In this document: piece after piece, positions 1-64,000 of the stretch
Numbering within the stretch: the first letter of the stretch is position 1
Layout: the number at the start of each line of letters is the position of its first letter
NCBI GenBank assembly: GCA_964589815.1
Contig: CAZPUR010000003.1
Span: forward strand, 42,554 to 106,553
Direction of reading: 5' to 3'
DNA: 64,000 nt
Source: an uncultured Pseudomonadales bacterium
GTDB lineage: Bacteria > Patescibacteriota > Microgenomatia > UBA1400
Translations under genes and position numbers: made by a program
Notes under the pieces: generated by a model
Seen by the model: only the letters and a program-made list of their open reading frames with translations
What the model was told of the DNA's origin: nothing
Databases searched by the model: none

Positions 1-1708
1 CTTCTACGCCAGCCTCTTCATGTTCGGCTTCATAAGTTTTAAGTTTGTCAAAAAATTTGGCAATGTTGCCGGCCTGGACTTCTTCTTTTTGATTTTTAAC
101 CTCTGCTAATTTTTGGAGCAGACCGCTATCGTCAAGAAAGTAATAAAGGATTTGGCCAGCTGTTTCCTTAGGAATGAGTTTTAAATGGCGGTAGATCATT
201 TTAACAATTTTTTTTATTTTTTCCTTGCTTTTTTCTGAAATTAAAATCTTGTCAACCTGCTCTGCAGCCTCAAACAAAGAAAGATTTATTTTTTTAGCCA
301 GATTCCGCAAAGCAGCAATGTCCCGGGCAGAAATCTTAAAAATATCCAAAGACAAAATTCTGAAAAAAGCGACGTTATCTTCAAAATTATAAATGACTTT
401 AAGATAGGCGATGAGATCTTTAACTTCTTCCTGGCGAAGAAGTTTACCCGGGCCTAAAAATTGGAAAGGAATTCCTTGACGAATAAAGCTTCGGACAAAA
501 GCATCAGCATGATTATTAGCTCGAACCAAAATGGCGACATCTTTATATTGATAAGAGGCTTGCCCTGAATCGTGTTTGCTCTGGTTCAGGCTTAGTTTTT
601 TGATTTCTTGAGCGACTAAATCAGCCTCGTTTTCTACTCGGTCGGTTAAGAAAAACTTGATTTTTTCTCCCTGCCTGCCTGCCGGCAGGCTTTTAATTCT
701 TCTAACAGAGATGAGTTTTTTATCAATATTTTCTTTGATTTCCAAACGGTCAGGGTTATTATGCTGAATTAAATCATAAGCCCGATTTAAAATTTCCTGA
801 GTGGAACGGTAATTTTGGGTTAAAGTAATAATTTTGGCTTGAGGATAGGCTTTTTTGAATTGGAGAACATTGGAAATAGCCGCTCCCCGCCATTTATAAA
901 TAGATTGATCATCGTCGCAAACAACGGTGAGGTTGGCTTTTTTACCTGCCAAGAGTTTTACCAATTGATTCTGGGCAATATTAGTATCTTGGTATTCATC
1001 AACTAGGATATATTTAAATCTTTGACCGTATTGGCGCAAAACATTTTTTCTAGTTCTAAAAAGCTTTAAAGTGTTACTAATTAAATCCCCAAAATCCATC
1101 ACTCCTTCTTTAATTTTCAATTCTTCATATTTTTGATAAGCCTTAGCCAATTCCAAATTTTTCTTCATCTCTTCATTTTGCTCTTTTCGTTTTGCTCTTT
1201 GCTCTTGAGCCCAATGAAGGTAATCATTGGGCGATACGTCCTCGTCTTTCAACCGGCTAAAATGGTTTAATAAACCATTTAAAAATTTGGTGGGATTACC
1301 AGCCGGTCGAAAATAATCTAATTTAAAGTCAAACAAATGTTTTTTTAAAAAAAGCAAAGTTTCTGCCTCGGTCATTAAAACATAATGGGGATCAAGACCG
1401 ATGTGTAGAGCTTCATCTCTGAGAATTCGATCGCAAAAAGAATGAAAAGTAGAAATCCACATTTGGAAAAAGCCGTAGGGCATAATTTGATCAACTCTTT
1501 CTTCCATTTCCAGAGCCGCTTTTTCGGTAAAAGTTAAAGCCAGAATTTCTTGAGGTTTAGCCTGTTTAGAAGAGATAAGATACTTTATTCTTTCGGTGAC
1601 GACGGTCGTTTTTCCTGTTCCCGCGCCGGCAATAATTAAAAGCGGATCTTGACCAAATTTAATTGCCTGAAGTTGTTCTTTGTTTAATTTCTTTTTTTCC
1701 TTGTCCAT
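1..1708 (-). CDS. UvrD/PcrA-family ATP-dependent DNA helicase, N-terminal ~569 codons (C-terminus beyond window start)
   Basis: Absent from the ORF track because it is open to the window edge. Own minus-strand translation from ATG at 1708 gives MDKEKKKLNKEQLQAIKFGQDPLLIIAGAGTGKTTVVTERIKYL (Walker A). ILVDEYQDTN motif lies near 985-1012. Confidence 0.85.
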   Translation of the reverse strand, partial: MDKEKKKLNKEQLQAIKFGQDPLLIIAGAGTGKTTVVTERIKYLISSKQAKPQEILALTFTEKAALEMEERVDQIMPYGFFQMWISTFHSFCDRILRDEALHIGLDPHYVLMTEAETLLFLKKHLFDFKLDYFRPAGNPTKFLNGLLNHFSRLKDEDVSPNDYLHWAQEQRAKRKEQNEEMKKNLELAKAYQKYEELKIKEGVMDFGDLISNTLKLFRTRKNVLRQYGQRFKYILVDEYQDTNIAQNQLVKLLAGKKANLTVVCDDDQSIYKWRGAAISNVLQFKKAYPQAKIITLTQNYRSTQEILNRAYDLIQHNNPDRLEIKENIDKKLISVRRIKSLPAGRQGEKIKFFLTDRVENEADLVAQEIKKLSLNQSKHDSGQASYQYKDVAILVRANNHADAFVRSFIRQGIPFQFLGPGKLLRQEEVKDLIAYLKVIYNFEDNVAFFRILSLDIFKISARDIAALRNLAKKINLSLFEAAEQVDKILISEKSKEKIKKIVKMIYRHLKLIPKETAGQILYYFLDDSGLLQKLAEVKNQKEEVQAGNIAKFFDKLKTYEAEHEEAGVE

Positions 1709-1716
1709 TATAAATG

Positions 1717-2757
1717 CTAAACTTCTTTTTTAAGTTGTTTGGGTTTTTCTGTAGTTTCCTCAATGGTTTCTGAGAGAGCTTGAGTTGAAGAGAGTTTCTG
1801 GCCCAAAAGGGAAAAGCTTTGCAGGGCATTGGAAAACTGGTTATAAGCATTATTAATATGTCTACCTAGCACTTGAAGGACACCTTCTGTTTTTTCATAA
1901 TCTTTGTTAATGGCCCTTAACATTGTAAAGACTTGGCGGGAGCGGGCCTCAATTTTCTTACCCTCAAAAGATAAAAGTATCATTTGTAAATGAGCATAAA
2001 GGGTGGTCGGCGAGACCGGATAAACCCGATTTTGGCGGGCAAAATCAGTCAGATCAGGAATATTGGCAATTTCATAATAAACTGGTTCTGAAGGCACATA
2101 CATTAAAGCAAAATCCATCGTACCTTCTTCAGGTAAAATATATTTTTTAGAAATATCCCTAATATGTTTTTTAACATCAGCCGTAAAAGTCCTTTTTATT
2201 TTTATTCTTTCTGTTTTTGTTTCTGCTTTCACCATTCTTTGGAAATTCTCCATAGGAAATTTAGAGTCTATGGGTAAAAGGCCGGCATCGGTTTTTAAAG
2301 CCGCATCCACTTTTTCTCCTGATTTAAAAGAATATTGGAGATGAAAGCTATTCTTAGGAAACATTTGGGAGATCAGGTCCTTTAGCACTTCTTCACCAAT
2401 ATTGCCTCTAAGTTTGGGACTTTTTAGAAATTCTTGCAGGTCTTTCATCGAACGGCCAATTTCGCTCATTTGACCGACTTCTTTACTAACTTGGGCAATA
2501 AAGCGAGCGGCATTATCTAACCTTTCGTTTAAAGTTTTAGTAGATTGATGGAGGGTGTTAGAAATAGTTTTTGATTGATTCTGCAACCCTTTTTGTAGGT
2601 CTGAAGTGCCTTTTTGCAGGGTTTCAATGACTTTTAACAAATTTTCGTCAGATTTAACACTTTCACTTAAACGGCTTAATTTATGATTAATCAACCAGGC
2701 AATCAAACCTAAGCCGGCAATAATTAAAGCAGCGATCAGATATATTTCATTTGTCAT
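1717..2757 (-). CDS. rmuC: DNA recombination protein RmuC
   Basis: ORF-track protein has an N-terminal TM helix, a coiled-coil and a RmuC-like C-terminal nuclease-type domain (MYVPSEPVYYE, YPVSPTTLYAHLQ). ATG at 2757 preferred over the TTG at 2763. Confidence 0.8.
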   Translation of the reverse strand: MTNEIYLIAALIIAGLGLIAWLINHKLSRLSESVKSDENLLKVIETLQKGTSDLQKGLQNQSKTISNTLHQSTKTLNERLDNAARFIAQVSKEVGQMSEIGRSMKDLQEFLKSPKLRGNIGEEVLKDLISQMFPKNSFHLQYSFKSGEKVDAALKTDAGLLPIDSKFPMENFQRMVKAETKTERIKIKRTFTADVKKHIRDISKKYILPEEGTMDFALMYVPSEPVYYEIANIPDLTDFARQNRVYPVSPTTLYAHLQMILLSFEGKKIEARSRQVFTMLRAINKDYEKTEGVLQVLGRHINNAYNQFSNALQSFSLLGQKLSSTQALSETIEETTEKPKQLKKEV

Positions 2758-2783
2758 TAACAATATTATACAATGAGATTAAG

Positions 2784-3122
2784 ATGGTTAAAAGACGACG
2801 TAAAAATTTTTTCCCAGCCTTAATTCTGATATTTTTCTTTTGGACGACCCTAATTCTAATGATTTTTTTTGTTGAACCAAGTTTAGTAAAAGACATCTTA
2901 ATTCCCGGTTTTTATTTACCTTTTTTTCTTAACCTGTTTTTGGCTTTATTTTTTACTTTAGCCATAATTTTTGGTCATTCCAAAAAAGGTTTTTTATGGT
3001 CTTTGGGAGTAATAATTTTTCTAATTCTACGTTTGTTTGATTTGGGAAATATTTTAAATATTATCTTAATAGCCGGTTTAATTTTTGCCCTTGATTATCA
3101 CTTTACCCAACGCCATAGTTAG
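2784..3122 (+). CDS. small integral membrane protein, unknown function
   Basis: ORF 2751..3122 trimmed to the ATG at 2784 (MVKRRRKNFFPAL). Three to four hydrophobic segments. Confidence 0.5.
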   Translation: MVKRRRKNFFPALILIFFFWTTLILMIFFVEPSLVKDILIPGFYLPFFLNLFLALFFTLAIIFGHSKKGFLWSLGVIIFLILRLFDLGNILNIILIAGLIFALDYHFTQRHS

Positions 3123-3214
3123 GAATTGGGTTTTCATGGCTCCTTGATATATTAAGAATAATGTGATACTAATTTAATTGATTAAACCAACTTCTGCCCA
3201 GGAAAGGAATTTTA

Positions 3215-3577
3215 ATGCAAATCTCCAAAAATAGACTTAATCACCAGGTTAAGATACAAATTAGGAATATTTTTTGTCAGACTTTGGCAGATTTAAAAAG
3301 AAGAGGAGATGTAGAGATTTTTATCCGCGATTTTCTTAGTCCCACAGAACAGTCGGTGCTGACCAAACGGTTGGCCATTGCCATGTATTTAGAGAAGGGT
3401 CGTTCCTATGAGCAAATAAAGTCAACTTTGAAAGTTTCTTCAGCCACGATTGCCAATGTAGATAAGATGATGAATGAGAAAAGTGAAGGTTTTGTTTTAG
3501 CTTTACGCCGGATCGAAGCCGAAGAATGGGCCGACAAACTGACGAAAAGGATTACAGGTTTTCTTAAAAAGCCTTAA
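3215..3577 (+). CDS. TrpR-like YerC/YecD-family DNA-binding protein
   Basis: LSPTEQSVLTKRLAIAMYLEKGRSYEQIKSTLKVSSATIANV matches the YerC/YecD HTH pattern. Confidence 0.7.
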   Translation: MQISKNRLNHQVKIQIRNIFCQTLADLKRRGDVEIFIRDFLSPTEQSVLTKRLAIAMYLEKGRSYEQIKSTLKVSSATIANVDKMMNEKSEGFVLALRRIEAEEWADKLTKRITGFLKKP

Positions 3578-3604
3578 TTAGTTAAACTTCTTTTTTTTCT
3601 CCTC

Positions 3605-3631
3605 GTCATTCCGGATTTGGTCCGGAATGAC
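3605..3631. repeat. GTCATTCC-type hairpin repeat (GTCATTCCGGA-TTTGG-TCCGGAATGAC)
   Basis: Perfect 11-bp stem read directly. Related GTCATYC hairpins at 26893, 38718, 39795 and 45578. Confidence 0.8.
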
Positions 3632-3655
3632 AAAAGGTTTCTGTCTTGATAAAAT
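3627..3655 (+). promoter_or_regulatory. putative metG promoter (-35 ATGACA, 17 nt, extended -10 TGaTAAAAT)
   Basis: -35 lies in the 3' arm of the hairpin. -10 at 3650-3655, only 9 nt before the ATG at 3665 (very short leader). Confidence 0.5.
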
Positions 3656-3664
3656 ATCCTTACG

Positions 3665-5128
3665 ATGACTAAAAAATTTTATATTACTGCTGCTATTCCT
3701 TATGTTAATGCCGCGCCCCATATTGGACATACCTTAGAGTTTGTTCAGGCTGATGTGATGGCACGCTATCATGAATTATTGGGAGAAGAGGTAATTTTTT
3801 TATCTGGAGCTGATGAAAATGCTCAAAAGAATGTCCAAGCCGCTAAAGAAAACAATACTACTCCTAAAAAATGGTGTGATATTAATTCACAAAAATTTTT
3901 CAATCTTAAAGAGCTTCTTAATTTAACTAATAATTTTGTCTTTCAAAGAGCAACTGATAAGAAACATCACCACGCCTCACAAAAATTATGGCAACTTTGT
4001 AAAAAAGAAGATATCGAGCCTAGAAAATATAAAGGTCTATATTGTGTTGGTTGTGAAGAATTCAAAACAAACAAAGATTTAATTAAAGGCAGGTGTCCAG
4101 AACACCCGAATGAAAATCTTGAAAAAGTTGAAGAAGAAAACTATTTTTTTAAACTTACTCATTACCAAACTTTTTTAAAAGACTTAATCTGTAATGATAA
4201 ACTAGAGATTATTCCTGAGCAAAGAAAAAATGAGGTCTTGTCTTTTATAGAGCTTGGTTTAAAAGATTTTAGCATTTCCAGGTCAGCTAAGCGTATGGGT
4301 GGTTGGGGAATTCCTGTCCCTGGCGACCCCTCTCAAGTAATGTATGTTTGGTTTGACGCTCTCAATGTTTATCAATCTGGTGTTGGTTTTGGTTGGGATG
4401 AAAAGAAATACCAAAAATGGTGGCCAGCAGACGTTCACTGTATTGGTAAAGGGATTCTTCGCTTTCATGCTATCTATTGGCCAGCGATTTTAAAATCAGC
4501 CGGTCTAAAATTGCCAAAAAAGATTTTTGTCCATGGTTACTTAACCATTGAAGGCCAAAAAATTTCTAAAAGCCTAGGGAATGTGATTAATCCTGAAGAC
4601 GTAGTGGAAAAATATGGTACAGATGCTTTACGCTACTTTTTATTAAAAACAATTCATCCTTATCAGGATGGAGATTTTAGTTGGAAGCTTTTTAAAGAAG
4701 TTTACAATGCTGATTTGGCTAATGGGATTGGGAATTTAATACAACGAGTTGCTAAATTAGCAGAAAAAGTTGATTTAAGGAATTTTAAAAGAATAGCTTG
4801 GAAGGATTCTAGTTTAGGATTAGGGGTGCGTACTGTTATTAATCTTTTTGAGTTCCATACTGCCCTTGGTCTTATCTGGGAACAGATTACTAAATTAGAT
4901 AAATATATAGATACTACTAAACCGTGGGGAAAAGAAGGTAATGAATTGAAAAAGCTTTTACAAAAACCAATTGAGCAACTTTTGGAGATTGCTTATTTAT
5001 TAAAACCCTTTTTACCAGCCACAGCAGAGAAAATTGAAAAGATCTTTATCCCGCACCAAAAAGGTACGGGACAAGCTGCTAGCGAGATTAAAGCCCCTCA
5101 AAAACCCCTCTTTCCCCGTTTAAAATAA
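3665..5128 (+). CDS. metG: methionine--tRNA ligase
   Basis: N-terminus YITAAIPYVNAAPHIGH (HIGH motif) and KISKSLGN (KMSKS motif). Confidence 0.95.
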   Translation: MTKKFYITAAIPYVNAAPHIGHTLEFVQADVMARYHELLGEEVIFLSGADENAQKNVQAAKENNTTPKKWCDINSQKFFNLKELLNLTNNFVFQRATDKKHHHASQKLWQLCKKEDIEPRKYKGLYCVGCEEFKTNKDLIKGRCPEHPNENLEKVEEENYFFKLTHYQTFLKDLICNDKLEIIPEQRKNEVLSFIELGLKDFSISRSAKRMGGWGIPVPGDPSQVMYVWFDALNVYQSGVGFGWDEKKYQKWWPADVHCIGKGILRFHAIYWPAILKSAGLKLPKKIFVHGYLTIEGQKISKSLGNVINPEDVVEKYGTDALRYFLLKTIHPYQDGDFSWKLFKEVYNADLANGIGNLIQRVAKLAEKVDLRNFKRIAWKDSSLGLGVRTVINLFEFHTALGLIWEQITKLDKYIDTTKPWGKEGNELKKLLQKPIEQLLEIAYLLKPFLPATAEKIEKIFIPHQKGTGQAASEIKAPQKPLFPRLK

Positions 5129-5147
5129 AGTGAAATAATAAAAATTA

Positions 5148-5984
5148 ATGCTAGTTGATACTCATTGCCATCTTAATTTTCAGATTTTTAAGGGTAGAGT
5201 TAGAGAAGTTATTGAGGGGGCGAAAAAAGCGGGTGTGGAGAAAATGATTGTGCCAGGAACAGACTTGGAGACTAGTAAAAAAGCAGTAGAACTGGCTGAA
5301 AAATATCAAGAGGTTTATGCGGCCGTAGGCATTCATCCCCACCATGCTAGAATTAAGAATTTAGAATTAAGAATTAAGAATAAGTTAAAAGCATTAGCTA
5401 GAAATAAGTCTGTGGTGGCCATTGGAGAATGTGGTCTGGATTATTATCAATATCAGAAAACAAAATACAAAGATTATAAAATTAATGATCAGTTCAAACA
5501 AAAGCAAAAAGAAGTCTTCAAAATACAGATAGATTTAGCTAGGGAGCTAAAACTTCCTTTAATTATTCATAATCGTAAAGCTTCTGAGGACATTTTAGAA
5601 ATAATTGGAAATTGGAAACCTGCCCGTCCGGCAGGCGGGTTGGAAATTGGAAATTTTAATGGCGTTTTCCATTGTTTTGAAGGTGACGAGAAATTATTAA
5701 CCTGGGGACTAAAACACAATTTTTATTTTGGTATTACCGGGAATGTAACTTATAATGAAAAGATCAAGCAATCAATTAGAAAAATTCCTTTAAAGAATCT
5801 ATTAACCGAAACTGATACTCCTTATTTAGTTCCGGAACCTTTACATTCTCAAAAAATCTTTCCAAATGAACCTAAAAATGTTAAAATACTGGCCAAACGA
5901 ATCGCTGAGATAAAAGGCGATTCTTTTTTAAGAATAGAAGAACAAACAACCAAGAATGCAGTTCAATTATTTAAATTAGAATAA
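5148..5984 (+). CDS. tatD: TatD-family metal-dependent hydrolase/DNase
   Basis: MLVDTHCHLNF start, GECGLDYY and LIIHNR motifs. Confidence 0.9.
   Translation: MLVDTHCHLNFQIFKGRVREVIEGAKKAGVEKMIVPGTDLETSKKAVELAEKYQEVYAAVGIHPHHARIKNLELRIKNKLKALARNKSVVAIGECGLDYYQYQKTKYKDYKINDQFKQKQKEVFKIQIDLARELKLPLIIHNRKASEDILEIIGNWKPARPAGGLEIGNFNGVFHCFEGDEKLLTWGLKHNFYFGITGNVTYNEKIKQSIRKIPLKNLLTETDTPYLVPEPLHSQKIFPNEPKNVKILAKRIAEIKGDSFLRIEEQTTKNAVQLFKLE
5605..5653 (+). repeat. 21-nt GC palindrome (CCTGCCCGTCCGGCAGGCGGG) flanked by 14-nt perfect direct repeats TTGGAAATTGGAAA, inside tatD
   Basis: Read directly: left repeat 5605-5618, core 5619-5639, right repeat 5640-5653. The ORF stays open (KPARPAGGLEIGN). Confidence 0.85.
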
Positions 5985-5987
5985 ATT

Positions 5988-7475
5988 ATGATTAGAGCAT
6001 TTATTGAAAAGCACGAAAAAAAGGTTCATCGTCTTTTAGAAATTTTACCCGGAGTTTTCTCTTGGTCTTTAATTTTATTTCCTTTTTGGGGTTCTTTTGT
6101 GATCCCAGTAGTAGTCGCTTATTATATTATTGCCTTTGATGTTTATTGGTTTTACCGTTCGGCTTCGGTAATGTTTTTAGCCTTAGGATCATATTTTAAA
6201 ATTAGGGCTGCTCAAAGATATAATTGGATGAGCGATGTTAGAGATTTTGGTGACTGGGGTCGTGTTCATCATATCGTGGTGATTCCTACTTATCAAGAAC
6301 CCTTATACATTCTACGTCGGACTTTAACGGCTTTGAAAAATCAAACTTTTCCTACTAAAAAGATTTCTATTGTTTTGGGCTTTGAAAAAAGAGAAGGTCA
6401 GCCAGCAAGGAAAAAATCAAGAATTTTATCCCAAGAGTATAAAAATTTTTTTGCTAACCTTTTAACTACTTTTCATCCTGATATGCCAGGAGAAGTGAAA
6501 GGTAAATCTTCAAATATTGCCTATGCCGCCAAAATTGCCCAAAAAGAAATTGTTAATAGACAAAAGAAAAAGCTTGACTATATTTTAGTCACCTCAGCTG
6601 ATGCTGATGCTCGGTTCCACCAATCATATTTTGCCTGCTTGAGTTATAAGTTTTTAGATAATCCCCAACGTTATCATCTCATTTTTCAACCAGCAATTAT
6701 GTATTACAACAATATCTGGCGAGCACCTGCTCCGGTAAGGGTTTTTTCTAGTGCTTCAAGCCTGGTACAAACAGGTCTTTTAAATAGGAAAGATAGACTG
6801 ATTAATTTTTCTACTTACTCAACCAGTCTTAGGTTGGTTGAGGCGGTTGGTTATTGGGACGTCGACGTTATTCCTGAAGATTACCGCTTCTTTTTTAAAG
6901 CCTATTTTGCTTTAAAAGGCAAAGTAGAAGTAGAGCCAATATTCTTACCTGTTTATGCTGACGCGGTCCTTTCCACTTCTTTCTTAAAGACAATGAAGAA
7001 TCAATATGAACAAGTTAAACGTTGGGCCTGGGGAGTTTCTGATGACGCTTATATTATTAAAAAATGGTTAACTGTTCCCGGTTTGCCTTTCTGGGATAAA
7101 ACCTTAAGGGTTTTAAAAGTACTTGAGGATCATTTTTTGTGGCCGGTCAACTGGTTTGCCATCACCTTGGGAGCAACTTTGCCCCCCTTGTTAAACGAAG
7201 ATTTTGCCAGAACTATTATAGGTAAAAGATTACCTCAGACTGCTTCTTTAATCCTCAGTTTTTCTTTAATCGCTTTAATTATTGCTATTTATATTGATTT
7301 AAAACAACGACCCAAGATAGAAACATTGCCTTTCTGGCGTCGAATAGTGACACCCTTTGAATTTATTCTTTTACCAATAGTAGGGTTCTTTTTTACTGCT
7401 TTACCAGGATTAGATGCTCACACGAGGTTAATGTTGGGTAAGTATATTGAATATCGGGTGACAGAAAAAGTTTAG
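5988..7475 (+). CDS. membrane-bound family-2 glycosyltransferase, processive synthase type
   Basis: Multi-TM protein with GT2 core (VVIPTYQE, TSADADA) and Q-x-x-R-W-like motif QVKRWAWG. Confidence 0.75.
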   Translation: MIRAFIEKHEKKVHRLLEILPGVFSWSLILFPFWGSFVIPVVVAYYIIAFDVYWFYRSASVMFLALGSYFKIRAAQRYNWMSDVRDFGDWGRVHHIVVIPTYQEPLYILRRTLTALKNQTFPTKKISIVLGFEKREGQPARKKSRILSQEYKNFFANLLTTFHPDMPGEVKGKSSNIAYAAKIAQKEIVNRQKKKLDYILVTSADADARFHQSYFACLSYKFLDNPQRYHLIFQPAIMYYNNIWRAPAPVRVFSSASSLVQTGLLNRKDRLINFSTYSTSLRLVEAVGYWDVDVIPEDYRFFFKAYFALKGKVEVEPIFLPVYADAVLSTSFLKTMKNQYEQVKRWAWGVSDDAYIIKKWLTVPGLPFWDKTLRVLKVLEDHFLWPVNWFAITLGATLPPLLNEDFARTIIGKRLPQTASLILSFSLIALIIAIYIDLKQRPKIETLPFWRRIVTPFEFILLPIVGFFFTALPGLDAHTRLMLGKYIEYRVTEKV

Positions 7476-7492
7476 TTGGTTATAATGAGTTT

Positions 7493-8812
7493 ATGAACCA
7501 ACTGACCACTTCACTTTGGGGAGATGAAAGTTTTACCGCCGTCGCCGTGCAAGAAAACTTCTTCCGGATGCTGGAAATTGTCATCAAAGATACGGCCCCG
7601 CCTCTTTACTATATCCTTCTTTTCATTTGGACCAGGATTTTTGGCCATTCAGAAGTAGCCATCCGGAGTCTATCAGTTTTACTTTATTTAGGGACGGTTT
7701 TTTTAGTTTACTTAATTGCCAAACATATTTGGCATAAAAAAGCGGGTTTATTAGCGGTTTTACTTTGTTTGGCCAATCCTTTTTTATTTCCTTTTGCTTT
7801 TGAAGCTAGAATGTACGCTATTTTGGTTTTTACCGTCACCTTGTCTTTTTACTTTTTTATTAAAAATAATTTTTGGGGCTATGTGTTAGGTTCAACCGCG
7901 GCCATTTATTCACACCACTATGCTGTTTTACCTTTAATTTTTCAGTTTGGCTGGAGATTATTTACTACTAAAAAAATAAAGAAAAATTGGTTTAGGTTTT
8001 TAAAACCATATTTATTTATTGGCCTTTTTTATCTTCCCTGGCTTTATCCTCTATATAAACAGGTAACCATGGTATCTGGAGGCTTTTGGCTGGGCAAACC
8101 AAAATTAATAGATCTCTTTGGGCTTTTTGTTAAATATTTAATTGGAGGGAATATTGTTTTTCAATGGCAGAAATATCTGTTGGTTTTGGCTGTTTTAATT
8201 CTAGTTTTGAAAAAATGGAAATTTAAACTTAAAGAAAATTCAATTTTAATTGGCTGGGTATTGGCTCCTGTTTTATTAGCCTTTCTTTTATCTCAGGGGA
8301 AAACCTCGCTTTTTTATGATCGCTATTTGATTTTTATCATTCCCGGATTAATGTTGCTTTTAACTGGGGGCTTAAGAAAAATCTCTCTAGTTTTAATTTT
8401 ATTATTTTGCCTGCCCTTATTTTATGTTAATTTTTATTATTTTAATCACCCCACTAAAAGACCTTTTCGTCAGTTGGTGGCCTATATAAAAAAAGAAATT
8501 AAAAAGGATGATTTTTTAATTAATTTTAATGGTGGAGCTCATCACTTGTGGGAAACAAAATATTATGGTCTTGAGGCTCCTTTATACGTTCCCGAAGGCG
8601 ATTTGCCCTTTTATGTAGGTACGGCTCAAATGAGTGATGAGGATATAATTCGTCAGCTGCCTGATAAGGAAAGAATAGGAGTGATTAGCAGCGAAGAACC
8701 TGAATCTATGCAAATTAATGGTTTTGCGTTAAAATCTTATCAAGAATTCGGAGAGCTTTCTTTTTCTTGGTTTTCGCGCCAAATGAGACTTGAAAAAAAT
8801 GGACAAGAATAA
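7493..8812 (+). CDS. GT-C fold glycosyltransferase (family 39 / ArnT-PMT-like)
   Basis: Polytopic membrane protein with an N-terminal loop DE motif (LWGDESFTAV), as in ArnT/PMT enzymes. Confidence 0.65.
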   Translation: MNQLTTSLWGDESFTAVAVQENFFRMLEIVIKDTAPPLYYILLFIWTRIFGHSEVAIRSLSVLLYLGTVFLVYLIAKHIWHKKAGLLAVLLCLANPFLFPFAFEARMYAILVFTVTLSFYFFIKNNFWGYVLGSTAAIYSHHYAVLPLIFQFGWRLFTTKKIKKNWFRFLKPYLFIGLFYLPWLYPLYKQVTMVSGGFWLGKPKLIDLFGLFVKYLIGGNIVFQWQKYLLVLAVLILVLKKWKFKLKENSILIGWVLAPVLLAFLLSQGKTSLFYDRYLIFIIPGLMLLLTGGLRKISLVLILLFCLPLFYVNFYYFNHPTKRPFRQLVAYIKKEIKKDDFLINFNGGAHHLWETKYYGLEAPLYVPEGDLPFYVGTAQMSDEDIIRQLPDKERIGVISSEEPESMQINGFALKSYQEFGELSFSWFSRQMRLEKNGQE

Positions 8813-10274
8813 AAGAATAAATAAAACAAAATTTTTGCTGATTTTAGTCCTTATTTTAAATATTTTACTGCGTTTTCCTTCTCTTTTTGACCCTGTTTCT
8901 TATGGCGATGAGTGTATTTATTTAACCTTAGGTAATGCTTTAAAAAAAGGTTTAGTTTTTTATCGGGATATCCATGATAATAAACCACCTTTGCTTTATT
9001 TAATGGCGGCTTTAGCCGGAGGAAAACAATTTTGGCTGCGCTTGTTTATGACTTTATGGAATACAGTTAATGTCTGGTTGATCTATCAGGTAGTTAAGAA
9101 ATTACTGAAAGACGAACAATCAGGAGTTTTGGCAGCCTTTTTATTTGTTATTTTTGCTCTATTGCCTGAGGGTCGAATTGCTAATGGTGAGGTTTTTATG
9201 ATTATGCCCGCCACTTTAGGTTTACTTCTAACTTTGGTGGTTTTAGGAAGAGAGAGAAGAAAAAAACAAAAGGTCTTTTTATGGTTTTTGGCTGGTCTGA
9301 GTTTTAGCCTAGCCTTTTTATTTAAGGTGCCGGTGGTCTTTGACTTTTTAGGTTTGATTTTAGCTATTTTTGTTTTTGGGAAAAAGAAACTAAAAGAATC
9401 TTATCTAGTTTTAAAGGATAAGAGGTTTTATTTAACGATGCTTGGTTTTATTCTGCCTATTGGTTTAAGTATAATTTATTATGCTTCAAAAGGAACTTTT
9501 ACGCCCTACTTTCGTTCAGCTCTACTGCAAAATGTAGGCTATCTTTCTTCTTGGGGAAGGTCAGACCTCGGCCTTTATTATCGAGCTCTAATTTTATTCT
9601 TAGTTGCCGCTTTAATTTTCATTTGGCGGCAGAGACTTAAACCAGCTTTCTTTTTTCCTGCCTTACTAACTGCTTTTGGTCTATATGGTGTTTTTTTATC
9701 CCAAAGGCCTTATCCTCATTATTTGATAGAGATTACCCCTTGGGCGGCCATTTTAATCACAGTTTTCCTAAAACAAAGAAAAAAACTGCAGTTAGTTATT
9801 ATTCTCTTGTTGGTTTTTCTAGGATTGATTGGAGTGAATAAATATCAATATTGGTGGTATCCGCATTTGCCGTATTATAAAAATTTTTTGAGCTTTGCTT
9901 TCAAACAAATCAGTAAAAAAAGATTTTTTTCCTATTTTGGAAGCAAGGTTTTAAACGACTACGAGGTAGCTAAGTTCTTAAAAACCCATACCAAGGATGA
10001 TGAACGGGTTTTCATTTGGGGAGACGGAGCTTGTATTTATGCTTTATCAGAGAGGTTGCCGCCAGGCAGATATACAGTTAATTATCATATTTATGATTTT
10101 GATGGTTTTGAGGAAACATTGACAGCCATTGAAGAAAAACAACCGCCAATTATTGTGATGTTGGAGCCTGCTAAAAAAGACTTTCCTCAATTAGAAAGTT
10201 TACTCTCAACAGTTTTTATTAAAACTACTCAAATCGGAGAAGCGGAAATTTACCAGCGACTTAATATCAAATGA
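8799..10274 (+). CDS. GT-C fold glycosyltransferase (ArnT-like), second paralogue
   Basis: Polytopic membrane protein with YGDECIYLTLG loop motif. ATG at 8799 preferred over TTG at 8790. Confidence 0.6.
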   Translation: MDKNKRINKTKFLLILVLILNILLRFPSLFDPVSYGDECIYLTLGNALKKGLVFYRDIHDNKPPLLYLMAALAGGKQFWLRLFMTLWNTVNVWLIYQVVKKLLKDEQSGVLAAFLFVIFALLPEGRIANGEVFMIMPATLGLLLTLVVLGRERRKKQKVFLWFLAGLSFSLAFLFKVPVVFDFLGLILAIFVFGKKKLKESYLVLKDKRFYLTMLGFILPIGLSIIYYASKGTFTPYFRSALLQNVGYLSSWGRSDLGLYYRALILFLVAALIFIWRQRLKPAFFFPALLTAFGLYGVFLSQRPYPHYLIEITPWAAILITVFLKQRKKLQLVIILLLVFLGLIGVNKYQYWWYPHLPYYKNFLSFAFKQISKKRFFSYFGSKVLNDYEVAKFLKTHTKDDERVFIWGDGACIYALSERLPPGRYTVNYHIYDFDGFEETLTAIEEKQPPIIVMLEPAKKDFPQLESLLSTVFIKTTQIGEAEIYQRLNIK

Positions 10275-10630
10275 AAGAGATAGAACAATTTAAGATTCTT
10301 TTTAGCGATAAATATGTTCAAGGGGTAGTTTATTTAAGTTCTGCTTTTTTTATTTTGGTTTTAATTATGGTTTTGTTGAGTTGGACTAAATTGCCCCCTC
10401 AAGTGCCTTTTTTCTATTCCCGACCTTGGGGAGAAGAGCAGTTAGCTACTAAAACTTGGTTTTTATATCTGCTTTTAATCGGCTTTGGTTTAACGGTTTT
10501 TAATTTGAGGGTTAGTAGTATAATTTTTAAAAAAGAACCTTTTTTGGCAAAGATTTTGGTTTGGACTTCAGCCTTAGGCATATTTTTAGCCGGGACAACG
10601 ATTATAAAAGTTTTATGGCTTATAATTTAA
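10271..10630 (+). CDS. small membrane protein, unknown function
   Basis: Three predicted TM segments. ATGA overlap with the upstream gene. Confidence 0.5.
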   Translation: MKEIEQFKILFSDKYVQGVVYLSSAFFILVLIMVLLSWTKLPPQVPFFYSRPWGEEQLATKTWFLYLLLIGFGLTVFNLRVSSIIFKKEPFLAKILVWTSALGIFLAGTTIIKVLWLII

Positions 10631-10631
10631 G

Positions 10632-11729
10632 ATGGCATTTTTTCCTTTATTGAAAATTTTTCTTTTTACCGCCTTAGTTTCTTTTTTTACCACCCCTTTA
10701 GTTATTCGGCTTTATAGTCGTTTTCATTGGTTAGACGACCCTAAAATCACCAAGAGAAGAAAAAATACTCATACTTATCCTGTCCCTCGCGGAGGAGGAA
10801 TTTCTCTTTTTTTAGCTGTTTTTTTAGCCTCTTTGATTTTTCTAAATCTAGACAAGCATTTATTGGGTATTCTGGCGGGAGCTTTAGTGATTCTCGCCAT
10901 GGGAGTTTTAGATGATATTTTTGACCTTAATCCTTATTTAAGATTAATCGGTGGTTTTTTAGCCGCCTTATGTGTTGTGGGTGCAGGTATTGGTATTCCT
11001 TTTATTACCAACCCTTTTAACGGTATTGTCAAACTGAATCAACCGCAGATACCTATTTTTATATTAGGAAAATGGCGGACGATTTGGGTTTTAGCTGATT
11101 TATTTGCTCTTTTTTGGATTAACTGGTGTATGAATTTTGTTAATTGGTCTAAGGGGTTAGATGGCCAACTGCCGGGCATTGTCGTGGTGGCGGCTTTAAC
11201 TATTAGTATTTTAAGTTTGCGTTTTAGTGCTGATATTACTCAATGGCCGGTAATTATCCTGGCTTTAATCACGGCTGGAGCCTATTTTGGTTTTTTGCCT
11301 TGGAATTTTTATCCCCAAAAAATTATGCCTGGTTATGGTGGCGGCGCCTTAGCAGGATATTTATTAGCAGTTTTAACTATTCTTTCGACCACCAAGGTGG
11401 GCACGGCCATGATGGTTTTAGGCGTGCCTTTAATTGATGCCGTTTATGCCTTGCTCCGTCGGCTTAAAAAAGGTAAGTCGCCGGTCTGGGGAGACAGAGG
11501 TCATCTGCATCATAAATTACTTGATTTAGGCTGGGGTAAAAGAAGAGTGGCTGTTTTTTATTGGCTAATTACTGCTTTTCTGGGACTACTGGCTTTAAAA
11601 TTGAATGCTCAGGCCAAATTTTATACAATAATTCTACTGGCTGTTTGTTTTGCTGGAGTAGTTTTATGGCTCAATTACCTTTCCTTATTTTTAAATCCGC
11701 CCGGCCGACGCAGTGGATTAAAAACTTAA
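10632..11729 (+). CDS. MraY/WecA-family polyprenyl-phosphate sugar-1-phosphate transferase (GT4)
   Basis: GVLDDIFDLNP and NFVNWSKGLDGQ motifs in a polytopic protein. Confidence 0.8.
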   Translation: MAFFPLLKIFLFTALVSFFTTPLVIRLYSRFHWLDDPKITKRRKNTHTYPVPRGGGISLFLAVFLASLIFLNLDKHLLGILAGALVILAMGVLDDIFDLNPYLRLIGGFLAALCVVGAGIGIPFITNPFNGIVKLNQPQIPIFILGKWRTIWVLADLFALFWINWCMNFVNWSKGLDGQLPGIVVVAALTISILSLRFSADITQWPVIILALITAGAYFGFLPWNFYPQKIMPGYGGGALAGYLLAVLTILSTTKVGTAMMVLGVPLIDAVYALLRRLKKGKSPVWGDRGHLHHKLLDLGWGKRRVAVFYWLITAFLGLLALKLNAQAKFYTIILLAVCFAGVVLWLNYLSLFLNPPGRRSGLKT

Positions 11730-12598
11730 GTTTATTTACCGGCCTGGTTTTTACCGGTTGGGTTTTTTATCCTGGAAAATTTTTACGTGTGGTTTTAGCT
11801 TTTTTGGCCTTTTCTATTTTAAGTTCTGCCGTTTATATTTTTAATGATATCCTAGATGCCTCTTCTGATAGGATACATCCTTTAAAGAAAAAAAGACCTA
11901 TTGCTTCAGGGGCATTACCGATTCCCATCGCCCTATTTGTGGCCGTGACGGGCTTTGTGACGAGTTTGTTTTTTGCCATCAATCTTTCCTTCTTCTTTTT
12001 TTTACTTTGCCTTCTTTATTTATTGATTCATATTGTCTATACAGTTATCTTAAAGAAGATTCCTCTTTTAGATGTATTAACAATTGCTTCTGGTTTTATT
12101 ATCAGGGTCTGGGCCGGAGCGGTAGTGATTGACACCCATATTAATATTTGGCTTTTATTGTGTGTTATTTCTTTTTCTTTATTTTTGGCAGTGGGAAAGA
12201 GAAGGAGCGAATTAACTTTGCTCAAAGGTCTTTTAACTGATAAAAGCAGAGTGGTGCTTTTTTCTTACCCGGAAAAACTTTTGGATTTATATATTTCTAT
12301 GTTTGCCAACACTACTTGGTTGACCTATGCTTGGTTCACCTTTGTTCAACCAGTAGGTGAGTTAAGAGGAGTATTTTTAACTGTTATTACGGATTTACCT
12401 TTGGCCTTCAGAAGTAGGAAATGGTTGATGTTGACCATCCCCTTGGTAATTTATGGAGTGATGAGATATTTATGGTTGATTTATGAGAAAAACGAAGGTG
12501 AATCTCCAGCCAAAGTAATTATTTCTGACAAACCTCTTTTAATCGCCATTGTTTTATGGGGCTTAATGGTTATGGGAATTATTTATGGGTTAGGATAG
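11666..12598 (+). CDS. UbiA-family prenyltransferase, decaprenyl-phosphate phosphoribosyltransferase-like
   Basis: KSARPTQWIKN and NDILDASSDRIHPLKKKRPIASG match the DPPRT-type UbiA signature. ATG at 11666 chosen inside ORF 11561..12598. Confidence 0.7.
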   Translation: MAQLPFLIFKSARPTQWIKNLSLFTGLVFTGWVFYPGKFLRVVLAFLAFSILSSAVYIFNDILDASSDRIHPLKKKRPIASGALPIPIALFVAVTGFVTSLFFAINLSFFFFLLCLLYLLIHIVYTVILKKIPLLDVLTIASGFIIRVWAGAVVIDTHINIWLLLCVISFSLFLAVGKRRSELTLLKGLLTDKSRVVLFSYPEKLLDLYISMFANTTWLTYAWFTFVQPVGELRGVFLTVITDLPLAFRSRKWLMLTIPLVIYGVMRYLWLIYEKNEGESPAKVIISDKPLLIAIVLWGLMVMGIIYGLG

Positions 12599-12624
12599 AG
12601 AAGTAGTTTAGTAAAAAATAAAAA

Positions 12625-13575
12625 TTACTGATAGACGGTAGTATATTTGCCAGAGACCCAGCCTTGCTTGCCTTCTTCATATTCAATTTTATTCCAGCCA
12701 TTTTCATCTTGTTCTATAAATTTATAAACTTCGCCCGGATGAACTTCTGTAAGCACTGTTTTTTTGTCGCCGCTAGGAGAAGGTTCAGAGCGGACATTTA
12801 ACCATCCCCATTGGTTGTTATCTATTTTGACATAAGGCCTTTCCATTTCATCAGCGGCTTCAGTCGCTTCTTCATCTTCTTCTAATTCGGGAGAAGGAGA
12901 GGGTTTGGGAGAAGGTTTAGGAGAAGCTTTTGTTTCTTCTTCCTTGACTTCCTCTTTTTCTTCCTCTGTCTCTCCACCAGCTGGCGGATTTTCTTCTAAC
13001 TCTTTAGCCAGCTGGACATTGATCATTAACTTATGACCCTTAATAGTTTTAGCTTTAATAGTTTCTTCCTTAAACCCAGGAGAAGAGATAATCAGTAGAT
13101 GTTCGCCTTCTTCAATGCCTTCTAAGGTGAGTGGAGTAAAACCTTTAGGTTCGCCATTTAAAGAAACGACCACACTATCAGGGTTGCTAATAATAGAAAT
13201 TTTGGCTTCGTCTTTTTCAGTAATTGGTTCTAAACTAAGAACATAGCCGCTTGATTCTTCTTCCGTTGCTCCTAGGTTGCGGTTGACCACGGTTAAAATT
13301 CCTGAACTGAGCTTAACTATGCCTTGCCAAGAAATTATTTGGGATTCAGAAGAATCAGGGACGATTTTTAAAGTATATTCTCCTTCTTTTAAGTTTTCGT
13401 CAAAATAAGGGGTTTGACCAATATGGTCTTCGTTTAAAAAAACAGTGGCCTTAGGATTAGAAGTAACCTGCAAAGCCGCCTTCTTTCTACTGGAAATAAA
13501 AGGAAGGTTGCAAGCCGTAAGAATTAAAGCGGCAACCACGAGGCAGGAAAATGAAACAATTCTGAAGAGCTTCAT
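12625..13575 (-). CDS. lipoprotein with PEGA repeats and C-terminal SH3b-like domain
   Basis: Signal peptide plus Cys (LILTAC), two PEGA-like segments, acidic/Pro-rich linker, C-terminal WLNVRSEPS...GWVSGKY. Confidence 0.65.
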   Translation of the reverse strand: MKLFRIVSFSCLVVAALILTACNLPFISSRKKAALQVTSNPKATVFLNEDHIGQTPYFDENLKEGEYTLKIVPDSSESQIISWQGIVKLSSGILTVVNRNLGATEEESSGYVLSLEPITEKDEAKISIISNPDSVVVSLNGEPKGFTPLTLEGIEEGEHLLIISSPGFKEETIKAKTIKGHKLMINVQLAKELEENPPAGGETEEEKEEVKEEETKASPKPSPKPSPSPELEEDEEATEAADEMERPYVKIDNNQWGWLNVRSEPSPSGDKKTVLTEVHPGEVYKFIEQDENGWNKIEYEEGKQGWVSGKYTTVYQ

Positions 13576-13582
13576 TAAATTT

Positions 13583-13611
13583 AATATACCATATTAGAGG
13601 AAAATTAACAA
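13583..13611 (-). promoter_or_regulatory. putative promoter (-35 TTGTTA, 17 nt, TGgTATATT) giving a leaderless or near-leaderless mRNA
   Basis: The -10 ends 7 nt before the ATG at 13575. No SD. Confidence 0.5.
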
Positions 13612-13642
13612 GGAGACACTAATTTGATTTATTAAAGTAATT

Positions 13643-13651
13643 TGTTAAAAT
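13643..13651 (+). promoter_or_regulatory. extended -10 element TGTTAAAAT upstream of the GIY-YIG/tRNA-Cys unit
   Basis: Read directly. Ends 12 nt before the upstream copy of the tRNA 5' segment. Confidence 0.45.
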
Positions 13652-13733
13652 AAGGCTATTAAGTGGCCTAGTGGTCTGGCAAAGCCAGATCTGGCTCTTG
13701 CCAGACGAAGTGATCCTGTTAGAATTAATTTTA

Positions 13734-13985
13734 ATGTTTTATGTTTATGTTTTGAAAAGTCGCACTAATGGAGATATTTACGTTGGTTACTCAAGAGATT
13801 TAAGGACAAGGATTGATGCACACAACAAAGGTAAAGTAAAATCAACTAAAGCTTATAAACCCTGGATACTGGTTTATTATGAAGCTTATAAAGGTAAAAA
13901 AGACGCTACCAAACGAGAGAAAGAGTTAAAATTACACGCGGCGAAGAAATTGTTAATCGAACATCTAAAAGAAAGTCTTAAGTAA
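13734..13985 (+). CDS. small GIY-YIG nuclease-family protein (URI domain only)
   Basis: MFYVYVLKSRTNGDIYVGYSRDLRTRIDAHN has GIY..YIG-type motifs plus a conserved R and KREKELK. The caller's GTG at 13671 lies inside hairpins. Confidence 0.8.
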   Translation: MFYVYVLKSRTNGDIYVGYSRDLRTRIDAHNKGKVKSTKAYKPWILVYYEAYKGKKDATKREKELKLHAAKKLLIEHLKESLK

Positions 13986-13988
13986 CAT

Positions 13989-14061
13989 GGCCTAGTGGCG
14001 AAGAAGCTAACGCAGCTGTCTGCAAAACAGCTATACGCCGGTGCAACTCCGGCCTAGGCCT
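13989..14061 (+). tRNA. tRNA-Cys (anticodon GCA), atypical D- and T-loops
   Basis: Manual cloverleaf: acceptor GGCCTAG/CTAGGCC, anticodon stem GCTGT/ACAGC with loop CTGCAAA, T stem GCCGG/CCGGC. T-loop is TGCAACT (G where U55 is expected) and the D-loop lacks GG. Confidence 0.7.
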
Positions 14062-14104
14062 CTTTTTTATAACCTAAGATAGTGGATAGGATTGTGAATA
14101 GGAC

Positions 14105-14133
14105 TTGACAAAAAATTTTCAAAATGTTATAAA
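14105..14133 (+). promoter_or_regulatory. putative rpoBC promoter (TTGACA, 17 nt, TATAAA)
   Basis: Consensus -35 at 14105-14110 and -10 at 14128-14133. Confidence 0.6.
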
Positions 14134-14238
14134 GTCTTCAAGTCTAAAGAAAGTAGGCATACTTTTTGTATGTCTATTTTTGCAATCTTGAAAACTACCT
14201 TGATCAAGCAATTAATTAACCACTTAAAAAAATAAAAA

Positions 14239-14266
14239 TTCAGGCAAGAACCAGCCTGAATTTTTT
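14239..14266 (+). terminator. terminator-like hairpin in the rpoB leader (TTCAGGC-N8-GCCTGAA + T6)
   Basis: 7-bp stem followed by TTTTTT, 17 nt upstream of the rpoB ATG. A-run on the 5' side. Confidence 0.55.
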
Positions 14267-14283
14267 GTTAGATAAATTTTAAA

Positions 14284-17200
14284 ATGAGCCCTTATTTATC
14301 TGGTGCAAAAAGAACTTTCTTGGGTAAAAAATACAAAAAATTACCCGAACTTGATCTTTTGGAAGTTCAAAAAGAATCTTACCAACAGTTTTTGACTCAA
14401 GATATTAATAAATGCTTAGAAGAGATTTTCCCCATAGAAGATTTTACAGGTAAAAACTGGCTTTTAGAGTTTAAAGAATATTTTTTTGGCACCCCAAAAT
14501 ATAATCCCGAAGAGGCCAGAGAAAAAGGGCTTAACTTTGAGATTCCCCTCAAGATTAAAGTTACTCTTTTTAACAAACAGACCAAGGAAAAAGTCACAGA
14601 AGAAGTGTTTTTAGGCGATTTGCCGCAAATGACAGAAAATGGCACTTTTATTATTAATGGCATTGAAAGGGCAGTGGTTAATCAATTAGTGCGTAGTCCA
14701 GGAATTTTTTATTCGGGTGAACTTGACCCTTCTAGTAGCAGAATGTTTTATCGAGGTGAACTCCGTCCCCTTAATGGTTCTTGGTTAGAATTTGTGGTTT
14801 CTCATAATAACGTTTTGGTGGTGAAGATTGATCGCCGTAGAAAATTTGCCGCTACTACTTTTTTAAGAGCAGCAGGGATTTCAGAAGATGAAGAAATAAT
14901 TAATCTTTTCAAAGATGTAGATACCGATTCTAAGTATCAATATATTAAAACTACTTTGAGCAAAGATCCTTCCAAAAATACAGCAGAAGCTTTAGTAGAA
15001 ATTCACAAAAAAATGCGACCTTCGGAGCCAGCGGTGTTAGAGAATGCGCGGCAACTTTTTCGCAGTATGTTTTTCGACCCTCGCCGTTATAACTTAGGGA
15101 CAGTCGGACGTTTTAAACTCAATAAACGCTTGGATTTAAATATTGATGAAGATATAACTGTTTTAACTCAAGAAGACTTGGTGGCGGCTATTAAATATTT
15201 AATTAAGATTCAAAACAAAGAAGGCAGAGTTGATGATATCGACCATCTTTCAAACAGAAGAGTAAGAAGAGTAGGCGAGTTGGTTTTAGGCAATGCTTTT
15301 AGGATTGGATTAGTAAGGTTGGAGCGCTCTATCAGAGAAAAAATGAGCTTAGCTAAAATTGATTCTTTAGTAACCCCTTCAAGTCTTATTAATCCCCGAC
15401 CAATGATTGCCGTAATAAATGATTTTTTTAGAAGAAATAGACTTTCCACGATTTTAGACCAAACAAATTTACTTTCTGAATTAGACAATTTAAGGAGGTT
15501 TTCAGTAATGGGTCGAGGAGGAGTAACTAAAGAAAGAGCCTCCTTTTCTATGAGGGATATAAATTCTTCCCAGTATGCTCGGATTTGTCCAGTTAGGTCA
15601 CCGGAGGGGCCCAATATTGGTTTAGTTACTTATATGGCCCTTTATACCAGAGTAAATAAATATGGATTTTTAGAAGCTCCTTATCGTAAAGTAGAAAAAA
15701 ATAGTCGTAATGGCAAGACGAAAATGAAGGTGCTTAATGAAATTGTTTACCTTACAGCTGATGATGAGGAAAACTACTATATTACCCATGCAGAAGTAGA
15801 AATTGATAAAAATGGCTATATTATCGATGAATGGGTGCCAGTGAGATACAAAGGAGAATTTAAGGAGGCCCCCGTAACCCAGGTACAATTAATTGACTGT
15901 GTTTCTCGTCAAGTAGTGGGTACTTCTGCTTCTTTAATTCCTTTTTTAGCTCATGATGAAGCTAATCGTGCCTTAATGGGCACCCACATGCAATGTCAGG
16001 CAGTGCCATTAGTGAAGCCTGACTCTCCCATTATTGGTACTGGTATGGAAGAGGTTATTCCTCAAGCAATGAAGCGAGTAGTGAACTCTGATTTTGCGGG
16101 AAGAGTAGTTTATGTTGATGCTTCCAAAGTAATAATTAAGATTGACAAATCAGAGACAAAACGACTTAAGGAAAAACAAAATCAATTATCAAAATCAGTC
16201 AGTATTTATACTGATAAAGTAACATATAAAATTGAGAAATTTAGGCGCACTTCGCAAAGCACTTGTTATTCTCAAAGACCTATTGTTAGCGTAGGGCAAA
16301 GGATAAAAAGAAATCAAGTGATTATCGATGGACCTGCTTGTAAAGATGGTGAGCTAGCTTTAGGTCAAAATCTCTTGATTACCTATTCTTTTTTTGAAGG
16401 ATTAGGTTATGAAGACGCCATTATTATCTCGGACAGATTAGTCAAAGATGATAGCCTAACTTCTATTCATATTAATGAATACGAGGCAGCAGTTATGGAT
16501 ACTAAATTGGGCCCAGAAGAATTGACTCGTGATATTCCTAATATTGGTGAGGCAGATTTAGCTAACTTAGCTGAAGACGGAATTGTAGTTACTGGAAGTG
16601 AGGTCGGGCCTAATGATGTTTTAGTGGGGAAAATTGCCCCCAAAGGAGAAACGGAATTAAGTGCCGAAGAGAGACTCCTACGGGCTATTTTTGGGGAGAA
16701 AGCAAGAGAAGTAAGGGATACTTCTTTAAGAATGCCTCATGGAGAAAGAGGAATTGTTATTGACGTTCAAATTCTAGATAGAGAAAAAGATGATGAACTA
16801 GACCCAGGAGTTAATAAGTTAGTTAAAGTAAAAGTGGCTCAAATGAGAAAAGTAGTTGTGGGTGATAAGCTAGCTGGCAGACACGGGAATAAGGGAGTAA
16901 TTTCTAAGATTGTGCCCATGTCAGACATGCCCTATTTAAAAGATGGCACTCCAGTAGATATTATTATTTCTCCTCTTTCTGTTTTGGCCAGAATGAATCT
17001 AGGTCAGCTTTTAGAGGCTCACCTTGGTTGGGCAGCAGAAAGATTGGGTGAAAAACTAGCCCTACCAGTCTTTGAAAAATTTTCTGAAACAGAGATTAAG
17101 AAATATCTTAAAAAAGCTGGTTTGCCGACAGAAGGGAAGGTTCAACTTTATGATGGAAAGACAGGTGAGCCTTTCAAAGAAAAAACCGTGGTGGGGATTG

Positions 17201-17622
17201 GTTATATTCTAAAGCTTGTTCATATGGTTGAGGATAAGACTCATGCTCGTTCCACCGGGCCATACTCCCTTGTGACGCAACAACCATTAGGAGGTAAAGC
17301 CCAGCGCGGTGGTCAGAGATTAGGAGAAATGGAAGTTTGGGCCCTAGAAGCGCATAAGGCAGCTCATACTTTACAGGAAATGTTGACTATTAAGAGTGAT
17401 GATGTAGTGGGACGGGGAAAGGCCTTTGAAGCCATTGTTAAAGGCGTCGATATCCCCCATGCTACTGTTCCTGAATCATTTAAAGTCTTAGTTAAGGAGT
17501 TAAACAGTTTATGTTTGAATGTTATTCCTGGGGGAGTTGAAGAATTAAAAGCAAAAACAGAAAGTCCAACTTCAGAAGAAAAACAAAAGGATAAAAAAAC
17601 TATTAAAAAAACCAAAAAATGA
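14284..17622 (+). CDS. rpoB: DNA-directed RNA polymerase subunit beta
   Basis: 1112-aa ORF with beta-subunit motifs ([34 protein letters not shown]). Confidence 0.98.
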
Positions 17623-20600
17623 AGAACATTATGGATTTTAAAAGCCTAACTATTAAATTAGCTTCGCCAGAAGAAATTAAGAGCTGGTCCCATGGCGAAG
17701 TAACTAAGCCAGAAACGATTAATTATAGGACACTGAAACCTGAAAAAGATGGTCTTTTTTGCGAACGGACTTTTGGTCCTACTAAAGATTATGAATGTTA
17801 TTGTGGTAAATATAAAAGAATAAGATACAGAGGTATTATTTGCGATAAATGTGGTGTTGAAGTAACTCAATCTCGGGTAAGGAGAGAGAGGATGGGTCAT
17901 ATTACTCTTGCTTCTCCCGTGGCCCATGTTTGGTTTTTCAAAGGAGCGCCTTCAAAACTTTCATTATTATTAGATATTAGTCCTCGTAATTTAGGCGGCA
18001 TCATCTATTTCGCTCGCTATCTGGTTTTAGAAGTTGACGAAAATAAAAGAAAAGAAGTTCTAAAAAAGCTTAAACTTGATCTTAAGAAAACTAAAGACAA
18101 ATTAGAATTAGAGGCAAAAAAAGAAACAGATCAGATAGAAAAAGAAGGGGAGAAGGATATTAAGGAGATCAAACAAAAAATTAAAACCAAAGAACAACAA
18201 GATTTAGCCCTAGAAGAAGCCAGAATCAGAACGAAACAAAAAATAAACAATATTAGAGATAATCTTTTTTCAGAAAAGGAAACGGCAGAAGAAATTTATA
18301 AAACCATTATTGATATGGTAAGAAGGGTTAAAATAAAAAGTGTTTTATCAGAAGAGGAATATTTAAGGCTTTCTGATTATAAAGCCATTTCTTTTATTAA
18401 AACTGGCATGGGAGCAGAAAGCCTTTTGGATTTAATTAAAAGTCTTGATTTAGCTAAATTAACCGCTAGTTTAAGAAAAACAATTCACAAATCCAGTGGT
18501 CAAAAGAAGGTTAAAGCCATTAAAAGATTAAGAGTAGTTGAGGGGATGAATAAGGTTTCTATTAGCCCCAACTGGATGATTTTAAGGGTTTTACCCGTAA
18601 TTCCACCCGACCTGAGACCGATGGTGCAGCTTTCCGGCGGCCGCTTTGCCACTTCTGACCTTAATGATCTTTATCGTCGAGTAATTAATCGTAATAATCG
18701 TTTAAAACACCTGATTAATCTCGGCGCTCCGGAGATTATTTTACATAATGAAAAAAGAATGCTTCAGGAAGCGGTAGATACTTTAATTGATGCCTCTCAA
18801 TCTCGTCAATCAAGAAGAAGAGGAACTAAAGAACTTAAGTCTCTTTCTGATATGTTGAGGGGAAAACAAGGTCGTTTTCGACAGAATTTATTAGGAAAAA
18901 GAGTTGACTACTCAGGCAGAAGCGTTATCATCGTCGGGCCCGAGTTAAAACTTGATCAATGCGGTTTACCTAAGGAAATGGCTTTAGAGATGTTTAAACC
19001 TTATATTCTCCATGAAATTATTGCTACTGGTTTGGCTCCTAATGTTAAAAGTGCCAAACATGTTTTAGAACGGCGGCCAGAAGAAGTATTTGATATTTTA
19101 GAGAAAATTACCCGCGACCATCCGGTGTTGTTAAACCGAGCGCCGACCTTACACAAGCTCGGAATTCAGGCCTTTAAACCCGTGCTTATTGAAGGTGATG
19201 CGATTCAAATTCATCCTTGTGTCTGCGCTGGTTATAATGCTGATTTTGATGGCGACCAAATGGCCGTTCATGTGCCTTTAACTAAGGATGCTATCAAAGA
19301 ATGCTATGAGTTGATGACTCCGGTTCATAATTTACTTAAGCCTGCCGATGGTTCACCGATCACTTTGCCCAATAAGGAAATGGCTTTAGGTTGTTATTAT
19401 CTTACTAGCATTGATAGTCGTTTACAATTTAATGAAGAAAAAGTTTACGCTTCAGAAGAGGCAATTTTAGCTTTACAGCAGGGCAAAATTGAATTACGCC
19501 AAGCAATAAAAGTAAGAATTGATAAAAAGATTATTAAAACCACTTCTGGTAGAATTTTGTTCAACCAGGCCCTACCTGAAGAGTTTGGTTTTTTCAATAG
19601 GGCCATTGATGCCGGTGTTTTAAAAGAGATTATTAAGGAGGGTTTTGAAGAACTAGATCAAGAGAAAATTAGTAAAATAATTGACGACCTTAAGGACTTA
19701 GGTTTTAAAGCGGCCACGGTGGCGGGAATTTCTATTTCTACGACTGACTGTAAAATTATTCCGGAAAAAGAACAGATCATTAAGCAAGCCAATAAAAAGG
19801 CGGCTGAAATAGAAGAAAATTATTCTCAAGGCCTTTTGACTTCAGAAGAAAAGCAGCGGCTTTCTAATGAGTTATGGATGGATACCACGGAGATAATTGC
19901 TGAGAAAACTTGGGAAGCTTTTGGTTCGCAAAACGCAGTTAAACTTGTCATTAATTCTGGTGGCACCCGAGCTTCTAAAGATCAAGTGAAGCAACTTTCG
20001 GCTATGCGAGGCTTAGTGGTTGATCCCCTGGGAAAAATAGTAGAACTACCTACCAAATCCAATTTTAAGGAAGGTTTGTCAGTTTTTGAATATGTTTCTT
20101 CCAGTCGGGGCTCAAGAAAGGGTTTAACCGATTCAGCCATTAAGACTGCTGATGCAGGTTATTTGACTCGCCGTTTGGTGGATGTAGCCCATGAAGTGAT
20201 TATTAGAGAGAAAGATTGCGGTACTGACGAAGGCATTATGATTAAAAAAGAAGGTCTTAGAGCCAAATCCTTTTTCAGTCGCATTTTAGGTCGGGTTTTA
20301 CTTCAGGACATTAAAGATCCTAAAACCAAAAAGATAATTCTAAAAAAAGGAGAATTGGTTAAAGAAAAACATTTGGAATCTTTAAATAAGGCTAAAATTA
20401 CTCAAGTTAAAATTAGGTCGCCTTTAACCTGCAATACTAAACATGGTCTTTGCCAACAGTGTTATGGTTGGAATTTAGCCTACAAAAAATTGGTTGAACT
20501 AGGTGACCCAATAGGAGTAATGGCCGCCCAAAGTATTGGCGAGCCCGGGACACAATTAACCATGAGGGTGAAACATACAGGCGGGATTGTGGGTTTAGAC

Positions 20601-21383
20601 GTCACTCAAGGTTTACCAAGAGTGGAAGAACTATTTGAGGCCCGGATTCCTAAATTTTTATCACCTATCTCAGAAATTAATGGGAAAGTGAGCATTAAAC
20701 AAACACCTCAGGGTTATGAAGTCACGGTCAAAAGCGTGGCCATTAAACCCCAAGAAGAAAGAAGTTATTTAGTGCCTTTAACTAGTACCCTAAAAGTAAA
20801 AAATAATCAGCTAATTAATATTGGTACTCAACTTGCTTCTGGCAGTTTGGACCTTAAGGAGATTTTGAAAGTTAAAGGCTTAAGAGAAGTTCAATGTTAT
20901 CTAATTGAGGAAATCCAAAAAGTATATGAATCTCAGGGAATTCCGATTAATGATCGTCATTTTGAAGTTATTGTCAGAAAAATGTGTGATAAAGTAAAAC
21001 TTGACCATCCCGGCGATACCTCTTTGCTTCCGGGAGAATTGGTTCCCAGATACCATTTTGAGGAAGAAAACGCAGCTTGTCTGGCTAAAGGCGGGAGTCC
21101 GGCCACGGCCAAACTAGTGATTTTAGGCATTACTCGGGCCTCGCTCTATACTGAGTCTTGGCTATCCGCCGCTTCCTTCCAAGAAACATCGAATGTTTTA
21201 ACTGAGGCCTCGATACAAGCCCAAGAAGACCACCTTTTAGGTCTAAAGGAAAACGTGATTATTGGTAGATTGATTCCCACTATGGTAAAATCGGAGAAAC
21301 CTAAGGAGAAAAAAAAGGAGAAAGATGCCAACCATCAATCAACTAGTAAAAAAAGGCAGGAAAAAAAGAAAAAAGAGAATTAA
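17619..21383 (+). CDS. rpoC: DNA-directed RNA polymerase subunit beta'
   Basis: Zn-finger [20 protein letters not shown] and catalytic [16 protein letters not shown] overlap with rpoB. Confidence 0.98.
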
Positions 21384-21813
21384 AGCGACTGCCTTGCACC
21401 GTTCTTTTAACAGTATCAGGAGACAACACATTAAAACTGTTAATCCCCAAAAACGGGGGGTCTGTACTGTGGTCAAGACAGCGACACCTAAAAAACCCAA
21501 CTCGGCCTTAAGAAAAGTAGCCAGAGTTAGGCTTTCCAATAAACAGGAAGTGACTGCCTATATTCCGGGTGAAGGCCATAATTTAGCCGAACACTCCATT
21601 GTTTTAGTCCGGAGTGGTCGGGTTAAAGACCTACCCGGAGTTAAATATCATATTATTAGAGGAAAATATGATTGTTTAGGGGTGGAAGGTCGATTGAAAG
21701 GTCGATCTAAATATGGCACTAGGGCCGGCGGCAAAGTAGGCGTAGTGACGGGCACGGCTACTGTTGCTGCCAGTGACCAAGCAGCACCAACACCAGCCCA
21801 GAAAAGTGAATAA
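21325..21813 (+). CDS. rpsL: 30S ribosomal protein S12 (uS12), with C-terminal extension
   Basis: [14 protein letters not shown]-terminus and [10 protein letters not shown] motif. SD AAGGAGAAAG upstream. Confidence 0.95.
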
Positions 21814-21815
21814 TT

Positions 21816-22298
21816 ATGCCAAGATCAGGAAGAATTAGGAAACAATTATTGATTCCAGATCCGATTTACGGTAATCGCCAAATAATGCGTTTGGTTAATC
21901 GAGTGATGCAAGATGGCAAAAAACAAATTGCCTTTAAAGAGGTGTATCAGGCTTTAAAGATTGTTAAACAAAAGACTAAAACTGATGAGCCAGTAGAAGT
22001 TTTTCATCAAGCTTTGGAAAATATTAAACCCAATTTAGAGGTCAGGTCGCGAAGAGTTGGCGGGGCTGCCTATCAAGTCCCCATGCCTGTTAAAGGTGAT
22101 CGCCGAGAGGCTTTGGCCATCAGGTGGTTAATTTTTGCCGCTCGCAAAAGACCTAACAAGGAATATCATAGCTTTAGCGAAAAATTGGCAGCGGAAATGA
22201 TCGATGCTTCTAAAAATGAAGGTGGGGCGATTCAGAAAAAACAAGAAACCCAACGTATGGCCGATGCCAACAAAGCCTTCAGTCATTTCCGATGGTAA
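21816..22298 (+). CDS. rpsG: 30S ribosomal protein S7 (uS7)
   Basis: MPRSGRIRKQLLIPDPIYGN ... RVGGAAYQVP family pattern; str-operon position. Confidence 0.95.
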   Translation: MPRSGRIRKQLLIPDPIYGNRQIMRLVNRVMQDGKKQIAFKEVYQALKIVKQKTKTDEPVEVFHQALENIKPNLEVRSRRVGGAAYQVPMPVKGDRREALAIRWLIFAARKRPNKEYHSFSEKLAAEMIDASKNEGGAIQKKQETQRMADANKAFSHFRW

Positions 22299-22750
22299 AA
22301 ATAATCAAATTAATTTTTTCTATTTTTCTTTGCCAACTGGTAGGCTTAATTGGTTCTGTCTTTACCACCCCGGCCATTTCCAGTTGGTATGCTTATCTGA
22401 ATAAACCCAGTTTTAGTCCACCTAATTGGCTTTTCGGGCCAGTTTGGCTGAGTCTTTATACTTTAATGGGCATGAGTTTTTATTTAGTTTGGCAAAAGAA
22501 AAATAATCAAGTTGCCATTAAAGTTTTTCTTGCCCAGCTGGTCTTAAACAGTCTTTGGTCAATTATTTTCTTTGGCTTGCGTCAGCCCTTTTGGGCCTTG
22601 GTGGAAATTATTTTCCTTTGGTTTTTGATTTTACTCACGATTTTAAAATTTAAAAAAATTTCTCGATTAGCCAGCCTACTTCTGATTCCCTATCTTTTAT
22701 GGGTCAGTTTCGCCAGCCTTCTTAATTTTTATATTTTTAAGTTAAATTAA
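22292..22750 (+). CDS. tspO: TspO/MBR-family tryptophan-rich sensory membrane protein
   Basis: WYAYLNKPSFSPPNWLFGPVWLSLYTLMGMSFYLVW is the canonical TspO signature. Five TM segments. Confidence 0.85.
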   Translation: MVKIIKLIFSIFLCQLVGLIGSVFTTPAISSWYAYLNKPSFSPPNWLFGPVWLSLYTLMGMSFYLVWQKKNNQVAIKVFLAQLVLNSLWSIIFFGLRQPFWALVEIIFLWFLILLTILKFKKISRLASLLLIPYLLWVSFASLLNFYIFKLN

Positions 22751-22939
22751 TGAGAGTTTGGGATTTAAATCCAAGTCTGTATGGATTACGATCGGTGATT
22801 TATGCCAAACCTTCAGGAACTAGATGTGCAGAGGTTGGAGGGAAAGTAGAAAAAGATGCTTCTCGGGAGATGATGGTAAACAACTAGTTCTAACTTCCTC
22901 TCCACCAAAGGCGGACAGGTACTGCGGGGAGCAAAATCC

Positions 22940-22968
22940 TTGCCTTCTCAAGAGTTTTTTGTTACAAT
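22940..22968 (+). promoter_or_regulatory. putative fusA-tuf promoter (TTGCCT, 17 nt, extended -10 TGtTACAAT)
   Basis: Read directly in the 336-nt tspO-fusA gap. Confidence 0.45.
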
Positions 22969-23006
22969 ATCTTTTAGTTGTAATTCACTAAGTTAGAAGC
23001 CTATTG

Positions 23007-23059
23007 ATGCTTCCTTTAGGGGTCTTTGACCTTGAGCTTAGACCGAAAGGAAGCATTTT
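23007..23059 (+). terminator. long hairpin plus U-tract in the fusA leader (attenuator-like)
   Basis: ATGCTTCCTTT pairs with AAAGGAAGCAT (11 bp), inner GGTCT/AGACC, followed by TTTTGGTTG. Ends 27 nt before the fusA ATG. Confidence 0.5.
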
Positions 23060-23086
23060 GGTTGAAAAAAGGTTAAAATAAAAAAG

Positions 23087-25246
23087 ATGCCAGTACAACA
23101 AGACGACTATACCAAAACCAAAGACATCATCCCGATCGATCGGGTGCGTAACATTGGCATTATTGCCCATATTGATGCGGGTAAAACCACCACCACCGAA
23201 CGGATTCTGTATTACACTGGTAAAACATACAAGATAGGCGATATTGACGAGGGCACGACTCAGATGGACTGGATGGAACAGGAAAAGGAAAGAGGCATTA
23301 CTATTCAATCGGCCGCTACCACTTGCTTCTGGCCACCCGCAGACAAAGTGAAAGATAAAAACAAAATTCACCGGATTAACATTATTGATACTCCTGGCCA
23401 CGTTGATTTTACTGCTGAAGTAGAAAGGTCCTTGCGTGTTTTAGATGGTGGGATTGTGGTTTTTGATGCTGAAGAAGGAGTTCAATCCCAATCAGAAACA
23501 GTCTGGCGCCAGGCAGATAAATACAATGTTCCTCGAATTTGTTTTGTTAATAAAATGGACAAGCTGGGGGCGGATTTTATGATGACCATCGGCATGATTA
23601 AAGACAGATTGGGAGCCAATCCAGCCATTATGTCCTTGCCTATTGGGGCAGAGAAAGATTTTAAAGGGATGGTGTTACTTTTAGAAAAAAAAGCCCTTAT
23701 TTGGTTGGGCGATGAGACCGGAGCCAAATATCAAGAAAAAGAGATTCCTCAAGCAATGGAAAAAGAAGTAGAAAAATACCGCAGTTTATTAATCGAACAG
23801 ATTTGTGAACAGGCATCAGATGATAAACTTTTAGAACAATTTCTCGAAGGCAAGGAGCCCTCTTTAACAGAACTTAAAAAAGGTTTACGTCAGGCAACCA
23901 TTGTTTATAAATTGGTGCCTACTTTTTGCGGTTCTTCTTTGCGCAATAAAGGCGTTCAACCTTTACTTGATGCGGTGATAGATTATTTGCCTTCGCCGCT
24001 TGACATCCCGCCTGTTGCTGGCTATAATTCAAAACAGAAAGCGGAAGAAAAACGAGAAGCTAGAGCTGACCAGCCGCTGGCCGCTTTAGCGTTCAAAGTT
24101 CAAACCGACCCCCACGTGGGCCGTTTGACTTATATTCGGATTTATTCTGGCACTTTAACATCTGGCAGTTATGTTTATAATGCCACTAAAGAGAAACAAG
24201 AAAGAGTCGGCCGCCTCTTATTAATGCATGCTAACAAACGGGAAGAAATCAAAAAAGCGGAGGCTGGAGAAATTGTCGCCATTGTAGGCTTAAAAGATAC
24301 GGCTACAGGCGATACTCTGGCTCATGAGGCTAAACCAATTATTTTAGAGTCAATTAGTTTTCCCGAACCAGTGATTTCTTTAGCGATTGAACCCAAAACT
24401 AGGGCTGACCAAGAAAAATTAAGCTATTCTTTAAGAAAACTAGCTGAAGAAGACCCGACTTTTCGAATCAAAAGCGACCGGGAGACTGGTCAAACCGTGA
24501 TTTCCGGCATGGGAGAGCTTCACTTAGAAATTTTAGTTGACCGGATGAAGCGAGAATTTAAAGTTAGCGCCAATACCGGCCAACCCCAAGTAGCCTATAA
24601 AGAGACAATTACTAAGATAGCCGAAGGGGAAGGTAAATACATTCGTCAATCCGGCGGTCGGGGTCAATACGGTCACTGTCTCTTAAGAGTTGAACCTCAA
24701 GAGCGAGGGCAAGGTTATGAATTTATCAATGAGATTAAGGGGGCGGCTATTCCTAGAGAATTTATCCCCGCTATAGGAAAAGGGGTTAAAGAATCGATGG
24801 AAAATGGTGTTTTAGCTGGTTATCCTTTGGTGGACATGAAAGTAGCCGTTTATGACGGTAGTTATCATGAAGTTGATTCTTCAGAGATAGCCTTTAAAAT
24901 TGCTGGTTCTATCGCCCTACAAACAGCAGTAAAACTGGCTAACCTGGTTTTGTTAGAACCAATTATGAAGTTGGAGGTAACCACTCCTGAAGAACACCTG
25001 GGCGAAGTCATCGGCGATTTATCTAGTAAGAGGGCTAAAATTTTAGGCACAGAAACCAAGCATAAAACTAAAATTATTAGTGCTTTAGTCCCCCTAGCCG
25101 AAATGGCTCAATATGCCACCAGATTAAGGACTTTGACTGCCGGTAGAGCCTCATTTTATATGGAACCAAGCCATTATGAGGAAGTTCCGGCTAACATAAC
25201 TGAACAGATAATCAATAAAAATAAAGCTAAAGAAGAAAGTAAATAA
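23087..25246 (+). CDS. fusA: elongation factor G
   Basis: [19 protein letters not shown] and DTPGHVDF G-domain motifs; 719 aa. Confidence 0.97.
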
Positions 25247-25280
25247 AAATTAAATTATTTAGACATTTAGGAGGTCTATT

Positions 25281-26459
25281 ATGGCGACATTTCAACGCAC
25301 TAAGCCACATGTGAATATTGGTACCATTGGTCATGTTGACCATGGCAAAACTACCCTTTCGGCCGCTATTACTCAATTTTTAGCCAAGAAAGGCCAGGCA
25401 GAAGCTTTAAAGTTCGAAGACATTGATAAAGCTCCTGAAGAAAAGGAAAGGGGAATTACTATTTCCATTACTCATTTAGAGTACGAGACTGATAAAAGAC
25501 ACTACGCCCATATCGACTGTCCCGGCCACAAAGATTATATTAAAAATATGATTACGGGCGCCGCCCAGATGGATGGCGCCATTTTAGTCGTGGCCGCCAC
25601 TGATGGCCCTATGCCTCAAACTAGAGAGCATATTCTTTTAGCCCGCCAGGTTAATGTGCCGGCAGTGGTGGTTTTTCTTAATAAAGTTGATGCGGTTGAG
25701 GACAAAGAACTACTGGATTTGGTAGAGATGGAGATTAGAGAGCTTTTGAAAAAATATAAATTCCCCGGAGACAAGATTCCTATCATTAAAGGCTCGGCCC
25801 TAAAGGCCTTACAAGGAGATGAGGAAGCTCAAAAATCAATAGAAGAACTGCTTAAAGCCATAGACGATTATATTCCTACTCCCGAAAGGCCGATTGACAA
25901 ACCATTCTTAATGCCCATTGAAGACGTTTTCTCTATTAAAGGAAGAGGAACAGTAGTCACTGGCAGGATTGCCCGAGGAAAAGTCAAGGTAGGCGAGGAA
26001 GTAGAGATTGTGGGTATTAAAGATACCAAAAAAACTACCGTCACCGGCGTGGAAATGTTTAGAAAACAACTTGATGAAGGTCAGGCTGGTGATAATGTAG
26101 GGATTTTATTAAGAGGGGTTGATAAAAAGGACGTAGAAAGAGGTCAAGTTTTAGCCAAACCTGGAACGACCAAGCCTCATACTGAGTTTGAGTCAGAGGT
26201 TTACATTCTCACTAAGGAAGAGGGCGGTCGTCATACACCTTTCTTTACTGGTTACAAACCTCAATTCTATGTTGGCACTACTGATGTTACCGGCGAAGTG
26301 CAGCTACCTAAGGGAGTGGAGATGGTAATGCCTGGTGATAATGCCAAAATGACAGTTAAGTTAATTGTTCCTGTGGCCATGGAGGAAAGCCTGAGATTTG
26401 CTATCCGTGAGGGGGGCAAGACTGTGGGCGCTGGAGTTATCTCAAAAATTTTAAAATAA
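25281..26459 (+). CDS. tuf: elongation factor Tu
   Basis: [18 protein letters not shown] and NKVD motifs. SD AGGAGG upstream. Confidence 0.98.
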
Positions 26460-26470
26460 AATATCTAAAT

Positions 26471-26493
26471 CCCCCCGACGTAACATCGGGGGG
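26471..26493 (+). repeat. GC hairpin CCCCCCGA-CGTAACA-TCGGGGGG overlapping the rpsJ SD
   Basis: 8-bp stem. The 3' arm runs into GGAG, 9 nt before the ATG at 26505. Inverted relative at 32112-32129. Confidence 0.75.
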
Positions 26494-26504
26494 AGCACTT
26501 TCAA

Positions 26505-26813
26505 ATGGCAAAACAGAGGATTAGGGTCAAATTAAAAGCTTTTGATCACCGGATTATCGATGAATGTTGTCAGAAAATATTACAGACGGCTTTATCTACC
26601 GGAGCTAAAGTTATTGGGCCAGTGCCTTTACCCACAAGGAGAAAGACGATTACAGTGACCACTAGTCCACACACTGATAAAGATGCCCGAGAGCATTTTC
26701 AGATTCTAACTCATAAACGGTTGATTGATATTATCCAGCCGACGGATAAAACAATTGATAGTTTAATGCATTTGGAATTGCCGGCGGGAGTCGGGATTGA
26801 AATTAAGATGTGA
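26505..26813 (+). CDS. rpsJ: 30S ribosomal protein S10 (uS10)
   Basis: [17 protein letters not shown] ... [16 protein letters not shown] family pattern. Confidence 0.95.
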
Positions 26814-26833
26814 TAAATTAAACACTCAAAATT

Positions 26834-26859
26834 TGGCCCGGTTTAAGGGCCATTTTTTT
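26834..26859 (+). terminator. intrinsic-terminator-like hairpin between rpsJ and rplC (TGGCCC-N7-GGGCCA + T7)
   Basis: 6-bp GC stem followed directly by seven T. Confidence 0.55.
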
Positions 26860-26892
26860 AGAGAGTTTATAGTGTCGTTACGGAGCGAATTT

Positions 26893-26950
26893 GTCATTCT
26901 GGAGCGAAGCGATAGAATCCCTTGGGATCCTTTGCTGTGCTCAGGATGAT
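26893..26950 (+). repeat. head-to-head pair of GTCATYCTG-type repeats forming one long hairpin
   Basis: GTCATTCTGGAGCGAAGCGATAGAATCCC / GGGATCCTTTGCTGTGCTCAGGATGAT. Arm differences are mostly T-versus-C (G.U in the sense RNA). The 3' arm covers the ATG at 26946. Confidence 0.75.
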
Positions 26951-26960
26951 TAATCATTCC

Positions 26961-27521
26961 ATGATTAATCAATTTTATGGATTTAAGATAGACCAACAAC
27001 AAACCTTTAATAATGAGGACAAGCGGTTAGTGGTGACCAAAATTAAAGTAGAGCCTTTAGAAGTCAAGCGGGTGAAAAATGAGGCTAAAGATGGCTATTG
27101 GGCTTTACAAGTTAAGGTGGGTAAGTTTCTCAGAGAGTTAAGATTAAATGAAGAACTTAAAATCAAGCCAGGAGAAAAAATCAATCCTGGCTCGGTTTTT
27201 AAAAAAGCTGATCGAGTTCAAGTAAAAGGCATAACTAAAGGCAGAGGTTTTGCAGGCGTGGTTAAACGCTGGGGTTTTCATGGAGGACCTAAAACCCATG
27301 GACAGTCTGATAGAGCGAGAGCTCCGGGTTCAATTGGTCAAGGAACTAGCCCGGGTCGGGTTTGGAAAGGCAAAAAAATGCCCGGCCATATGGGGAATAA
27401 ACCTAAAACTATTAAAGGCCTTAAGGTTTTTAAAATAGATGAAGATAAAGGCGAACTTTGGTTGGCTGGAGTAGTTCCAGGCAATAAAGGAGGACTACTC
27501 AAAATTAGCAAAATAGGCTAA
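26961..27521 (+). CDS. rplC: 50S ribosomal protein L3 (uL3)
   Basis: KGRGFAGVVKRWGFHGGPKTHGQSDRARAPGSIG motif. Start set at ATG 26961 by alignment logic to L3 N-termini; 26946 is possible. The caller's TTG at 26922 lies in the hairpin. Confidence 0.9.
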   Translation: MINQFYGFKIDQQQTFNNEDKRLVVTKIKVEPLEVKRVKNEAKDGYWALQVKVGKFLRELRLNEELKIKPGEKINPGSVFKKADRVQVKGITKGRGFAGVVKRWGFHGGPKTHGQSDRARAPGSIGQGTSPGRVWKGKKMPGHMGNKPKTIKGLKVFKIDEDKGELWLAGVVPGNKGGLLKISKIG

Positions 27522-27626
27522 TTTTGAGTAATAGCCAAATAATCCAATAAACGAATACTCAAATACTCAAAAAAATAATTTGTTTATTGGAAATATTGGA
27601 AATATTAGTTTATTTGAGTATTAATT
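27522..27626 (+). repeat. rplC-rplD spacer module with reciprocal TTTGAGTA / TACTCAAA and CCAATAAAC / GTTTATTGG complements
   Basis: TTTGAGTA at 27523 and 27613; TACTCAAA at 27555 and 27564; 9-bp complement 27544-52 / 27581-89. TATTGGAAA x2. Confidence 0.65.
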
Positions 27627-28262
27627 ATGCAAATTGATGTTATTAGTATCAGCGGCAGAAAATTAAGCCAGATGACCATTCCGGCAGAGATTTTTAATGC
27701 CAAAATTAATAATGTCTTAATGGTTCAGGCGGCTCGTGTTTTTTCAAGCAATCAACGCCAAAGTCCAGCCAAGACCAAAAGACGGGGAGAAATTAATCTT
27801 TCTGGTAGAAAAATTTACCGCCAGAAAGGTACAGGTCGGGCCAGACACGGAGACAAAAAGCCCGGCATTTTTGTTAAAGGTGCTAAAGCCCATGGTCCGA
27901 CCGGCGAGCAGAATTTTAAACTCAAAATAAGCAAAAAAATGAGAAGATTAGCCTTATACAGCGCCTTAAGTTATAAATTTAAAGAGAAAGAAGTAATGGT
28001 GATGAGCGGATTAGATAAAATTGAACCTAAAACCAAACAAATGACTAAAGTTATTAATCATCTAATCAATAAATCCCGCAAATTCACTTTTGTATTGCCA
28101 TCTAAATTGGAAAATGTAATTCGGGCAGGAAGAAATATAGCCGGAGTAAATTTAATCCAGGCAAGACAGCTAAACGCTTATCAGGTTTTAAATGCTGGCC
28201 AATTAGTTTTTATGAAAGAAAGTATTGAAGTTTTAAAAGACACGTTTATTAAGAAAAGATGA
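27627..28262 (+). CDS. rplD: 50S ribosomal protein L4 (uL4)
   Basis: RQKGTGRARHG motif; operon position. Confidence 0.95.
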   Translation: MQIDVISISGRKLSQMTIPAEIFNAKINNVLMVQAARVFSSNQRQSPAKTKRRGEINLSGRKIYRQKGTGRARHGDKKPGIFVKGAKAHGPTGEQNFKLKISKKMRRLALYSALSYKFKEKEVMVMSGLDKIEPKTKQMTKVINHLINKSRKFTFVLPSKLENVIRAGRNIAGVNLIQARQLNAYQVLNAGQLVFMKESIEVLKDTFIKKR

Positions 28263-28609
28263 ATATCAATCAAGTTATTAAAAAACCACTAATTACAGAA
28301 AAAGCGATGGCGTTAGCTAAGGAGGGTAAGTATACTTTTATAGTTGATATCAAGGCTGATAAAAAAAAGGTTAAACAAGCCCTAGGAGTTTTATTTGGCG
28401 TTCAGGCAATTAAGGTTAATCTTTTAAAATATAAGGGAAAGAAAAAAAGAGCTTTTCGAATGCGCAAATTGATTAAAAAATCAGATTATAAAAAAGCAAT
28501 AGTGCAACTGAAAGAGGGTCAAAAAATAGAATTTTTTGAAGAAATTTCTGGAAAGAAGAAGGATAAATCCCGGCGCAAAGGCCGAGGATCGTCCTCTGGA
28601 CGAAAATGA
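28259..28609 (+). CDS. rplW: 50S ribosomal protein L23 (uL23)
   Basis: [11 protein letters not shown] start. ATGA overlaps on both sides. Confidence 0.93.
28587..28605 (+). repeat. GATCGTCCTCTGGACGAAA hairpin element forming the rplW tail and abutting the rplB ATG
   Basis: TCGTCC-TCT-GGACGA stem. Same core as 44211-44230 and 55047-55066. Confidence 0.7.
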
Positions 28610-29442
28610 AGGATTTTAAAATTTACAAACCAGTGACTGCCGGCAGAAGAAACCGGCTGGATCTTGTCAGTCGAGCCTTAAAAGTGAAGCCAGAGAAAAA
28701 ATTACTGGAAATTTTACCTAAAAGGTCAGGTCGAAACAATGCCGGTAAAATAACCGTTAGACATCAAGGTGGTCGGCAAAAAAGATTTTTGAGAAAAATT
28801 GATTTTAAACGCGAAAAACGTGGAATTTCCGCTAAAGTGTTCAGTATTGAATACGATCCTAACCGCTCAGCTAACATTGCCTTGATAGTTTATGAAGATG
28901 GAGAAAAAAGCTATATTCTGGCGCCTAAAGGACTAAAAATTGGAGCGAAAATTGAGACTGGTAAAAATGCTGATTTAAAGATAGGCAATGCCCTGCCTTT
29001 GAGAAAAATCCCTTTAGGAATGCCGATTCATAATTTGGAATTAAGCCCGGGTAAAGGGGCTCAGATAGTCAGAGGAGCCGGCACCGCCGCCCTGATCCAG
29101 TCAAAAGAAAAAAATTATGCCAGCGTCAAGCTACCTTCAGGAGAATTAAGGAAAATAAGCCTTGATTGTATGGCTACTTTGGGACAGATAGGCAATATTC
29201 ATGTTAAAGATGTATCTTTAGGTAAAGCTGGTAGAAAAAGACATCGAGGTATTAGACCATCAGTTCGGGGAGTAGCCATGCATCCTGGAGCTCATCCTCA
29301 TGGAGGCGGTGAAGGTCGGTCTGGTATAGGTATGCCCTCACCTAAGTCGCCTTGGGGTAAAAGGACTTTGGGAAAGAAAACCAGGAAAAAGAAGAAATAC
29401 TCTGATAAATATATTCTTAGAGACAGGAGAAAAAAATTATGA
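28606..29442 (+). CDS. rplB: 50S ribosomal protein L2 (uL2)
   Basis: [17 protein letters not shown] motif. Confidence 0.97.
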
Positions 29443-29723
29443 GCCGTTCATCTAAAAAAGGACCATATATTGACCAAAAACTTTTGAAAAAAGTTATGGC
29501 CCAGAAAAACTTAGCTAAAAAAGAACCGATTAAAACTTGGGCGAGAGCTTCTCAGATCCCACCTGAATTTGTTGGTCATAGTTTTAAAGTCCATAATGGC
29601 AGGACTTTTATCGAAGTTTTTATTAATGAAGCTATGGTTGGCCATCGTTTAGGAGAATTTGCTCCTACTCGAACCTTTAGGGGTCATGGTAAAGTGGTCA
29701 AAAGGGTAATAACTAAAACATAA
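29439..29723 (+). CDS. rpsS: 30S ribosomal protein S19 (uS19)
   Basis: [11 protein letters not shown] ... HNGRTF ... [11 protein letters not shown]. Confidence 0.96.
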
Positions 29724-29730
29724 AGGAGAA

Positions 29731-29834
29731 TTGTTACATTGTTACATTGTTACATTGTTGATAGTTTTTTGTAATACAAATCGGAAGGCTACTGTTAGCA
29801 ATGAAGCAATGAAGCAATGAAGCAATGAAGCAAT
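29731..29834 (+). repeat. foldback spacer: (TTGTTACA)x3 + TTGTTGAT on the 5' arm, (GCAATGAA)x4 on the 3' arm
   Basis: Units pair in register (per 8 nt: 6 Watson-Crick, 1 G.U, 1 A.A). Helix base at 29731/29833. Confidence 0.8.
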
Positions 29835-30221
29835 TTGTTAATTAAGGCGGAACAAAAATACGTTAGAATAAGCCCTCAAAAAATGAGGTTGGTGGCGACT
29901 GCGGTTAAAAACCTTGTTCCTGAAGAAGCTTTAGACAAATTAAAATTTTTAAATAAAAGAGCCGCCCAGCCTTTGGCTAAAGTTATTAAGCAGGCCTTGG
30001 CCAATGCAACCAATAATTTTAAATTAAAAAAAGAAAGCTTAAAATTTAAAAGTATTCAAATAAGAAAAGGATCAACTTATAAACGATGGAGATCAGTTTC
30101 TCGGGGTAGAGCCCATTCAATATTTAAAAGAACGAGTCATATCAGGGTGATATTGGAGAGCAAAGAGCGAAACGAAAAGAGCAAAGATGCAGATCAAATA
30201 TCAAAAAGAAAAGGCAAATAA
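29835..30221 (+). CDS. rplV: 50S ribosomal protein L22 (uL22), TTG start
   Basis: (M)LIKAEQKYVRISPQKMRLVA matches the L22 N-terminus. The TTG is the end of the last degenerate repeat unit. Confidence 0.92.
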   Translation: MLIKAEQKYVRISPQKMRLVATAVKNLVPEEALDKLKFLNKRAAQPLAKVIKQALANATNNFKLKKESLKFKSIQIRKGSTYKRWRSVSRGRAHSIFKRTSHIRVILESKERNEKSKDADQISKRKGK

Positions 30222-30222
30222 T

Positions 30223-30354
30223 GGAATTACAAATCACAAGCACCAAATATCAAATAAATTCAAAGCACCAAATTAAAAATTCTAAACGTTTTGAATTTAA
30301 AAATTTTAATTTGAATATTGTTTGGAGTTTGGAGTTTGGAGTTTGGAGTTTTCC
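30223..30354 (+). repeat. foldback spacer, ACCAAAT/ATTTGGT family copy C1, with (TTTGGAG)x4
   Basis: GGAATT..(A)GTTTTCC closing pairs, AAATTCAAA/TTTGAATTT core. Shares AATTACAAATCACAA (15 nt) with 33910-33924. Confidence 0.7.
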
Positions 30355-30371
30355 GACAGAAGGGAGGCAAT

Positions 30372-31028
30372 TTGGGTCAAAAAATTCACCCTTTCGGTTT
30401 TCGGTTGGGTAAACTTTACTCTTGGAAATCAAGATGGTTTGCCCAAAAACAGAATTACCAAAAGTTTTTATTAGAGGATTTTAATTTAAGAAAGTTTCTG
30501 GAAGACAAGCTCCAATTGGCGGGTTTGGTTAGAGCAGAAATTGAGCGTTCAATTAATACTATTAAGATTATTCTTTATGTTTCTCGTCCGGGAGTGGTTA
30601 TTGGTCGAGGCGGTTCCGGTCTGGAAACCTTGAAAAAAGAAATTAATAAAAAATTAAAAATTGATCCCAAAGACCCCAAGCAACTAAAAGTTGATTTGGA
30701 AGTCAGAGAGGTAAAAAATCCCGAGCTTTCAGCCCGATTAATAGCTCAAAGGATAGCCTTTCAGCTTAAAAAAAGGTATCCTCATCGTCGAGCGGTGGCT
30801 CAGGCAATGGAAAGAGTTATGGCCGCTGGTGCTAAAGGAGTAAAAATTGTTCTCGCTGGCCGAATCGCTGGCGCGGAAATTTCTAGAACAGAAAAGTATT
30901 CTAAAGGAAGGGTGCCTTTGCAAACCTTAAGAGCAGACATTGATTATGCTCAAATGCCAAGCCTGACCAAATCTGGCTATATTGGCATAAAAATTTGGAT
31001 TTATAAAGGAGAAGAAGAAGTTAAGTAA
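30372..31028 (+). CDS. rpsC: 30S ribosomal protein S3 (uS3), TTG start
   Basis: (M)GQKIHPFGFRLG is the canonical S3 N-terminus. SD GGGAGG sits 5 nt upstream. The caller's upstream extension is repeat-encoded. Confidence 0.93.
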   Translation: MGQKIHPFGFRLGKLYSWKSRWFAQKQNYQKFLLEDFNLRKFLEDKLQLAGLVRAEIERSINTIKIILYVSRPGVVIGRGGSGLETLKKEINKKLKIDPKDPKQLKVDLEVREVKNPELSARLIAQRIAFQLKKRYPHRRAVAQAMERVMAAGAKGVKIVLAGRIAGAEISRTEKYSKGRVPLQTLRADIDYAQMPSLTKSGYIGIKIWIYKGEEEVK

Positions 31029-31068
31029 AAGTTGACTATCAATAAACAACTTAATCAACTAAAAAACA
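31029..31068 (+). repeat. short copy (3' part) of the TTAAGTAGTTGATTA...CTATCAATAAACAACTTAATCAACTAAAAAACA family
   Basis: 31035-31068 is identical over 34 nt to 33058-33091 and ends at the rplP ATG. Confidence 0.8.
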
Positions 31069-31479
31069 ATGTTACAGCCAAAAAAATTAAAATACCGAAA
31101 GCATTTTCGTGGCACTAGAGCAGGAATAGCCACGGCCGGTAACGCTTTAGAGTTTGGTGAATATGGACTTAAAAGCTTAGGTAGGGGCTGGTTGAAAAGT
31201 GCTCAAATTGAGGCGGCTAGGAAAACAATAGCTCATTATACCAAAAGACAGGCTAAGCTTTGGATTAGAGTTTTTCCTGACAAAACTTATACCCAGAAAT
31301 CAGCTGGGAGCAGAATGGGGCAAGGAAAAGGCGATTTGCAGGGTTATGTAGCCGTAGTCAAACCAGGCCGGATTATTTTTGAGTTGGCAGGGGTAGAAAA
31401 AGAAATTGCCCAGGAAGCCATTAGACGGGCTGGTGCCAAATTACCTTTTAAAACGCGGTTTATAGAAAGAGAGCAGTAG
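31069..31479 (+). CDS. rplP: 50S ribosomal protein L16 (uL16)
   Basis: [15 protein letters not shown] start. Confidence 0.96.
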
Positions 31480-31502
31480 ACAAACGTTATTGAATATAAA
31501 AT

Positions 31503-31718
31503 ATGGCTAAAAAATCAAAAGCAGATAACAAGCTTGAATTACAAAAGCTCTCAATTCCCGAGCTTAACAAGTTGTTAAGACAAAGTCAGACAGAATGGCT
31601 AAAGCTAAAATTGGAACTGAAAACAGGTAAATTAAAAAACCTTCATCAGTCCAGACAAAAAAGAAAAGAGATTGCTCGGATTAAAACAATTATTAGAGAA
31701 AAGGAATTAGTAAAATAG
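31503..31718 (+). CDS. rpmC: 50S ribosomal protein L29 (uL29)
   Basis: Size, position and the [20 protein letters not shown] pattern. Confidence 0.88.
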
Positions 31719-31797
31719 AAATAAGTTCAAAAGTTCATTAAGTTCATAGAGTTAATAGTAAAAAATTACTCATAACTTGTTGAGCTCATAACTAATT
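31719..31797 (+). repeat. foldback spacer, GTTCATTAAGTTCAT family copy A1
   Basis: Alignable to 34454-34547 and 41368-41463. Ends ...ATAACTAATT directly at the rpsQ GTG. Confidence 0.75.
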
Positions 31798-32025
31798 GTG
31801 AAACAATTAACCGGTACAGTTGTCAGCATTAAGATGCAAAAAAGTGCGGTGGTCAAAGTTGACAGAACCTACCGTCATCCTTTATATAAAAAAACCATTA
31901 AAAAAAGTAAAAAATATTTAGTTGATAATCAACTTAAGGTTAAAAAAGGAGATAAAGTGATTATTCAAGAGTGCCGGCCAATAAGTAAGAGTAAGAGGTT
32001 TAGAATCATTAGAGTTATTAAGTAG
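31798..32025 (+). CDS. rpsQ: 30S ribosomal protein S17 (uS17), GTG start
   Basis: LTGTVVSIKMQKSAVVKVDRTYRHPLYKK pattern. Confidence 0.93.
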   Translation: MKQLTGTVVSIKMQKSAVVKVDRTYRHPLYKKTIKKSKKYLVDNQLKVKKGDKVIIQECRPISKSKRFRIIRVIK

Positions 32026-32173
32026 TGTATTAAGTAGTTGATTAGGTCCGACGCGATGGTCGGACCGTTAACTGATAGTTAACTGATAGTTTCTACCCAG
32101 TCAACGCGAGTCCTGACGTTACGTCGGGGCGAGCTAGTTAACCATAAATTAACTACTTAATTGACTATAAACG
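32026..32173 (+). repeat. foldback spacer, TTAAGTAGTTGATTA family copy with nested GC hairpins
   Basis: ATTAAGTAGTT (32030-40) is complementary to AACTACTTAAT near 32147-57. Nested GGTCCGAC-N6-GTCGGACC (32045-66) and CCTGACGTTACGTCGGGG (32112-29). (TTAACTGATAG)x2. Confidence 0.7.
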
Positions 32174-32548
32174 ATGATCCAATTACACACCATTTTAAAA
32201 CCAGCAGATAATTCTGGCGCCAAACGTTTAAGGGTGATTCATATCCATGGCGGCTCAACCCGCCCTTTTGGTTCTATTGGTGATATTACTACTTGTGCGG
32301 TTGACCAGGCTGATCCGCAGGGAATAGTTAAAGACTCACAATTGGTTAAAGTGGTTATCGTTAGAACCAAAAAAGAGATTAGAAGACCAGATGGTTCTTA
32401 TATTCGTTTTGATGATAATGCGGGTGTGGTGATCGAGAGTTTAAAAAATAAAGTGCCGGTGGGAACAAGAATTTTTGGTCCTATTGCCAGAGAGATAAAA
32501 GATTTAGGTTATAGCAAGATTGTTTCTATGGCATCGGAGGTGTTGTGA
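32174..32548 (+). CDS. rplN: 50S ribosomal protein L14 (uL14)
   Basis: [19 protein letters not shown] start. Confidence 0.96.
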
Positions 32549-32567
32549 TTCAAAGAATCACAACACC
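32539..32567 (+). repeat. perfect 13-bp hairpin (GGTGTTGTGATTC-AAA-GAATCACAACACC) containing the rplN stop codon
   Basis: Read directly. TGA at 32546-48 lies in the 5' arm. Confidence 0.8.
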
Positions 32568-32601
32568 CTGACCCCGTATTTATGCGGGAGAAGGATCTCA
32601 A

Positions 32602-32940
32602 ATGAAAAAGAATAAGCCAATTAGATTGAAAATGAAAATCCGCAAAGGAAATACTGTTAAAGTTATGGCTGGAAAAGATAAAGGTAAAACCGGCAAGGTG
32701 GAAAAAGTTTTACCTAAAGTTGCTGCAGTCTTAGTAGAAGGAGTTAATAAGTATAAAAAACATCTTAAACCCCAGGGTGAAGGTAAACCTGGTGGTATTG
32801 TAGAGATAAGTAAACCTTTACCTGTGGCTAATGTGGTTTTGCTCTGTCCCAAGTGCCAAAAACCAACCCGTGTGGGTTACCAAACAGACAGGAGTAATAA
32901 AAAATATAGAATTTGTAAAAAATGCAAGGAGGCAATATAA
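32602..32940 (+). CDS. rplX: 50S ribosomal protein L24 (uL24), with C-terminal CxxC..CxxC zinc-ribbon-like tail
   Basis: KGNTVKVMAGKDKGKTGKV KOW motif. Tail CPKCQKPTRVGYQTDRSNKKYRICKKC. Confidence 0.92.
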   Translation: MKKNKPIRLKMKIRKGNTVKVMAGKDKGKTGKVEKVLPKVAAVLVEGVNKYKKHLKPQGEGKPGGIVEISKPLPVANVVLLCPKCQKPTRVGYQTDRSNKKYRICKKCKEAI

Positions 32941-33091
32941 GTGTTAATTAAGTAGTTGATTAACTCGTTAACGCTCGTGTTAATTAGGTAGTTAATTAAC
33001 TAGTTTAATATAGTCCTATCAATCAACATGATCCGCCAGCTGGCGGAGAATAAATTAACTATCAATAAACAACTTAATCAACTAAAAAACA
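32941..33091 (+). repeat. foldback spacer, TTAAGTAGTTGATTA family, full copy
   Basis: 33015-33089 is identical over 75 nt to 41177-41251. TAGTTGATTA (32952-61) pairs with TAATCAACTA (33075-84). Carries palindrome TCCGCCAGCTGGCGGA (33032-47). Confidence 0.85.
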
Positions 33092-33646
33092 ATGAGTCGT
33101 TTACAACAAAAATACCAAAAAGAAATTGTTCCGGAGTTAAAAAAGGAATTTAAGATTAAAAATGATCTGGCTGTGCCTAAGGTAGCAAAAGTGGTACTTA
33201 ATGTGGGGATTGGCGAAATCGCTCATGATAAACAGGCTTTGGAAAAAGCCAAAAATACTTTAGCGGCCATTACCGGTCAGAAACCTTTAATTCGTCCGGC
33301 CAAAAAAGCAATTGCTGATTTTAAGATTAGAAAAGGCAATTCAGTCGGTCTTAAAGTAACTTTAAGAAGGAAAAGAATGTATGATTTTTTAGATAAACTA
33401 TTCTCTTTGGTTTTACCCTTGGTGCGTGATTTTCAGGGAGCTAAGCAGAATGCCTTTGATCAAGATGCCAATTATACCTTAGGCTTAAAAGAGCAGGTTA
33501 TTTTTCCTGAGGTGGACTATGATAAAATTGACAAGGTTCGAGGGATGGAGATTAGTATTGTTATCTCGACTAAAGACAAGAAAAAAGCAGCTAGATTGTT
33601 AGAATTAATGGGAATGCCGTTTACTAAGGAGGAATTAGGAAATTAG
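33092..33646 (+). CDS. rplE: 50S ribosomal protein L5 (uL5)
   Basis: SRLQQKYQKEIVPELKKEF start and the NVGIGE region. Confidence 0.95.
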   Translation: MSRLQQKYQKEIVPELKKEFKIKNDLAVPKVAKVVLNVGIGEIAHDKQALEKAKNTLAAITGQKPLIRPAKKAIADFKIRKGNSVGLKVTLRRKRMYDFLDKLFSLVLPLVRDFQGAKQNAFDQDANYTLGLKEQVIFPEVDYDKIDKVRGMEISIVISTKDKKKAARLLELMGMPFTKEELGN

Positions 33647-33653
33647 GATAAAA

Positions 33654-33705
33654 GTGATTAGTCAAAAAAAGACTAATCACTAATCACTAATCACTAATCA
33701 CTAAA
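33654..33705 (+). repeat. 10-bp perfect hairpin (GTGATTAGTC-A7-GACTAATCAC) followed by (TAATCAC)x4
   Basis: The heptamer array 33674-33701 places TAA in all three frames just before the S14 start position. Confidence 0.8.
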
Positions 33706-33891
33706 ATCGCTAAAGTTTCTAAATTTGCTAAACAGCAAAAAAAACCAAAATTTTCTAGCCGGAAGCACAACCGCTGTAAAATTTGCGGTCGACCCAGGGC
33801 CTATATTAGGCTTTTTGGCCTTTGCCGTTTATGTTTTCGTCAAATGGCCCATAAAGGAGAATTACCAGGGGTAACTAAAGCCAGCTGGTAA
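33706..33891 (+). CDS. rpsZ: 30S ribosomal protein S14 type Z (uS14), apparent ATC start
   Basis: Absent from the ORF track. Own translation: (I)[60 protein letters not shown]. 61 codons, CxxC..CxxC, collinear with Zn-type S14. No ATG/GTG/TTG in frame after the stop at 33688-90. Confidence 0.85.
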
Positions 33892-34034
33892 GCTTTAAAG
33901 AAATGACCAAATTACAAATCACAAATTCCAAACAATATCAAAACACCAAATTCAAAATCCAAAACTGTTTTGAATTTGAATATTTGAATTTAGGATTTAT
34001 TTGTCATTTGGTATTTGGTGCTTGGAATTTAAGC
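33892..34034 (+). repeat. foldback spacer, ACCAAAT/ATTTGGT family copy C2
   Basis: Base pairs GCTT/AAGC (33892-95 / 34031-34), ACCAAAT/ATTTGGT (33906-12 / 34013-19), and further pairing along the arms by manual tracing. Confidence 0.75.
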
Positions 34035-34054
34035 ATTAGTGAACGGAGTGAACA

Positions 34055-34453
34055 ATGCTGACAGATCCTATTGCTGATATGTTAATCAGAATCAAAAATG
34101 CCTGCTTGGCTAAGAAAAACCAGGCAGTACTGCCTTATTCTAAAATCAAAGAAAAAATCGCTAAAATTTTTCTTAGTCAAGGCTATCTTAATCAGGTTAA
34201 AAAAGAAAGCTTAAAGAATAAACAAGGAGAGGTTTTGATTTGTGACTTAAAGTATGAAAAAAACAGTTCAGTTATAAGAAACATACAAAGGGTTTCCAAA
34301 CCAGGGATGAGGGTTTATTTATCTTGGAAAAAATTACCCAGGCCTAGTTTTGGTATGGGGATAAGTATTATTTCTACCTCTAAAGGGTTAATGACCAATG
34401 CTGAGGCAATTAAGAAGAGACTAGGAGGAGAAGTAGTCTGTAAAATTTGGTAA
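34055..34453 (+). CDS. rpsH: 30S ribosomal protein S8 (uS8)
   Basis: MLTDPIADMLIRIKNA start. Confidence 0.96.
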   Translation: MLTDPIADMLIRIKNACLAKKNQAVLPYSKIKEKIAKIFLSQGYLNQVKKESLKNKQGEVLICDLKYEKNSSVIRNIQRVSKPGMRVYLSWKKLPRPSFGMGISIISTSKGLMTNAEAIKKRLGGEVVCKIW

Positions 34454-34547
34454 ATAAAGAGAAATAAGAAAAGAGTTCATTAAGTTCATGGAGTTAATAG
34501 TAAAAAAAATTACTCATAACTCATAACTTGTTGAACTAATAACTAAT
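34454..34547 (+). repeat. foldback spacer, GTTCATTAAGTTCAT family copy A2
   Basis: GAGTTAAT/ATTACTC top stem and GTTCAT units opposite ATAAC units. Ends ...ATAACTAATT at the rplF TTG. Confidence 0.75.
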
Positions 34548-35102
34548 TTGTCTAAAGTTGGAAAGCAACCTATTAAAATACCCGAAGGAGTAACGGTTGA
34601 GATTAAACCTAGTCAAGTGATCGTTAGTGGTCCCAGGGGAAGTTTGACTCAGGAAATCAGGTCGGAGATAAAAGTTGAAAAAAAGGAAAACCAGATTTTA
34701 GTTCAACCAAACTCGCAAAGTAAACTGGTTAAGTCTTTACACGGTTTACTAAGAAGCCTGATTGCCAACATGATTCAGGGAGTGACTAAAGGTTTTGAAA
34801 AAACTTTAGAACTACAGGGAGTCGGCTACCGCGTCAATTTAGAACAGGAAAATTTAACCTTAGCTTTAGGTTTTTCTCATCCGGTAGTAGTTAAACCACC
34901 TGAAGGAATTAAATTTCAGGTAGAAGGCAATAATTTGATTAGAGTTTTAGGTATTGATAAACAATTAGTTGGTCAGATAGCCGCTGGAATTAGAAGGATT
35001 AGACCGCCGGACAGCTACAAAGGCAAAGGCATAAGATACGAGGGTGAAGTGATTAAGTTAAAGCCTGGCAAGGCGGCCAAGACAGAAGCAGCCGCAACAT
35101 AA
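34548..35102 (+). CDS. rplF: 50S ribosomal protein L6 (uL6), TTG start
   Basis: (M)SKVGKQPIKIPEGV is the canonical L6 N-terminus. Confidence 0.95.
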   Translation: MSKVGKQPIKIPEGVTVEIKPSQVIVSGPRGSLTQEIRSEIKVEKKENQILVQPNSQSKLVKSLHGLLRSLIANMIQGVTKGFEKTLELQGVGYRVNLEQENLTLALGFSHPVVVKPPEGIKFQVEGNNLIRVLGIDKQLVGQIAAGIRRIRPPDSYKGKGIRYEGEVIKLKPGKAAKTEAAAT

Positions 35103-35114
35103 GGAGTCTAAATA

Positions 35115-35528
35115 ATGATTAAACGTTACAAGCATAAAACGCTTAAAAGAAAAATCAAGATCAGGGCCAAACTTTTGAAAATAGGTCGAAGACCCAGGTT
35201 ATCTGTTTTTCGTTCTAATAAATATATTTATGCCCAGATTATTGATGACCAAAAAGGAAAAACACTGGCGGCGGCTAGTGAAAAAGACATAAAAGAAAAC
35301 TCCAATCCGCCAGCTGGCGGACCAAAACTCCCCCGACCTCGCCTCGGCTCGGCCGAGGGCGGGCAAAACTCCAAGATTAACAGAGCGTTTCAGGTGGGTC
35401 AAATCTTGGCCAAGAAAGCCTTAAAAATAAAGATTAAAAAAGTATATTTTGACCGCGGCGGCTATAAATATCATGGCCTGATTAAAGCCTTAGCTGAGGG
35501 TGCCAGAAAAGGAGGACTGGAGTTCTAA
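35115..35528 (+). CDS. rplR: 50S ribosomal protein L18 (uL18) with a 23-codon GC-rich insertion
   Basis: RLSVFRSNKYIYAQIIDD and GGYKYHG motifs. Insertion NPPAGGPKLPRPRLGSAEGGQNS. Confidence 0.93.
   Translation: MIKRYKHKTLKRKIKIRAKLLKIGRRPRLSVFRSNKYIYAQIIDDQKGKTLAAASEKDIKENSNPPAGGPKLPRPRLGSAEGGQNSKINRAFQVGQILAKKALKIKIKKVYFDRGGYKYHGLIKALAEGARKGGLEF
35295..35371 (+). repeat. two adjacent GC palindromes, each bounded by the 8-nt direct repeat AAAACTCC (three copies)
   Basis: AAAACTCC at 35295, 35323 and 35364. Cores TCCGCCAGCTGGCGGA (35305-20) and CCCGACCTCGCCTCGGCTCGGCCGAGGGCGGG. Periods 28 + 41 = 69 nt. Confidence 0.85.
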
Positions 35529-35582
35529 TCCGCCAGCCTCGCTGAGCGGGGCCAGCTGGCAGACTAATTCCTAATTTCTAAA

Positions 35583-36071
35583 ATGCAAAGACAGAGACAG
35601 AGAGAATTTGATAATAAGCAATTCTGGGGCAAGAAGGAATTTGAAGAAAAGGTAGTTCAAGTTAAAAGAGTTTCAAAGAAAACTAAAGGCGGTAATCAAA
35701 TTAGATTTACAGCTTTGGTAGTAGCAGGGAATAAAAAGGGGAAGGTAGGCGTGGGCTTAGGTAAAGCCCCAGATGTTCTATCAGCCATTCAAAAAGGCAC
35801 CCGTTTAGCCAAAAAAAATCTGATTAATGTTCCTATACAAGCAGGAACCATCAGCCATGATGTTTATGTTAAAAGGGGGGCGGCTAAAGTTTTATTAAGG
35901 TCTGCGCCCGAGGGTACGGGTGTGATTGCTGGCGGGCCGGTAAGATATGTAGTTGAGGCAGCTGGAGTGAGGAATATTGTTTCTAAAATTTTAGGCACCA
36001 AAAATAAAGCTAGCAATATTTATGCCACTATAGAGGCATTGAAGCAGTTAAAGAGGAGAAAGGATAAATGA
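35583..36071 (+). CDS. rpsE: 30S ribosomal protein S5 (uS5)
   Basis: VVQVKRVSKKTKGGNQIRFTALVVAGN pattern. Confidence 0.95.
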   Translation: MQRQRQREFDNKQFWGKKEFEEKVVQVKRVSKKTKGGNQIRFTALVVAGNKKGKVGVGLGKAPDVLSAIQKGTRLAKKNLINVPIQAGTISHDVYVKRGAAKVLLRSAPEGTGVIAGGPVRYVVEAAGVRNIVSKILGTKNKASNIYATIEALKQLKRRKDK

Positions 36072-36700
36072 AACTCAACAAACTATCCCAAACAACCAAA
36101 ACAACCAAAAAAAGAGTTGGCCGCGGTTATGGTTCAGGCAAGGGCGGTCATACAGCTGGTCGAGGCCAGAAAGGCCAAAAATCACGAAGTAAAGTAGGCT
36201 TGCTTTTTGAAGGCACGAAAATGCGCAAGTCTTTAATCAGGCGTCTACCAATGCAGAGAGGCAAAGGTAAATTTAAGTCTTTTAAAAGCAAACCAATTAT
36301 TTTGAATGTTAAATATTTGAATCTTTTGAAAAGTGGGACTAAAGTAGATGTGGAAGTTTTAATTAAAGAAGGTTTGGTGGCCAAAGAAGCCTTAACCTTA
36401 GGAATGAAAATTCTAGGTGATGGGGTTTTAGAGAAGAAACTGACAGTAGTTTTGCCAGTTTCTCAGGGAGCCAAGAAAAAAATCGAAAAAGCTGGAGGCA
36501 AGGTGATAAACGCGAAAGACGCTAAAAAAAGAGAGGCGAAAAAACCTAAAATTCGTAAGCAGATTAAAAAATCACAAAAATCCTCAAAGACCAAAGAAAC
36601 CAGAACTACCCGAAAAAAACCAACCACAAAAACTAAAATAAAAAGAGGCAGTCCCGCCTTGACTCAGACTCGGCGAGGCAGGCAAAAAAAAACTAAATGA
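36068..36700 (+). CDS. rplO: 50S ribosomal protein L15 (uL15) with a long Lys-rich C-terminal extension
   Basis: [28 protein letters not shown] motif. Overlaps rpsE by 4 nt, so no rpmD between them. Confidence 0.93.
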
Positions 36701-37986
36701 ATCGCATTCTTCAGCCCATTATCAACGCCTTTAAGGTTTCCGAACTGAGAAAGAAAATTGTTTTTACCTTGCTAATGTTCATTGTTTTCAGGTTGACAGC
36801 CCATATTCCCGTTCCTGGAGTTGACCTGGAAGCTTTAAAAATGCTTTTTTCCCGTAATCAATTTTTAGGCCTTTTAGATATTTTCTCTGGCGGTACTTTA
36901 ACCAATTTTTCCATTATTGCCATCGGCCTTTCTCCCTATATTAACGCTTCCATTATTTTACAGCTTTTAACTATGGTTTTCCCCAAATTAGAAGAATTAA
37001 GTAAAGAGGGTGAATTAGGAAGAGAAAGAATTAATCAATACACTCGTTTTTTAACCATTCCTTTAGCTATTTTTCAGTCCGTGGGAATGATGGCGATTTT
37101 AAAAAAGCAGCAGATTTTTACCAGCTTAAATTTTCTCAATCTGGGTTTAATTGTGGTAACCATGACCAGCGGTTGTTTATTTTTAATGTGGTTAGGAGAA
37201 CTGATTACCCGTTATGGAATTGGTAACGGTATTTCTTTATTGATTTTTGGTGGGATTGTGGGTCGTCTACCGGTTTCTTTAGCGCAAACAGTTTCTTTAG
37301 TGGAAACAGTTAGTTTTTTTAATCTCTTGGTTTTTGTGGTTATGGCGATTGGGGTTATCGCCGCCATTTGTTTTGTCAATGAAGCCCAAAGGCAAATTAC
37401 AGTTTCTTATGCCCGCAGGGTTCAGGGCCGAAAGATGTATGGCGGTTCCAGTACTCATCTGCCTTTAAGAGTAAATCAAGCAGGAGTTATTCCTATTATT
37501 TTTGCTGTTTCTTTGGTCTTGATTCCCAATATGCTGGCCACTTGGTTGCAGACCTTGCCTAATCAAAAACTGGCCAATTTGGCCGTTTTTATGGCTCGGC
37601 TTTTTGATCCTCAAAGCCTTTTTTATAATCTTTTTTACTTTCTACTGGTAATTGCTTTTACTTATTTTTATACCGCCGTCACTTTTAATCCTGAAAAAAT
37701 CGCCGAAGAAATTAAAAAACATGGCGGTTTTATTCCAGGCATTAGACCCGGCAAACCTACGGCCGAGTACCTGAATTATATTTTAACCCGGATCACTTTG
37801 GCTGGCGCAGTTTTTTTAGGTCTGGTGGCGATTTTACCTTCTCTAGCCCGAGTTTTAACCGGCGTCACCACCATGATGATTGGCGGCACTGGTATTTTAA
37901 TCGTGGTTTCAGTCATTTTAGAAACCAGCAAATCTTTGGAAGCTCAACTTTTAATGAGAAATTATGATGGATTTTTAAAGGAGTAA
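36697..37986 (+). CDS. secY: preprotein translocase subunit SecY
   Basis: 429-aa polytopic protein with SecY motifs ([23 protein letters not shown]). Confidence 0.96.
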
Positions 37987-38136
37987 ATTTTCAATTTTCA
38001 AATCCCAATTTTCATTGAATTTTCAAATCCCAATTTTCAAACTGCATTTAAAAAGATCAAAAAAGTTTGAGAATTAAAAAATTGTAAATTAATTATTCAT
38101 TGTAAATTGAAAATTGTTAAATTGAAAATTAAAATT
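37986..38136 (+). repeat. foldback spacer between secY and adk with (ATTTTCAAATCCCAATTTTCA)x2
   Basis: 37986-38001 pairs with 38122-38136 (15 bp, one bulged C at 37992) by manual pairing. The helix base joins the last nt of the secY TAA to nt -1 of the adk ATG. Confidence 0.75.
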
Positions 38137-38727
38137 ATGTACATAATTTTCTACGGTCCTGAAGGTTCAGGTAAAACCACCCAGGCCAAATTGCTGGCCG
38201 AAAAATTAAACCTGCCTTATTTAGGTTCAGGCGATTTAGTCCGCCATTATGCTGCCCGGGATAAAGGCATTATGGGTGATGTTTGCCGCGAAGCCTTATC
38301 CATCGGCCATTATGTGCCTGATTCAGAAATGTTTGTTTTATGGAAACAGCGTTTAAAAGAGTCGGATGTCCAAAGTGGTTGGATTTTAGATGGTTTCCCG
38401 CGCAACGACACTCAAGCAGATTTTTTAGATGATAAATTAGATAAATATGGAAAAAAAGTAGATGCGGTTTTTTATATCAAAGTTAAGGAGAGTACTTCGA
38501 TTAAACGTCTGACCAAACGCGGCCGCCGCAATCCGGATGGCAGTTTACATGATGATCCTAAAAAAGTCCGGGAGAGACTGCGGATTTATAAAAAGGGCGA
38601 AAAGGGTGTTTTAGATTTATATAAGAAAAGAGGCGTCTTGTATGCTATTGATGGCGAGCCCAGCATTGAGCAGATTCACAAAGAGGTTTTACAGAGGGTA
38701 GAAAAACTGACTCTGGCGTCATCCTGA
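38137..38727 (+). CDS. adk: adenylate kinase
   Basis: MYIIFYGPEGSGKTTQAKLLAEKL P-loop start. The caller's TTG at 38107 lies in the repeat arm. Confidence 0.92.
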   Translation: MYIIFYGPEGSGKTTQAKLLAEKLNLPYLGSGDLVRHYAARDKGIMGDVCREALSIGHYVPDSEMFVLWKQRLKESDVQSGWILDGFPRNDTQADFLDDKLDKYGKKVDAVFYIKVKESTSIKRLTKRGRRNPDGSLHDDPKKVRERLRIYKKGEKGVLDLYKKRGVLYAIDGEPSIEQIHKEVLQRVEKLTLASS

Positions 38728-38743
38728 GCGCAGCGTAGGATCT
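38718..38743. repeat. GTCATCCTGAGCGCAGCGTAGGATCT repeat overlapping the adk stop codon
   Basis: The adk TGA (38725-27) is the TGA inside the GTCATCCTGA motif. Confidence 0.75.
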
Positions 38744-38745
38744 AT

Positions 38746-39444
38746 ATGAAAATTCTTAAAAAAAACTTACAAATCGCTATTGATGGATTAGTTGGCGCCG
38801 GCAAAAGTGTCGGCGCTCATCGTTTGGCCCAACGTTTAGGGATTTTGTATGTTTATACTGGCGCCATGTATCGGGCGACTGCTCTTTTAGGCATTCAAAA
38901 CAACACTGATCTTAAAGACGAAGCCAAACTTATAGCTTTGTTAAAAAAAAGCACCATTAAACTAATGCCTGCTTCCAAAAAAAGCCGGGTTTGCGATGTT
39001 TTTATTGACGCTAAGGACGTGACCGATGAACTCTTTTCTTCTCAAGTGAATTGGGGATCTTCAGTCGTAGGTCTTTTGCCCAGGGTAAGAAAATATTTGG
39101 TTAAACTTCAGCAGGAAATTGCTAAAGGTCAGGCAGTGGTCATGGAGGGCAGAGATATTACCACCGTAGTTTTGCCCCAAGCTGACCTCAAAATTTTTCT
39201 GACAGCTGAGCTTAAAATTAGAGCCAAAAGAAGACTTAAAGACTTGCGCCAAAGAGGAGAAAAAAAGACCTTAGAACAAGTGATTGAGGAAACAGTTAAA
39301 AGAGATTACCAAGATTCGCACCGTCAAGCTGATCCCCTAAGAATTGTCAAAGGCGCTTGGGTTTTAGACACTAGCAACCTTACCATTGATCAAGAAGTAG
39401 ATCTGATGATCAAACGCCTAAAAGCCAAGAAACTAGTTAGTTAG
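38746..39444 (+). CDS. cmk: cytidylate kinase
   Basis: IAIDGLVGAGKSVGAHRLAQRLG and GRDITTVV motifs. Confidence 0.9.
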   Translation: MKILKKNLQIAIDGLVGAGKSVGAHRLAQRLGILYVYTGAMYRATALLGIQNNTDLKDEAKLIALLKKSTIKLMPASKKSRVCDVFIDAKDVTDELFSSQVNWGSSVVGLLPRVRKYLVKLQQEIAKGQAVVMEGRDITTVVLPQADLKIFLTAELKIRAKRRLKDLRQRGEKKTLEQVIEETVKRDYQDSHRQADPLRIVKGAWVLDTSNLTIDQEVDLMIKRLKAKKLVS

Positions 39445-39445
39445 C

Positions 39446-40246
39446 ATGAAAATTCCTATAAAAACTCCTCAGCAAATTCAAATTATGAAGCAAGGTGGCT
39501 ATAAGCTGGGTCGGATTTTAGGTCAGCTAGTTAAAATGGCCCAGCCTGGAGTTAACCTTTTAGATATTGAAAAAAAAGCGATGGTTTTAATTAAAAAAAC
39601 TGGAGGAGAAGCTGGATTTGCCCGGGTACCTAATTATCATTGGGCCACTTGCCTTAATATTAATGAGGAAATTGTTCATGGTGTTCCTAAAGATTATTTA
39701 CTTAAAAGCGGTGATGTTTTAAATATAGACATTGGTTTATATTACCGAGGCTTTAATACAGATATGAGCAGTACCATTTATATAAAAAATCCTCGTCATC
39801 CTGAACTCGTTTCAAGATCTATAAAAAAATTCCTTTCTACTGGTAAAAAAGCTCTCCAAGAAGCTATCAAACAAGCTCAACCTGGCAATCGGGTCGGTCA
39901 TATTTCCCAAAAAATTCAAGAGATTATAGAAGGAGCTGGTTATTCTTGCGCCCGTACTCTTACTGGCCATGGAATTGGCAAACAATTGCATCAGCCGCCT
40001 TCGATTCCCTGTTTTCTTAGGGATTCAATAGAAGAAACGCCCATTTTAAAAGAAAAAATGGCTCTGGCAATTGAGGTGATTTATTGTCTGGGAAAACCAG
40101 AGTTAGTGATTGATCCTCAAGATAGATGGACAATTAGAACCAAAGATGGTCGGTTAACGGCAGTTTTTGAAAAAACTATCGCTGTAACTGAAAAAGGGCC
40201 AGTAATTATCACTCCGTTTGAGGGAAAAGAGTCCCATAATATTTAA
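39446..40246 (+). CDS. map: type I methionine aminopeptidase with a 13-codon repeat-derived insertion
   Basis: VHGVP, DIGLYYRGFNTDMS, GHGIG and AIEV metal-site motifs. Confidence 0.94.
   Translation: MKIPIKTPQQIQIMKQGGYKLGRILGQLVKMAQPGVNLLDIEKKAMVLIKKTGGEAGFARVPNYHWATCLNINEEIVHGVPKDYLLKSGDVLNIDIGLYYRGFNTDMSSTIYIKNPRHPELVSRSIKKFLSTGKKALQEAIKQAQPGNRVGHISQKIQEIIEGAGYSCARTLTGHGIGKQLHQPPSIPCFLRDSIEETPILKEKMALAIEVIYCLGKPELVIDPQDRWTIRTKDGRLTAVFEKTIAVTEKGPVIITPFEGKESHNI
39781..39830 (+). repeat. GTCATCCTGAACTCGTTTCAAGATC element flanked by the direct repeat TATAAAAAA, in-frame in map
   Basis: Direct repeats at 39781-89 and 39820-28, period 39 nt. Encodes NPRHPELVSRSIK. Confidence 0.85.
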
Positions 40247-40283
40247 CAGAAGGTAGAGTTGGGATATAATATATTTTATTATT

Positions 40284-40454
40284 ATGGAAGAAAAGATAAA
40301 AATAAGGAGTTCCCTTACTCTTCATGCTCCAGAAGGTAACGTAAAAACAGTTCCTATAAGAGAAGGGGGTTTAAAATGGTTGGCCCAAGCAGCTGATAAG
40401 AGGATGCAAAGATTGCGTGATGAGGGGGCAACTCCTGAAAGCAATCCTTTTTAG
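40284..40454 (+). CDS. hypothetical 56-aa protein (possibly the 5' part of a frameshifted gene)
   Basis: Own translation MEEKIKIRSSLTLHAPEGNVKTVPIREGGLKWLAQAADKRMQRLRDEGATPESNPF. TATAAT at 40265-70 upstream. Below the ORF-track size cutoff. Confidence 0.4.
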   Translation: MEEKIKIRSSLTLHAPEGNVKTVPIREGGLKWLAQAADKRMQRLRDEGATPESNPF

Positions 40455-40498
40455 AAGATTTAAATAGCCTTATACATGTAAGTGGGCAGCCGTTTCCT

Positions 40499-40753
40499 TT
40501 GGAACCACTTGAACCCTCAGGGGAAGAGATATTTGTAGAGAAAGCAGTAAATATTGTTGGTGAAGTAATGGCAGTAATAGAATCAGTTGATGATTCAACT
40601 CTTCCTAAATGGCAAAGAGCGCTTTTAAAAACACCAGAAGGAGAAGAGCAACTTCGAGACTTAAAAATTCAGGCTTTTGACCAGATGGCTAGTTTAATTA
40701 GAGAGGGTCTTGGGCTTAGTGAAGGAGAGAGTATTTTGGAGCTGTTGGATTAA
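40499..40753 (+). CDS. hypothetical acidic 84-aa protein (frame is open upstream to 40443)
   Basis: ORF-track entry with a TTG start and no SD. Its frame is the -1 frame of ORF 40284..40454 and opens 12 nt before that ORF's stop. Confidence 0.4.
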   Translation: MEPLEPSGEEIFVEKAVNIVGEVMAVIESVDDSTLPKWQRALLKTPEGEEQLRDLKIQAFDQMASLIREGLGLSEGESILELLD

Positions 40754-40860
40754 GACTAATTATATTCAAGCTATCAGGCTAGACAATTAGAGCCACTTCT
40801 GATAAAATAACCCTGTTATTATAAACCATCGCTATTATGGTGATGGTTGTTTAGTTTTGC

Positions 40861-40889
40861 TTGTTAACAGGCTAATTTTTTGCTAAAAT
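40861..40889 (+). promoter_or_regulatory. putative infA promoter (TTGTTA, 17 nt, extended -10 TGcTAAAAT)
   Basis: The -10 ends 11 nt before the ATG at 40901. Confidence 0.5.
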
Positions 40890-40900
40890 AGTTTCAATTT

Positions 40901-41119
40901 ATGTCACAACCCAAAGGAGAAGTAGTTGAAGGCGAAGTTTTAGAAGCTTTGCCTAATGCTATGTTTCGGGTTAAAACGACCGAAGGACAATTGTTGCTTT
41001 GTACTTTATCAGGCAAAATGAGAATTAATCGGATTCGGGTTTTGCCTGGAGATCAAGTCAAGCTGGAAACTACTCCTTATGATGAAACTAGGGGTAGAAT
41101 TGTTTATAGAACCAAGTAA
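40901..41119 (+). CDS. infA: translation initiation factor IF-1
   Basis: [33 protein letters not shown]...[12 protein letters not shown] (S1-like IF-1 pattern). Confidence 0.96.
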
Positions 41120-41253
41120 ATATAGTTATTAAGTGGTTGATTAGCTCGCAACGCTCGCGTTAATTAGGTAGTTAATCCTATCAATCAACATGATCCGCCA
41201 GCTGGCGGAGAATAAATTAACTATCAATAAACAACTTAATCAACTAAAAAATC
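41120..41253 (+). repeat. foldback spacer, TTAAGTAGTTGATTA family, second full copy
   Basis: 41177-41251 is identical to 33015-33089. Lacks ~18 nt present in the other copy. Ends at the rpmJ ATG. Confidence 0.85.
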
Positions 41254-41367
41254 ATGAAAGTCAAAGCCTCAGTTAAAAAACGATGTAAAAAATGTAAGGT
41301 AGTAAAGCGCCGCGGCCGCATTTATATTGTTTGTAGTAATAAGCGCCATAAGCAAAGACAAGGATAA
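41254..41367 (+). CDS. rpmJ: 50S ribosomal protein L36 (bL36)
   Basis: Absent from the ORF track (37 aa). Own translation [37 protein letters not shown]. Confidence 0.95.
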
Positions 41368-41463
41368 AAAAGAGAAATAAGAAATAAGTTCATTAAGTTA
41401 TTAAGTTAATAGTAAAAGAAAAAAATTACTAATAACCAATAACCTGTTGAACCAATAACTAAT
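41368..41463 (+). repeat. foldback spacer, GTTCATTAAGTTCAT family copy A3
   Basis: GTTATTA pairs perfectly with TAATAAC where copy A2 has GTTCAT/ATAAC with a bulged C. Ends ...ATAACTAATT at the rpsM TTG. Confidence 0.75.
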
Positions 41464-41883
41464 TTGCCTAGAATATCCGGGGTTAACTTACCAGAACAGA
41501 AAAAAATAAAAATTGCTTTACAAAGCATTTATGGTATTGGTAAAAAAAATAGTTTTTTAGTTCTTAATCAAGCCCAAATAGACCCGGAGAAAAGAACTGA
41601 AGATTTAAATGATCAAGATATGGTGAGATTGCAAAAAGCGGTCGAAGCCATTCCTATGGAGGGAGCTTTAAGGAAAGTGGTCATGGAGAATATTAAACGG
41701 CTTAAACAAATAAATACTTATCGAGGTTTAAGACATGTGGCCAACCTGCCGGTTCGAGGACAAAGGACTCGTGTTAACGCTAGAACCAAAAGGGGCAAAA
41801 GAGTTACTGTGGGAGCGATGAAAAAAGAATTAGCCCAAAAACTAGAAGGAGCCCGGAAAATTAAAGGCCAGGAGGAGAAATAA
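41464..41883 (+). CDS. rpsM: 30S ribosomal protein S13 (uS13), TTG start
   Basis: (M)[25 protein letters not shown] is the canonical N-terminus. Confidence 0.95.
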
Positions 41884-42245
41884 TGGAAAGAAAAGCTAGA
41901 ATTGAGAAAGGCAGAATTTATATCAATGCTACTTTTAACAACACTTTAATCACGGTGACTGATGATAAAGGGAATACCATTGTTTGGGGTTCAGCAGGAA
42001 CGGCTGGTTTTAAAGGAGCGAGAAAATCAACTCCTTTTGCCGCCATTAGTGCCATAGAAAAAGTTATCAAAAAAGCCACCAGCGCTGGTCTAAATCAAGC
42101 CCAGTGCTTTATTAAAGGGCCAGGTTCGGGAAGAGATGCAGCCTTAAGGGTTTTAAGAGGCAGCGGTATCAGAATTTCTATGATTGCCGATGTTACTCCT
42201 ATTCCTCATAATGGCTGCCGACCTAAGAAAAGGAGAAGGGTCTAA
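41883..42245 (+). CDS. rpsK: 30S ribosomal protein S11 (uS11)
   Basis: [18 protein letters not shown] and [13 protein letters not shown] motifs. Confidence 0.96.
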
Positions 42246-42865
42246 TGGCTAAATATACAGACGCAAAATGTAGACTTTGTCGCCGCGAAGGCGAAAAATT
42301 GTTCTTAAAAGGCGAACGTTGTTATTCTACCAAGTGCCCGATTGAAAAAAAAGGAGCGGTATCCCCAGGAGTTCACGGTCCTAGAAGAAGGGGTAAAGTT
42401 TCAGAATACGGTCTTCAATTAAGAGAAAAACAGAAGGCCAAAAGAACTTATGGGATTTTAGAAAGACAATTTAAAAATTATTTTAAAAAATCCTCTACTC
42501 AGAAAAAAGATACTGGTTTGAGATTACTACAGCTGTTGGAGACTAGGTTGGATAATGTGGTGTTTCGGGGCGGGTTGCTTTTTTCTCGCTCTTCGGCTCG
42601 GCAGGTAATCCGTCATGGTTTTTGTTTGGTAGATGGTAAAAAAGTAGATATACCTAGTTTCTCAGCTAAGCCAAGCCAGATAGTTAGCTTGAACTCCAAA
42701 GGATTAAAAATTAAAGAGGTCAAAAGCGCTTTGGCCGCTAAAATTGATATTCCTAAATGGTTAAAAAGAAAAGCCGCTCTGGTTAAAGTTGAGCGCCTGC
42801 CAGAAAGAGAAGAAATGGAAAAAAATATTAATGAACAATTAATTATTGAGTTTTATTCTCGATAA
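42245..42865 (+). CDS. rpsD: 30S ribosomal protein S4 (uS4)
   Basis: AKYTDAKCRLCRREGEKLFLKGERC start. S4 RNA-binding domain. Confidence 0.96.
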   Translation: MAKYTDAKCRLCRREGEKLFLKGERCYSTKCPIEKKGAVSPGVHGPRRRGKVSEYGLQLREKQKAKRTYGILERQFKNYFKKSSTQKKDTGLRLLQLLETRLDNVVFRGGLLFSRSSARQVIRHGFCLVDGKKVDIPSFSAKPSQIVSLNSKGLKIKEVKSALAAKIDIPKWLKRKAALVKVERLPEREEMEKNINEQLIIEFYSR

Positions 42866-42881
42866 AAAGAAGGAGGTTTAA

Positions 42882-43799
42882 ATGTTAAAACCCACTTTTA
42901 AAATTACTGCTCTCAAAAAAAAGAAAGATTACGGCAAGTTTGTTTTGGAACCCTTGCCTCAAGGTTATGGTGATACCCTCGGCAATTCTTTACGTCGTTG
43001 TCTTTTAGGTAGTTTGCCCGGAGCCGCCATTACTCGAGTTAAAATCGATGGTATCCGTCACCAGTTTTCCACCTTGCCTGGTTTGAAAGAAGACATGGTG
43101 GAGTTGATTTTAAACTTAAAACAGGTGAAGGTAATTTATCAAGGCAAGAAAGAAGTTAAAGCCATCCTCGAAACCAAAGGTTCAAAGGTAATTAAGGCTG
43201 GCGATATTAAAGCTCCGCCTGAGGTAGAAATTATCAATAAAGACCTATATTTAGCTACTTTAACAGACAGCAAGTCAAAATTAAAAATAAGCCTATGGGT
43301 TAGTTCTGGATTTGGTTATTCACCGGCGGAGGAAAGAAAATCAAGCACTTTAGGGATTATTCCGGTTGATGCCAGTTTTTCCCCGGTTTTGAGGGTTAAT
43401 TACAATGTTAAACCGACTCGTCTTGGCCGCCGGACTGACCTTGATAAGCTAATTTTTGAAATCTGGACTGACAGCAGCGCTAAACCAAAAGAAATTTTAG
43501 AATACGGCGCTAAAGTTTTGGTTAAGTTCTTTAGGCAGATTTACAAACCAGTATTTGCCGCCAAAGAGAAAAAGAAAGAAGTTAAAGATGAAAATAATGA
43601 ACTGATGAATTTGACGGTGGAAGAATTAGATTTGCCTACCAGAATTGCCAACGCTTTGCGTCGGGGTGGTTTTGGCACAGTTAAGGGTTTAGTCAAAGTG
43701 AAAAAGGATGACATTGCCAAAGTTAAAAACTTAGGTAAAAAATCCATTGATATCATTTATCAGAAGTTGGCTAAAAAAGGAGTAGGGGTTAAATTATGA
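42882..43799 (+). CDS. rpoA: DNA-directed RNA polymerase subunit alpha
   Basis: GKFVLEPLPQGYGDTLGNSLRRCLL and C-terminal LDLPTRIANALRR. Confidence 0.95.
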   Translation: MLKPTFKITALKKKKDYGKFVLEPLPQGYGDTLGNSLRRCLLGSLPGAAITRVKIDGIRHQFSTLPGLKEDMVELILNLKQVKVIYQGKKEVKAILETKGSKVIKAGDIKAPPEVEIINKDLYLATLTDSKSKLKISLWVSSGFGYSPAEERKSSTLGIIPVDASFSPVLRVNYNVKPTRLGRRTDLDKLIFEIWTDSSAKPKEILEYGAKVLVKFFRQIYKPVFAAKEKKKEVKDENNELMNLTVEELDLPTRIANALRRGGFGTVKGLVKVKKDDIAKVKNLGKKSIDIIYQKLAKKGVGVKL

Positions 43800-44197
43800 G
43801 ACATCGGAAAAAGATGAAAAAATTAAATCGTAATACTAAGCAAAGAAAAGCCTTATTCAAAAACTTAATTAGGGCTTTAGTTATCCATGAAGAAATCAAG
43901 ACCACTTTACCTAAAGCTAAAGCAGTTAAAAGGCTAGTTGATAAGCTGGTCACTAGGGCCAAAGCAGGTAGCTTGCATGCCAGAAGGCAAATTATGGCTT
44001 TTTTACCGGATAAAAAAGCAGTTAATAAATTATTTGATGAAATCACCTTGCGTTTTAAAAAAAGAAGCAGCGGTTTTACCCGTTTTGTTCGTTTGGGCAA
44101 AAGACGAGGTGATGATGCCATGATGGTGAAATTGTCCTGGGTGGAAAAAAATAAAGTAGGAGAGATAGAGAAGGTAGAGAAAAGTAGAAAAGGGTAG
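43796..44197 (+). CDS. rplQ: 50S ribosomal protein L17 (bL17)
   Basis: MRHRKKMKKLNRNTKQRKALFKNL start. Confidence 0.95.
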   Translation: MRHRKKMKKLNRNTKQRKALFKNLIRALVIHEEIKTTLPKAKAVKRLVDKLVTRAKAGSLHARRQIMAFLPDKKAVNKLFDEITLRFKKRSSGFTRFVRLGKRRGDDAMMVKLSWVEKNKVGEIEKVEKSRKG

Positions 44198-44200
44198 AAT

Positions 44201-44230
44201 CAGCCAGAGGCTGATCGTCCTTTGGACGAA
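44201..44230 (+). repeat. double-hairpin element CAGCCAGAGGCTGATCGTCCTTTGGACGAA abutting the rplM ATG
   Basis: CAGCC-AGAG-GCTG and TCGTCC-TTTG-GACGA. Near-identical copy at 55036-55066. Confidence 0.8.
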
Positions 44231-44644
44231 ATGAAAACAAAAATTACCAGAGCCAAAGACATCAAAAGAAGTTGGCACTTAGTTGATCTTGAAGGTCAAA
44301 TTTTAGGCAGGCAGGCCAGTAAAATAGCTCAACTTTTGATGGGTAAAAACAAAGTTTATTATACGGCTGCTTTGGATTGCGGTGACTATGTGGTAGCTAT
44401 TAACGCCGCCAAGATCCAAGTCACTGGTAGAAAAAACCAGCAGAAAATGTATTTCCGCCATTCAGGTTATCCTGGGGGTTTGAAAAAATTGACTTTTAGC
44501 CAGCTTTTAAAGAAAGATCCCAGAAAAATTATTGAATTGGCGGTCAAAAATATGCTGTCCAAAAATAAACTGCGGGACCCGCGTTTAGCTCGGCTCAAAG
44601 TTTTTCCTGGCCCAGAACATGATTATAAGGATAAATTTAAATAA
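44231..44644 (+). CDS. rplM: 50S ribosomal protein L13 (uL13)
   Basis: MKTKITRAKDIKRSWHLVD start. The caller's TTG at 44222 lies in the repeat. Confidence 0.94.
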   Translation: MKTKITRAKDIKRSWHLVDLEGQILGRQASKIAQLLMGKNKVYYTAALDCGDYVVAINAAKIQVTGRKNQQKMYFRHSGYPGGLKKLTFSQLLKKDPRKIIELAVKNMLSKNKLRDPRLARLKVFPGPEHDYKDKFK

Positions 44645-44647
44645 ATT

Positions 44648-45148
44648 ATGCCAACTAAATCAAAAAAAACCACTAAAAAAACTGCAAAGACCACCAAAAA
44701 GACTAAGTTAAAAAAGTCAACCAAAAAATCTCAATTGAAAAAAACTTTAAAAGCCAAGTTCATCCGGGCCATTGGCCGCCGCCGCACCGCCGTTGCTCGG
44801 GTTCGGCTTTATCCTCATAAAAAAGGCGACCTCGAAGTTAATGGTCAAAGCATTGAAAAATATTTTCCCGGAAAGGTCTATGAACAAATATATTTAGCTC
44901 CCTTAAAAACCTGCAATGTTCTTGGCAACTATTTAATTACCATTAAAGTCCAAGGTTCAGGATTAAAGGGGCAATTGGATGCAGTGGTCCATGGCCTAGC
45001 TCGAGTTTTAGAAAAACTCAATCAGGAAAAATTCAGACCAATTTTGAAAAAAAGAGGTTTTTTAACCCGTGATTCTCGTAAAAGAGAACCTCGCAAAGCC
45101 GGCATGGGCGGTAAAGCAAGACGAAAGAGACAATCGCCTCGGCGATAG
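44648..45148 (+). CDS. rpsI: 30S ribosomal protein S9 (uS9) with a Lys-rich N-terminal extension
   Basis: GRRRTAVARVRLYP ... GGKARRKRQSPRR. Confidence 0.94.
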   Translation: MPTKSKKTTKKTAKTTKKTKLKKSTKKSQLKKTLKAKFIRAIGRRRTAVARVRLYPHKKGDLEVNGQSIEKYFPGKVYEQIYLAPLKTCNVLGNYLITIKVQGSGLKGQLDAVVHGLARVLEKLNQEKFRPILKKRGFLTRDSRKREPRKAGMGGKARRKRQSPRR

Positions 45149-45304
45149 TTTCTTGAGCTGCAGTCCTGAACTTGACATGTCTGTAAGTAGAGGCTGTAAG
45201 CCCTTTTACAGGCAGGAATAGTTTAGGGCAAAACAAATAAGGCAGGCTCCAAGGAGATAAAGATTAGCTTTTTCCGACGCAGTCCCTCTTAAATTCCCAT
45301 TTTT

Positions 45305-45565
45305 TTATCTTCCAATATTCTGGAGTAAATCATTAAACATATCTTCTTGCTGTTTACTGGTTTCCGAAACCGAAGAAACATTTTCCAAAATTTGCTGCGT
45401 ATTTTCCAGTTGTTTTTTCAAAGCCGGCAACACTTGGACATAAAAACCCCAAACACTGATGATAATGCTCAGAAAAATTAAAATTTTAAAAACCACGGCC
45501 AAGCGATACTGCCAGATTTGAATCTTCAACCACTTTTGCAGTAATTCCTCAGTTTCCAGCTCCAT
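45305..45565 (-). CDS. small membrane-anchored hypothetical protein
   Basis: ATG at 45565 is preceded by GAGGAGG. One TM segment plus a coiled region. The caller's extra 8 codons are repeat-encoded. Confidence 0.5.
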   Translation of the reverse strand: MELETEELLQKWLKIQIWQYRLAVVFKILIFLSIIISVWGFYVQVLPALKKQLENTQQILENVSSVSETSKQQEDMFNDLLQNIGR

Positions 45566-45577
45566 TTTTCCTCCTCT

Positions 45578-45602
45578 GTCATTCCGCACCTGATGCGGAA
45601 TC
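45578..45602. repeat. GTCATTCCGCA-CCTGA-TGCGGAATC hairpin repeat
   Basis: 8-bp stem; GTCATTCC family. Confidence 0.75.
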
Positions 45603-45648
45603 TATACAAATAAAATCCTCTAATAATAAAATAACCACTACCATTATT

Positions 45649-45657
45649 TGATATAAT
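45649..45657 (+). promoter_or_regulatory. extended -10 element TGATATAAT upstream of the GIY-YIG/tRNA-Pro unit
   Basis: Read directly. Confidence 0.45.
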
Positions 45658-45719
45658 AGAAGTATTGTCAATATTTTCGGGCGCCGCCCAGAGGGCTCTG
45701 CCCGGCGGGGCGTGCAAAT

Positions 45720-46001
45720 ATGGCATTTGTTTATTTATCAAAAAGCTTAAAAGATAATAAGAAATATATTGGTTCAACAAATAATTTACAAAGACGTATA
45801 AAAGAACATCAAAATGGTTTAGTAAGGTCAACAAAATATAGACGGCCGTTAATTTTACTAGGTTATCAGATTTGCAACGATGTTAAAGAAGCAGCTTTTT
45901 TGGAAAGAAAATATAAAAGAAGCCATAATGTTCTTGGGAGAGCAATACAAAGAGGGAGTTTTAGATTAGTTCATTCGGGGCGTGGTGCAGTGGTAGCATA
46001 G
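45720..46001 (+). CDS. small GIY-YIG nuclease-family protein; 3' end of the ORF runs into tRNA-Pro
   Basis: MAFVYLSKSLKDNKKYIGSTNNLQRRIKEHQNG... GIY-YIG-like core. The last ~9 codons overlap the tRNA, so the true stop and length are uncertain. Confidence 0.7.
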   Translation: MAFVYLSKSLKDNKKYIGSTNNLQRRIKEHQNGLVRSTKYRRPLILLGYQICNDVKEAAFLERKYKRSHNVLGRAIQRGSFRLVHSGRGAVVA

Positions 46002-46046
46002 GCGCATGGGGTGCGTCTGGCCCCGGTTCAATCCCGGGCGCCCCGA
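45976..46046 (+). tRNA. tRNA-Pro (anticodon GGG)
   Basis: Manual cloverleaf: acceptor CGGGGCG/CGCCCCG, D-loop AGTGGTA, anticodon stem GGCGC/GCGTC with loop ATGGGGT, T arm CCCGG-TTCAATC-CCGGG, discriminator A. Confidence 0.85.
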
Positions 46047-46052
46047 CAAAGA

Positions 46053-46529
46053 TTATATTATACCTAGAATAGGTAATTTAAACTTCTTCTTTTTCCACCT
46101 CAAATAAAGTTGAATCGTTTCCCAATGGTCAAAGGCCACTTTTTCTTTAGAAGGAATTTTATCCAAGTCAAACCACTTCACTTCACTTACTTCTTTATCT
46201 GGTTGACCTATCTTTTTAATAGCCTTGACTAAGTAGACGAAATCCACATTTTGCCAATCTTCTCCTTCTCTATAAGGCGTGTCCACGATTCTAAATAATT
46301 TGATTATTTTACCGCTATAACCGCTTTCTTCTAGGAACTCCCTCAAAACCCCTTCTTTTATTGTTTCATTTTGTTCTAAAAAACCACCGGGAAAAGCGTA
46401 TTTTCCGCCTTCTCTTAAATGATTAGCTCTTTTAATTAACAGCAGCTTATTATTGTTGACACAAAGAGCGTCAAAAACCACATGTCTTAGATGTGCCTTT
46501 GTTCCTGATTCAAACTGACAAGTAATCAT
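46053..46529 (-). CDS. NUDIX-family hydrolase
   Basis: Nudix box GGFLEQNETIKEGVLREFLEESGY. Confidence 0.85.
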   Translation of the reverse strand: MITCQFESGTKAHLRHVVFDALCVNNNKLLLIKRANHLREGGKYAFPGGFLEQNETIKEGVLREFLEESGYSGKIIKLFRIVDTPYREGEDWQNVDFVYLVKAIKKIGQPDKEVSEVKWFDLDKIPSKEKVAFDHWETIQLYLRWKKKKFKLPILGII

Positions 46530-46852
46530 ATTTTCCCAACCAAAGGATAAATATCAATCGCTGGTTCTTCGTAAGCATGGACTTTCTTAATCGCTTTGAT
46601 TACCTTTTTCAAATCCTTTCTAAAACAAACTGCTTCGATTCTTTCTTCTTTAACTTTTTCCAATCTGTTGATTTGGCCAATGGCCGGTTTGGCTCCTTGA
46701 AGCGGTCTGAATCTGCCCATACCTTTAACCGAAAAACTGCAAAAATCATAATGACCCATTTTACCTGCCCCTGCTTCTCCCAAGGCTTGCCGGATTTTAT
46801 CCGCCTCTTTTTCCGGGGTAAAAACAACTATTTTGACCAATTCGTTTTTCAT
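46526..46852 (-). CDS. Nif3-associated PII-like small protein (YqfO C-terminal-domain-like)
   Basis: VKIVVFTPEKEADKIRQALGEAGAGKMGHYDFCSF... pattern recalled from COG3323-type proteins. Confidence 0.55.
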   Translation of the reverse strand: MKNELVKIVVFTPEKEADKIRQALGEAGAGKMGHYDFCSFSVKGMGRFRPLQGAKPAIGQINRLEKVKEERIEAVCFRKDLKKVIKAIKKVHAYEEPAIDIYPLVGKI

Positions 46853-46951
46853 TTATAACTGTTATTATATAATGAACCTATGAAGAAATTCCTGCTCAAA
46901 AAATTCATTTTACCTGGTTTTGTACCGAGGCCGAAGCTCAGGAGGCTGGTT

Positions 46952-47149
46952 TTACTCGGGCCAAGAATTGTCCAAAACCATAGTTTCTTTTAATTGCTCT
47001 AAAACGGTTTTTCTTCCACCGGTTAATTCTTCTAGCCTTTCCATTACCGTTTTTTTTCCTATAATTGCCTCTAAAATCTCCAGAGTTGTTTCTCCTGGTT
47101 GGCGCGGCAGATAGAGAACTGGATTAGGAGTAGTATGTTTTTTTTCCAT
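46952..47149 (-). CDS. hypothetical 65-aa protein
   Basis: ORF only; no recognisable motif. Confidence 0.35.
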   Translation of the reverse strand: MEKKHTTPNPVLYLPRQPGETTLEILEAIIGKKTVMERLEELTGGRKTVLEQLKETMVLDNSWPE

Positions 47150-47261
47150 CGTGGCTTTTGTTTATGTACACCCCCTGTAGAATTATTTTATCAAATTTTT
47201 TTATAATTTTATGATATTTATAATTTTTCGCCCTAAATTTCGCGTTTTTAGTGTCAACCAT

Positions 47262-47290
47262 TTGCCTTTATTTTTTATTTTCAGTAGAAT
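47262..47290 (+). promoter_or_regulatory. putative promoter (TTGCCT, 17 nt, TAGAAT)
   Basis: Read directly upstream of ORF 47341/47365. Confidence 0.45.
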
Positions 47291-47364
47291 TGAGGTAGTA
47301 AAATTTAGAAGCCACACTTCTCCCGCCAAATTGGCGGGATATGGCGAGGCAAAGGAAGGAAAAT

Positions 47365-47964
47365 ATGCCCAATAATCAACCAGCAACCACCCAAACTACC
47401 CCAGTTTCTCCAAATTCAACCAAAGCAAAAAGCAGTGGGGTTAATAAATTTTTAGTTATCGTTCTTTTTATGATGACGGCTTTACTGTTTTTTGTAGTAG
47501 GCGCTTTTGCTTTATGGTTTTTCCAGGATAAGTTGCCTGACAAACTTAGATTTTCACCCAGCCCCAGTCCTTTAGTCCAGGCTAGCGCCGAACCAGAAGT
47601 TTCTCCAGAAGAGATGGTCCCTTCTCCCCAGGTTTCCGCTGCGCCCCAAGCCTCACCCGAGATTCCGGCCAAATCAGATCTTGAATTACTCAGAGAAGCT
47701 TTTGCCACAAAATATAGTCATACTCTGGCCGAAACCGAGGTCAATATTGGCAAACAAGCAGGTCCTTATGTTTCTGGTGGCATTCATTTTAGCGGAGAAA
47801 TGGGGGGCGGCTGGTTTTTGGCTTATAAAGGAGCTGATGGCTGGATTATTGTGGCTGACGGCAATGGTACTGTTCCTTGTGAGGCGATTGAACCCTATGA
47901 TTTTCCGGTTGATATGGTGCCGGAATGCTGGGATGACAGCACCAGCACCTTAATTACCAGATAG
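47365..47964 (+). CDS. membrane-anchored hypothetical protein with a Pro/Ser-rich linker
   Basis: ATG at 47365 has an AAGGAAGGA SD; 47341 is an alternative. One TM segment, then SPSPSPLVQASAEPEVSPEE. Confidence 0.55.
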   Translation: MPNNQPATTQTTPVSPNSTKAKSSGVNKFLVIVLFMMTALLFFVVGAFALWFFQDKLPDKLRFSPSPSPLVQASAEPEVSPEEMVPSPQVSAAPQASPEIPAKSDLELLREAFATKYSHTLAETEVNIGKQAGPYVSGGIHFSGEMGGGWFLAYKGADGWIIVADGNGTVPCEAIEPYDFPVDMVPECWDDSTSTLITR

Positions 47965-47995
47965 AAAATAATAAAAGAAAGAGAGGTGATGGGAA

Positions 47996-48040
47996 ATGGA
48001 TTGTGGCAGTTGTGGTGGCGGTGATGATGACGATAAGTAA
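47996..48040 (+). CDS. 14-aa micro-ORF MDCGSCGGGDDDDK
   Basis: SD GAGAGGTGA sits 7 nt upstream. Lies 27 nt before the arsR-like gene. Confidence 0.35.
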   Translation: MDCGSCGGGDDDDK

Positions 48041-48067
48041 TCACCAAGATTAACTATTTAATGAAAA

Positions 48068-48331
48068 ATGAAAACTACTTATTTAAAATGTAATTGTTGT
48101 GGTTGTTTTCGAACCATGGCTTGTCCTTCCAGATTTAAGATTTTTAATCATCTTAAAAAAAAGGGCAGAGTTACAGTTTCTTCTTTGGTGAAATTTTTAG
48201 GTCTGCGTCAACCGACCGTGAGTTTCCATATTAATAAACTAAGGAAACAAGGCTTACTGAAAAAAGTGAAGATCGGTCGGGAAGTCTATTGTCAGCTTCA
48301 TAAAAAATGCGACCCCTGCCCCTTGTTTTAA
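48068..48331 (+). CDS. ArsR/SmtB-family metalloregulator, Cys-rich termini
   Basis: ACPSRFKIFNHL...VSSLVKFLGLRQPTVSFHINKLRKQGLLKKVKIGREVYCQL (wHTH). N-terminal CNCCGC and C-terminal CQLHKKCDPCP. Confidence 0.8.
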   Translation: MKTTYLKCNCCGCFRTMACPSRFKIFNHLKKKGRVTVSSLVKFLGLRQPTVSFHINKLRKQGLLKKVKIGREVYCQLHKKCDPCPLF

Positions 48332-48524
48332 TCCGCCTTCGCGAAAATCCGAGGGCTAATAGGCCTCGGCTGGATAGCATTTATAAAGTTTTATGATTTT
48401 CGCTTCGGCAGGATTTCAGCTATAATTCAAGATTAAGGTTGACAAATCAGAGGAAGAATCCGAGGCTTTTTAAGCCTCGGAGCTTCAATTTCCTTTTTGT
48501 CCTTGAAAATTTTCTCTTTGGGGC

Positions 48525-48553
48525 TTGACATAAATACTCTTACATAGTATTAT
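48525..48553 (+). promoter_or_regulatory. near-consensus promoter (TTGACA, 17 nt, TATTAT) for the Cys-rich peptide gene
   Basis: Read directly. Confidence 0.65.
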
Positions 48554-48559
48554 ATAGAC

Positions 48560-48591
48560 AGTTATCTATACAATAACCAGTATAGATAACT
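48560..48591 (+). promoter_or_regulatory. perfect 12-8-12 inverted repeat AGTTATCTATAC-N8-GTATAGATAACT (candidate ArsR operator)
   Basis: Starts 7 nt after the -10, so it overlaps the predicted transcription start. Confidence 0.6.
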
Positions 48592-48634
48592 ATAAAAATT
48601 CAATTAAGGTAAAACAAGCAAGGAGGTGAGCAAA

Positions 48635-48697
48635 ATGTGCGGATGCGGCAGTAAAGACAAAGACAGCTGTAGCTGTTTACATTGCGGTTGTCAATAA
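48635..48697 (+). CDS. 20-aa Cys-rich peptide MCGCGSKDKDSCSCLHCGCQ (metallothionein-like candidate)
   Basis: SD AGGAGGTGA sits 5 nt upstream. 7 Cys plus 1 His in 20 residues. Own promoter and operator upstream, hairpin downstream. Confidence 0.6.
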   Translation: MCGCGSKDKDSCSCLHCGCQ

Positions 48698-48709
48698 TCA
48701 GCTTTAAAA

Positions 48710-48748
48710 AAAGACTTGCTCAGCTGAGTCCCAGCTCGGCAAGTCTTT
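48710..48748 (+). terminator. terminator-like hairpin (AAAGACTTGC ... GCAAGTCTTT)
   Basis: 10-bp outer stem, inner palindrome CTCAGCTGAG, weak U-tail TTTATT. Confidence 0.45.
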
Positions 48749-48775
48749 ATTGGAAAAAATGATAAAATAAGGAAA

Positions 48776-49654
48776 ATGACTAAGGTTAGTTTAGTGAGAC
48801 ACCAACAATCATATGAGGGGACTTTAAAAGTTTTAAAACCTTTAGAAAATGATTTGAAGAAAAAAATTATCTCTCTGGATAAGTTAGTAATTAAGATTAA
48901 TTTTGTCACCACTTTAAACCGGTTGGCCACCACCCCTCTAACTAGCGTTAAAGGCTTTATTGATTTTATTAAGCCTTTTTATCAAGGCAAAATTATTATT
49001 GCTGAAGAAGCCAGTATGGGCAGTACTGACAAAGGCTTTAAACGTTATGGATTCAAAAAATTGGCAGATCAAGACCCTCAAACAGAGATTTTTGATTCCA
49101 GTGAAGATAGACCTCAATTGGTCAAAATTAAATATCCTGGTGGTAGAATTTACCTACCTTTGGCCAAAATTTATACCGGATCCGACTTTATCGTTTCCAT
49201 TACTCGAGCCAAAACCCATGATGCGGTCGTGGTCACCCTAGGTATTAAAAATCTTTTAATTGGTGCCATTCAAGGTGGTTTAAATGAACGAATGAAAATC
49301 CCTCATGACAAAAATCTTCATTGGATTATGACAGGGATCGCCCAAAATGCTTATCCTGATTTTGTTTTAATTGATGCCACCGAAGCAATGGAAGGTAGAG
49401 GTCCAGACAAAGGCGTCGCCATTAAAGCCAATTTTTTGGCCGCCGGCTTTGATGCTTTGGCCGTTGATTCTCTGGTTACTTATTTGATGGGTTTTGATAT
49501 TAAAGACGTCGGTTACCTGAATTTATTGCGCCAAAAAAAATTTGGTCGGCTTTATCCTCAAGATAAAATCCAAATTATTGGCTCTGATCCAAAAAGATTA
49601 GTTATTCCTTTTAAACCTCATCCTACTTTTGAATATCAGCGTCAGTGGCATTAA
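48776..49654 (+). CDS. DUF362-like protein
   Basis: Overall pattern (KINFVT..., SITRAKTHD, GIKNLLIG, IDATEAMEGRGP) recalled from DUF362 proteins; not verified by search. Confidence 0.5.
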   Translation: MTKVSLVRHQQSYEGTLKVLKPLENDLKKKIISLDKLVIKINFVTTLNRLATTPLTSVKGFIDFIKPFYQGKIIIAEEASMGSTDKGFKRYGFKKLADQDPQTEIFDSSEDRPQLVKIKYPGGRIYLPLAKIYTGSDFIVSITRAKTHDAVVVTLGIKNLLIGAIQGGLNERMKIPHDKNLHWIMTGIAQNAYPDFVLIDATEAMEGRGPDKGVAIKANFLAAGFDALAVDSLVTYLMGFDIKDVGYLNLLRQKKFGRLYPQDKIQIIGSDPKRLVIPFKPHPTFEYQRQWH

Positions 49655-50040
49655 TGATGATGTTCTTCTTTCTCAGCCTTCATTGCTTCAGCTAAAGTTT
49701 TATGAATGGTGCCATCCGGATGGTTGGGGGGAGAATAAATGGTATAGAGTTTCAAATCTTCAGTTTGGGAGCTGTTAATCACATTATGTTGGGCTCCGGC
49801 CGGGACAATCACCGCATCGCCGTCTTTAGCCATAAACTCTTGACCGTCAATCACAAATTTGGCTTCACCCTGATCCAAGCGGAAAAACTGGTCTACGGTT
49901 TTATGGACTTCTGTACCGATTTCTTCACCCGACTTTAGACTCATCAAGACTAGTTGGCAGTATTTACCGGTCCAAAGCACCTGGCGAAAATATGAATTTT
50001 TCAGAGTTAATTCTTCAATATGACCAAAATATGGTTTCAT
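49651..50040 (-). CDS. cupin-domain protein
   Basis: GEEIGTEVHKTVDQFF...GDAVIVPAGAQHNV cupin motifs. His-rich C-terminus. Confidence 0.75.
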   Translation of the reverse strand: MKPYFGHIEELTLKNSYFRQVLWTGKYCQLVLMSLKSGEEIGTEVHKTVDQFFRLDQGEAKFVIDGQEFMAKDGDAVIVPAGAQHNVINSSQTEDLKLYTIYSPPNHPDGTIHKTLAEAMKAEKEEHHH

Positions 50041-50058
50041 TTTTTATCACCTCCTTTA

Positions 50059-50538
50059 TTAAGTCAACATTTTTTCTTCTTTTTTTATCCAATCCTTGTA
50101 TTTTTCTTCGATTATCTCTTTTTCTTTTTCAATTCTTTGATGCTTTTCTTGCAAATCTTCAGGGATTTTTCTTTTGTTTTTGCTTAAATAATCATAAATG
50201 GCTTCTGCTAAAGCATCACTGGCCAAAACAGAACAATGGATTTTAACCGGCGGTAAACCGCCCAAACTTTTGACCACTTTATCCTTGTTTATATTTAAAG
50301 CCTTAGTTAGTGTTTTTCCTTTGGCTAAATCAGTGATAATACTGCTGGTCGCCAGAGCGGCGACACAACCAAAAGTTTGGAATTTTATATCCTTGATTTT
50401 GTCTTTTTCTACTTTAATATAAAGATGCATCACGTCACCGCAGACAATATTGCCCGCTTTGCCTACGCCGTCCGGGTTTTTCATTTTGCCAAAATTATGC
50501 GGCTTTTGAAAATGTTTTAAAACTTTTTGATTATACAT
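50059..50538 (-). CDS. nifU: Fe-S cluster scaffold protein, NifU/IscU N-terminal type
   Basis: GKAGNIVCGDVMHLYI, FQTFGCVAALATSS and KIHCSVLA (three conserved Cys). Confidence 0.9.
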   Translation of the reverse strand: MYNQKVLKHFQKPHNFGKMKNPDGVGKAGNIVCGDVMHLYIKVEKDKIKDIKFQTFGCVAALATSSIITDLAKGKTLTKALNINKDKVVKSLGGLPPVKIHCSVLASDALAEAIYDYLSKNKRKIPEDLQEKHQRIEKEKEIIEEKYKDWIKKEEKMLT

Positions 50539-51685
50539 AGGGTGAAATCCTCCTCAAATCTTTAATCACTTTGGGTAAAACCTTCAAGACATAGTCTATT
50601 TCTTCTTCTTTAGTCCATCTGCCCAAACTAAACCTGATTGAACCCTGAATTTCTTCTGGTCTAAGACCCATAGCCAAAAGGACATGGGATGGCTCTAAAC
50701 TTTGTGAAGAGCAAGCAGAACCAGTCGAAACCGCGATTCCCAGTTGATTTAATTTTAGCATGATGGCTTCGCCCTCAATATAAGAGAATCTAAGATTGGC
50801 ATTATTAGCCAATCTTTTTTCAGGATGACCATTTAAATATGAATCCGGAATTTTATCTAAAATTCCTTTAATTAACTTATTTCTTAGTTTAGTTAATCGG
50901 ATTGTTTCTTGGGACATTTCTTTTTGGCAAATTTCCACTGCCTTAGCCAAGCCAGCAATAACAGGAACATTAACAGTTGAAGACCGAAAACCGGATTCAT
51001 GGCCGCCGCCGTGAAGCAGGGGCTCAATTTTTACTCCTTTTCTGAGGTATAAAAGAGCCACCCCTTTTGGTCCGTAGATTTTATGAGAAGAGGCGGTTAG
51101 AAAATCAATTTTCATTTTTTTAACATTAATCGGGATTTTACCAAAGGATTGAGAAGCATCAGTATGGAAAGGGACATTTTTCTGTTTGCAGATGCGAGCT
51201 AATTCTTCAATTGGCTGAATGGTGCCGACTTCATTATTAGCCTGCATCATGGAAACTAAAATAGTTTTTTTACTGACGGCTTTTTTTAGATTTTGAGGGC
51301 TAATCAATCCATATTTATCCACCGCAAGTTTGATGATCTCAAAACCTTGCTTTTCCAGCCATTGGCTGCTTTTAAGAACACAATCATGCTCAATTGAAGA
51401 GACGATGATTTGGTTGCCTTTATGTTTATTAGCCCAAGCCACTCCTTTTAAAACCGTGTTATTACTTTCTGTAGCTGAAGAAGTAAAAATAATTTCTTCG
51501 GGATTGGCCTTTAAAGCTTGAGCCACGATTTGCCTGCTTTTTTCCACCACCGCCTGAGCCTCTTGACCAAAAGAGTGCAGAGAGGAAGAATTGGCAAAAG
51601 TAGTTTTTAAATGTTGGTTAACTACTTTTAAAACCCGAGGGTCGATTGGGGTAGAAGCAGCATAGTCTAAATATACTTTTTTCAT
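50531..51685 (-). CDS. nifS: cysteine desulfurase (NifS/IscS type)
   Basis: YLDYAASTP, SSHKIYGPKG (PLP Lys) and STGSACSS active-site loop. Confidence 0.92.
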   Translation of the reverse strand: MKKVYLDYAASTPIDPRVLKVVNQHLKTTFANSSSLHSFGQEAQAVVEKSRQIVAQALKANPEEIIFTSSATESNNTVLKGVAWANKHKGNQIIVSSIEHDCVLKSSQWLEKQGFEIIKLAVDKYGLISPQNLKKAVSKKTILVSMMQANNEVGTIQPIEELARICKQKNVPFHTDASQSFGKIPINVKKMKIDFLTASSHKIYGPKGVALLYLRKGVKIEPLLHGGGHESGFRSSTVNVPVIAGLAKAVEICQKEMSQETIRLTKLRNKLIKGILDKIPDSYLNGHPEKRLANNANLRFSYIEGEAIMLKLNQLGIAVSTGSACSSQSLEPSHVLLAMGLRPEEIQGSIRFSLGRWTKEEEIDYVLKVLPKVIKDLRRISPYV

Positions 51686-52074
51686 AGCAAGCCACTTAAC
51701 TTAATTTTTTCCAATTCTTGATTTAAGATCTTTTGTAATTTGAGCCAGATTTTTTTATGAAAACATTTTTTTTCCATTGGGCATTGGCCGCTGATGCAGG
51801 AAACCAGACCTTTTTCTCCCTCCACCGCCTTAATAATCATGCATAAACTAATTTCTTTTGGCTTTTTCTTGAGCTGATAGCCGCCGCCAACCCCTTCTTT
51901 GCTTTTAACAATACCGGCCTTTTTTAAATCCAAAACAATTCGGGAAAGAAATTTATAGGGCAGGCCGGTTTTACCGGTAATATTTTTTAATTTAACCGGT
52001 TGATCTTCCTGGTTCTTGGCTAAATGGGCTAAGAACAAGATACCATACTCGCTTGCCTTAGAAATCTTAAACAT
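51682..52074 (-). CDS. Rrf2-family transcriptional regulator (IscR-like)
   Basis: SKASEYGILFLAHLA... wHTH and a Cys cluster CISGQCPMEKKC. Confidence 0.85.
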   Translation of the reverse strand: MFKISKASEYGILFLAHLAKNQEDQPVKLKNITGKTGLPYKFLSRIVLDLKKAGIVKSKEGVGGGYQLKKKPKEISLCMIIKAVEGEKGLVSCISGQCPMEKKCFHKKIWLKLQKILNQELEKIKLSGLL

Positions 52075-52081
52075 AGTTTAC

Positions 52082-52137
52082 AGTGAATCCTGCGTGGTTC
52101 ACTAAGAAATTCTACCTTTTATGTAGAAGTTTGTCAA
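52082..52137 (-). promoter_or_regulatory. promoter (TTGACA, 17 nt, TAGAAT) plus inverted repeat AGTGAA-N10-TTCACT in the leader of the rrf2-nifS-nifU operon
   Basis: -35 at 52132-37, -10 at 52109-14, inverted repeat 52082-87 / 52098-103 (plus-strand coordinates). Confidence 0.55.
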
Positions 52138-53216
52138 GAAGCTGAAATTTTTCCTCCCCCCAAACATAGCTTACCATCATAAAAAACGGCAAATTGGCCT
52201 GGAGTAATAGCTCTTTGAGGTTGATTAAAAACAAGCTTGAGTTGTTTATTTTGGGGAGGGTAAAGAACAGCTGGTTGTTCTTGGTGACCATACCTGATTT
52301 TTGCCCTTACTTTAATTGTTTTTATGGGTGTTTTTCCAGAGATAAAATTAAAAGGCGAAAGCTCTATTTCTTTTTGAAGCAAATCTTTTTCATTTTGAGT
52401 CACAATAACTTGGTTGTTTCGAGAATCCAGTTGTTTAACAAAATATGGTCCTCCGGAAAGACCAATTCTTTTTCTTTGACCAATAGTATAAAAATGTAAA
52501 CCCTGATGTTTACCCAAAACATTACCTTGAGTATTAATGATTTTTCCTGGTTTTTGACCCAGCCTTGTTTTCAAAAACTCAGTAATTTTTTTGCTCGGAC
52601 AATAACAAAAATCCTGACTTGACTTTACTATAATTGAACTGCGCCTGCCTGCCGGCAAGGCAGGGCCGCTATTAAATAATAGTAATTTTCTAGCCATTTT
52701 TATTACTTGTTTTTTAGTATATTCTCCTAAAGGGAAAACAATATGTTTTAATTGTTCCCGGGTTAAAAAAGAAAGATAATAGGTTTGATCCTTGGCTCTA
52801 TCCTTGGCTTTCAAGAGTTGATAGCTTTTAGCTTTTAGCTTTAAGCTTTCAGCTATTCTCGCGTAGTGTCCTGTTGCCACATAATTTATTTTTCTTTTTT
52901 TAGCCAATTCCAAAAGCTTTTTAAATTTAAGTTGGGGATTACAGATAATACAAGGATTGGGTGTCCGGCCATTTTTATATTCATTAATAAAATAATCCAC
53001 TACCTTTTGTTTAAATTCTTTTTTAACATCCAAAATATAATGGGGAATTTTTAACATTTGGCAGACTTTTTTTGCACTTGCGAAAGATCTTTTGTTTTGC
53101 CAGGCAGGGATATCTAAAGAAACGCCAATCGGCTCCCAACCGTGTTTTTTCAAAAAAAAAGCGGCCATGGAAGAATCAACTCCGCCAGATAGTCCCACAA
53201 TAATTTTTTCCTTCAT
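52134..53216 (-). CDS. mnmA: tRNA 2-thiouridine(34) synthase MnmA, with a GC-palindrome insertion
   Basis: VGLSGGVDSS PP-loop and NPCIICN motifs. Insertion GPALPAGRRSS at 52641-52669. Confidence 0.93.
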   Translation of the reverse strand: MKEKIIVGLSGGVDSSMAAFFLKKHGWEPIGVSLDIPAWQNKRSFASAKKVCQMLKIPHYILDVKKEFKQKVVDYFINEYKNGRTPNPCIICNPQLKFKKLLELAKKRKINYVATGHYARIAESLKLKAKSYQLLKAKDRAKDQTYYLSFLTREQLKHIVFPLGEYTKKQVIKMARKLLLFNSGPALPAGRRSSIIVKSSQDFCYCPSKKITEFLKTRLGQKPGKIINTQGNVLGKHQGLHFYTIGQRKRIGLSGGPYFVKQLDSRNNQVIVTQNEKDLLQKEIELSPFNFISGKTPIKTIKVRAKIRYGHQEQPAVLYPPQNKQLKLVFNQPQRAITPGQFAVFYDGKLCLGGGKISAS

Positions 53217-53298
53217 CTTTTATATTTTACCTTATACCCTCTATAGCTCCTATACTCTCCATTATTATTTCTGCTAAAATGTTTTAAAGGAGGTTCTT

Positions 53299-53685
53299 AT
53301 GACTCAATTAAATCAAATTTATAGATGTAATGTTTGCGGCAATATTGTTGAAGTTTTACATACTGGTGTTGGTGAACTGGTTTGTTGTGGTCAGCCGATG
53401 GAATTACTGCAGGCAAAGACCGAGGATGAGGGTTTAGAAAAGCATGTGCCGGTTATAGAAAAGACCGACAAAGGTTTTAAGGTCAAAGTCGGCTCTGTGC
53501 CTCATCCCATGGAAGAAAAGCACTATATTGAATGGGTTAGTGTCGAAATAGCTGGCAGGCAGGGAAGGAAGTTTTTTAAGCCCGGAGAACCTCCTGAGGC
53601 CGAGTTTTTCTACCCTATCAATGAGATTACTGAAGTCAAAGCCAGAGAATACTGCAATGTTCATGGCTTATGGAGATCAGCATGA
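53299..53685 (+). CDS. dfx: desulfoferrodoxin (2Fe superoxide reductase)
   Basis: N-terminal [12 protein letters not shown]...VCCGQPM desulforedoxin-like site. [20 protein letters not shown] and CNVHGLW SOR site. Confidence 0.9.
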
Positions 53686-54209
53686 AAAATCAGAGCTCAC
53701 CCATAGCCTTAGATAATAAGGCGATGTTATTAACTTTTACTCTTGTTAGTTTTTTGGCCTTTACTCTTCCTTTTTCTTTAGGCCATCCTCAGTTATTAGT
53801 AGGAACAATTGTTAATGCCTGTTTGTTTTTAGGCGCCAGTTTTTTTCCCAAAAAGCTTATTTATCCTTTAATCTTCTTTCCTAGCCTAGGGGTTTTAACG
53901 AGGGGCGTTATTTTTGGGCCCCTAACCCCCTTTTTGTTTTTAATGATTCCTTTTATTTGGATGGCTAATTGGCTTTTAGTTTTTGGCTTTAGAATGATGT
54001 TTAATAAGCTCAAGAGCGGGGTTTTAAGTTTAATCGCAGCCGCGATTTTAAAAGCGGGGTTTTTATTTGGCTGTGCTTTTGTTTTAGTTAATCTAAAAAT
54101 ACTGCCCAAGGTTTTTTTAACCAGCATGGGTATAATTCAACTTTGGACTGCTCTTTTAGGCGGAAGCCTAAGTTTATTGGGAAGAAAGATTTATGCTAGA
54201 AACAACTGA
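53682..54209 (+). CDS. polytopic membrane protein, unknown function
   Basis: Five to six TM segments. ATGA overlap with dfx. Confidence 0.5.
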
Positions 54210-54993
54210 AATTAAACAACTGCTTTCACTTTTAGAGCAGAAAGTTCCTTTAACCGCCATGCTGGCTCCTTCCTTTCCCATTGATTTTTCTTATCCGGAA
54301 ATAGTAGGCCAGTTAAAAAGGGTCGGTTTTAAATATGTAGTTGAAGTGGCGCGAGGAGCAGTAGAAACCAATCGTCAGGTAGTTGAGGATTTAAAAAATA
54401 ACCCTCAAAAAAGAGTCATTACCAGCCCTTGTCCTAGTTGCGTTGGTTATATTAAAACTCAACGGCCTGCATTGACGTCTTTTTTAAGCCAAGCGGATTC
54501 GCCCATGACCGCCACCGCCAAATTGGTCAGACAAATGTTTCCTGGTAGCCAACCTCTTTTTATTGGTCCCTGTTTGACCAAAAAACTTGAAGCTAAAGAT
54601 TATCCTGAACTTAATATTTTAGCCATTACTTTTAAGGAATTAAGCCAGCTTTTTACTGCTTTAAAGATAGAAGATTCTACTGAAGACTTAAACGCTCGTT
54701 TCGATCTTTTAGGTCCGCAGACCCGGCTTTATCCTATTTCCGGAGGTTTATGTCAAACAGCTGGGATTGATGAACTTTTAACTGATGAAGAATGGCGGAT
54801 GGTTTCCGGCCTGAAAAACTTAAACGAGGCCCTGGGTGAATTTGTCCAAGATAAAAAGATCAGGCTCTTGGATATTTTGTTTTGTGATGGTGGCTGTATT
54901 AATGGTCCAGGCTTAATTTCCCAAGCAAGCATCAAAGAAAAAAGACATCAGGTGATTAAATTTTGGTCGACCCATCTACCACAGGAAAAATAA
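54193..54993 (+). CDS. [FeFe]-hydrogenase H-cluster-domain-like protein (short, no ferredoxin domain)
   Basis: ITSPCPSCV, IGPCLTKKLEA and LFCDGGCINGPG resemble H-cluster motifs L1-L3, but L1 deviates from TSCCP. Confidence 0.55.
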   Translation: MLETTEIKQLLSLLEQKVPLTAMLAPSFPIDFSYPEIVGQLKRVGFKYVVEVARGAVETNRQVVEDLKNNPQKRVITSPCPSCVGYIKTQRPALTSFLSQADSPMTATAKLVRQMFPGSQPLFIGPCLTKKLEAKDYPELNILAITFKELSQLFTALKIEDSTEDLNARFDLLGPQTRLYPISGGLCQTAGIDELLTDEEWRMVSGLKNLNEALGEFVQDKKIRLLDILFCDGGCINGPGLISQASIKEKRHQVIKFWSTHLPQEK

Positions 54994-55035
54994 CTTGTAA
55001 TTTTTCCTTCTTTATGTTTCAATTTAATTAATTAT

Positions 55036-55066
55036 CAGCCAAAGGCTGATCGTCCTTTGGACGAAA
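55036..55066 (+). repeat. double-hairpin element CAGCCAAAGGCTGATCGTCCTTTGGACGAAAT upstream of recA
   Basis: Differs from 44201-44230 at one position in the first loop. Confidence 0.8.
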
Positions 55067-55092
55067 TTCTCCTGCCCAAGGAAAGGACTTTT

Positions 55093-56130
55093 ATGAAAGT
55101 AGATTCCCAAAAAGCCCAAGCCATTAAAATTGCTATGGATCAAATTGAAAAACAATATGGTAAGGGTGCAATTATGAGGCTTGGCGAAAGCGGTCAGAGT
55201 TTAAAAGTTGATGTTATTCCCACTGGTTCCATTGCTTTGGATTTAGCTTTGGGAGTCGGTGGTCTGCCGCGCGGTCGGATTAGCGAAATTTATGGTCCTG
55301 AAGCTTCAGGCAAAACCACCATTGGTCTTCATGTCATTGCCGAAGCGCAGAAACACGGCGGCACCGCCGCTTTTATTGACGCTGAACACGCTCTCGATCC
55401 GATGAGGGCGGAATCAATTGGAGTTAATTTAGATGATTTGATTATTTCCCAGCCGGATACCGGAGAACAGGCTTTAGAGATTTGTGAGACCTTAATTCGT
55501 TCCGGAGCCATTGATGTTATTTGTGTTGATTCTGTAGCCGCTTTGGTGCCCAAGGCCGAGATCGAAGGCGAAATGGGCGACGCCATGATTGGGGTTCAGG
55601 CTCGGTTAATGAGTCAGGCGATGAGGAAGCTAGCCGGCGCCATTGCTAAATCTAAGACCGTAATGATTTTTACCAATCAGATTAGAATGAAGATCGGCGT
55701 TATGTTCGGTAATCCGGAGACAACTGCTGGCGGTCAGGCTTTAAAGTTTTATTCTTCGGTTAGATTGGATACGCGCCGGATTGGTAAAATCCAAGACGGA
55801 GAAAAAGTAATTGGTTCCCGCCACCGGGTGAAAGTAGTTAAAAATAAAATCGCTCCACCTTTTCGGGTGGCGGAGTTTGACATTATGAACGTCGGCGGCA
55901 TTTCCCGGACTGGTGGACTTTTGGACGTAGGCGTTGAATTAGATGTGATTGAGAAATCCGGTTCGTTTTTCAAATATAAGGGTGAAGTTTTAGGCCAAGG
56001 CAGAGAAGGCGTAAAAATTACCTTAGAGGAAAAAGAAAAACTGGGTAAGGAAATTGAAGCCGCCATTTGGAAAAGTGTTAAAGCCAGCAAACATCCACCT
56101 AAAGAAATGGGTGAACAAAAAGAAGAATAA
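55093..56130 (+). CDS. recA: recombinase RecA
   Basis: [14 protein letters not shown] and [12 protein letters not shown] (Walker A). ATG at 55093 with an AAGGAAAGGA SD. The caller's TTG at 55057 lies in the repeat. Confidence 0.97.
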
Positions 56131-56773
56131 GTTGCCAATTATTACTAAGCTTAAAAGTCAGAAGAATAGAAACAGGGTTAATTTATACTTAGATCATAAA
56201 TTTGCTTTTGGTCTAAGTTTAAATCAAGTAGTCAAATTAGGCCTAAAAACTGGTCAAGAATTGAACCAGGGTGAGGTAGAAAAACTTCTTTTCTCCAGTC
56301 AAGCAGAAAAGCTTTACCAGAAAACTTTAAATTTTCTTTCTTACCGCCCTCGGAGTGAAAAAGAAATAAAAGATTATTTAAGAAAAAATCTTAATAAATC
56401 GCCTCAATTATTAAGAAAAATCCAAACCAAAATCATTAAAAAACTTAAAAAACTTAACTTAGTTAATGATAAAGAATTTGCCCTCTGGTGGATAGAACAA
56501 AGGCTGAGTTTCAAACCTCGAGGCAAAAGAGGGTTAAAAGCGGAACTTTTCCAAAAAGGTGTAGACAGAGACATTATTGATTCTCAGATCAGCCAAATCA
56601 GCCAAATCAGCCAAATAAATTCTGCCAAAAAAATTATTACTAAAAAGAAGAAATTCTATCAAAATTTAGCTCCTCAAAAAATGAAACAGCGTCTTTTTGC
56701 CTTACTGGCTCGTCGGGGTTTTGACTTCGATACGATTAAAAGAGCGATTGACGAAGAAACAAAAAAAGAATAA
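56111..56773 (+). CDS. recX: recombination regulator RecX
   Basis: [20 protein letters not shown] and [12 protein letters not shown] repeat architecture. Start uncertain (GTG 56111 versus TTG 56054). Confidence 0.8.
56588..56614 (+). repeat. 3 x 9-nt perfect tandem repeat ATCAGCCAA inside recX (QISQISQIS)
   Basis: Read directly. Confidence 0.9.
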
Positions 56774-56896
56774 AATACCTTTAAGTAATAACTGAAGTTA
56801 TAAATTTAAATGGATTGTCAAATCAATTTCTTTTCTATCTTAATCAACGCCCCTAAAGGGGTTTAACTTCTTTTATCACTTCATTGGAGGTTTATC

Positions 56897-58435
56897 ATGT
56901 CCTTTTTAACTAATTTGCAAAAAATGTTTCAAGCTCCTTCTGTGGCTAAAAAGCCTAGAAGAAAGCAAGTAACAAAACCTAGTAGGCGAAAGCCTGGTAA
57001 AGTTTACTCTGCCAAACAAGTTTTATTAAACCAGCAAGAAATTGAGAAAGCTCAAACCAGAGCTAGAGAAATTATTCTGGAAGCCAGAGACGAAGCTTTT
57101 AAAATAAAATCCGATGCCTCAGAACAAGCCAGAAAAACAGAACAACAGGCACAGGTCTTAAAAGACAGAATTTCTCAGAAAGAGTTAGAAACCAGAGAAA
57201 AAAGCGCCGCCCTTCAGGAAAGAGAAAAGCTTTTAATAGAAAGAAATAAGGATTTAAATCAGAGATTAGAAGAAGTGGAGAAAATAAAAAAACAGCAGTT
57301 GGAAAAACTAGAGAGAGCCGCTAGTCTTACTCGTGAAGAAGCAAAAAAATTAATCCTGGTGGCCGTAGAGAAAAAGCTGACTCCGGAGATTGCTAGAAAA
57401 ATAAAAGAAAGCGAAGAAAAAGCCAGGGAGGAATCGGAAAAGAAAGGAAGGGAAATTTTAGTTGAAGCGATGCATCAAGGTGCCACTGATTATGTCCCGG
57501 AATATACTGTTTCCAGTGTCAAGATTACCGATGAAGATATGAAAGGTCGGGTGATTGGTCGCGAAGGTAGAAATATTAGAACTTTTGAAAAAACCACCGG
57601 CGTTGATGTGGACTTAGATGAAGAAGGGATGATTAGACTTTCTTCTTTTGATTCTGTCCGTCGGGAAATTGCCCGGGTAGCTTTGGAAAAACTAATTGCT
57701 GATGGTCGGATTCAACCTTCTAGGATCGAGGAAATAGTTGACAAGACGAAGAAAGATATTGAAAGACTGATGTATCAAGCAGGCGAGGATTTATGCCATC
57801 GGCTTAAGGTTTATAACTTGCCTCGGGAAGTAGTGGCCATGTTGGGCCGTTTTAAATACCGTTTTTCTTATGGCCAAAATATGATTGCCCATACTTTAGA
57901 GGAAACAAAAATAGGAGTTAAATTGGCCTATGAAGTAGGCGCCGATGTTAATATTGTTCGTTTGGGTTGTTTGCTCCATGATATTGGTAAAGTCATTACT
58001 GAAGAAGAAGGTACCCATGTTCAGGTAGGGGTGAACTTTTTACGTAAATATAATATGCCTCAGCCAGTTTTGGATTGTGTCGCTCAACATCATGAGGATG
58101 AAGCTTTTTCTTCCAGTGAAGCGGTTCTGGTTTATATTGCCGATGCTATTTCCGGCTCTCGACCAGGAGCCAGATACGAGGATTATGAAGAATACGTTTC
58201 CCGCATGGACAAACTGGAAAAATTAGCTAAGTCTTTTAAAGGGGTTAAGAATACTTATGCCATCCAGGCAGGCAGAGAAGTGAGAGTGATTGTTAATCCA
58301 GATAAACTAGACGATGCCGCTATAATTAAACTGGCCAGCGACCTGCGTGATAAAATTAAAAAAGAAATGACCTATCCTGGTCAGGTTAAAGTGACAGTGA
58401 TTCGGGAAAAAAGAGCAGAAAAGATAGCCAAGTAA
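56897..58435 (+). CDS. rny: ribonuclease Y
   Basis: N-terminal coiled coil, KH domain (GRVIGREGRNIRTFE) and HD domain (LHDIGK). Confidence 0.94.
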   Translation: MSFLTNLQKMFQAPSVAKKPRRKQVTKPSRRKPGKVYSAKQVLLNQQEIEKAQTRAREIILEARDEAFKIKSDASEQARKTEQQAQVLKDRISQKELETREKSAALQEREKLLIERNKDLNQRLEEVEKIKKQQLEKLERAASLTREEAKKLILVAVEKKLTPEIARKIKESEEKAREESEKKGREILVEAMHQGATDYVPEYTVSSVKITDEDMKGRVIGREGRNIRTFEKTTGVDVDLDEEGMIRLSSFDSVRREIARVALEKLIADGRIQPSRIEEIVDKTKKDIERLMYQAGEDLCHRLKVYNLPREVVAMLGRFKYRFSYGQNMIAHTLEETKIGVKLAYEVGADVNIVRLGCLLHDIGKVITEEEGTHVQVGVNFLRKYNMPQPVLDCVAQHHEDEAFSSSEAVLVYIADAISGSRPGARYEDYEEYVSRMDKLEKLAKSFKGVKNTYAIQAGREVRVIVNPDKLDDAAIIKLASDLRDKIKKEMTYPGQVKVTVIREKRAEKIAK

Positions 58436-58453
58436 CGATAAAATCGTTACCTG

Positions 58454-58491
58454 GCTATCCCGAATCCGCCTTTAGCGGAGATCGGGATAGC
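58454..58491 (+). repeat. nested hairpin GCTATCCCGA-A-TCCGC-CTTTA-GCGGA-GA-TCGGGATAGC after rny
   Basis: 10-bp outer plus 5-bp inner stem. No clear U-tract. Confidence 0.7.
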
Positions 58492-58504
58492 TAAATAATT
58501 TCTA

Positions 58505-58516
58505 CCTGCCGGCAGG
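58505..58516. repeat. intergenic copy of the palindrome CCTGCCGGCAGG
   Basis: Same core as 677-690, 5619-39 and 52641-69. Confidence 0.85.
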
Positions 58517-58619
58517 CAGGTTTCGCGTCTAAAAGTTTAGCGCTATTTAGTGTTAATTTTTAGTGTTATTTCGTGTTTAGAAATTTAGCGTATTTCGTGT
58601 CTAGGAGGTGAGATAATTA

Positions 58620-58895
58620 GTGAAAAAATCCAACTTAGTCGAAGTAGTAGCTAAAAAAGCCCATCTGACCAAAAATGCGGCCAAAGAAGCGATGGATGTT
58701 TTTTTAGATGAACTTAAGAGACTCTTACAAAAAGGAGAAAAAATAACTTTGTCCGGCTTTGGCACTTTCAAGGTTAAAAAAGTTGCCAATAAAACAGGTA
58801 GGAAAAGCCCTAAAGACCCGACGCCAATGGTGCACAAGTCTCATCGAGTAGTTCGTTTTATTGTCAGCAAAACCCTCCGCAAGTCCGTTAAATAA
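58620..58895 (+). CDS. hup: HU/IHF-family DNA-binding protein, GTG start
   Basis: KSNLVEVVAKKAHLTKNAAKEAMDVFLDELK...LSGFGTFKVKK. SD AGGAGGTGA. Confidence 0.92.
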   Translation: MKKSNLVEVVAKKAHLTKNAAKEAMDVFLDELKRLLQKGEKITLSGFGTFKVKKVANKTGRKSPKDPTPMVHKSHRVVRFIVSKTLRKSVK

Positions 58896-58961
58896 TAAAA
58901 TATTTTTCGTGTCTTTTGCGCCAGTGTGTTCGTATCTTTCGGGCTTAGAATTGAAGAAGTT

Positions 58962-59945
58962 ATGAGCGTTATTTCAGTAAAAAACTTAAAAAAATACTAC
59001 CAAGTTCATCAAAAAGAACCAGGGCTTAAGGGTTCAATCAAATCTTTATTCAAAAGAAAATATGAGGATGTTAAAGCCGTTAACAACATTTCTTTTGAGA
59101 TTGACGAAGGCGAACTGGTTGGTTTTATCGGCCCCAACGGCGCCGGTAAAACTACGACTTTAAAATGTCTTTCCGGCCTGTTATATCCCACTTCCGGCCA
59201 GATTGAGGTTTTAGGTTTTAACCCTTGGGACAGAAAACACGAATTTCTTAAACAGATATCCTTGGTTATGGGGCAGAAAAACCAGCTTTGGTGGGATTTG
59301 CCGGCCATGGAAACCTTTATTTTAAACAAAGAGATTTATGAAATTCCAGAGGCTCAATACGCGAAAACTTTAAATGACTTGGTTGATTTATTACAAGTTC
59401 AAGATATCCTTAAGATCCAAGTCCGCAAGCTTTCTTTAGGCCAAAGAATGAAATGCGAACTTATTGCCGCCTTGCTTCATTCACCCCAAATTTTATTTTT
59501 AGACGAACCGACCATAGGTTTAGACGTGGTGATGCAGAAAAAAATGAGGGATTTTATCAAAGTTTATAATCAAAAATACCAGGCTTCGATTATTTTAACC
59601 TCTCATTATATGGGTGACGTCCAACAACTTTGTCAAAGGGTGATTATTATTGATAAAGGTAAAATTTTGTTTGACGGTCAATTATCCCAGATTGTTAAAA
59701 AATACGCTGACCACAAATTGATTAAAGTTGTTTTTGATAAAGACATTGACCCCAAAAAACTGGAAAAAATTGGTAAGGTCAAAGAATATGATTTTCCCAA
59801 GGCGGTTTTAACTGTTAAAAGAGGCGTTTCCAACGCCGCCGCCGCAGAATTACTTAAAAACTTTCCCATCGGAGACCTCAACATCGAAGAACCTTCTATT
59901 GAAGATATTATCCGCGAAGTTTTTACCGGTAAAGACGTAGCCTAG
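58962..59945 (+). CDS. ABC transporter ATP-binding protein (COG4586-like)
   Basis: GPNGAGKTTT Walker A, LSLGQRMK signature and LFLDEPT Walker B. Confidence 0.9.
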   Translation: MSVISVKNLKKYYQVHQKEPGLKGSIKSLFKRKYEDVKAVNNISFEIDEGELVGFIGPNGAGKTTTLKCLSGLLYPTSGQIEVLGFNPWDRKHEFLKQISLVMGQKNQLWWDLPAMETFILNKEIYEIPEAQYAKTLNDLVDLLQVQDILKIQVRKLSLGQRMKCELIAALLHSPQILFLDEPTIGLDVVMQKKMRDFIKVYNQKYQASIILTSHYMGDVQQLCQRVIIIDKGKILFDGQLSQIVKKYADHKLIKVVFDKDIDPKKLEKIGKVKEYDFPKAVLTVKRGVSNAAAAELLKNFPIGDLNIEEPSIEDIIREVFTGKDVA

Positions 59946-59968
59946 GAAGATTTTTGAAGGGATTAAAA

Positions 59969-59997
59969 TTGACTTCTTCCTTAAATTGTATTACTAT
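59969..59997 (+). promoter_or_regulatory. internal promoter (TTGACT, 17 nt, TACTAT) 9 nt before the ATG at 60007
   Basis: Read directly. Confidence 0.5.
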
Positions 59998-60006
59998 CTT
60001 AATACA

Positions 60007-60261
60007 ATGGATTCATTAGATGGCTACTTACCCAATCTTTTAACTCCTAAAGAAGTCAAGGTTTTTCAAAAAAGATATAGAATTGTTCAATTATTAAAAA
60101 CCAATTTAACTTACCGGAAAATTGCTCGGCAAATGGGTATCAGTACTACCACTGTTGTCCGCTTAAATCAAAGATTAAAAATCAGAACCCGCCAAAAGCA
60201 CCAAGTGCATTTAGGCGGACAAGAGAAAAAAAATAAAAAACTGCCTTGGAAGTTCGGCTAA
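60007..60261 (+). CDS. second TrpR-like YerC/YecD-family protein
   Basis: LTPKEVKVFQKRYRIVQLLKTNLTYRKIARQMGISTTTVVRLNQ. Confidence 0.65.
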   Translation: MDSLDGYLPNLLTPKEVKVFQKRYRIVQLLKTNLTYRKIARQMGISTTTVVRLNQRLKIRTRQKHQVHLGGQEKKNKKLPWKFG

Positions 60262-60266
60262 AATCT

Positions 60267-61076
60267 ATGTTCAAATTAAAAAAATATCTTCAAATCAGCA
60301 AAATGTCTTGGCAGACCAATTTTATCTATCGATTAAATTTTCTGATGTGGCGCATCCGCACCGTTATTTTGCTTCTGAGCACTTATTTTTTCTGGTATGC
60401 CGTTTATCGTTTTAATTCCCAAGTCGGTCCTTATGATGAAAAAATGATGCTGACCTATATTTTACTTAGTTCTGTTTTGCATTCCTTGGTTTTAGCTTCC
60501 CAGAGTTTTCAAATTGCCCAGGATATTGCCACCGGCAAATTAAACCGTCGTTTGGTTAAACCCATCAATTATTTAAAGACAATGATGGCTTTGGATTTTG
60601 GCGATAAAGCCTCCAATTTATTTTTTCTTTTTTTTGAGCTTTTATTGATTTTTATCATTCTGAGACCGCCATTTTTTATTCAAACCAATCCTTTTTACCT
60701 CTTCAGCTTTTTGGCGGTTTCGCTTTTAAGCCTTTTTATTTATTTTTATTTAAGTCTTTTGGTAAGTTTAGTCACTTTTTGGTATCCGGAAGATTATGGC
60801 TGGCCAGCCAGATTTTTGTTTATGGTGGTTAATAATTTTTTGTCCGGTGCCTTGTTGCCTTTAGACATTTTTCCTAGCGTTATTTTCCATTTTTTACGTC
60901 TCTTGCCGCCAGCTTATTTTATTTTCTTTCCCCTTCAAGTTTATTTGGGGAAAATCAACCACGTTCAGGTTTGGCAAGGTGTTTTAGTGATGGTGTTTTG
61001 GGTTTTTATTTTAAAGATTTTAAGCCGTTTTTTTTGGCAAAAAGGGCTTAAAAATTATAATGCCGTCGGCATATGA
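60267..61076 (+). CDS. ABC-2-type transporter permease
   Basis: Six TM segments; operon with the ATPase at 58962. Confidence 0.7.
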   Translation: MFKLKKYLQISKMSWQTNFIYRLNFLMWRIRTVILLLSTYFFWYAVYRFNSQVGPYDEKMMLTYILLSSVLHSLVLASQSFQIAQDIATGKLNRRLVKPINYLKTMMALDFGDKASNLFFLFFELLLIFIILRPPFFIQTNPFYLFSFLAVSLLSLFIYFYLSLLVSLVTFWYPEDYGWPARFLFMVVNNFLSGALLPLDIFPSVIFHFLRLLPPAYFIFFPLQVYLGKINHVQVWQGVLVMVFWVFILKILSRFFWQKGLKNYNAVGI

Positions 61077-61852
61077 ATTTTAAAAAATATTTTTCCGTCT
61101 GGCGCCAGACGACCATTTTATCTTTAGAATCAAAGCTTTCCCGTCGTTTCAGCTCGCTTATTTTTATTTTGGGCAAGTTTATCCGCTTTGGTTTTTATAT
61201 TTTTTCCCTGATAGTAATTTTAGGCAAGACCGATAAAATAGCTGGTTTTAACATCACTCAAATGATCAACTTCTTTTTGATTTTTAATTTATTTGATTTG
61301 GTAGGCCAATTTTTTTTCCGCGGTATTTACTGGCTTAAAGGCAAAATTGTTAGTGGCACCTTTGATTTGACCTTGCTCAAGCCGGCCAGTCCTCTTTTTC
61401 AAACCCTGATTACTGACACTGATCTTCTGGATTTTCCCTTGCTTTTTATGGTGGTGGTGATGTTGATTAAACAAAATCTCAATATTTCCTTAATCAACTT
61501 GCTTTTATTTTTACTTCTTTTTCTGGTAGCTTTCTCCATTATTACCTCAATCCATATTTTAATTGCTTCTTTAGGCGTGATTACCACCGAAGTCGATAAC
61601 ACCATTTGGATTTACCGCGATTTAACTTTACTGGCCCGGGTACCGGTTGATATTTATATGGATTCGGTTCGGGCTTTTCTCACTTTTGTTTTGCCCATTG
61701 CCGTGGTTTTTACTTTTCCGGCCAAAGCTCTGATGGGTCTTTTATCCTGGTCGTGGATTTTTTATTCCTTAATTTTTGCCCTTTTATTTTTTATTTTTGC
61801 TCTTAAAGTCTGGCGCTTCGCTCTGACCAAATATTCCAGTGCTTCTTCTTAA
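61073..61852 (+). CDS. ABC-2-type transporter permease, second subunit
   Basis: Polytopic protein; ATGA overlap. Confidence 0.7.
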   Translation: MNFKKYFSVWRQTTILSLESKLSRRFSSLIFILGKFIRFGFYIFSLIVILGKTDKIAGFNITQMINFFLIFNLFDLVGQFFFRGIYWLKGKIVSGTFDLTLLKPASPLFQTLITDTDLLDFPLLFMVVVMLIKQNLNISLINLLLFLLLFLVAFSIITSIHILIASLGVITTEVDNTIWIYRDLTLLARVPVDIYMDSVRAFLTFVLPIAVVFTFPAKALMGLLSWSWIFYSLIFALLFFIFALKVWRFALTKYSSASS

Positions 61853-61893
61853 AAATGACCAAATCTCAAATGGTTCTTGGTGCTTGGAATTTA
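61853..61893 (+). repeat. minimal copy C3 of the ACCAAAT/ATTTGGT foldback family (termini only)
   Basis: 61853-64 is identical to 33901-12 (12 nt). 61877-93 is identical to 34015-31 (17 nt). The ~100-nt interior is absent. Confidence 0.75.
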
Positions 61894-61950
61894 TTTAGAT
61901 TAATTAGGTTAATTAGAAATTAGATTAATTTTCTTATATAATTCATTAAT

Positions 61951-62202
61951 ATGATGGTAAAAAAATCTAAATCCTCTCCAATTTGGCTTATTGTTTTGCT
62001 TTGCGCCATTATTCTGCTTTTGTATGCGATTATCACTTCAGTTAAACATCAGAGCGCGGTTGATAGCCTTAATCAACAAATTCAAACATTAAGAGAAGAA
62101 GTTGAGGAGCAAAGAAAAGTAAAAATTGCTCCTTTACCTGAACCTGAGGTTACTCCCGAAGCTACTAGTTCGGCCAGTCTGGCTCCCAAAACATCACCTT
62201 AA
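61951..62202 (+). CDS. small membrane-anchored hypothetical protein
   Basis: One TM segment, a coiled segment and a Pro/Glu-rich tail. Confidence 0.45.
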   Translation: MMVKKSKSSPIWLIVLLCAIILLLYAIITSVKHQSAVDSLNQQIQTLREEVEEQRKVKIAPLPEPEVTPEATSSASLAPKTSP

Positions 62203-62205
62203 AAT

Positions 62206-62991
62206 TTACTCCAGTCTAGCCAGCCCTTTTTCTTTACTTTTTTTAAAACACCATTTAAAAAAGAAATAAGCAAGGGCAATATAAATTAAATTAAGTAAAA
62301 AACTTGCCGTTAAATTGATATAAGAAATTTGCCCTTTTTGGACTACCTCTCTCATGCCTTCAAAAATATAAGAAGAAGGAATAATTTGGGCAATTTTTTG
62401 GGCCCAACTAGGTAGTGAGCTGACCGGATAGTAAATGGCCGAAAAAGGCGCCAGTAAAAATACTCCTGACCAGGCAATTGTCTCAATTCTCTGACCAAAC
62501 CTTAATAAAAGACCGCCCACGATTAACCCAGCCCACCAGCCTACGATTAAAAGACTGATAAAAAAGGGAATCAACAACCAGCCAAAGGTAAACAGATTGA
62601 CTGAATATAAAAGCCAAACCAGCAAGATGGAAAAACCTATGGCGCCAATCATTTTAATCACTCCCAATAAAATCAGGGCCATTATCCATTCATTTACAGT
62701 CAAAGGCGTAGAAAAAAGATTAACTAAATTTCGATTCCATAGCTCGTCCAACAAATTAACACTAATCTCATACTGCCCTCGCCATATTATTTGCCAAAAA
62801 ACCAAACCTGAAAGCAAAACTAAAATAAGATTACTGACTTCTCCGCCGGCCTTTTGGATATATTGACTGGTTAGACCCCACAAAATAATATCCATGGCCG
62901 GCCAGTAAAAACTATCCGAAAGACGGTTTAAATTATGTTTAAAAGTATAAAAATGCCTGACAATCACTGCCAGGACCCGATTAAAATTCAT
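62206..62991 (-). CDS. ABC-2-type transporter permease
   Basis: Six TM segments; overlaps the ATPase gene. Confidence 0.75.
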   Translation of the reverse strand: MNFNRVLAVIVRHFYTFKHNLNRLSDSFYWPAMDIILWGLTSQYIQKAGGEVSNLILVLLSGLVFWQIIWRGQYEISVNLLDELWNRNLVNLFSTPLTVNEWIMALILLGVIKMIGAIGFSILLVWLLYSVNLFTFGWLLIPFFISLLIVGWWAGLIVGGLLLRFGQRIETIAWSGVFLLAPFSAIYYPVSSLPSWAQKIAQIIPSSYIFEGMREVVQKGQISYINLTASFLLNLIYIALAYFFFKWCFKKSKEKGLARLE

Positions 62992-63896
62992 GTTTTTTTT
63001 ACGATTTCTAAAAAGAAATCTTCTAAAGTTGGTCTTAGAATCTCGATTTCTTCATAACGGACTTTTTGGTCAGAGAGTTGATAAAGAACTTTGGGAATAA
63101 TTTTTTCATCTAAACTAAAAAAAACTTTTCCTTTTTTCCAGCTAAATTCAATTTTTCTGTCCTTTAAATATTTTTCCAAAACCTCTTTTCCTTGGCTAAT
63201 TATCATTTCAATCTTAGCCTTTTTAAGTTTTCTAATTAAACCCAAAGGGGTATCATGGGCAATGATTTTTCCTTTATTCAAGAATATGATTCGGTCGCAG
63301 AGTCCTTGAACCTCCATTAGATTATGAGAGGTAAAAAGCATGGCTACTTCATATTCTTTTTGCTGTTTAACTAAAAACTGCCTGACTTTAACGGCAATCT
63401 CCGGGTCTAAAGAAGCTGTAGGTTCGTCCAAAATCAGCAAACGAGGATAATTGATAAAGGCTTTGGTTAACAAAACACGGGTTTTTTGTCCAGCCGATAA
63501 TTTACTCATCGCCTTTTTTCTTAAGTGCCAAACTTCAAATTCTTGCAAAAGTTTTTTTATTCTTTTGTCCCTGTTTTTCACTTCATAAAGGCGAGCATAA
63601 ATATTTAAATTCTCCTTAACGGTTAATAACCAAGGAAGGTCAATATAAGCAGAAGAAAAATTGACTTTATGCAAAATTTCTCTGTTTTTATCACTGAATT
63701 TTTCTCCAAAATAAAAAATCTCTCCCGCCGTAGGCGTCAGCGTGCCTAAAAGCATCTGCGAGGTAGTGGTTTTACCAGCGCCATTCGGACCCAACAAACC
63801 GACAATTTCTCCTTTATTAATTTCAAAAGAAATATCATCAACGGCTTTAGTTTTACCAAAATATTTTTTTAGATTTTTTACCTGCAAAACTGCCAT
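62988..63896 (-). CDS. ABC transporter ATP-binding protein (DrrA-like)
   Basis: GPNGAGKTTT, LSAGQKTRV and LILDEPT motifs. Confidence 0.9.
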   Translation of the reverse strand: MAVLQVKNLKKYFGKTKAVDDISFEINKGEIVGLLGPNGAGKTTTSQMLLGTLTPTAGEIFYFGEKFSDKNREILHKVNFSSAYIDLPWLLTVKENLNIYARLYEVKNRDKRIKKLLQEFEVWHLRKKAMSKLSAGQKTRVLLTKAFINYPRLLILDEPTASLDPEIAVKVRQFLVKQQKEYEVAMLFTSHNLMEVQGLCDRIIFLNKGKIIAHDTPLGLIRKLKKAKIEMIISQGKEVLEKYLKDRKIEFSWKKGKVFFSLDEKIIPKVLYQLSDQKVRYEEIEILRPTLEDFFLEIVKKT

Positions 63897-63902
63897 AAAT
63901 CT

Positions 63903-63911
63903 ATTCTAGCA
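63903..63911 (-). promoter_or_regulatory. extended -10 TGCTAGAAT ending 6 nt before the ATG at 63896 (leaderless candidate)
   Basis: Read on the minus strand. Confidence 0.45.
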
Positions 63912-64000
63912 GGTATTTTTTCTTTTTGAAGTCAGAAAGAAGGATTAATTCACCCTTTTTAAGGCCGCCGAAATAATTTTTACCAATAATTTGTCATAAT

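What the first reader, a model, noticed from the sequence alone, without database searches (positions are those of the whole stretch)
35295..35371. rplR contains two adjacent palindromic insertions, each bounded by the same 8-nt direct repeat, individually frame-breaking but together 69 nt
Seen: AAAACTCC at 35295, 35323 and 35364. Between copies 1 and 2 lies AATCCGCCAGCTGGCGGACC, and between copies 2 and 3 lies a 33-nt imperfect GC palindrome. Periods are 28 and 41 nt. Copies 1 and 3 are read ENS/QNS in the same frame and copy 2 in another (PKLP). Removing the block gives ...KENSKINR..., a normal-looking L18. Just after the stop, 35529-65 looks like the same TCCGCCAG/CTGGCAGA palindrome split by a nested insert. 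Inference: repeated insertions with an 8-bp target-site duplication hit one hotspot, and survival required the pair to restore the frame. This is direct evidence that these palindromes are, or were, mobile.
Basis: partly seen in the sequence, partly recalled or inferred. Interest (0 to 1): 0.75.

Follow-up and report, generated by a model that had tools for sequence, protein, structure and literature searches.

The report
Palindromic selfish DNA inside ribosomal gene
The ribosomal protein L18 gene of this tiny-genome (CPR-type) bacterium carries two short GC-rich palindromic repeat elements, read as 23 extra amino acids in a floppy loop; the same elements sit in other genes here and in relatives, so they resemble the selfish palindromes known from Rickettsia and yeast mitochondria.

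Summary
AAAACTCC lies at 35296, 35324 and 35365. It brackets the perfect 16-nt palindrome TCCGCCAG/CTGGCGGA (35306-21) and a 33-nt GC-rich imperfect palindrome (35332-64). The 69 nt add 23 residues to uL18, exactly where relatives without an insert read ..KNSKI...

The palindromes belong to dispersed families. P1 occurs five times in the window, against 0.04 expected, and also in other CPR genomes. GC-rich palindromes also sit in frame in tatD, mnmA, the rplO tail and a PEGA-domain gene.

All seven relatives whose extended loop was read at the DNA level carry a palindrome (six GC-rich, one AT-shifted). The types do not follow relatedness.

Flanking direct repeats of 10 nt or more occur at 5 of 84 GC-rich palindromic islands, against 0.2 expected. 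This supports insertion with target duplication.

A 73%-identical orthologue has the same CAAAACTCC-32 nt-CAAAACTCC module. The bare units (18 and 33 nt) are each in frame.

Verdict: a CPR variant of REP/RPE/GC-cluster-type palindromic elements. The enzyme is unknown.

The parts
35115..35528 (+). rplR (uL18) coding sequence, 137 aa, carrying the insert
   Evidence: Pfam Ribosomal_L18p at 1.1e-34, split into two stretches around the insert. PDB uL18 alignments cover query residues 9-59 and 86-137. The query has 26 residues where S. aureus uL18 has 6.
35296..35305 (+). Direct repeat copy 1 (AAAACTCC, extended to AAAACTCCAA), read as E-N-S
35306..35321 (+). Palindrome P1, TCCGCCAG/CTGGCGGA. With the preceding AA it is read as NPPAGG.
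   Evidence: Perfect 8+8 inverted repeat (I14). The 14-nt core has 4 matches in the window against 0.04 expected. The hairpin folds at -10.8 kcal/mol, z = -3.3.
35323..35331 (+). Direct repeat copy 2 (CAAAACTCC), read in another frame (P-K-L)
35332..35364 (+). Palindrome P2, a 33-nt GC-rich imperfect (possibly nested) palindrome, CCCGACCTCGCCTCGGCTCGGCCGAGGGCGGGC
   Evidence: A module of the same length with the same flanks exists in orthologue L162.
35364..35374 (+). Direct repeat copy 3 (CAAAACTCCAA), read as Q-N-S-K
35529..35563 (+). P1 copy directly after the rplR stop codon. It is interrupted at its centre by the 15-nt palindrome CCTCGCTGAGCGGGG (35537-51) plus a repeated CCAG (35533-36 and 35552-55).
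   Evidence: (I7, D4, D8)
33032..33047 (.). P1 copy in the rplE leader, between CTATCAATCAAC and CTATCAATAAAC
   Evidence: D1. The paralogous rplP leader at 31036-31072 has a single CTATCAATAAAC and no palindrome.
41194..41209 (.). P1 copy in a 96%-identical leader upstream of the ATG at 41254 (probably rpmJ; not tested)
12973..12988 (-). P1 copy with one mismatch inside the PEGA/SH3-domain gene (12628-13575, - strand), read as ENPPAGGE in the inter-domain linker
5605..5653 (+). tatD-like gene: [TTGGAAA]x2 - CCTGCCCGTCCGGCAGGCGGG - [TTGGAAA]x2. This is 42 nt more than a single 7-mer and is read as ..GNW KPARPAGG LEIGNF..
   Evidence: Solved TatD proteins are about 8 residues shorter at this point.
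52639..52669 (-). mnmA: a 30-nt GC-rich island holding CCTGCCTTGCCGGCAGGCAGG, read as SGPALPAGRR
   Evidence: There is a 12-residue gap at exactly this point in solved MnmA proteins. An identical 21-nt palindrome sits in the L18 loop of L164.
36628..36697 (+). rplO C-terminal tail. AAAAACTAAA at 36628 and 36688 (spacing 60) flanks a 37-nt GC-rich quasi-palindrome and gives a 20-aa extension.

Best explanation
The 69-nt block is two members of dispersed families of very short (16-37 nt) GC-rich palindromic repeat elements. They came to lie side by side in a structurally permissive, length-hypervariable loop of ribosomal protein uL18.

Shown:
- The block is an insertion relative to orthologues.
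- It is in frame and open.
- It lies between a short helix and the long helix of the L18 fold.
- The same palindromes recur in intergenic leaders and in frame in other genes of this genome, and in the same L18 loop and in the tails of L5 and L15 of other CPR genomes.
- Many copies are bounded by direct repeats made from the local A-rich target sequence.

Inferred:
- The elements are, or recently were, mobile non-autonomous DNA.
- They insert at staggered or slippage-prone breaks in A-rich tracts, duplicating 4-14 nt of target, often as doubled 7-8-nt units.
- Selection then keeps only copies whose total length is a multiple of three and which fall in loops, linkers or tails.
- The inserts are translated. 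P1 is read as NPPAGG in every coding copy.
- Afterwards they diverge quickly while keeping their symmetry, are invaded by further palindromes (nesting), or decay toward AT-rich low-complexity loop sequence.

The enzyme is unknown. No transposase, RAYT, reverse transcriptase or integrase is encoded in the window.
For: Insertion status:
- PDB and Pfam alignments break exactly at the block.
- Relatives without an insert read ..KNSKI...
- AlphaFold gives a confident core (pLDDT above 90) with residues 64-84 as low-confidence coil.

Dispersed families:
- P1 core: 4 matches against 0.04 expected.
- CCTGCC..GGCAGG type: 5 matches against 0.06 expected.
- Half-sites occur almost only inside palindromes.

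Other in-frame coding copies in the window: tatD, mnmA, the PEGA-domain gene and the rplO tail.

Other genomes:
- The identical P1 sits in the L18 loop of L165 and L228 and in the L5 tail of L119.
- The identical CCTGCCTGCCGGCAAGGCAGG sits in the L18 loop of L164.
- Other GC palindromes occupy the same loop in L162, L166, L168 and L169.

Flanking repeats: an exact flank repeat of 10 nt or more at 5 of 84 GC-rich palindromic islands, against 0.2 expected. A paralogous empty leader site exists.

Rapid turnover and independence from ancestry: L162 and L169 are 90% identical outside the loop but carry unrelated inserts. L082, 84% identical to L162 and 83% to L169, has none.

Translation: the NPPAGG frame is used in all six coding copies.
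Against: - No presence/absence polymorphism was seen. The only other assembly of this population is identical, and no relative closer than about 79% (outside the loop) exists in the databases searched.
- Repeat length is not constant, and several P1 copies (L165, L228) have no long flanking repeat. A single classical transposase with a fixed stagger therefore does not fit.
- The repeat units are A-rich and similar between loci (AAAACTCC, AAAATCC, AAATTCC, AAAAACT). Part of the flank signal could reflect K-rich low-complexity coding sequence, or a general tendency of this genome to make 7-9-nt tandem repeats.
- Window and L162 share the CAAAACTCC-32 nt-CAAAACTCC module despite 46% third-position identity. 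Simple random-target duplication does not explain that.
- No candidate mobilising enzyme was found, though only 64 kb was available.
Confidence: 0.7

Rival explanations
1. Same-site spread by homologous exchange rather than transposition. A loop allele that carries a palindrome is moved between related populations by transformation and recombination, or by biased gene conversion as for the yeast var1 GC cluster. Non-sister lineages would then share an insert type at the same codon positions, and the flanking repeats would travel with the allele.
For: Insert types are discordant with relatedness. Window and L162 (73% identical) share the 41-nt module, and L166 and L169 (80%) share the GTAG-GGGGCG type, while their nearer relatives do not. 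Unidirectional inheritance of var1 forms that differ by GC-cluster insertions is on record (PMC8811140).
Against: The interiors of the shared modules differ (13 of 33 identical between window and L162, counted by eye). Flanking gene sequence shows no locally raised identity. This rival does not explain copies of the same palindromes in unrelated genes and leaders.
Confidence: 0.12
2. The hairpins are functional RNA or DNA structures selected in place, for example mRNA processing or stability signals or pause sites within the ribosomal-protein operon. The protein insert would be a tolerated by-product, and no mobility is involved.
For: - All seven relatives with an extended loop that were read at the DNA level carry a hairpin in this loop.
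- L165 and L229 differ by two both-sided pair changes that keep pairing.
- Other copies sit in leaders and directly after stop codons.
Against: - Relatives with no hairpin exist within the same clade (L226, L227, L082).
- Hairpin sequences and positions vary.
- P2 does not fold better than shuffles (z = -0.6) and the whole block only marginally so (z = -1.7, 11 of 200 shuffles).
- Rfam gives no hit.
- Function alone does not account for target-derived flanking repeats.
Confidence: 0.08
3. An ordinary lineage-specific loop expansion produced by replication slippage of 7-8-nt units, with the palindromic character incidental.
For: L082 has (AAAAGCG)x4 in the same loop. The genome has many 8-9-nt tandem arrays. 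Of the 120 closest homologues, 58 have longer loops, mostly K/S/E-rich.
Against: Slippage copies local AT-rich sequence. It cannot create a 75-90% GC perfect palindrome that is identical to copies at four other loci and in other genomes.
Confidence: 0.04
4. Translational bypass. The identical codons in the flanking repeats (TCC...TCC) would act as take-off and landing sites, so ribosomes hop over the hairpins as in T4 gene 60 or the Magnusiomyces mitochondrial GC-cluster inserts. This would have let individually frame-breaking inserts survive.
For: There are matched codons on either side of a stable hairpin. GC-cluster inserts in coding regions that are skipped during translation are on record (PMC8811140).
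Against: - Every coding insert seen in the window is in frame and free of stop codons.
- P1 is read in the same one of three frames in all six coding copies. That pattern is expected only if the insert is translated.
Confidence: 0.03

Closest known systems
Yeast mitochondrial GC clusters, including the in-frame clusters of var1, the mitochondrial ribosomal protein gene (PMC8811140 and the works it cites)
   Same: - Short GC-rich palindromes scattered through an AT-rich genome, mostly intergenic but also in frame in a ribosomal-protein gene.
- Terminal direct repeats read as target duplications.
- Fast divergence, and merging of clusters into new ones.
- Tandem arrays (from the title of Weiller et al. 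1989 and my own knowledge).
   Different: Those are mitochondrial and eukaryotic, with terminal repeats of only 2-3 nt (AG, TAG). Here the flank repeats are 4-14 nt, often doubled 7-8-nt units, and the host is a free bacterial genome. There is no sequence similarity.
Rickettsia palindromic elements (RPE)
   Same: Palindromic repeats inserted in frame into many protein-coding genes, tolerated at permissive surface positions, and best explained as selfish DNA. The in-frame insertion and surface tolerance are from my own knowledge. PMC3733652 (read) records an RPE-1 interrupting a R. conorii gene. PMC10969869 and PMC1779305 turned up in search but were not opened.
   Different: RPEs are about 100-150 bp, specific to Rickettsia, and not reported with long target duplications. 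The elements here are 16-37 nt, and several unrelated palindrome types use one site.
REP elements (GTAG- or CGTC-tagged), including REPs inside genes (PMC3733652)
   Same: Imperfect GC-rich palindromes of 20-40 nt in multiple families. Some copies lie inside ORFs, even at the same site in orthologous genes (Xanthomonas recB). The L166 and L169 loop palindromes start with GTAG.
   Different: P1 and P2 carry no GTAG or CGTC tag. No RAYT gene was seen. REPs were not reported from CPR bacteria in that survey. I know of no target duplication reported for REP mobilisation (own knowledge; not checked in the paper).
Bacterial MITEs
   Same: Non-autonomous, with inverted-repeat ends and target-site duplication. 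Occasional in-frame insertions into genes.
   Different: MITEs are typically 50-500 bp with a constant duplication length set by the parent transposase (own knowledge). Here the element is little more than the two arms, and the duplication length varies.

Membership tests
REP / RAYT system | Imperfect palindrome of about 20-40 nt, present in many copies | tested here: met
   P1 is 16 nt and P2 33 nt. There are five P1 copies and four CCTGCC-type copies in 64 kb, far above chance.
REP / RAYT system | Conserved GTAG (or CGTC) tetranucleotide at one end | tested here: not met
   Neither tag nor its complement occurs at the ends of P1 or P2 (35296-35374). GTAG does precede the palindromes in L166 and L169.
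REP / RAYT system | Cognate RAYT (IS200/IS605-like tyrosine transposase) gene in the genome | tested here: inconclusive
   No such domain among the 20 non-ribosomal ORFs scanned. Only 64 kb of the genome is available.
MITE | Terminal inverted repeats plus a target-site duplication of fixed length | tested here: inconclusive
   Inverted arms are present. Flank repeats are enriched, but their lengths vary from 4 to 14 nt and they are absent at some copies.
MITE | Length about 50-500 bp, derived from a parent IS with matching ends | tested here: not met
   The elements are 16-37 nt. No IS is present in the window.
Rickettsia palindromic elements | In-frame insertion into protein-coding genes at tolerated positions | tested here: met
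   rplR, tatD, mnmA, the rplO tail and the PEGA-gene linker. The insert is predicted to be disordered.
Rickettsia palindromic elements | Element of about 100-150 bp belonging to the RPE sequence families of Rickettsia | tested here: not met
   The length is 16-37 nt. The host is CPR/Microgenomates-like: the best named hits are Woesebacteria and Levybacteria, and there is no L30 gene.
Mitochondrial GC clusters | GC-rich palindromic clusters in an AT-rich genome with short terminal direct repeats | tested here: met
   The window is 37% GC and the islands are at least 75% GC. Terminal repeats are present but longer than AG or TAG.
Mitochondrial GC clusters | Resident in fungal mitochondrial DNA | tested here: not met
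   This is a bacterial ribosomal-protein operon.
Translational bypass inserts (T4 gene 60, Magnusiomyces) | Insert not decoded: frame-breaking or stop-containing, with matched take-off and landing codons | tested here: not met
   Matched codons exist, but the block is 69 nt, open and in frame. P1 always uses the NPPAGG frame.

The most novel reading that the evidence does not exclude
CPR/Patescibacteria harbour a so far undescribed class of ultra-short (16-37 nt) GC-rich hairpin elements. Under this reading they integrate by a mechanism unlike RAYT or classical transposases, producing long, variable, often doubled target duplications in A-rich tracts. Candidate mechanisms are integration of hairpin oligonucleotides at staggered nicks, or target-primed copying of terminator-like hairpins. 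Their continual insertion, nesting and AT-biased decay would then be a main source of the lineage-specific loop and tail extensions of CPR ribosomal proteins.
Probability: 0.25. Interest if true: 0.75.

Novelty: new variant of a known kind. Interest (0 to 1): 0.55.

Why it matters
Selfish palindromes that colonise coding sequence are textbook for Rickettsia and yeast mitochondria, but I found no report of them for the Candidate Phyla Radiation. These genomes are tiny and streamlined, and their ribosomes are already known to be unusual.

Here an essential ribosomal protein carries two such elements. The same loop is occupied by different palindromes in many related lineages. That gives a natural series for studying three things:
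- how such elements insert, since filled, empty and nested states are all available;
- how proteins tolerate them;
- whether the variable loops and tails of CPR ribosomal proteins are built from decayed insertions.

There is also a practical point for annotation. These inserts split profile matches and can be mistaken for frameshifts or assembly errors.

Tried and rejected
- Closer relatives or alternative alleles. Scans of genome contigs and metagenome contigs with the L18 protein found nothing above 61% identity. The protein search gave at most 66% over the whole protein. The one other contig of this population is identical. The 0-, 1- or 2-insert allele test could therefore not be done.
- Scan of viral contigs for TCCGCCAGCTGGCGGA. 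It gave 55 hits, mostly in high-GC contigs and compatible with chance, so it was uninformative.
- Rfam at gathering thresholds over the whole window: no family.
- Uptake-signal-like motif. Rejected because half-sites are not over-represented outside palindromes.
- L047 flank repeat. Rejected as a false positive: the GC island encodes the conserved PAAGS motif of the L15 N-terminus in a Chitinophagales genome.
- Pfam scan for a mobilising enzyme. It found only a stand-alone GIY-YIG nuclease and RmuC, with no link shown to the palindromes.
- The Fusarium 'palindromic microsatellite' paper gave nothing relevant.
- Mapping the loop onto a ribosome structure for solvent exposure was not possible, because no coordinates are available through these tools. 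Only the AlphaFold monomer was obtained.
Full report
**1. The observation**

The region was read directly. The outer pair extends to 10 nt (AAAACTCCAA, spacing 69). The inner pair extends to 9 nt (CAAAACTCC, spacing 41).

Between copies 1 and 2 lies AATCCGCCAGCTGGCGGACC. Its core, TCCGCCAG/CTGGCGGA (35306-35321, here P1), is a perfect 16-nt palindrome (I14). Between copies 2 and 3 lie 33 nt of GC-rich imperfect palindrome (35332-35364, here P2).

As RNA, P1 folds at -10.8 kcal/mol (z = -3.3). P2 folds at -17.8 kcal/mol, which is not better than GC-matched shuffles.

The gene is rplR: an ORF at 35115-35528 of 137 aa, matching Pfam Ribosomal_L18p at 1.1e-34.

An 8-mer occurring three times within 80 nt is rare in shuffles (0.34 loci per shuffle). 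It happens at about eight loci in the real window, because this genome is rich in 7-9-nt tandem repeats.

A second assembly of the same population (L001) is 100% identical over 2,637 nt.

**2. The block is an insertion in a permissive, hypervariable loop**

Alignments to solved uL18 proteins cover query residues 9-59 and 86-137. The query has 26 residues where S. aureus uL18 has 6.

Deleting the 69 nt gives ..SEKDIKENSKINRAF... Relatives without an insert read ..GEKKNSKIEKA.. (P0028, L226) and ..SKNSEQKSKIDKAF.. (P0006, L227).

An AlphaFold model built on 49 homologues has a confident L18 core. Residues 64-84 form a low-confidence coil between helix 57-63 and helix 85-104.

Among the 120 closest homologues, 58 have this loop at least 6 residues longer than the basal state, by up to about 40 residues. 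Most named homologues are Woesebacteria, Levybacteria or other Patescibacteria. There is also no L30 gene between rpsE and rplO. Together these place the window in the CPR/Microgenomates. This placement is an inference.

**3. The palindromes are dispersed repeat families**

The 14-nt core of P1 has four matches in the window against 0.04 expected:
- rplR;
- the rplE leader (33032);
- a 96%-identical leader upstream of the ATG at 41254, which is probably rpmJ (41194);
- the PEGA/SH3-domain gene (12973-12988, - strand, one mismatch).

A fifth, interrupted copy follows the rplR stop codon (35529-35563).

A second family, CCTGCC..GGCAGG, has five matches against 0.06 expected. Half-sites occur almost only within palindromes. 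What is repeated is therefore the palindrome as a unit, not a single uptake-signal-like motif.

**4. Other genes in the window carry them in frame**

| Gene | Insert | Evidence |
|---|---|---|
| tatD-like (5148-5984) | [TTGGAAA]x2-CCTGCCCGTCCGGCAGGCGGG-[TTGGAAA]x2, read ..GNW KPARPAGG LEIGNF.. |; solved TatD proteins are about 8 residues shorter here |
| mnmA (52134-53216, - strand) | 30-nt GC island, read SGPALPAGRR |; solved MnmA proteins have a 12-residue gap at this point |
| PEGA/SH3 gene | ENPPAGGE in its inter-domain linker | |
| rplO C-terminus | 20-aa extension from a 37-nt GC-rich quasi-palindrome between two AAAAACTAAA copies 60 nt apart | |

All of these inserts are open and in frame. 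All remaining palindromes in the window are intergenic.

**5. Relatives**

DNA was fetched for ten L18 orthologues of the same clade; an eleventh, L082, came from the metagenome scan. All seven of these whose loop is extended and was read at the DNA level have a palindrome in it (six GC-rich; the L229 copy is AT-shifted):

| Locus | Loop content |
|---|---|
| L165, L228 | the identical P1, read NPPAGG |
| L164 | CCTGCCTGCCGGCAAGGCAGG, identical to the mnmA copy in the window, between AAAAACTAAAAAC repeats 42 nt apart |
| L162 | [AAAACTCC]x2, then 33 nt of GC-rich sequence, then [AAAACTCC]x2 |
| L166, L169 | GTAG-GGGGCG..CGCCC palindromes (two in tandem in L169) |
| L168 | GGCCAGCC..GGCTGGTC |

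Three loci have no palindrome: L226, L227 and L082. L082 instead has (AAAAGCG)x4.

Insert type does not follow relatedness:
- L162 and L169 are 90% identical outside the loop yet carry unrelated inserts.
- L082, 84% identical to L162 and 83% to L169, has none.
- Window and L162 are only 73% identical (third-position identity 0.46), yet share CAAAACTCC-32 nt-CAAAACTCC with the same 41-nt spacing.

P1 also lies in the C-terminal tail of L5 in another genome (L119). There it is flanked by an exact 10-nt repeat, CAAAATCCAA, and is again read NPPAGG. A CCTGCC-type copy lies in the L15 tail of L113.

**6. Flanking repeats are a general feature but not a fixed one**

I surveyed 133 low-GC loci (608 kb) and found 84 GC-rich palindromic islands with AT-rich flanks.
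- Five have an exact flank repeat of 10 nt or more, against 0.2 expected from matched random sites.
- Nine have a repeat of 8 nt or more, against 3.1 expected.
- One 9-nt case (L047) proved to be native coding sequence and was discarded.

The two leader copies of P1 lie between CTATCAATCAAC and CTATCAATAAAC. A paralogous leader upstream of rplP has a single CTATCAATAAAC and no palindrome, which amounts to an empty site within the same genome.

Repeat lengths range from 4 to 14 nt. The repeats are often doubled 7-8-nt units on each side (tatD, L162, L164, L119). A few bases of filler may separate the palindrome from the repeat. Some copies (L165, L228) have no long repeat.

**7.

The sum 28 + 41 = 69 is correct if each palindrome is credited with one repeat copy. 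Other decompositions fit equally well:
- AA+P1 is 18 nt. This is exactly the in-frame NPPAGG unit that stands alone in L165, L228 and P0107.
- P2+C is 33 nt.
- The remaining repeat material (CC+8+8) is 18 nt.
- P1 can also be read as a 16-nt insertion with a 4-nt duplication (CCAA) into a tandem [8][8] like that of L162.

In tatD and L162, four copies of the unit (+21 or +24 nt) and the palindrome (21 or 33 nt) are each in frame.

So selection for an in-frame total is evident. Two successive lethal frameshifts in an essential gene are not required. A single complex repair event is also possible.

The shared 41-nt module in L162 shows that AAAACTCC is not a random target. It is either a preferred target, or part of the unit, or it moved with the allele.

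**8. Fate after insertion**

L165 and L229 are 85% identical at the DNA level with no gaps. Yet at the palindrome they differ at 8 of 16 positions: TCCGCCAGCTGGCGGA against TTCTTCAACCGAAGGG. The differences include two pair changes on both arms (G-C to T-A and C-G to T-A). The peptide changes from PPAGG to SSTEG.

L166 and L169 show the same outer arms with different interiors. The element after the rplR stop is a P1 split at its centre by another small palindrome plus a 4-nt repeat.

These patterns point to fast divergence that keeps symmetry, to nesting, and to drift toward AT-rich loop sequence. This part is inference.

**9. Mechanism and rivals**

The best reading is selfish, non-autonomous palindromic DNA that inserts with target duplication. 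Selection then filters copies down to loops, linkers, tails and leaders.

P1 uses the same one of three frames in all six coding copies. That argues the inserts are translated and argues against ribosomal bypass.

The remaining rivals are:
- same-site spread by recombination or biased conversion, as for yeast var1 (PMC8811140);
- in-place selection for an RNA hairpin;
- plain slippage.

No mobilising enzyme is encoded in the window. Pfam scans of 20 ORFs found only a stand-alone GIY-YIG nuclease and RmuC.

**10. Comparison with known systems**

The closest analogues are:
- yeast mitochondrial GC clusters. These give in-frame insertions in the ribosomal-protein gene var1, have terminal AG or TAG repeats read as target duplications, and show rapid change and merging (PMC8811140);
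- hairpin elements of other mitochondria (PMC2800124);
- REPs, including REPs inside ORFs at the same site in orthologues (PMC3733652);
- Rickettsia RPEs and bacterial MITEs (known to me; PMC10969869 and PMC1779305 appeared in search but were not opened).

The present elements differ in four ways: they are far shorter, they have longer and variable flank repeats, P1 and P2 lack the GTAG or CGTC tag, and their host is different.

Full-text searches found no report of such elements in CPR/Patescibacteria. I therefore rate this a new variant of a known kind, of moderate interest.

Noticed in passing
window 29730-29830: Between rpsS and rplV there are two tandem 8-mer arrays: (ATTGTTAC) about 3.6 times and (AGCAATGA) about 4.5 times. 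They are roughly inverted relative to each other around a 37-nt spacer.
   Followed up: partly
window 32970-33095, 41150-41257, 31036-31072: A leader module of about 125 nt is duplicated upstream of rplE and of the ATG at 41254 (probably rpmJ; 96% identical). Its 3' 37 nt (CTATCAATAAACAACTTAATCAACTAAAAAACAATG) recur upstream of rplP. There is no obvious Shine-Dalgarno sequence before the ATG.
   Followed up: partly
window 31731-31797, 34482-34548, 41398-41464: A second repeated AT-rich module of 67 nt ends exactly at the starts of rpsQ, rplF and rpsM. It may be an internal promoter or leader unit.
   Followed up: no
window 44199-44232 and 55034-55067: A 34-nt double-hairpin element, ATCAGCC(A/G)(A)GGCTGAT CGTCCTTTGGACG AAAT, is 97% identical at two sites. 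It lies just upstream of, or overlapping, the starts of rplM and recA. The second hairpin begins with CGTC.
   Followed up: no
window 33646-34055: The space between rplE and rpsH, where rpsN (S14) is expected, holds only two odd ORFs of 49 and 52 aa. The first resembles S14 but lacks the usual cysteines. This was judged by eye only.
   Followed up: no
window 13671-14062: A stand-alone GIY-YIG nuclease gene (Pfam 2.8e-17) lies directly upstream of tRNA-Cys.
   Followed up: no
window, whole: Rfam at gathering thresholds reported no family at all, although ARAGORN finds tRNA-Cys (13989-14062) and tRNA-Pro (45976-46047).
   Followed up: no
L082 380-420 (L18 loop): (AAAAGCG)x4, a tandem 7-mer, sits in the same L18 loop and is read KAKSEKRKAK. 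It has no palindrome. It may represent a pre-insertion or footprint state.
   Followed up: partly
proteins P0018 and P0032 (L18 homologues): P0018 has a separate 6-7-aa insert (TKVAPSG) later in the protein. P0032 (179 aa) has an internal duplication of about 60 aa covering the N-terminal half.
   Followed up: no
window 26470-26494, 32045-32066, 48459-48481, 47321-47339: Further GC-rich hairpins of the TCC...GGA type lie in intergenic positions: tuf-rpsJ, rpsQ-rplN, and upstream of ORF 47341. Their flank repeats and family membership were not analysed individually.
   Followed up: no

Follow-up and report, generated by a model that had tools for sequence, protein, structure and literature searches.

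The 64,000-nt stretch of DNA analysed here (the window, 64 kb) comes from an uncultivated Microgenomates bacterium and carries, inside a ribosomal-protein operon, the junction between secY and adk (Table 1). The final two sense codons of secY, AAG GAG, are at the same time a Shine-Dalgarno (SD) motif, and the positions that the first-pass annotation had given for this motif, for the TAA stop and for the adk ATG are borne out by direct reading and by the ORF listing. The same holds for its observation that the ATG lacks an SD of its own: a direct scan found none within 18 nt, and between -18 and -3 relative to 38137 nothing matches AAGGAGGTGA over 4 nt or more. AGGAGG-type SDs are used at this organism's compact junctions, for example at tuf, rplR, and rpoA; the 3' end of the 16S rRNA lies outside the window. 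Of 12-nt coding windows, 0.9% are expected to contain an SD match of 6 nt. The N-terminus of the adk product, MYIIFYGPEGSGK, agrees with all homologues compared and is conserved in about 20. A longer Adk starting at the in-frame TTG at 38107 was rejected, since its 10 additional residues would consist of repeat sequence that is absent from every homologue.

Table 1. Features of the secY-adk junction, in window coordinates
Feature	Position	Strand	Basis and remarks
secY (429 aa)	36697..37986	+	upstream cistron; ORF listing; PF00344 SecY match on the identical locus L001
AAGGAG, ancestral SD of adk	37978..37983	+	direct reading; now 153 nt upstream of the ATG
secY stop TAA	37984..37986	+	third base is the first nt of the basal helix (reading, ORF listing, folding)
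AAATT, left copy of the 5-nt direct repeat flanking the insert	37985..37989	+	right copy 38132-38136; direct reading and filled/empty alignment
Basal helix, 5' arm AAUUUUCAAUUU	37986..37997	+	favoured register; MFE and pair probabilities
147-nt insert relative to empty-site relatives	37990..38136	+	AT-rich foldback; alignment of filled and empty sites
25-nt direct repeat, two copies, TTCAATTTTCAAATCCCAATTTTCA and TTGAATTTTCAAATCCCAATTTTCA	37990..38039	+	family D2; 37990-38014 against 38015-38039, 24/25 identical (96%)
Apical hairpin, AATTTTCAAACT and AGTTTGAGAATT	38032..38075	+	I9; 12-nt arms, 20-nt loop; MFE structures
3' tandem array, ATTGAAA x5.4, 15-nt unit x2.2	38099..38136	+	offers several pairing registers
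Promoter-like TTGAAA-17-TAAAAT	38107..38135	+	judged unlikely to serve adk
Basal helix, 3' arm AAAUUGAAAAUU	38119..38130	+	favoured register; AAAAUU (38131-36) remains before the AUG
3' arm of the alternative register	38122..38136	+	15 bp with 37986-38001, bulged C37992; AUG flush with the helix
Local palindrome AAAATTATGT/ACATAATTTT	38131..38150	+	I10; contains the ATG; abuts the basal helix, competes with the alternative register
adk (196 aa)	38137..38727	+	downstream cistron, start ATG 38137; PF00406 ADK

Make-up of the insert

The insert is built of heptamer-type repeats, AATTTTC-like units in its 5' half and GAAAATT-like units in its 3' half, in which TRF finds periods of 7, 14, and 15. 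The whole is an imperfect palindrome (I1 arms 37986-38014 / 38108-38136, 29 nt, 72%; I6, 12 nt, 100%). The 21-nt unit said to be repeated twice is a genuine repeat, but its true unit is 25 nt. Neither this repeat nor either foldback arm has a further copy in the 64-kb window at three or fewer mismatches, and no copy of the secY-adk element was found in viral contigs; the 16-mer AATTTTCAATTTTCAA recurs at the secY-adk junction of the distant L040 and, in L039, at a different junction. No transposase was found among the window's 20 non-ribosomal proteins scanned against Pfam, the window being a small part of the genome, and no RAYT gene was seen in the 64 kb. The AAATT repeat on either side of the insert could be a target-site duplication or a slippage microhomology; it is low in complexity and trivial in AT-rich repeats.

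Several simpler accounts of the spacer fail. Its sequence is identical in L001, L002, and L003, three independent assemblies, which rules out an assembly artefact. The sole ORF within it (38015-38077, 20 aa) lies clear of both the secY stop and the adk start, and a bridging small ORF is thereby rejected. No intrinsic terminator is present in 37987-38136, the foldback being AU-rich and devoid of a U tail. Likewise, the curated RNA families of Rfam 15 gave no match at E <= 1 in 26000-45500 and none at gathering score across the window.

Predicted folding

Folded by itself, the stop-to-start segment of about 150 nt is strongly structured on the + strand (z = -4.33, with 0 of 60 dinucleotide shuffles as good). 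A wider segment that includes the coding flanks gives only z = -1.21, because the GC-richer flanks dilute the shuffles; chance structure, which that value might suggest, is rejected on the z = -4.3 of the segment proper. The favoured basal helix has 12 perfect pairs with probabilities of 0.76-0.99 in three sequence contexts and leaves 8 unpaired nt, UA and AAAAUU, to separate SD from AUG. The first-pass annotation had drawn the base differently, as a 15-bp helix of 37986-38001 with 38122-38136 and one bulged C. This register can be drawn, but it is not the predicted structure: its probability is at most 0.08 in the spacer alone and 0.00 with coding flanks, and enforcing it yields -25.3 against a free MFE of -26.5 kcal/mol (1.2 worse). 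Both registers have the 5' arm in common, and folding does support a helix at the base, only with its 3' side shifted by 6 nt. Consequently, the third base of the stop codon does not pair with the nucleotide before the ATG (38136), as had been claimed, its partner in the favoured register being 38130.

The start codon itself is predicted to be covered by the pairing of 38131-40 with 38141-50 (P 0.6-0.97). This palindrome is also found in L066 (AAATTATGTACATAATTT), and its presence in empty-site relatives marks it as ancestral. The SD is predicted to be mostly paired (0.79), which is not better than in shuffles. SD and AUG lie within 12 graph steps of each other in 89% of sampled structures, against a shuffle mean of 8%, a level that 1 of 80 shuffles reaches. 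The corresponding figure in L022 is 97% versus 28% in shuffles (2/80), and in L023 proximity is not above shuffles (10/80). In general, folding tends to bring the two ends of any RNA segment near each other.

The two strands were also compared. The antisense strand folds better than the sense strand (-32.7 vs -26.5 kcal/mol; z = -4.42 on the - strand vs -4.33 on the + strand), as it does in L022, and the imperfections of the foldback take the form of C.A mismatches rather than G.U pairs on the mRNA strand. Nothing therefore indicates selection at the level of the sense RNA at the secY-adk element. An argument for sense-strand selection from the asymmetry of G.U and C.A thus fails at this junction; it holds for two others, rpsS-rplV (-36.7 vs -16.9 kcal/mol, sense vs antisense) and the secY-adk spacer of L023 (-25.2 vs -12.1 kcal/mol).

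Empty and filled junctions in relatives

In the relatives L066 and L061 the junction is empty. Both read GGATTTTTAAAGGAGTAAATT directly followed by ATGTACATAATTTT, identical to the flanks in the window, that is, to the window minus 37990-38136, and their compact junction is AAGGAG-TAAATT-ATG, with the SD 6 nt before the ATG. Compact junctions are also present in L062 (AAGGAG-TAATATT-ATG), L055 (AGGAG-AAAATT-ATG), L006 (AGGAG-TAAATT-ATG), and L059, all four with an SD 6-8 nt from the ATG. Whether relatives with a compact junction keep the SD at its normal distance had been put forward as a check, and L066, L061, L062, L055, and L006 all do so. Since the window equals L066 plus a 147-nt insert, a canonical ribosome-binding site (SD, 6 nt, ATG) has been split. 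The filled and empty sites, taken together, show a 147-nt foldback inserted or expanded exactly between the ancestral adk SD and the adk ATG. Further, every compact close relative has a strong adk SD, which argues that adk is SD-dependent in this clade. In a distant clade (L012, L021, L040, L043), adk is without an adjacent SD at long and compact junctions alike.

Other relatives fill the junction in other ways. At least five unrelated foldbacks occupy it, with presence and absence interleaved among close relatives. L058, whose Adk is 75% identical in pairwise comparison and 77% in database search, carries a 122-nt foldback and no SD at either foot. The foldbacks of L024 (GAAGGG), L052 (AAAGGAG), and L032 (GAGAGG), unrelated to that of the window, have an SD-like motif at their 5' foot but not next to the ATG. 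L056 tolerates a 19-nt unstructured gap between SD and ATG and displays stepwise tandem growth of AAAATT; its 24-nt intermediate points to growth by slippage. Across relatives the spacers form a series of 4, 11, 24, and 124-150 nt, which suggests local expansion as much as transposition.

Two relatives permit the element itself to be followed. Between the window and L022, which are not each other's closest relatives, the SD and stop are identical at 12 of 13 positions, the 5' arm at 16/16, and the 3' basal region at 34/34. Four-fold degenerate sites are identical at 50/139 in secY and 15/34 in adk, and the interior of the foldback is 70-86% identical with one 27-nt indel. By this comparison conservation of the SD and of the helix base exceeds the neutral expectation, although such near-identity may reflect a recent spread of the element rather than selection for translation. 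AAGGAG is also kept in L022 and L023. In L022, secY stops earlier, so that the motif there is conserved without coding constraint; in L023, four double changes from C-G to U-A preserve the fold, with 93% of cells paired as opposed to 27-59% with slid partners. Conservation and covariation of SD and structure are read here from only three homologous sequences. Where the insert is present (window, L023) the secY codons are AAG GAG, as against AAA GAA or AAA GAG in the compact L006 and L013; the compact L055, L061, and L066 likewise use AAG GAG.

Foldback spacers across the operon

The secY-adk spacer belongs to a larger set. In this operon, 16 of 17 long spacers are significantly structured (z < -2), and such hairpin spacers pair through arms made of short tandem repeats complementary to each other. 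Further foldback families have multiple copies in the window (D1, 96%; D9, 97%; also D2 and D17). As a class, these foldbacks are repeats with rapid turnover, and in this Microgenomates lineage they occupy many junctions of the ribosomal-protein operon that once measured 0-10 nt.

An SD at the 5' foot is less common. Among the operon's long spacers only secY-adk and rpsS-rplV have a 6-nt AAGGAG directly at the 5' foot; at rplX-rplE, an AAGGAGG lies 14 nt before the spacer, and about ten structured long spacers in the window are without an SD at either foot. A small-scale parallel is found at rplC-rplD of L068, which reads TAA-GGAGGAG-AT, then a 10-bp hairpin, then TTAAAACC-ATG. A survey of 344 junctions from about 40 loci showed that where a long spacer has no SD close to the start, it mostly has none at its 5' edge either. 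SD bridging is thus not the general logic of these foldbacks, and a 5'-foot SD as their general rule was rejected. The likeness of the rpsS-rplV and secY-adk junctions had earlier been taken as a sign of convergent, selected design. That view finds no support given how many of the long spacers are structured and how few have AAGGAG at the 5' foot, and given the foldback of L058; the secY-adk SD is inherited and was stranded by insertion, and did not arise with the hairpin.

Long spacers without an SD have a recurrent geometry: from the stop to the main helix there is a median of 5 nt, and from the end of that helix to the start a median of 6 nt, medians that cover all long spacers because the energy-based filter for structure passed nearly all of them. 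Non-ATG starts are enriched after long spacers (25/88 vs 24/256). At many junctions compact relatives have 2-8-nt AT spacers without an SD, which implies translational coupling.

A possible hairpin-bridged ribosome-binding site and its alternatives

The junction thus presents a distant SD, no alternative SD, and a predicted structure that leaves 2 + 6 unpaired nt. On this evidence a hairpin-bridged, split ribosome-binding site of the type described for genes 38 and 25 of phage T4, with the old SD still in use, is plausible at adk, and we place its probability at somewhat under one half (about 0.45). The insert would fold on itself in the mRNA, with a basal helix (37986-97/38119-30) that begins at the last base of the secY stop. 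The path from SD to AUG would thereby be cut from 153 nt to 8 unpaired nt (UA + AAAAUU) and one helix end, or to 2 nt in the alternative register. A 30S subunit held by the SD might then still place the AUG in its P site across the base of the hairpin, and the same may be open to a ribosome that has only just finished secY at the neighbouring stop codon; if so, the insert would be tolerated and the old SD would stay in use. Use of the bridged SD by ribosomes is what we infer from this geometry. In its favour are the SD kept in L022 and L023, the double changes of L023, and the SD-like 5' feet of L024, L052, and L032; against it stand the SD-less foldback of L058, the adk genes of the distant clade, the many foldback spacers that carry no SD at either end, the better folding of the antisense strand, the predicted pairing of both AUG and SD, the L023 proximity at the level of shuffles, and the unstructured gap of L056. 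The foldback was probably not built as a regulatory device. Most likely the structure persists because only inserts with pairing ends leave adk translatable.

The strongest competitor, which we regard as on balance unlikely, is that the foldback is a selfish or neutral repeat, whether a mobile hairpin or a palindromic tandem-repeat expansion, with AAGGAG a relic held merely by secY codons and recency, and with adk translated without an SD. Translation might proceed by termination-reinitiation from the secY stop, the base of the hairpin putting the stop 6-7 nt from the AUG, or by SD-independent initiation on an A/U-rich leader. Much of the wider survey fits such a reading. The L058 foldback and about ten structured spacers of the window do without an SD at either foot, the short AT spacers of compact relatives speak for coupling, the helices of SD-less long spacers sit close to both stop and start, and non-ATG starts are enriched behind long spacers. 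Similarly, the interleaved presence and absence of at least five unrelated foldbacks at secY-adk, the multi-copy families elsewhere in the window, and the stepwise AAAATT growth in L056 are what a repeat would leave behind, and that both strands fold equally well suggests a palindrome at the level of DNA. However, a mere relic does not sit easily with the retention of AAGGAG outside coding constraint in L022 or with the strong adk SD of every compact close relative. The AAG GAG codons where the insert is present also speak against it, though compact L055, L061, and L066 share them, as does the lack of a second element copy and of a transposase in the 64-kb window.

A broader proposal would draw the bridged SD and SD-less coupling together. 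Heptamer-array foldbacks that propagate themselves might have colonised the junctions of the ribosomal-protein superoperon in some Microgenomates, and ribosomes might routinely initiate across the bases of hairpins of 80-250 nt, either from a stranded SD or straight after termination at an adjacent stop. We hold this to be distinctly doubtful; were it true, it would be a bacterial counterpart of ribosome shunting and would explain why genes behind such spacers can dispense with a close SD and, in many cases, with an AUG start.

That the hairpin serves mRNA processing, stability, or the tuning of expression, setting the secY:adk ratio, with the proximity of SD and AUG incidental, appears improbable. 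It might admit an endonuclease, RNase Y or RNase III, or might protect the 3' end of the secY transcript, and RNase Y is encoded in the window (56897-58435). Stable structures at stop codons affect termination and 3' decay, as REP elements do, and this hairpin begins at a stop codon; structured spacers are concentrated in a highly expressed ribosomal-protein operon (16/17 long spacers with z < -2), and some of them, rpsS-rplV and the L023 secY-adk spacer, strongly favour the sense strand. Yet close relatives often lack the sequence, which is hypervariable, so that no cleavage site or motif is conserved; no Rfam family is matched, and the initiation of adk is left unexplained. A processing role is, moreover, compatible with a split ribosome-binding site.

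Least probable is a promoter in the spacer, an objection that the first-pass annotation had itself raised, from which adk would be transcribed as a leaderless or very short-leader mRNA with the upstream SD irrelevant: the hexamers match the sigma-70 consensus at 10 of 12 positions, are conserved in L022, and resemble the sigma-70-like real promoters of the clade (a conserved TTGTTA-17-TGnTAAAAT at 40861-40889 lies ~11 nt before the infA ATG), but only 1 nt separates the end of the -10 hexamer from the ATG, and a normal start 6-8 nt downstream would therefore fall inside adk, where no in-frame Met follows before the P-loop, the TGn extension of the infA promoter is lacking, promoter-like sites are not enriched (5 in 3 kb vs 7.3 +/- 3.3 in shuffles), and the hexamers are by-products of the TTGAAAA repeat unit.

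Implications

If the bridged SD is used, the adk site would be the first cellular, chromosomal split ribosome-binding site, with by far the longest known intervening structure (about 135 nt vs about 15-20 nt in T4), and 30S subunits would be able to make room for a large hairpin projecting from between the SD and the P site. If instead a selfish hairpin and SD-independent reinitiation prove true, interest moves to how coupling survives a 150-nt gap. The otherwise very compact, translationally coupled operon of this lineage is filled with hairpin repeats, and because filled and empty sites can be told apart clearly among relatives, it amounts to a natural experiment on the kinds of insertion that a polycistronic mRNA can bear. 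There is also a practical consequence for the annotation of CPR genomes, in that models of ribosome-binding sites and starts that scan only 20 nt upstream will misjudge such genes.

Comparison with known systems

The literature searched yielded a single precedent, that of T4, and no account of spacers like these from Patescibacteria. In genes 38 and 25 of the phage, a hairpin reduces the distance between SD and AUG, 22 nt becoming 5 nt and 27 nt becoming 11 nt (PMC3014915), and these split sites were verified by mutation and probing (Nivinskas et al. 1999; Malys & Nivinskas 2009, reviewed in PMC3014915). As in T4, the adk SD is linearly too distant, a stem-loop is predicted to bring 153 nt down to about 8 nt and a helix end, the junction is intercistronic, and the structure occurs in only some relatives. 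Unlike in T4, the intervening structure at adk, at about 135 nt against about 15-20 nt, would be about six times longer. It is also built of repeats, present or absent in close relatives and elsewhere replaced by unrelated foldbacks, of which that in L058 lacks an SD, and it lies in a cellular operon rather than a phage; the adk case is known from sequence and prediction.

A second comparison is with intergenic palindromic repeats that reside inside operons, such as REP/BIME, ERIC, Correia/NEMIS, RUP/BOX, and the Rickettsia RPE, and with MITE-like elements. The adk foldback shares with REP/BIME and MITE-type repeats an imperfect palindrome of ~100-150 nt that is co-transcribed and polymorphic in presence, sister families that are multi-copy in the window, and the short flanking AAATT repeat. 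In contrast to them, its arms are short tandem arrays instead of a unique consensus, the sequence differs at nearly every junction, and the 64 kb hold no other copy of the element and no transposase or RAYT.

In the ribosome shunt of the CaMV 35S leader and in TURBS-type reinitiation (influenza B M1/BM2), both mechanisms of eukaryotic ribosomes, one finds the same arrangement of an upstream ORF that ends at the foot of a large stem, a start just past the other foot, and a motif complementary to rRNA immediately before the stop. The adk junction matches in geometry only, with the AUG 6 nt (favoured register) or 0 nt (alternative) after the helix. We know of nothing comparable established for bacterial 70S ribosomes over a structure of more than 100 nt, and initiation of this type at adk is only a possible reading.

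The repeats themselves also have relatives. Mycobacterial MIRU repeats lie between cistrons and preserve coupling through a bridging small ORF. They too colonise operon junctions in a manner compatible with downstream translation; at secY-adk, where no bridging ORF exists, the insert would owe that compatibility to the folding of the RNA and not to being translated itself. Heptamer repeats are known from intergenic regions, among them the cyanobacterial STRR and the TAACTGA repeats of Beggiatoaceae. Two TAACTGA units occur in the window at 32067-32091. The arrays of 7-nt units in transcribed intergenic DNA are common to these repeats and to the spacers described here, which differ in that complementary pairs of arrays form a foldback between cistrons, with units that vary from junction to junction.

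The secY-adk junction

The window (37% G+C) carries an S10-spc-alpha ribosomal-protein cluster on the + strand, and its nearest genomes are Microgenomates metagenome-assembled genomes (Candidatus Beckwithbacteria, Shapirobacteria) with SecY identities of 55-83%. Direct reading bears out the elements named in the first-pass annotation, namely AAGGAG (37978-83), the secY TAA (37984-86) and the adk ATG (38137), and, as also claimed there, no Shine-Dalgarno (SD) motif was found within 18 nt upstream of that ATG. The 150-nt spacer, identical in a JGI assembly and two independent Logan assemblies, is an AT-rich foldback with a 5' half of AATTTTC-like units and a 3' half of GAAAATT-like units. The duplication reported inside it is real, but the direct repeat is 25 nt long (37990-38014 and 38015-38039), not 21. 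Two independent Logan contigs (L002, L003) both start at the position equivalent to window 37985, the foldback 5' end, which points to this hairpin or repeat as a place where assemblies break off. Neither an intrinsic terminator nor an ORF bridging secY and adk was found in the spacer.

The decisive evidence comes from secY-adk junctions gathered from about 45 relatives. In compact relatives, those lacking the insert, a strong SD lies at the normal distance, 3-8 nt before the start (homologous loci L062, L055, L059, L006, L004, L005, L027, L028, L051), and the ancestral state was therefore a textbook ribosome binding site whose SD overlapped the end of secY. The L066 and L061 junctions read GGATTTTTAAAGGAGTAAATT followed directly by ATGTACATAATTTT, which is the window sequence minus 37990-38136. 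By this sequence comparison, the window's site is split by a 147-nt insert with AAATT on either side. A homologous insert is clear in L022 and more diverged in L023. At least five unrelated foldback types occupy the junction (the window/L022/L023 type, L024, L052, L032, L058), with further variants in a more distant clade (L012, L021, L040, L043), and the junction is a hot spot for foldbacks. Filled and empty states are intermixed in the Adk identity matrix, in which the closest locus to the window is the empty L055 and the closest to L022 are L058 and L061. L056 holds a hairpin-free 24-nt intermediate of AAAATT repeats, and L058 a 122-nt foldback with an SD at neither foot.

Predicted fold and its conservation

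The stop-to-start segment folds at -26.5 kcal/mol (z = -4.33; 0/60 dinucleotide shuffles as stable); an earlier weak z of -1.21 arose because GC-richer coding flanks entered the shuffles. The pairing first proposed, 37986-38001 with 38122-38136, can form, but its probability is at most 0.08. Favoured instead is a basal helix of 12 perfect pairs, 37986-97 with 38119-30 (P 0.76-0.99 in three contexts), predicted to leave UA unpaired 5' and AAAAUU unpaired 3'. Adjoining it and spanning the adk AUG is a palindrome, AAAATTATGT/ACATAATTTT (38131-50; P 0.6-0.97), which is ancestral because relatives without the insert also have it. In 89% of Boltzmann-sampled structures the SD is no more than 12 graph steps from the AUG, against a mean of 8% for spacers shuffled in place, 1/80 of which reached the observed value. 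The insertion that split this canonical ribosome binding site is a stable foldback, with one side of its base at the SD/stop and the other close to the AUG.

Between the window and L022, the SD/stop region is identical at 12/13 positions and the basal arms at 16/16 and 34/34, while the four-fold degenerate sites of secY and adk have reached saturation (50/139 and 15/34 identical, respectively); the foldback interior shows 70-86% identity and a 27-nt indel. The L022 AAGGAG is kept free of coding constraint, because secY there ends upstream of the motif. In L023 the fold is maintained via four C-G to U-A double changes, with 93% of cells paired versus 27-59% in slid controls, a covariation level reached by 13/500 shuffles. 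Given the hot spot, the interleaved states, the L056 intermediate and the SD-less L058 foldback, the near-identity of window and L022 may owe as much to recent spread or recombination as to selection.

Foldback spacers across the operon

Spacers of at least 45 nt in the window's ribosomal-protein operon have z < -2 in 16/17 cases (range -2 to -8.4), and in many of them the two arms consist of short tandem repeats complementary to each other, such as (ATTGTTAC)n paired with (AGCAATGA)n; ACTAATC x4.7 is another example. The same junctions in compact relatives measure 0-10 nt, and many of them lack an SD altogether, meaning that translation is coupled. Several of the spacers belong to multi-copy families: D1 (33011 and 41173, 96% identical), D2, D9 and D17. 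Dispersed families in the window reach 96-97% identity and include one copy outside the operon; the 31731 type recurs at the L052 secY-adk junction. The mRNA strand is strongly favoured, via G.U pairs, in the rpsS-rplV and L023 foldbacks, whereas the antisense strand is favoured at the window's secY-adk foldback, so strand asymmetry is inconsistent.

Coordinates of genes, structured spacers and repeat families in the window
Feature	Positions	Strand	Remark
secY	36697-37986	+	
adk	38137-38727	+	
Structured foldback spacers	26814-26960, 27522-27626, 29724-29834, 30222-30371, 31719-31797		
Structured foldback spacers, continued	32026-32173, 32941-33091, 33647-33705, 33892-34054		
Structured foldback spacers, continued	34454-34547, 35529-35582, 41120-41253, 41368-41463		
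Dispersed repeat family	33011-33095, 41173-41257, 31029-31072		flush with starts of rplE, rpmJ, rplP
Dispersed repeat family	31731-31797, 34482-34548, 41398-41464		flush with starts of rpsQ, rplF, rpsM
Dispersed repeat family	44199-44232, 55034-55067		flush with start codons; rplM and recA region
Dispersed repeat family	34004-34031, 61866-61893		start-codon-flush end

Two TAACTGA units lie within an 11-nt tandem repeat at 32067-32091; in Beggiatoaceae this heptamer is reported to form abundant intergenic direct repeats (PMC4679880). Upstream of fusA, a G+C-richer 336-nt spacer (22751-23086) contains several hairpin-like segments, with no ORF or Rfam match found. An Rfam scan of the whole window at gathering thresholds returned no match, tRNA family included; ARAGORN predicts tRNA-Cys and tRNA-Pro at 13989-14062 and 45976-46047.

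How adk is started

Folding of the insert would leave only about 8 nt and a helix end between SD and AUG (2 nt in the alternative register), and the inherited SD could then still serve free 30S subunits or ribosomes just terminated at the adjoining stop. That the old SD is still used across the hairpin base, as the predicted fold suggests, is our tentative preference (probability roughly 0.45).

Its main rival, somewhat less probable, treats the SD as a relic, with adk started by hairpin-bridged reinitiation or SD-independent initiation and the foldback a tolerated selfish or expanding repeat. Among 344 annotated junctions (window plus L004-L053), a start-proximal SD is present at 67/102 overlapping junctions versus 21/88 long ones (spacer of at least 45 nt), and most long spacers without one also lack an SD at their 5' edge; the convergent, selected design claimed earlier is not supported, the L058 foldback also being SD-less. 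In the SD-less long spacers the main helix opens at a median distance of 5 nt from the stop codon and closes at a median of 6 nt from the start codon, largely by construction, since inserts fill tiny ancestral gaps. Non-ATG starts occur in 25/88 genes after long spacers versus 24/256 at shorter junctions. The rplF and rpsM starts are TTG in the window and ATG in all compact relatives. In rpsN (S14 type Z, 33706-33891), the codon aligned with the relatives' TTG/GTG/ATG start is ATC, directly after (ACTAATC)n, and no in-frame canonical start was found after the preceding stop, which suggests from the alignment that rpsN may be initiated at this non-canonical codon.

Within the window's operon, AAGGAG sits directly at the 5' foot only at secY-adk and rpsS-rplV (0.9% of 12-nt coding windows are expected to contain a 6-nt SD match). 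At rpsS-rplV (29721-29837), the rpsS stop is followed at once by AAGGAG, a foldback (-36.7 kcal/mol on the mRNA strand vs -16.9 antisense) and TTG; this SD was not inherited, because compact L069 (1-nt spacer) and L068 (37 nt) have none there. The L068 rplC-rplD junction (187-225, Beckwithbacteria) holds a small split SD, TAA-GGAGGAG-AT, an AU hairpin of about 10 bp, TTAAAACC and ATG, where L069 has a 1-nt spacer without SD.

A role of the foldback in mRNA processing or stability, compatible with continued use of the SD, is improbable, although RNase Y is encoded at 56897-58435. An internal adk promoter is least probable: the geometry fails, as only 1 nt separates the end of TTGAAA-17-TAAAAT from the ATG, promoter-like matches show no enrichment, and it is unlike the genuine clade promoter upstream of infA (40861-40889; sigma-70-like TTGTTA-17-TGC-TAAAAT; common to L004, L005, L006, L013, L023 and L027), which lies 11 nt before the infA ATG and implies a very short leader.

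Comparison with known systems

A search of the published literature found no account of such spacers in Patescibacteria, and no transposase was found among the 20 non-ribosomal window proteins scanned against Pfam. The operon-wide foldbacks, and their association with missing SDs and non-ATG starts, merit more attention than the secY-adk junction alone. In function, the nearest known system is the split ribosome binding site of T4 genes 38 and 25, whose folded SD-AUG distances are 5 nt and 11 nt, respectively (PMC3014915); the path predicted for adk falls inside this range. In structure, the insert comes nearest to the palindromic repeats of REP, ERIC and Correia type that lie within operons, and more loosely to foldback elements whose arms are tandem repeats. 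Its placement, with the stop at one end of the stem and the start at the other, recalls eukaryotic shunting and reinitiation of the TURBS type.

Follow-up and report, generated by a model that had tools for sequence, protein, structure and literature searches.

The question raised by this locus is how a short palindromic block came to be read as part of an essential enzyme and, in particular, whether the direct repeat that brackets it is the footprint of a transposition event. The gene, map, lies in the 64-kb stretch of DNA analyzed here (64,000 nucleotides; hereinafter, the window) and contains two exact copies of the 9-nt sequence TATAAAAAA separated by TCCTCGTCATCCTGAACTCGTTTCAAGATC (39790–39819; Table 1). 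The copies are 39 nt, that is, 13 codons, apart and are read in the same frame, as (Y/S)-I-K, with the 39-nt period encoding the 13 residues NPRHPELVSRSIK. The original prediction took this arrangement for a clean insertion, accompanied by target duplication, of a member of the dispersed GTCATYC hairpin repeat family. The exact repeat, its period and its frame are as predicted, the block does hold a member of this family, which is multicopy in the window, and the ORF of the essential enzyme that accommodates it is intact. In our assessment, the element is likely to be an old, partly decayed CGTC-type REP embedded in frame in a loop of methionine aminopeptidase (MetAP), with the TATAAAAAA pair being coincidental rather than a target-site duplication (TSD).

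Table 1. Features of the map locus and the related repeats in the window
Feature	Coordinates	Strand	Description
map	39446..40246	+	type I methionine aminopeptidase, 266 aa; PF00557, PDB matches, AF2 model
left TATAAAAAA copy	39781..39789	+	codons (Y112) I113 K114 (N115); Tyr-Ile codons ancestral
TCCT 5' flank	39790..39793	+	with the C of the tag forms TCCTC, same flank at copies 3605 and 45578
degenerate CGTC-tagged REP	39794..39821	+	structural scan; family definition from PMC3733652
right TATAAAAAA copy	39820..39828	+	codons (S125) I126 K127 (K128); ancestral helix N-terminal codons
canonical copy, CGTC ATTCCGGA tttgg TCCGGAAT gac	3604..3631	+	intergenic, upstream of metG; -19.5 kcal/mol, z -4.9
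opposite-orientation pair, TGTCATTCTGGAGCGAAGCGATAGAATC (+) and ATCATCCTGAGCACAGCAAAGGATCC (-)	26892..26952	.	rpsJ-rplC spacer
nearest family copy to the map REP, CGTCATCCTGAGCGCAGCGTAGGATCTAT	38717..38745	+	adk/cmk junction
canonical copy, TGTC ATTCCGCA cctga TGCGGAAT cta	45577..45605	+	-10.1 kcal/mol, z -3.1

The host enzyme and its variable loop

The identity of the map product as MetAP is secure. The protein matches PF00557 and PDB entries (E-values down to 1.7e-43), and its AF2 model (mean pLDDT 95.8; TM 0.90–0.92 to 1o0x and 3tb5) has the pita-bread MetAP fold with the five metal ligands, D95, D106, H175, E210 and E242, positions that are invariant across the alignment. The nearest named protein matches come from Candidatus Beckwithbacteria (54–61% identity); a MetAP profile scan of genome contigs yielded, among the matches listed, mostly distant phyla (best identity, 51%) and no close relatives, and the scan of metagenome contigs yielded 24 loci.

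In the AF2 model, residues 113–123 connect the strand 103–112 to the helix 124–142, and the block itself is modeled with pLDDT of 89–92. Among 108 homologues, this linker is hypervariable: it comprises as few as 7 and as many as 37 residues, most often 10–11. Comparison with MetAP structures and with the model, suggested along with the original prediction, bears out that the repeat sits in an insertion-tolerant loop between strand and helix, a permissive and presumably solvent-exposed segment of the protein surface.

A degenerate member of a CGTC-tagged repeat family

According to the description by Di Nocera, De Gregorio & Rocco (2013; PMC3733652), CGTC-tagged REPs, which include dRS3 of Neisseria and RPE-4 and RPE-6 of Rickettsia conorii, consist of an unpaired 5' CGTC (variants TGTC and CCTC), a stem of 8–9 bp with A-T and T-A as the first pairs, a loop of 4–5 nt and an unpaired 3-nt tail with the consensus CCA; they are mostly intergenic, near the 3' end of the preceding ORF, and occur predominantly as head-to-head dimers. 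By its architecture, the map block belongs to this family: it has the tag CGTC at 39794–97, an 8-bp stem starting with AT, in which seven of the eight positions are paired and the fourth is a C-A mismatch (5' arm ATCCTGAA, 39798–805; 3' arm TTCAAGAT, 39811–18), a 5-nt loop, CTCGT (39806–10), and the tail CTA (39819–21) as opposed to the published CCA. The TCCT flank may also be part of the element. The REP is read as R117–I126, that is, RHPELVSRS plus the first bases of I126. By folding energy alone, this hairpin would go unrecognized, being no better than shuffled sequence (-2.3 kcal/mol, z -0.29; 74 of 200 shuffles fold equally well).

The family becomes apparent at the level of the window. 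A strict scan (GTC, an 8-bp stem starting with AT and including at most one mismatch, and a loop of 4–6 nt) yields four matches, the map copy included, compared with 0.18 expected and with a maximum of two in 300 random sequences. The looser pattern GTCATYC-N9-15-GRATS gives five matches against 0.20 expected. By themselves, the GTCATYC heptamers (11 observed, 7.2 expected) show no significant enrichment. Four canonical family copies, intergenic and on the plus strand, are found within the 64 kb, where 0.18–0.20 are expected, so that the family is multicopy and mostly intergenic as judged from the 64-kb window alone. The tag is CGTC at 3604 and 38717, and TGTC at 26892 and 45577. The copy at 38717 provides the stop codon (TGA) of adk, and the one at 45577 is located 115 nt upstream of a GIY-YIG ORF.

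The window elements share with the CGTC REPs the unpaired CGTC or TGTC tag, the 8-bp stem with the A-T/T-A start, the 5-nt loop and the 3-nt tail, the mostly intergenic location just downstream of ORFs, including the copy with the stop codon, the occasional copy wholly inside a gene for a known protein, and the lack of a known transposase. They differ in the CTA tail, in the handful of copies countable in 64 kb and in the absence of head-to-head dimers in this small sample, where the sole pair (26892–26952) is tail-to-tail and the other copies are single; the map copy also differs in having a mismatch and no stable fold. The host, a CPR/Microgenomates-like bacterium, belongs to a group that is not among the phyla named in the sections of PMC3733652 considered here. 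The CTA tail is common to the map copy, 38717, 45577 and look-alikes in two other CPR loci, L084 (at 11425, TGTC ATTCTGAA cttga TTCAGAAT ctatataaa) and L106 (at 5905), and CCA is found in two copies in L021. L106 and L084 also keep a REP at the adk/cmk junction, and its stems differ. Another candidate, GTCATCCTGA at 50820 on the minus strand, considered as a third copy, has no partner arm and was treated as a chance match; it encodes part of an 'NGHPEKRL' stretch in an ORF that we take to be cysteine-desulfurase-like.

The same loop in orthologues

The closest counterpart of the insert is found in a 67% identical orthologue (L001, protein P0007), which has, at the identical codon, the same 22-nt REP head, AAAAATCCTCGTCATCCTGAAC, the longest exact run between the two genes. 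Their nucleotide identity is 71%, a level at which runs of at least 22 nt are expected about 0.1 times by chance. In L001, the arms ATCCTGAA/TTCAGGAT are perfectly paired, and the hairpin is stable (-22 to -23 kcal/mol, z about -4.5). In an NJ tree, the window protein is placed, with weak support, beside the P0007 group (31% bootstrap).

Most of the orthologues have no map hairpin. P0007, P0016 and P0017, which are 82–84% identical to one another, display three distinct loop states, that is, the turnover of the loop is rapid. In other lineages, the same MetAP loop holds other palindromes: AACCCCGGGGTT in L112 and L108 (in L108, intergenic as well), CCTGCC..GGCAGG in L110 and L107, CCGCCAGCTGGCGG in L009, and still others in L088 and L091. 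All these palindromes are GC-rich and unrelated to the CGTC REP, with folding energies of -23 to -40 kcal/mol.

It could be argued that no mobile element was involved: on this view, the likeness to the GTCATYC hairpins arose by chance or convergence while the loop, a fast-evolving segment under low constraint, diverged in situ, which would agree with the thermodynamic insignificance of the map hairpin and with the lack of significant enrichment of the heptamers on their own. The full pattern, however, has an expected count of 0.18 per window (both strands) or about 0.002 per 800-nt gene, the flanks TCCTC (5') and CTATA (3') are common to other copies, L001 combines this head with perfectly paired arms, and in other lineages this very loop holds unrelated palindromes of dispersed families; we regard in situ divergence as very unlikely.

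The direct repeat and the ancestral codons

The model implicit in the original prediction assumes that a 30-nt element transposed, in the manner of a MITE, to a TATAAAAAA target and produced a 9-bp TSD. The pre-insertion gene would then read ...STIYIKKFLST..., and the empty site would be ...ACCATTTATATAAAAAAATTCCTT..., containing TATAAAAAA just once and lacking the loop. The exactness of the 9-nt repeat and the in-frame 39-nt period speak for this scenario, as does the rarity of flanking repeats of at least 9 nt, which about 0.6% of random sites possess; furthermore, the loop palindrome of L110 lies between copies of a 12-nt repeat (TAAAAGTTCAAA), and its excision produces a loop of canonical length. 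Viewed against the window as a whole, the map repeat stands out only slightly: TATAAAAAA has 10 occurrences (7.85 expected), and 9-mer direct repeats spaced by 12–60 nt form 128 loci.

The case against duplication comes from the orthologues. In L113 (P0016), which lacks the REP, both half-sites are already present as separate ancestral codons, TAT ATC (Tyr-Ile) and GTT AAA AAA (Val-Lys-Lys), seven codons apart (GGT ACT CAG CCG CCT CAG TCG); more generally, the REP-free orthologues have the Tyr-Ile (TATATC) and Val/Ile-Lys-Lys (GTTAAAAAA) codons 6–7 codons apart and read V/I-K-K-F-L where the right TATAAAAAA copy stands. L001 carries the same REP without a direct repeat, the counterparts of the two sites being TATATCAAA and TATAGATAA, which agree in six of nine positions. 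The first two nucleotides of the right copy, TA, overlap the REP tail CTA and so belong to an ending seen at 38717, 45577, L084 and L106. No duplication of the target is mentioned in PMC3733652, in whose text neither 'target site' nor 'duplication' was found. Excision of one period leaves a linker of three residues, compared with the minimum of seven among the 108 homologues, which contradicts the proposed pre-insertion sequence. Because the linker spans 7–37 residues in homologues and excision would leave three, the net gain of the loop is about 5–6 residues, not 13, and the same gain is obtained in comparison with solved MetAP structures. The expectation that lineages without the repeat would have no homologue of the 13-residue segment holds only in part, as about 7–8 of the 13 residues are present in them. 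For the window species, no insert-free allele is on record, the nearest protein being 67% identical (69% in alignment A1).

Judging by these codons, the TATAAAAAA pair appears to be a coincidence of A-rich ancestral codons for Tyr-Ile-Lys and Ile-Lys-Lys, and a 9-bp TSD at this site is quite improbable. A mechanism that generates duplications may nevertheless operate in general, because flanking repeats as long as the one in map are rare at random sites (about 0.6%) and several other intragenic palindromes, in the window and in orthologues, are flanked by A-rich direct repeats of 8–14 nt. Flanking repeats of at least 8 nt are found at 4 of the 18 GC-rich hairpins of the window, compared with 1.5% of controls, these representing two independent loci only; as a general rule for GC-rich hairpins, such repeats were rejected, since the 56 hairpins analyzed in other CPR loci showed no enrichment.

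Source and fate of the insert

We infer an insertion in which a small CGTC-type palindromic repeat would have become embedded, in frame, in the linker between strand 103–112 and helix 124–142, with some 6–7 ancestral loop codons replaced by about 11–12, for a net gain of about five residues. The repeat is translated within MetAP as N-P-R-H-P-E-L-V-S-R-S, with the catalytic residues intact, and would have persisted thanks to the tolerance of the loop to almost any length and sequence, probably as a selfish or neutral insertion. Its presence in both the window and L001 could reflect either common descent or parallel, site-specific insertion.

As a variant of this mechanism, the REP could have been templated locally, by template switching or ectopic conversion, from the adk/cmk copy 1,077 nt upstream, guided by microhomology between the start of cmk (CTATATGAAAATTCTT) and the start of the map helix (CTATAAAAAAATTCCTT). 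The two copies belong to the same ATCCTGA stem subtype, with the other two copies having ATTCCG; they are 74% identical over 39 nt; the similarity continues for about 16 nt past the REP into sequence that is functional at both sites; and the REP-free L113 already has AAAAAATTTCTT at this position. Their loop sequences, though, are different (2 of 9), there is no similarity between the 5' flanks, and A-rich flanks easily match by chance, so local templating seems unlikely. The L001 contig does not include the adk/cmk junction.

Selection for a functional RNA or DNA hairpin in the secY-adk-cmk-map-infA operon, for instance one that serves RNase action, attenuation or ribosome pausing, would be compatible with the REP head being the longest nucleotide identity with L001 and with the REPs at the adk/cmk junction, which are conserved in position and have different, compensating stems. 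But the weakly folding window copy, the absence of the hairpin from most orthologues, the lack of any Rfam match for the window at gathering thresholds (with nothing meaningful around map) and the 0.1 chance expectation for a run of such length all weigh against this explanation, and we give it hardly any credence. The map hairpin is most likely without present function because it is no longer stable as a nucleic acid.

Relationship to known palindromic elements

With bacterial MITEs, the embedded REP has in common its shortness, its palindromic and non-autonomous nature and the ability to reside in frame within genes. The hallmarks of MITEs are terminal inverted repeats and TSDs, the latter assumed in the original prediction; the map element, in contrast, is 25–30 nt long as opposed to roughly 50–500 bp, has no transposase-derived terminal inverted repeats, and its putative TSD consists of ancestral codons. 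The GTAG-tagged REPs, which are mobilized by RAYT (IS200/IS605-like Y1), resemble the window family in being small, multicopy, mostly extragenic hairpins with an unpaired tetranucleotide tag, but the tag in the window is CGTC or TGTC, not GTAG.

The closest parallel in behavior is with the Rickettsia palindromic elements (RPE-1 and its relatives), which Ogata et al. in 2000 (cited in PMC3733652) reportedly found in frame in protein-coding genes. As in the RPEs, a selfish palindrome is translated as extra residues at a permissive surface position of an essential housekeeping protein, with the frame and the catalytic residues kept, and several unrelated genes per genome are affected: apart from map, similar inserts are present in three more housekeeping genes of the window, rplR, tatD and mnmA. 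RPE-1, however, is about 100–150 bp long and specific to Rickettsia, whereas the units in the window are 16–30 nt long, fall into several unrelated families and occur in another phylum. The connection between the RPEs and the map REP comes from the statement, in PMC3733652, that RPE-4 and RPE-6 are CGTC REPs.

Implications for candidate-phyla-radiation genomes

The map block is apparently an intragenic REP with RPE-like behavior, an element of a known kind that has seemingly not been reported for the CPR group; the literature searched contained no report joining REP or palindromic elements with CPR or Patescibacteria. The best-known REP-type palindromes that are translated within essential proteins are those of Rickettsia and of a few proteobacteria and Verrucomicrobia. 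The map copy adds a candidate-phyla-radiation genome to the range of this behavior and to the hosts of CGTC REPs.

We tentatively raise a broader possibility, namely that, in this Microgenomates-like CPR lineage, several unrelated families of tiny GC-rich palindromes (CGTC REPs, CCGCCAGCTGGCGG, CCTGCC..GGCAGG and AACCCCGGGGTT) repeatedly colonize permissive loops of housekeeping proteins in frame, with MetAP as the recurrent hot spot across lineages and L18, TatD and MnmA as additional hosts, which would constitute an RPE-like phenomenon undescribed for this group in the literature searched. Many copies in this set are bracketed by A-rich direct repeats of 8–14 nt or by heptamer arrays. If real, such colonization would point to an uncharacterized mode of insertion, one that produces duplications or is directed to microsatellites, unlike the RAYT-type mobilization of REPs.

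One MetAP loop colonized repeatedly, in different lineages, by different palindrome families serves as a natural map of a site in this enzyme with high tolerance to insertions, and the presence and absence states at a single orthologous position offer a tractable system for the study of the spread of transposase-less palindromes. For annotators, odd peptides such as RHPE, PPAGG or LPAGRQ in CPR proteins are a warning sign: they are repeat-encoded.

A probable translated REP in the methionine aminopeptidase gene

The map ORF, in the gene order adk, cmk, map, infA, encodes a type I methionine aminopeptidase (MetAP): the product carries PF00557, with T. maritima 1o0x (1.7e-43) and E. coli 1mat (1.6e-34) as the best solved relatives, the five metal ligands are intact, and the AlphaFold model (mean pLDDT 95.8) has a TM of 0.90-0.92 to solved MetAPs. 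The best named homologues (54-61% identity) belong to Candidatus Beckwithbacteria and other Microgenomates/Patescibacteria. The map-infA spacer (40247-40900) spans 654 nt and the same spacer 26-216 nt in six related loci; its two small ORFs (40284-40454, 40499-40753) have no Pfam match.

Positions 39781-39830 read TATAAAAAA / TCCTCGTCATCCTGAACTCGTTTCAAGATC / TATAAAAAA, and the window sequence and the ORF bear out the original prediction of a 9-nt repeat pair with an in-frame 39-nt period: the period is 13 codons, the encoded residues are NPRHPELVSRSIK and both 9-mers are translated as x-Ile-Lys. That the block holds a member of the GTCATYC hairpin family is likewise borne out. The pattern GTCATYC-N9-15-GRATS has five matches in the window, compared with 0.20 expected (none of 100 shuffles reaches five), which correspond to four intergenic loci, all on the + strand, one palindromic copy being counted on both strands. 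A strict structural scan (GTC, an 8-bp stem starting with AT and at most one mismatch, a 4-6-nt loop) gives four matches against 0.18 expected and a maximum of two among 300 random sequences, namely the copy upstream of metG (both strands), the copy at 45577-45605 and the map copy.

Repeats and genes in the window
Feature	Coordinates	Strand	Remark
REP copy	3604-3631	+	upstream of metG
REP copy	26892-26919	+	rpsJ-rplC spacer
related REP copy	26925-26952	minus	after the 26892-26919 copy, rpsJ-rplC spacer
REP copy	38717-38745	+	adk/cmk junction; provides adk stop codon
REP copy	45577-45605	+	intergenic
REP in map	39794-39821		
adk	38107-38727		
cmk	38746-39444		
map	39446-40246	+	266 codons; PF00557
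infA	40901-41119		
rplR (ribosomal protein L18)	35115-35528	+	insert at 35293-35375
tatD/ycfH	5148-5984	+	palindrome region 5605-5653
mnmA	52134-53216	minus	palindrome at 52644-52664
tandem arrays	29797-29830, 30320-30345, 33672-33700, 37986-38040, 5348-5375		

The map copy parses into CGTC, ATCCTGAA, CTCGT, TTCAAGAT and CTA. The account of CGTC-tagged REPs by Di Nocera et al. (PMC3733652) describes an unpaired CGTC tag (often TGTC), a stem of 8-9 bp whose first two pairs are A-T and T-A, 4-5-nt loops and a 3-nt tail, includes Neisseria dRS3 and Rickettsia palindromic elements (RPE-4, RPE-6) in the family and documents intragenic copies; no dedicated transposase is known for these REPs. The map copy and its family in the window match this account in tag, stem and loop as well as in the number and genomic position of the copies, and the map insert behaves like the RPEs and the intragenic REPs catalogued there; the tail is equivocal (CTA, the published one being CCA), and the family differs in the few copies in 64 kb and in lacking the head-to-head dimer habit. 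Very similar to the map copy is a look-alike in the CPR locus L084 (11425: TGTC, ATTCTGAA, cttga, TTCAGAAT, ctatataaa), and another is found in L106 (5905: CGTC, ATCCCGCA, cgtga, TGCGGGAT, cta). Rfam matched no family at the map copy, and no paper in the literature library searched connects CPR/Patescibacteria to either REPs or palindromic elements.

The copy in map has decayed. Its stem has one C-A mismatch (AAGATC vs AGGATC in relatives), and it folds at only -2.3 kcal/mol (z -0.29, a stability that 74 of 200 shuffles reach), compared with -19.5 and -10.1 kcal/mol (z -4.9 and -3.1) for the copies at 3604-3631 and 45577-45605. A small ORF with a GIY-YIG nuclease domain (45720-46001; PF01541, 2.5e-14) lies 115 nt downstream of the latter copy, and a GIY-YIG-like motif is also encoded near 13740 (repeat family D16).

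A hypervariable loop colonised repeatedly

The block sits in a hypervariable, presumably surface-exposed loop on which inserts have landed repeatedly. The model places the block in the loop (residues 113-123, with one short turn) between a strand (103-112) and a helix (124-142), and the segment from 'GFNTDMSSTIY' to 'FL', 16 residues long in the window, varies from 7 to 37 residues among 108 homologues (mode 10-11). The long loops with retrieved DNA are GC-rich palindromes or simple repeats: AACCCCGGGGTT-based hairpins in L112 and L108 (-37 kcal/mol), the palindrome of the latter recurring in the rpsM-rpsK spacer of the same locus; CCTGCC..GGCAGG in L110 and L107; TCCGCCAGCTGGCGGA in L009; hairpins of -39.8 and -24.2 kcal/mol in L091 and L088; and heptamer or octamer arrays in L011, L083 and L106. 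The L110 palindrome has a 12-nt flanking repeat with a 42-nt period, and its excision restores the canonical loop length. Turnover of the loop is fast: among three homologues that are 82-84% identical to each other, P0007 has a REP, P0016 a minimal loop of 10 residues and P0017 a simple repeat. A second, different MetAP site, near the variable 'FLRDSIEE' region, is seen in a more distant MetAP gene (L010, 6001-6777), where the palindrome CCTGCCTGCCGGCAGG (6546-6561) lies about 546 nt into the gene.

The nearest allele in the protein search is 67% identical (69% in alignment A1), so that this species has no insert-free allele on record. In the orthologue P0007 (contig L001; 67% protein identity outside the loop, 71% nucleotide identity), the REP head of the map copy recurs at the identical codon (TATATCAAAAATCCTCGTCATCCTGAAC CTTCTCATCATCCTGAATCCGCCAGCCGGCGGATTTCAGGATCTATAGATAAATTT); there the arms ATCCTGAA/TTCAGGAT are fully paired around a second palindrome, TCCGCCAGCCGGCGGA, and the hairpin folds at -22 to -23 kcal/mol (z about -4.5). 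A composite of REP and CCGCCAGCTGGCGG recurs in the L084 adk-cmk spacer. No exact match between the two map genes is longer than the 22-nt run AAAAATCCTCGTCATCCTGAAC, which as sequence evidence is at most suggestive (chance expectation about 0.1). The neighbor-joining tree places the window as sister to the P0007/P0016/P0017 trio with a bootstrap support of only 31%; the window and L001 may share the REP by descent, with later replacement in P0016 and P0017, or may have gained it in parallel at the same codon.

The flanking 9-nt repeat

The further claim of the original prediction, a clean insertion with target-site duplication, is not supported. REP-free L113 (P0016) reads GTT TAT ATC / GGT ACT CAG CCG CCT CAG TCG / GTT AAA AAA TTT CTT; therefore both half-sites, the left Tyr-Ile codons (TATAT-) and the right Val/Ile-Lys-Lys codons (-TAAAAAA) at the conserved helix start (EIxKFL in the alignment consensus), pre-exist 7 codons apart without any REP. 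In L001, which has the REP, the two sites (TATATCAAA and TATAGATAA) are only 6/9 alike. Excision of one period leaves 3 residues (I-K-K) between the strand and 'FL', against a minimum of 7 among the 108 homologues, and the right repeat copy begins with two bases that belong to the REP tail CTA common to other family members. The A-rich window abounds in direct 9-mer repeats at spacings of 12-60 nt (128 loci vs 28 in Markov random sequence), and TATAAAAAA itself occurs 10 times vs 7.85 expected. On these grounds, the repeat is judged not to be a target-site duplication; a slim chance is kept for REP insertion with a 9-bp duplication because no more than about 0.6% of random sites have a flanking repeat of at least 9 nt and because direct repeats neatly enclose some of the other palindromes within genes. 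On the best reading, about 36 nt (AAA AAT CCT CGT ... AGA TCT) now stand in place of about 21 nt, a net gain of about 15 nt or 5 residues; the window protein is only 5-6 residues longer at the loop than solved MetAPs.

Quite probably the block is an old, tolerated copy of a CGTC-type REP that is translated as part of a permissive MetAP loop and has no function as nucleic acid today. Speculatively, it could have been copied locally from the adk/cmk REP 1,077 nt upstream, which has the same ATCCTGA stem subtype and whose 3' similarity to the map copy runs into the cmk start (family D18). A REP occupies the adk/cmk junction in three lineages, the window, L106 (5904-5932) and L084 (5170-5262), with differing, compensating stems (ATCCTGAG.., ATCCCGCA.. 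and the composite with CCGCCAGCTGGCGG), and supplies the adk stop codon in L106 as well; the kept position suggests a function, for example as a processing site, a terminator or a coupling of the two genes.

Other decorated genes and repeats

What deserves following up is one loop colonised again and again, together with three further housekeeping genes of this window (37% G+C) that carry in-frame GC-rich palindromes. In rplR, a 19-residue insert, NPPAGGPKLPRPRLGSAEGGQ, that the L106 and L110 orthologues lack has the coding sequence AAAACTCC / TCCGCCAGCTGGCGGA / AAAACTCC / CCTCGGCTCGGCCGAGG... / AAAACTCC; copies of the 8-mer AAAACTCC (35296, 35324, 35365) bracket both of its GC-rich palindromes, which differ from each other. 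In tatD/ycfH, two exact 14-nt copies of TTGGAAATTGGAAA bracket the palindrome CCTGCCCGTCCGGCAGGCGGG, whose translation is GNWKPARPAGGLEIGN, in a region with an 8-residue gap vs PDB 2gzx; the 35-nt period is out of frame, but an in-frame period of 42 nt also follows from the heptamer substructure. The mnmA palindrome, CCTGCCTTGCCGGCAGGCAGG, falls within the coding sequence of a 12-residue insert (FNSGPALPAGRR) that solved MnmA structures lack. The palindromes of these three genes recur intergenically in the window (33032, 41194, 670, 58505). The test for flanking repeats at hairpins is positive in the window, where it rests on two independent loci, and gives a negative result for 56 hairpins from other CPR loci.

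An 85-nt intergenic repeat is present in two copies, 96% identical (33011-33095, 41173-41257; also 32970-32996, 41150-41176), one of them immediately downstream of infA. In this repeat CTATCAAT flanks the palindrome TCCGCCAGCTGGCGGA, and the repeat may represent a common module (leader, promoter or terminator). Short tandem arrays occur often, with periods of 7-8 nt and in one case of 25 nt (AGCAATGA, GTTTGGA, ACTAATC, AATTTTCAAATCCC...), and similar heptamer arrays flank palindromes in the MetAP loops of L083, L107 and L011.
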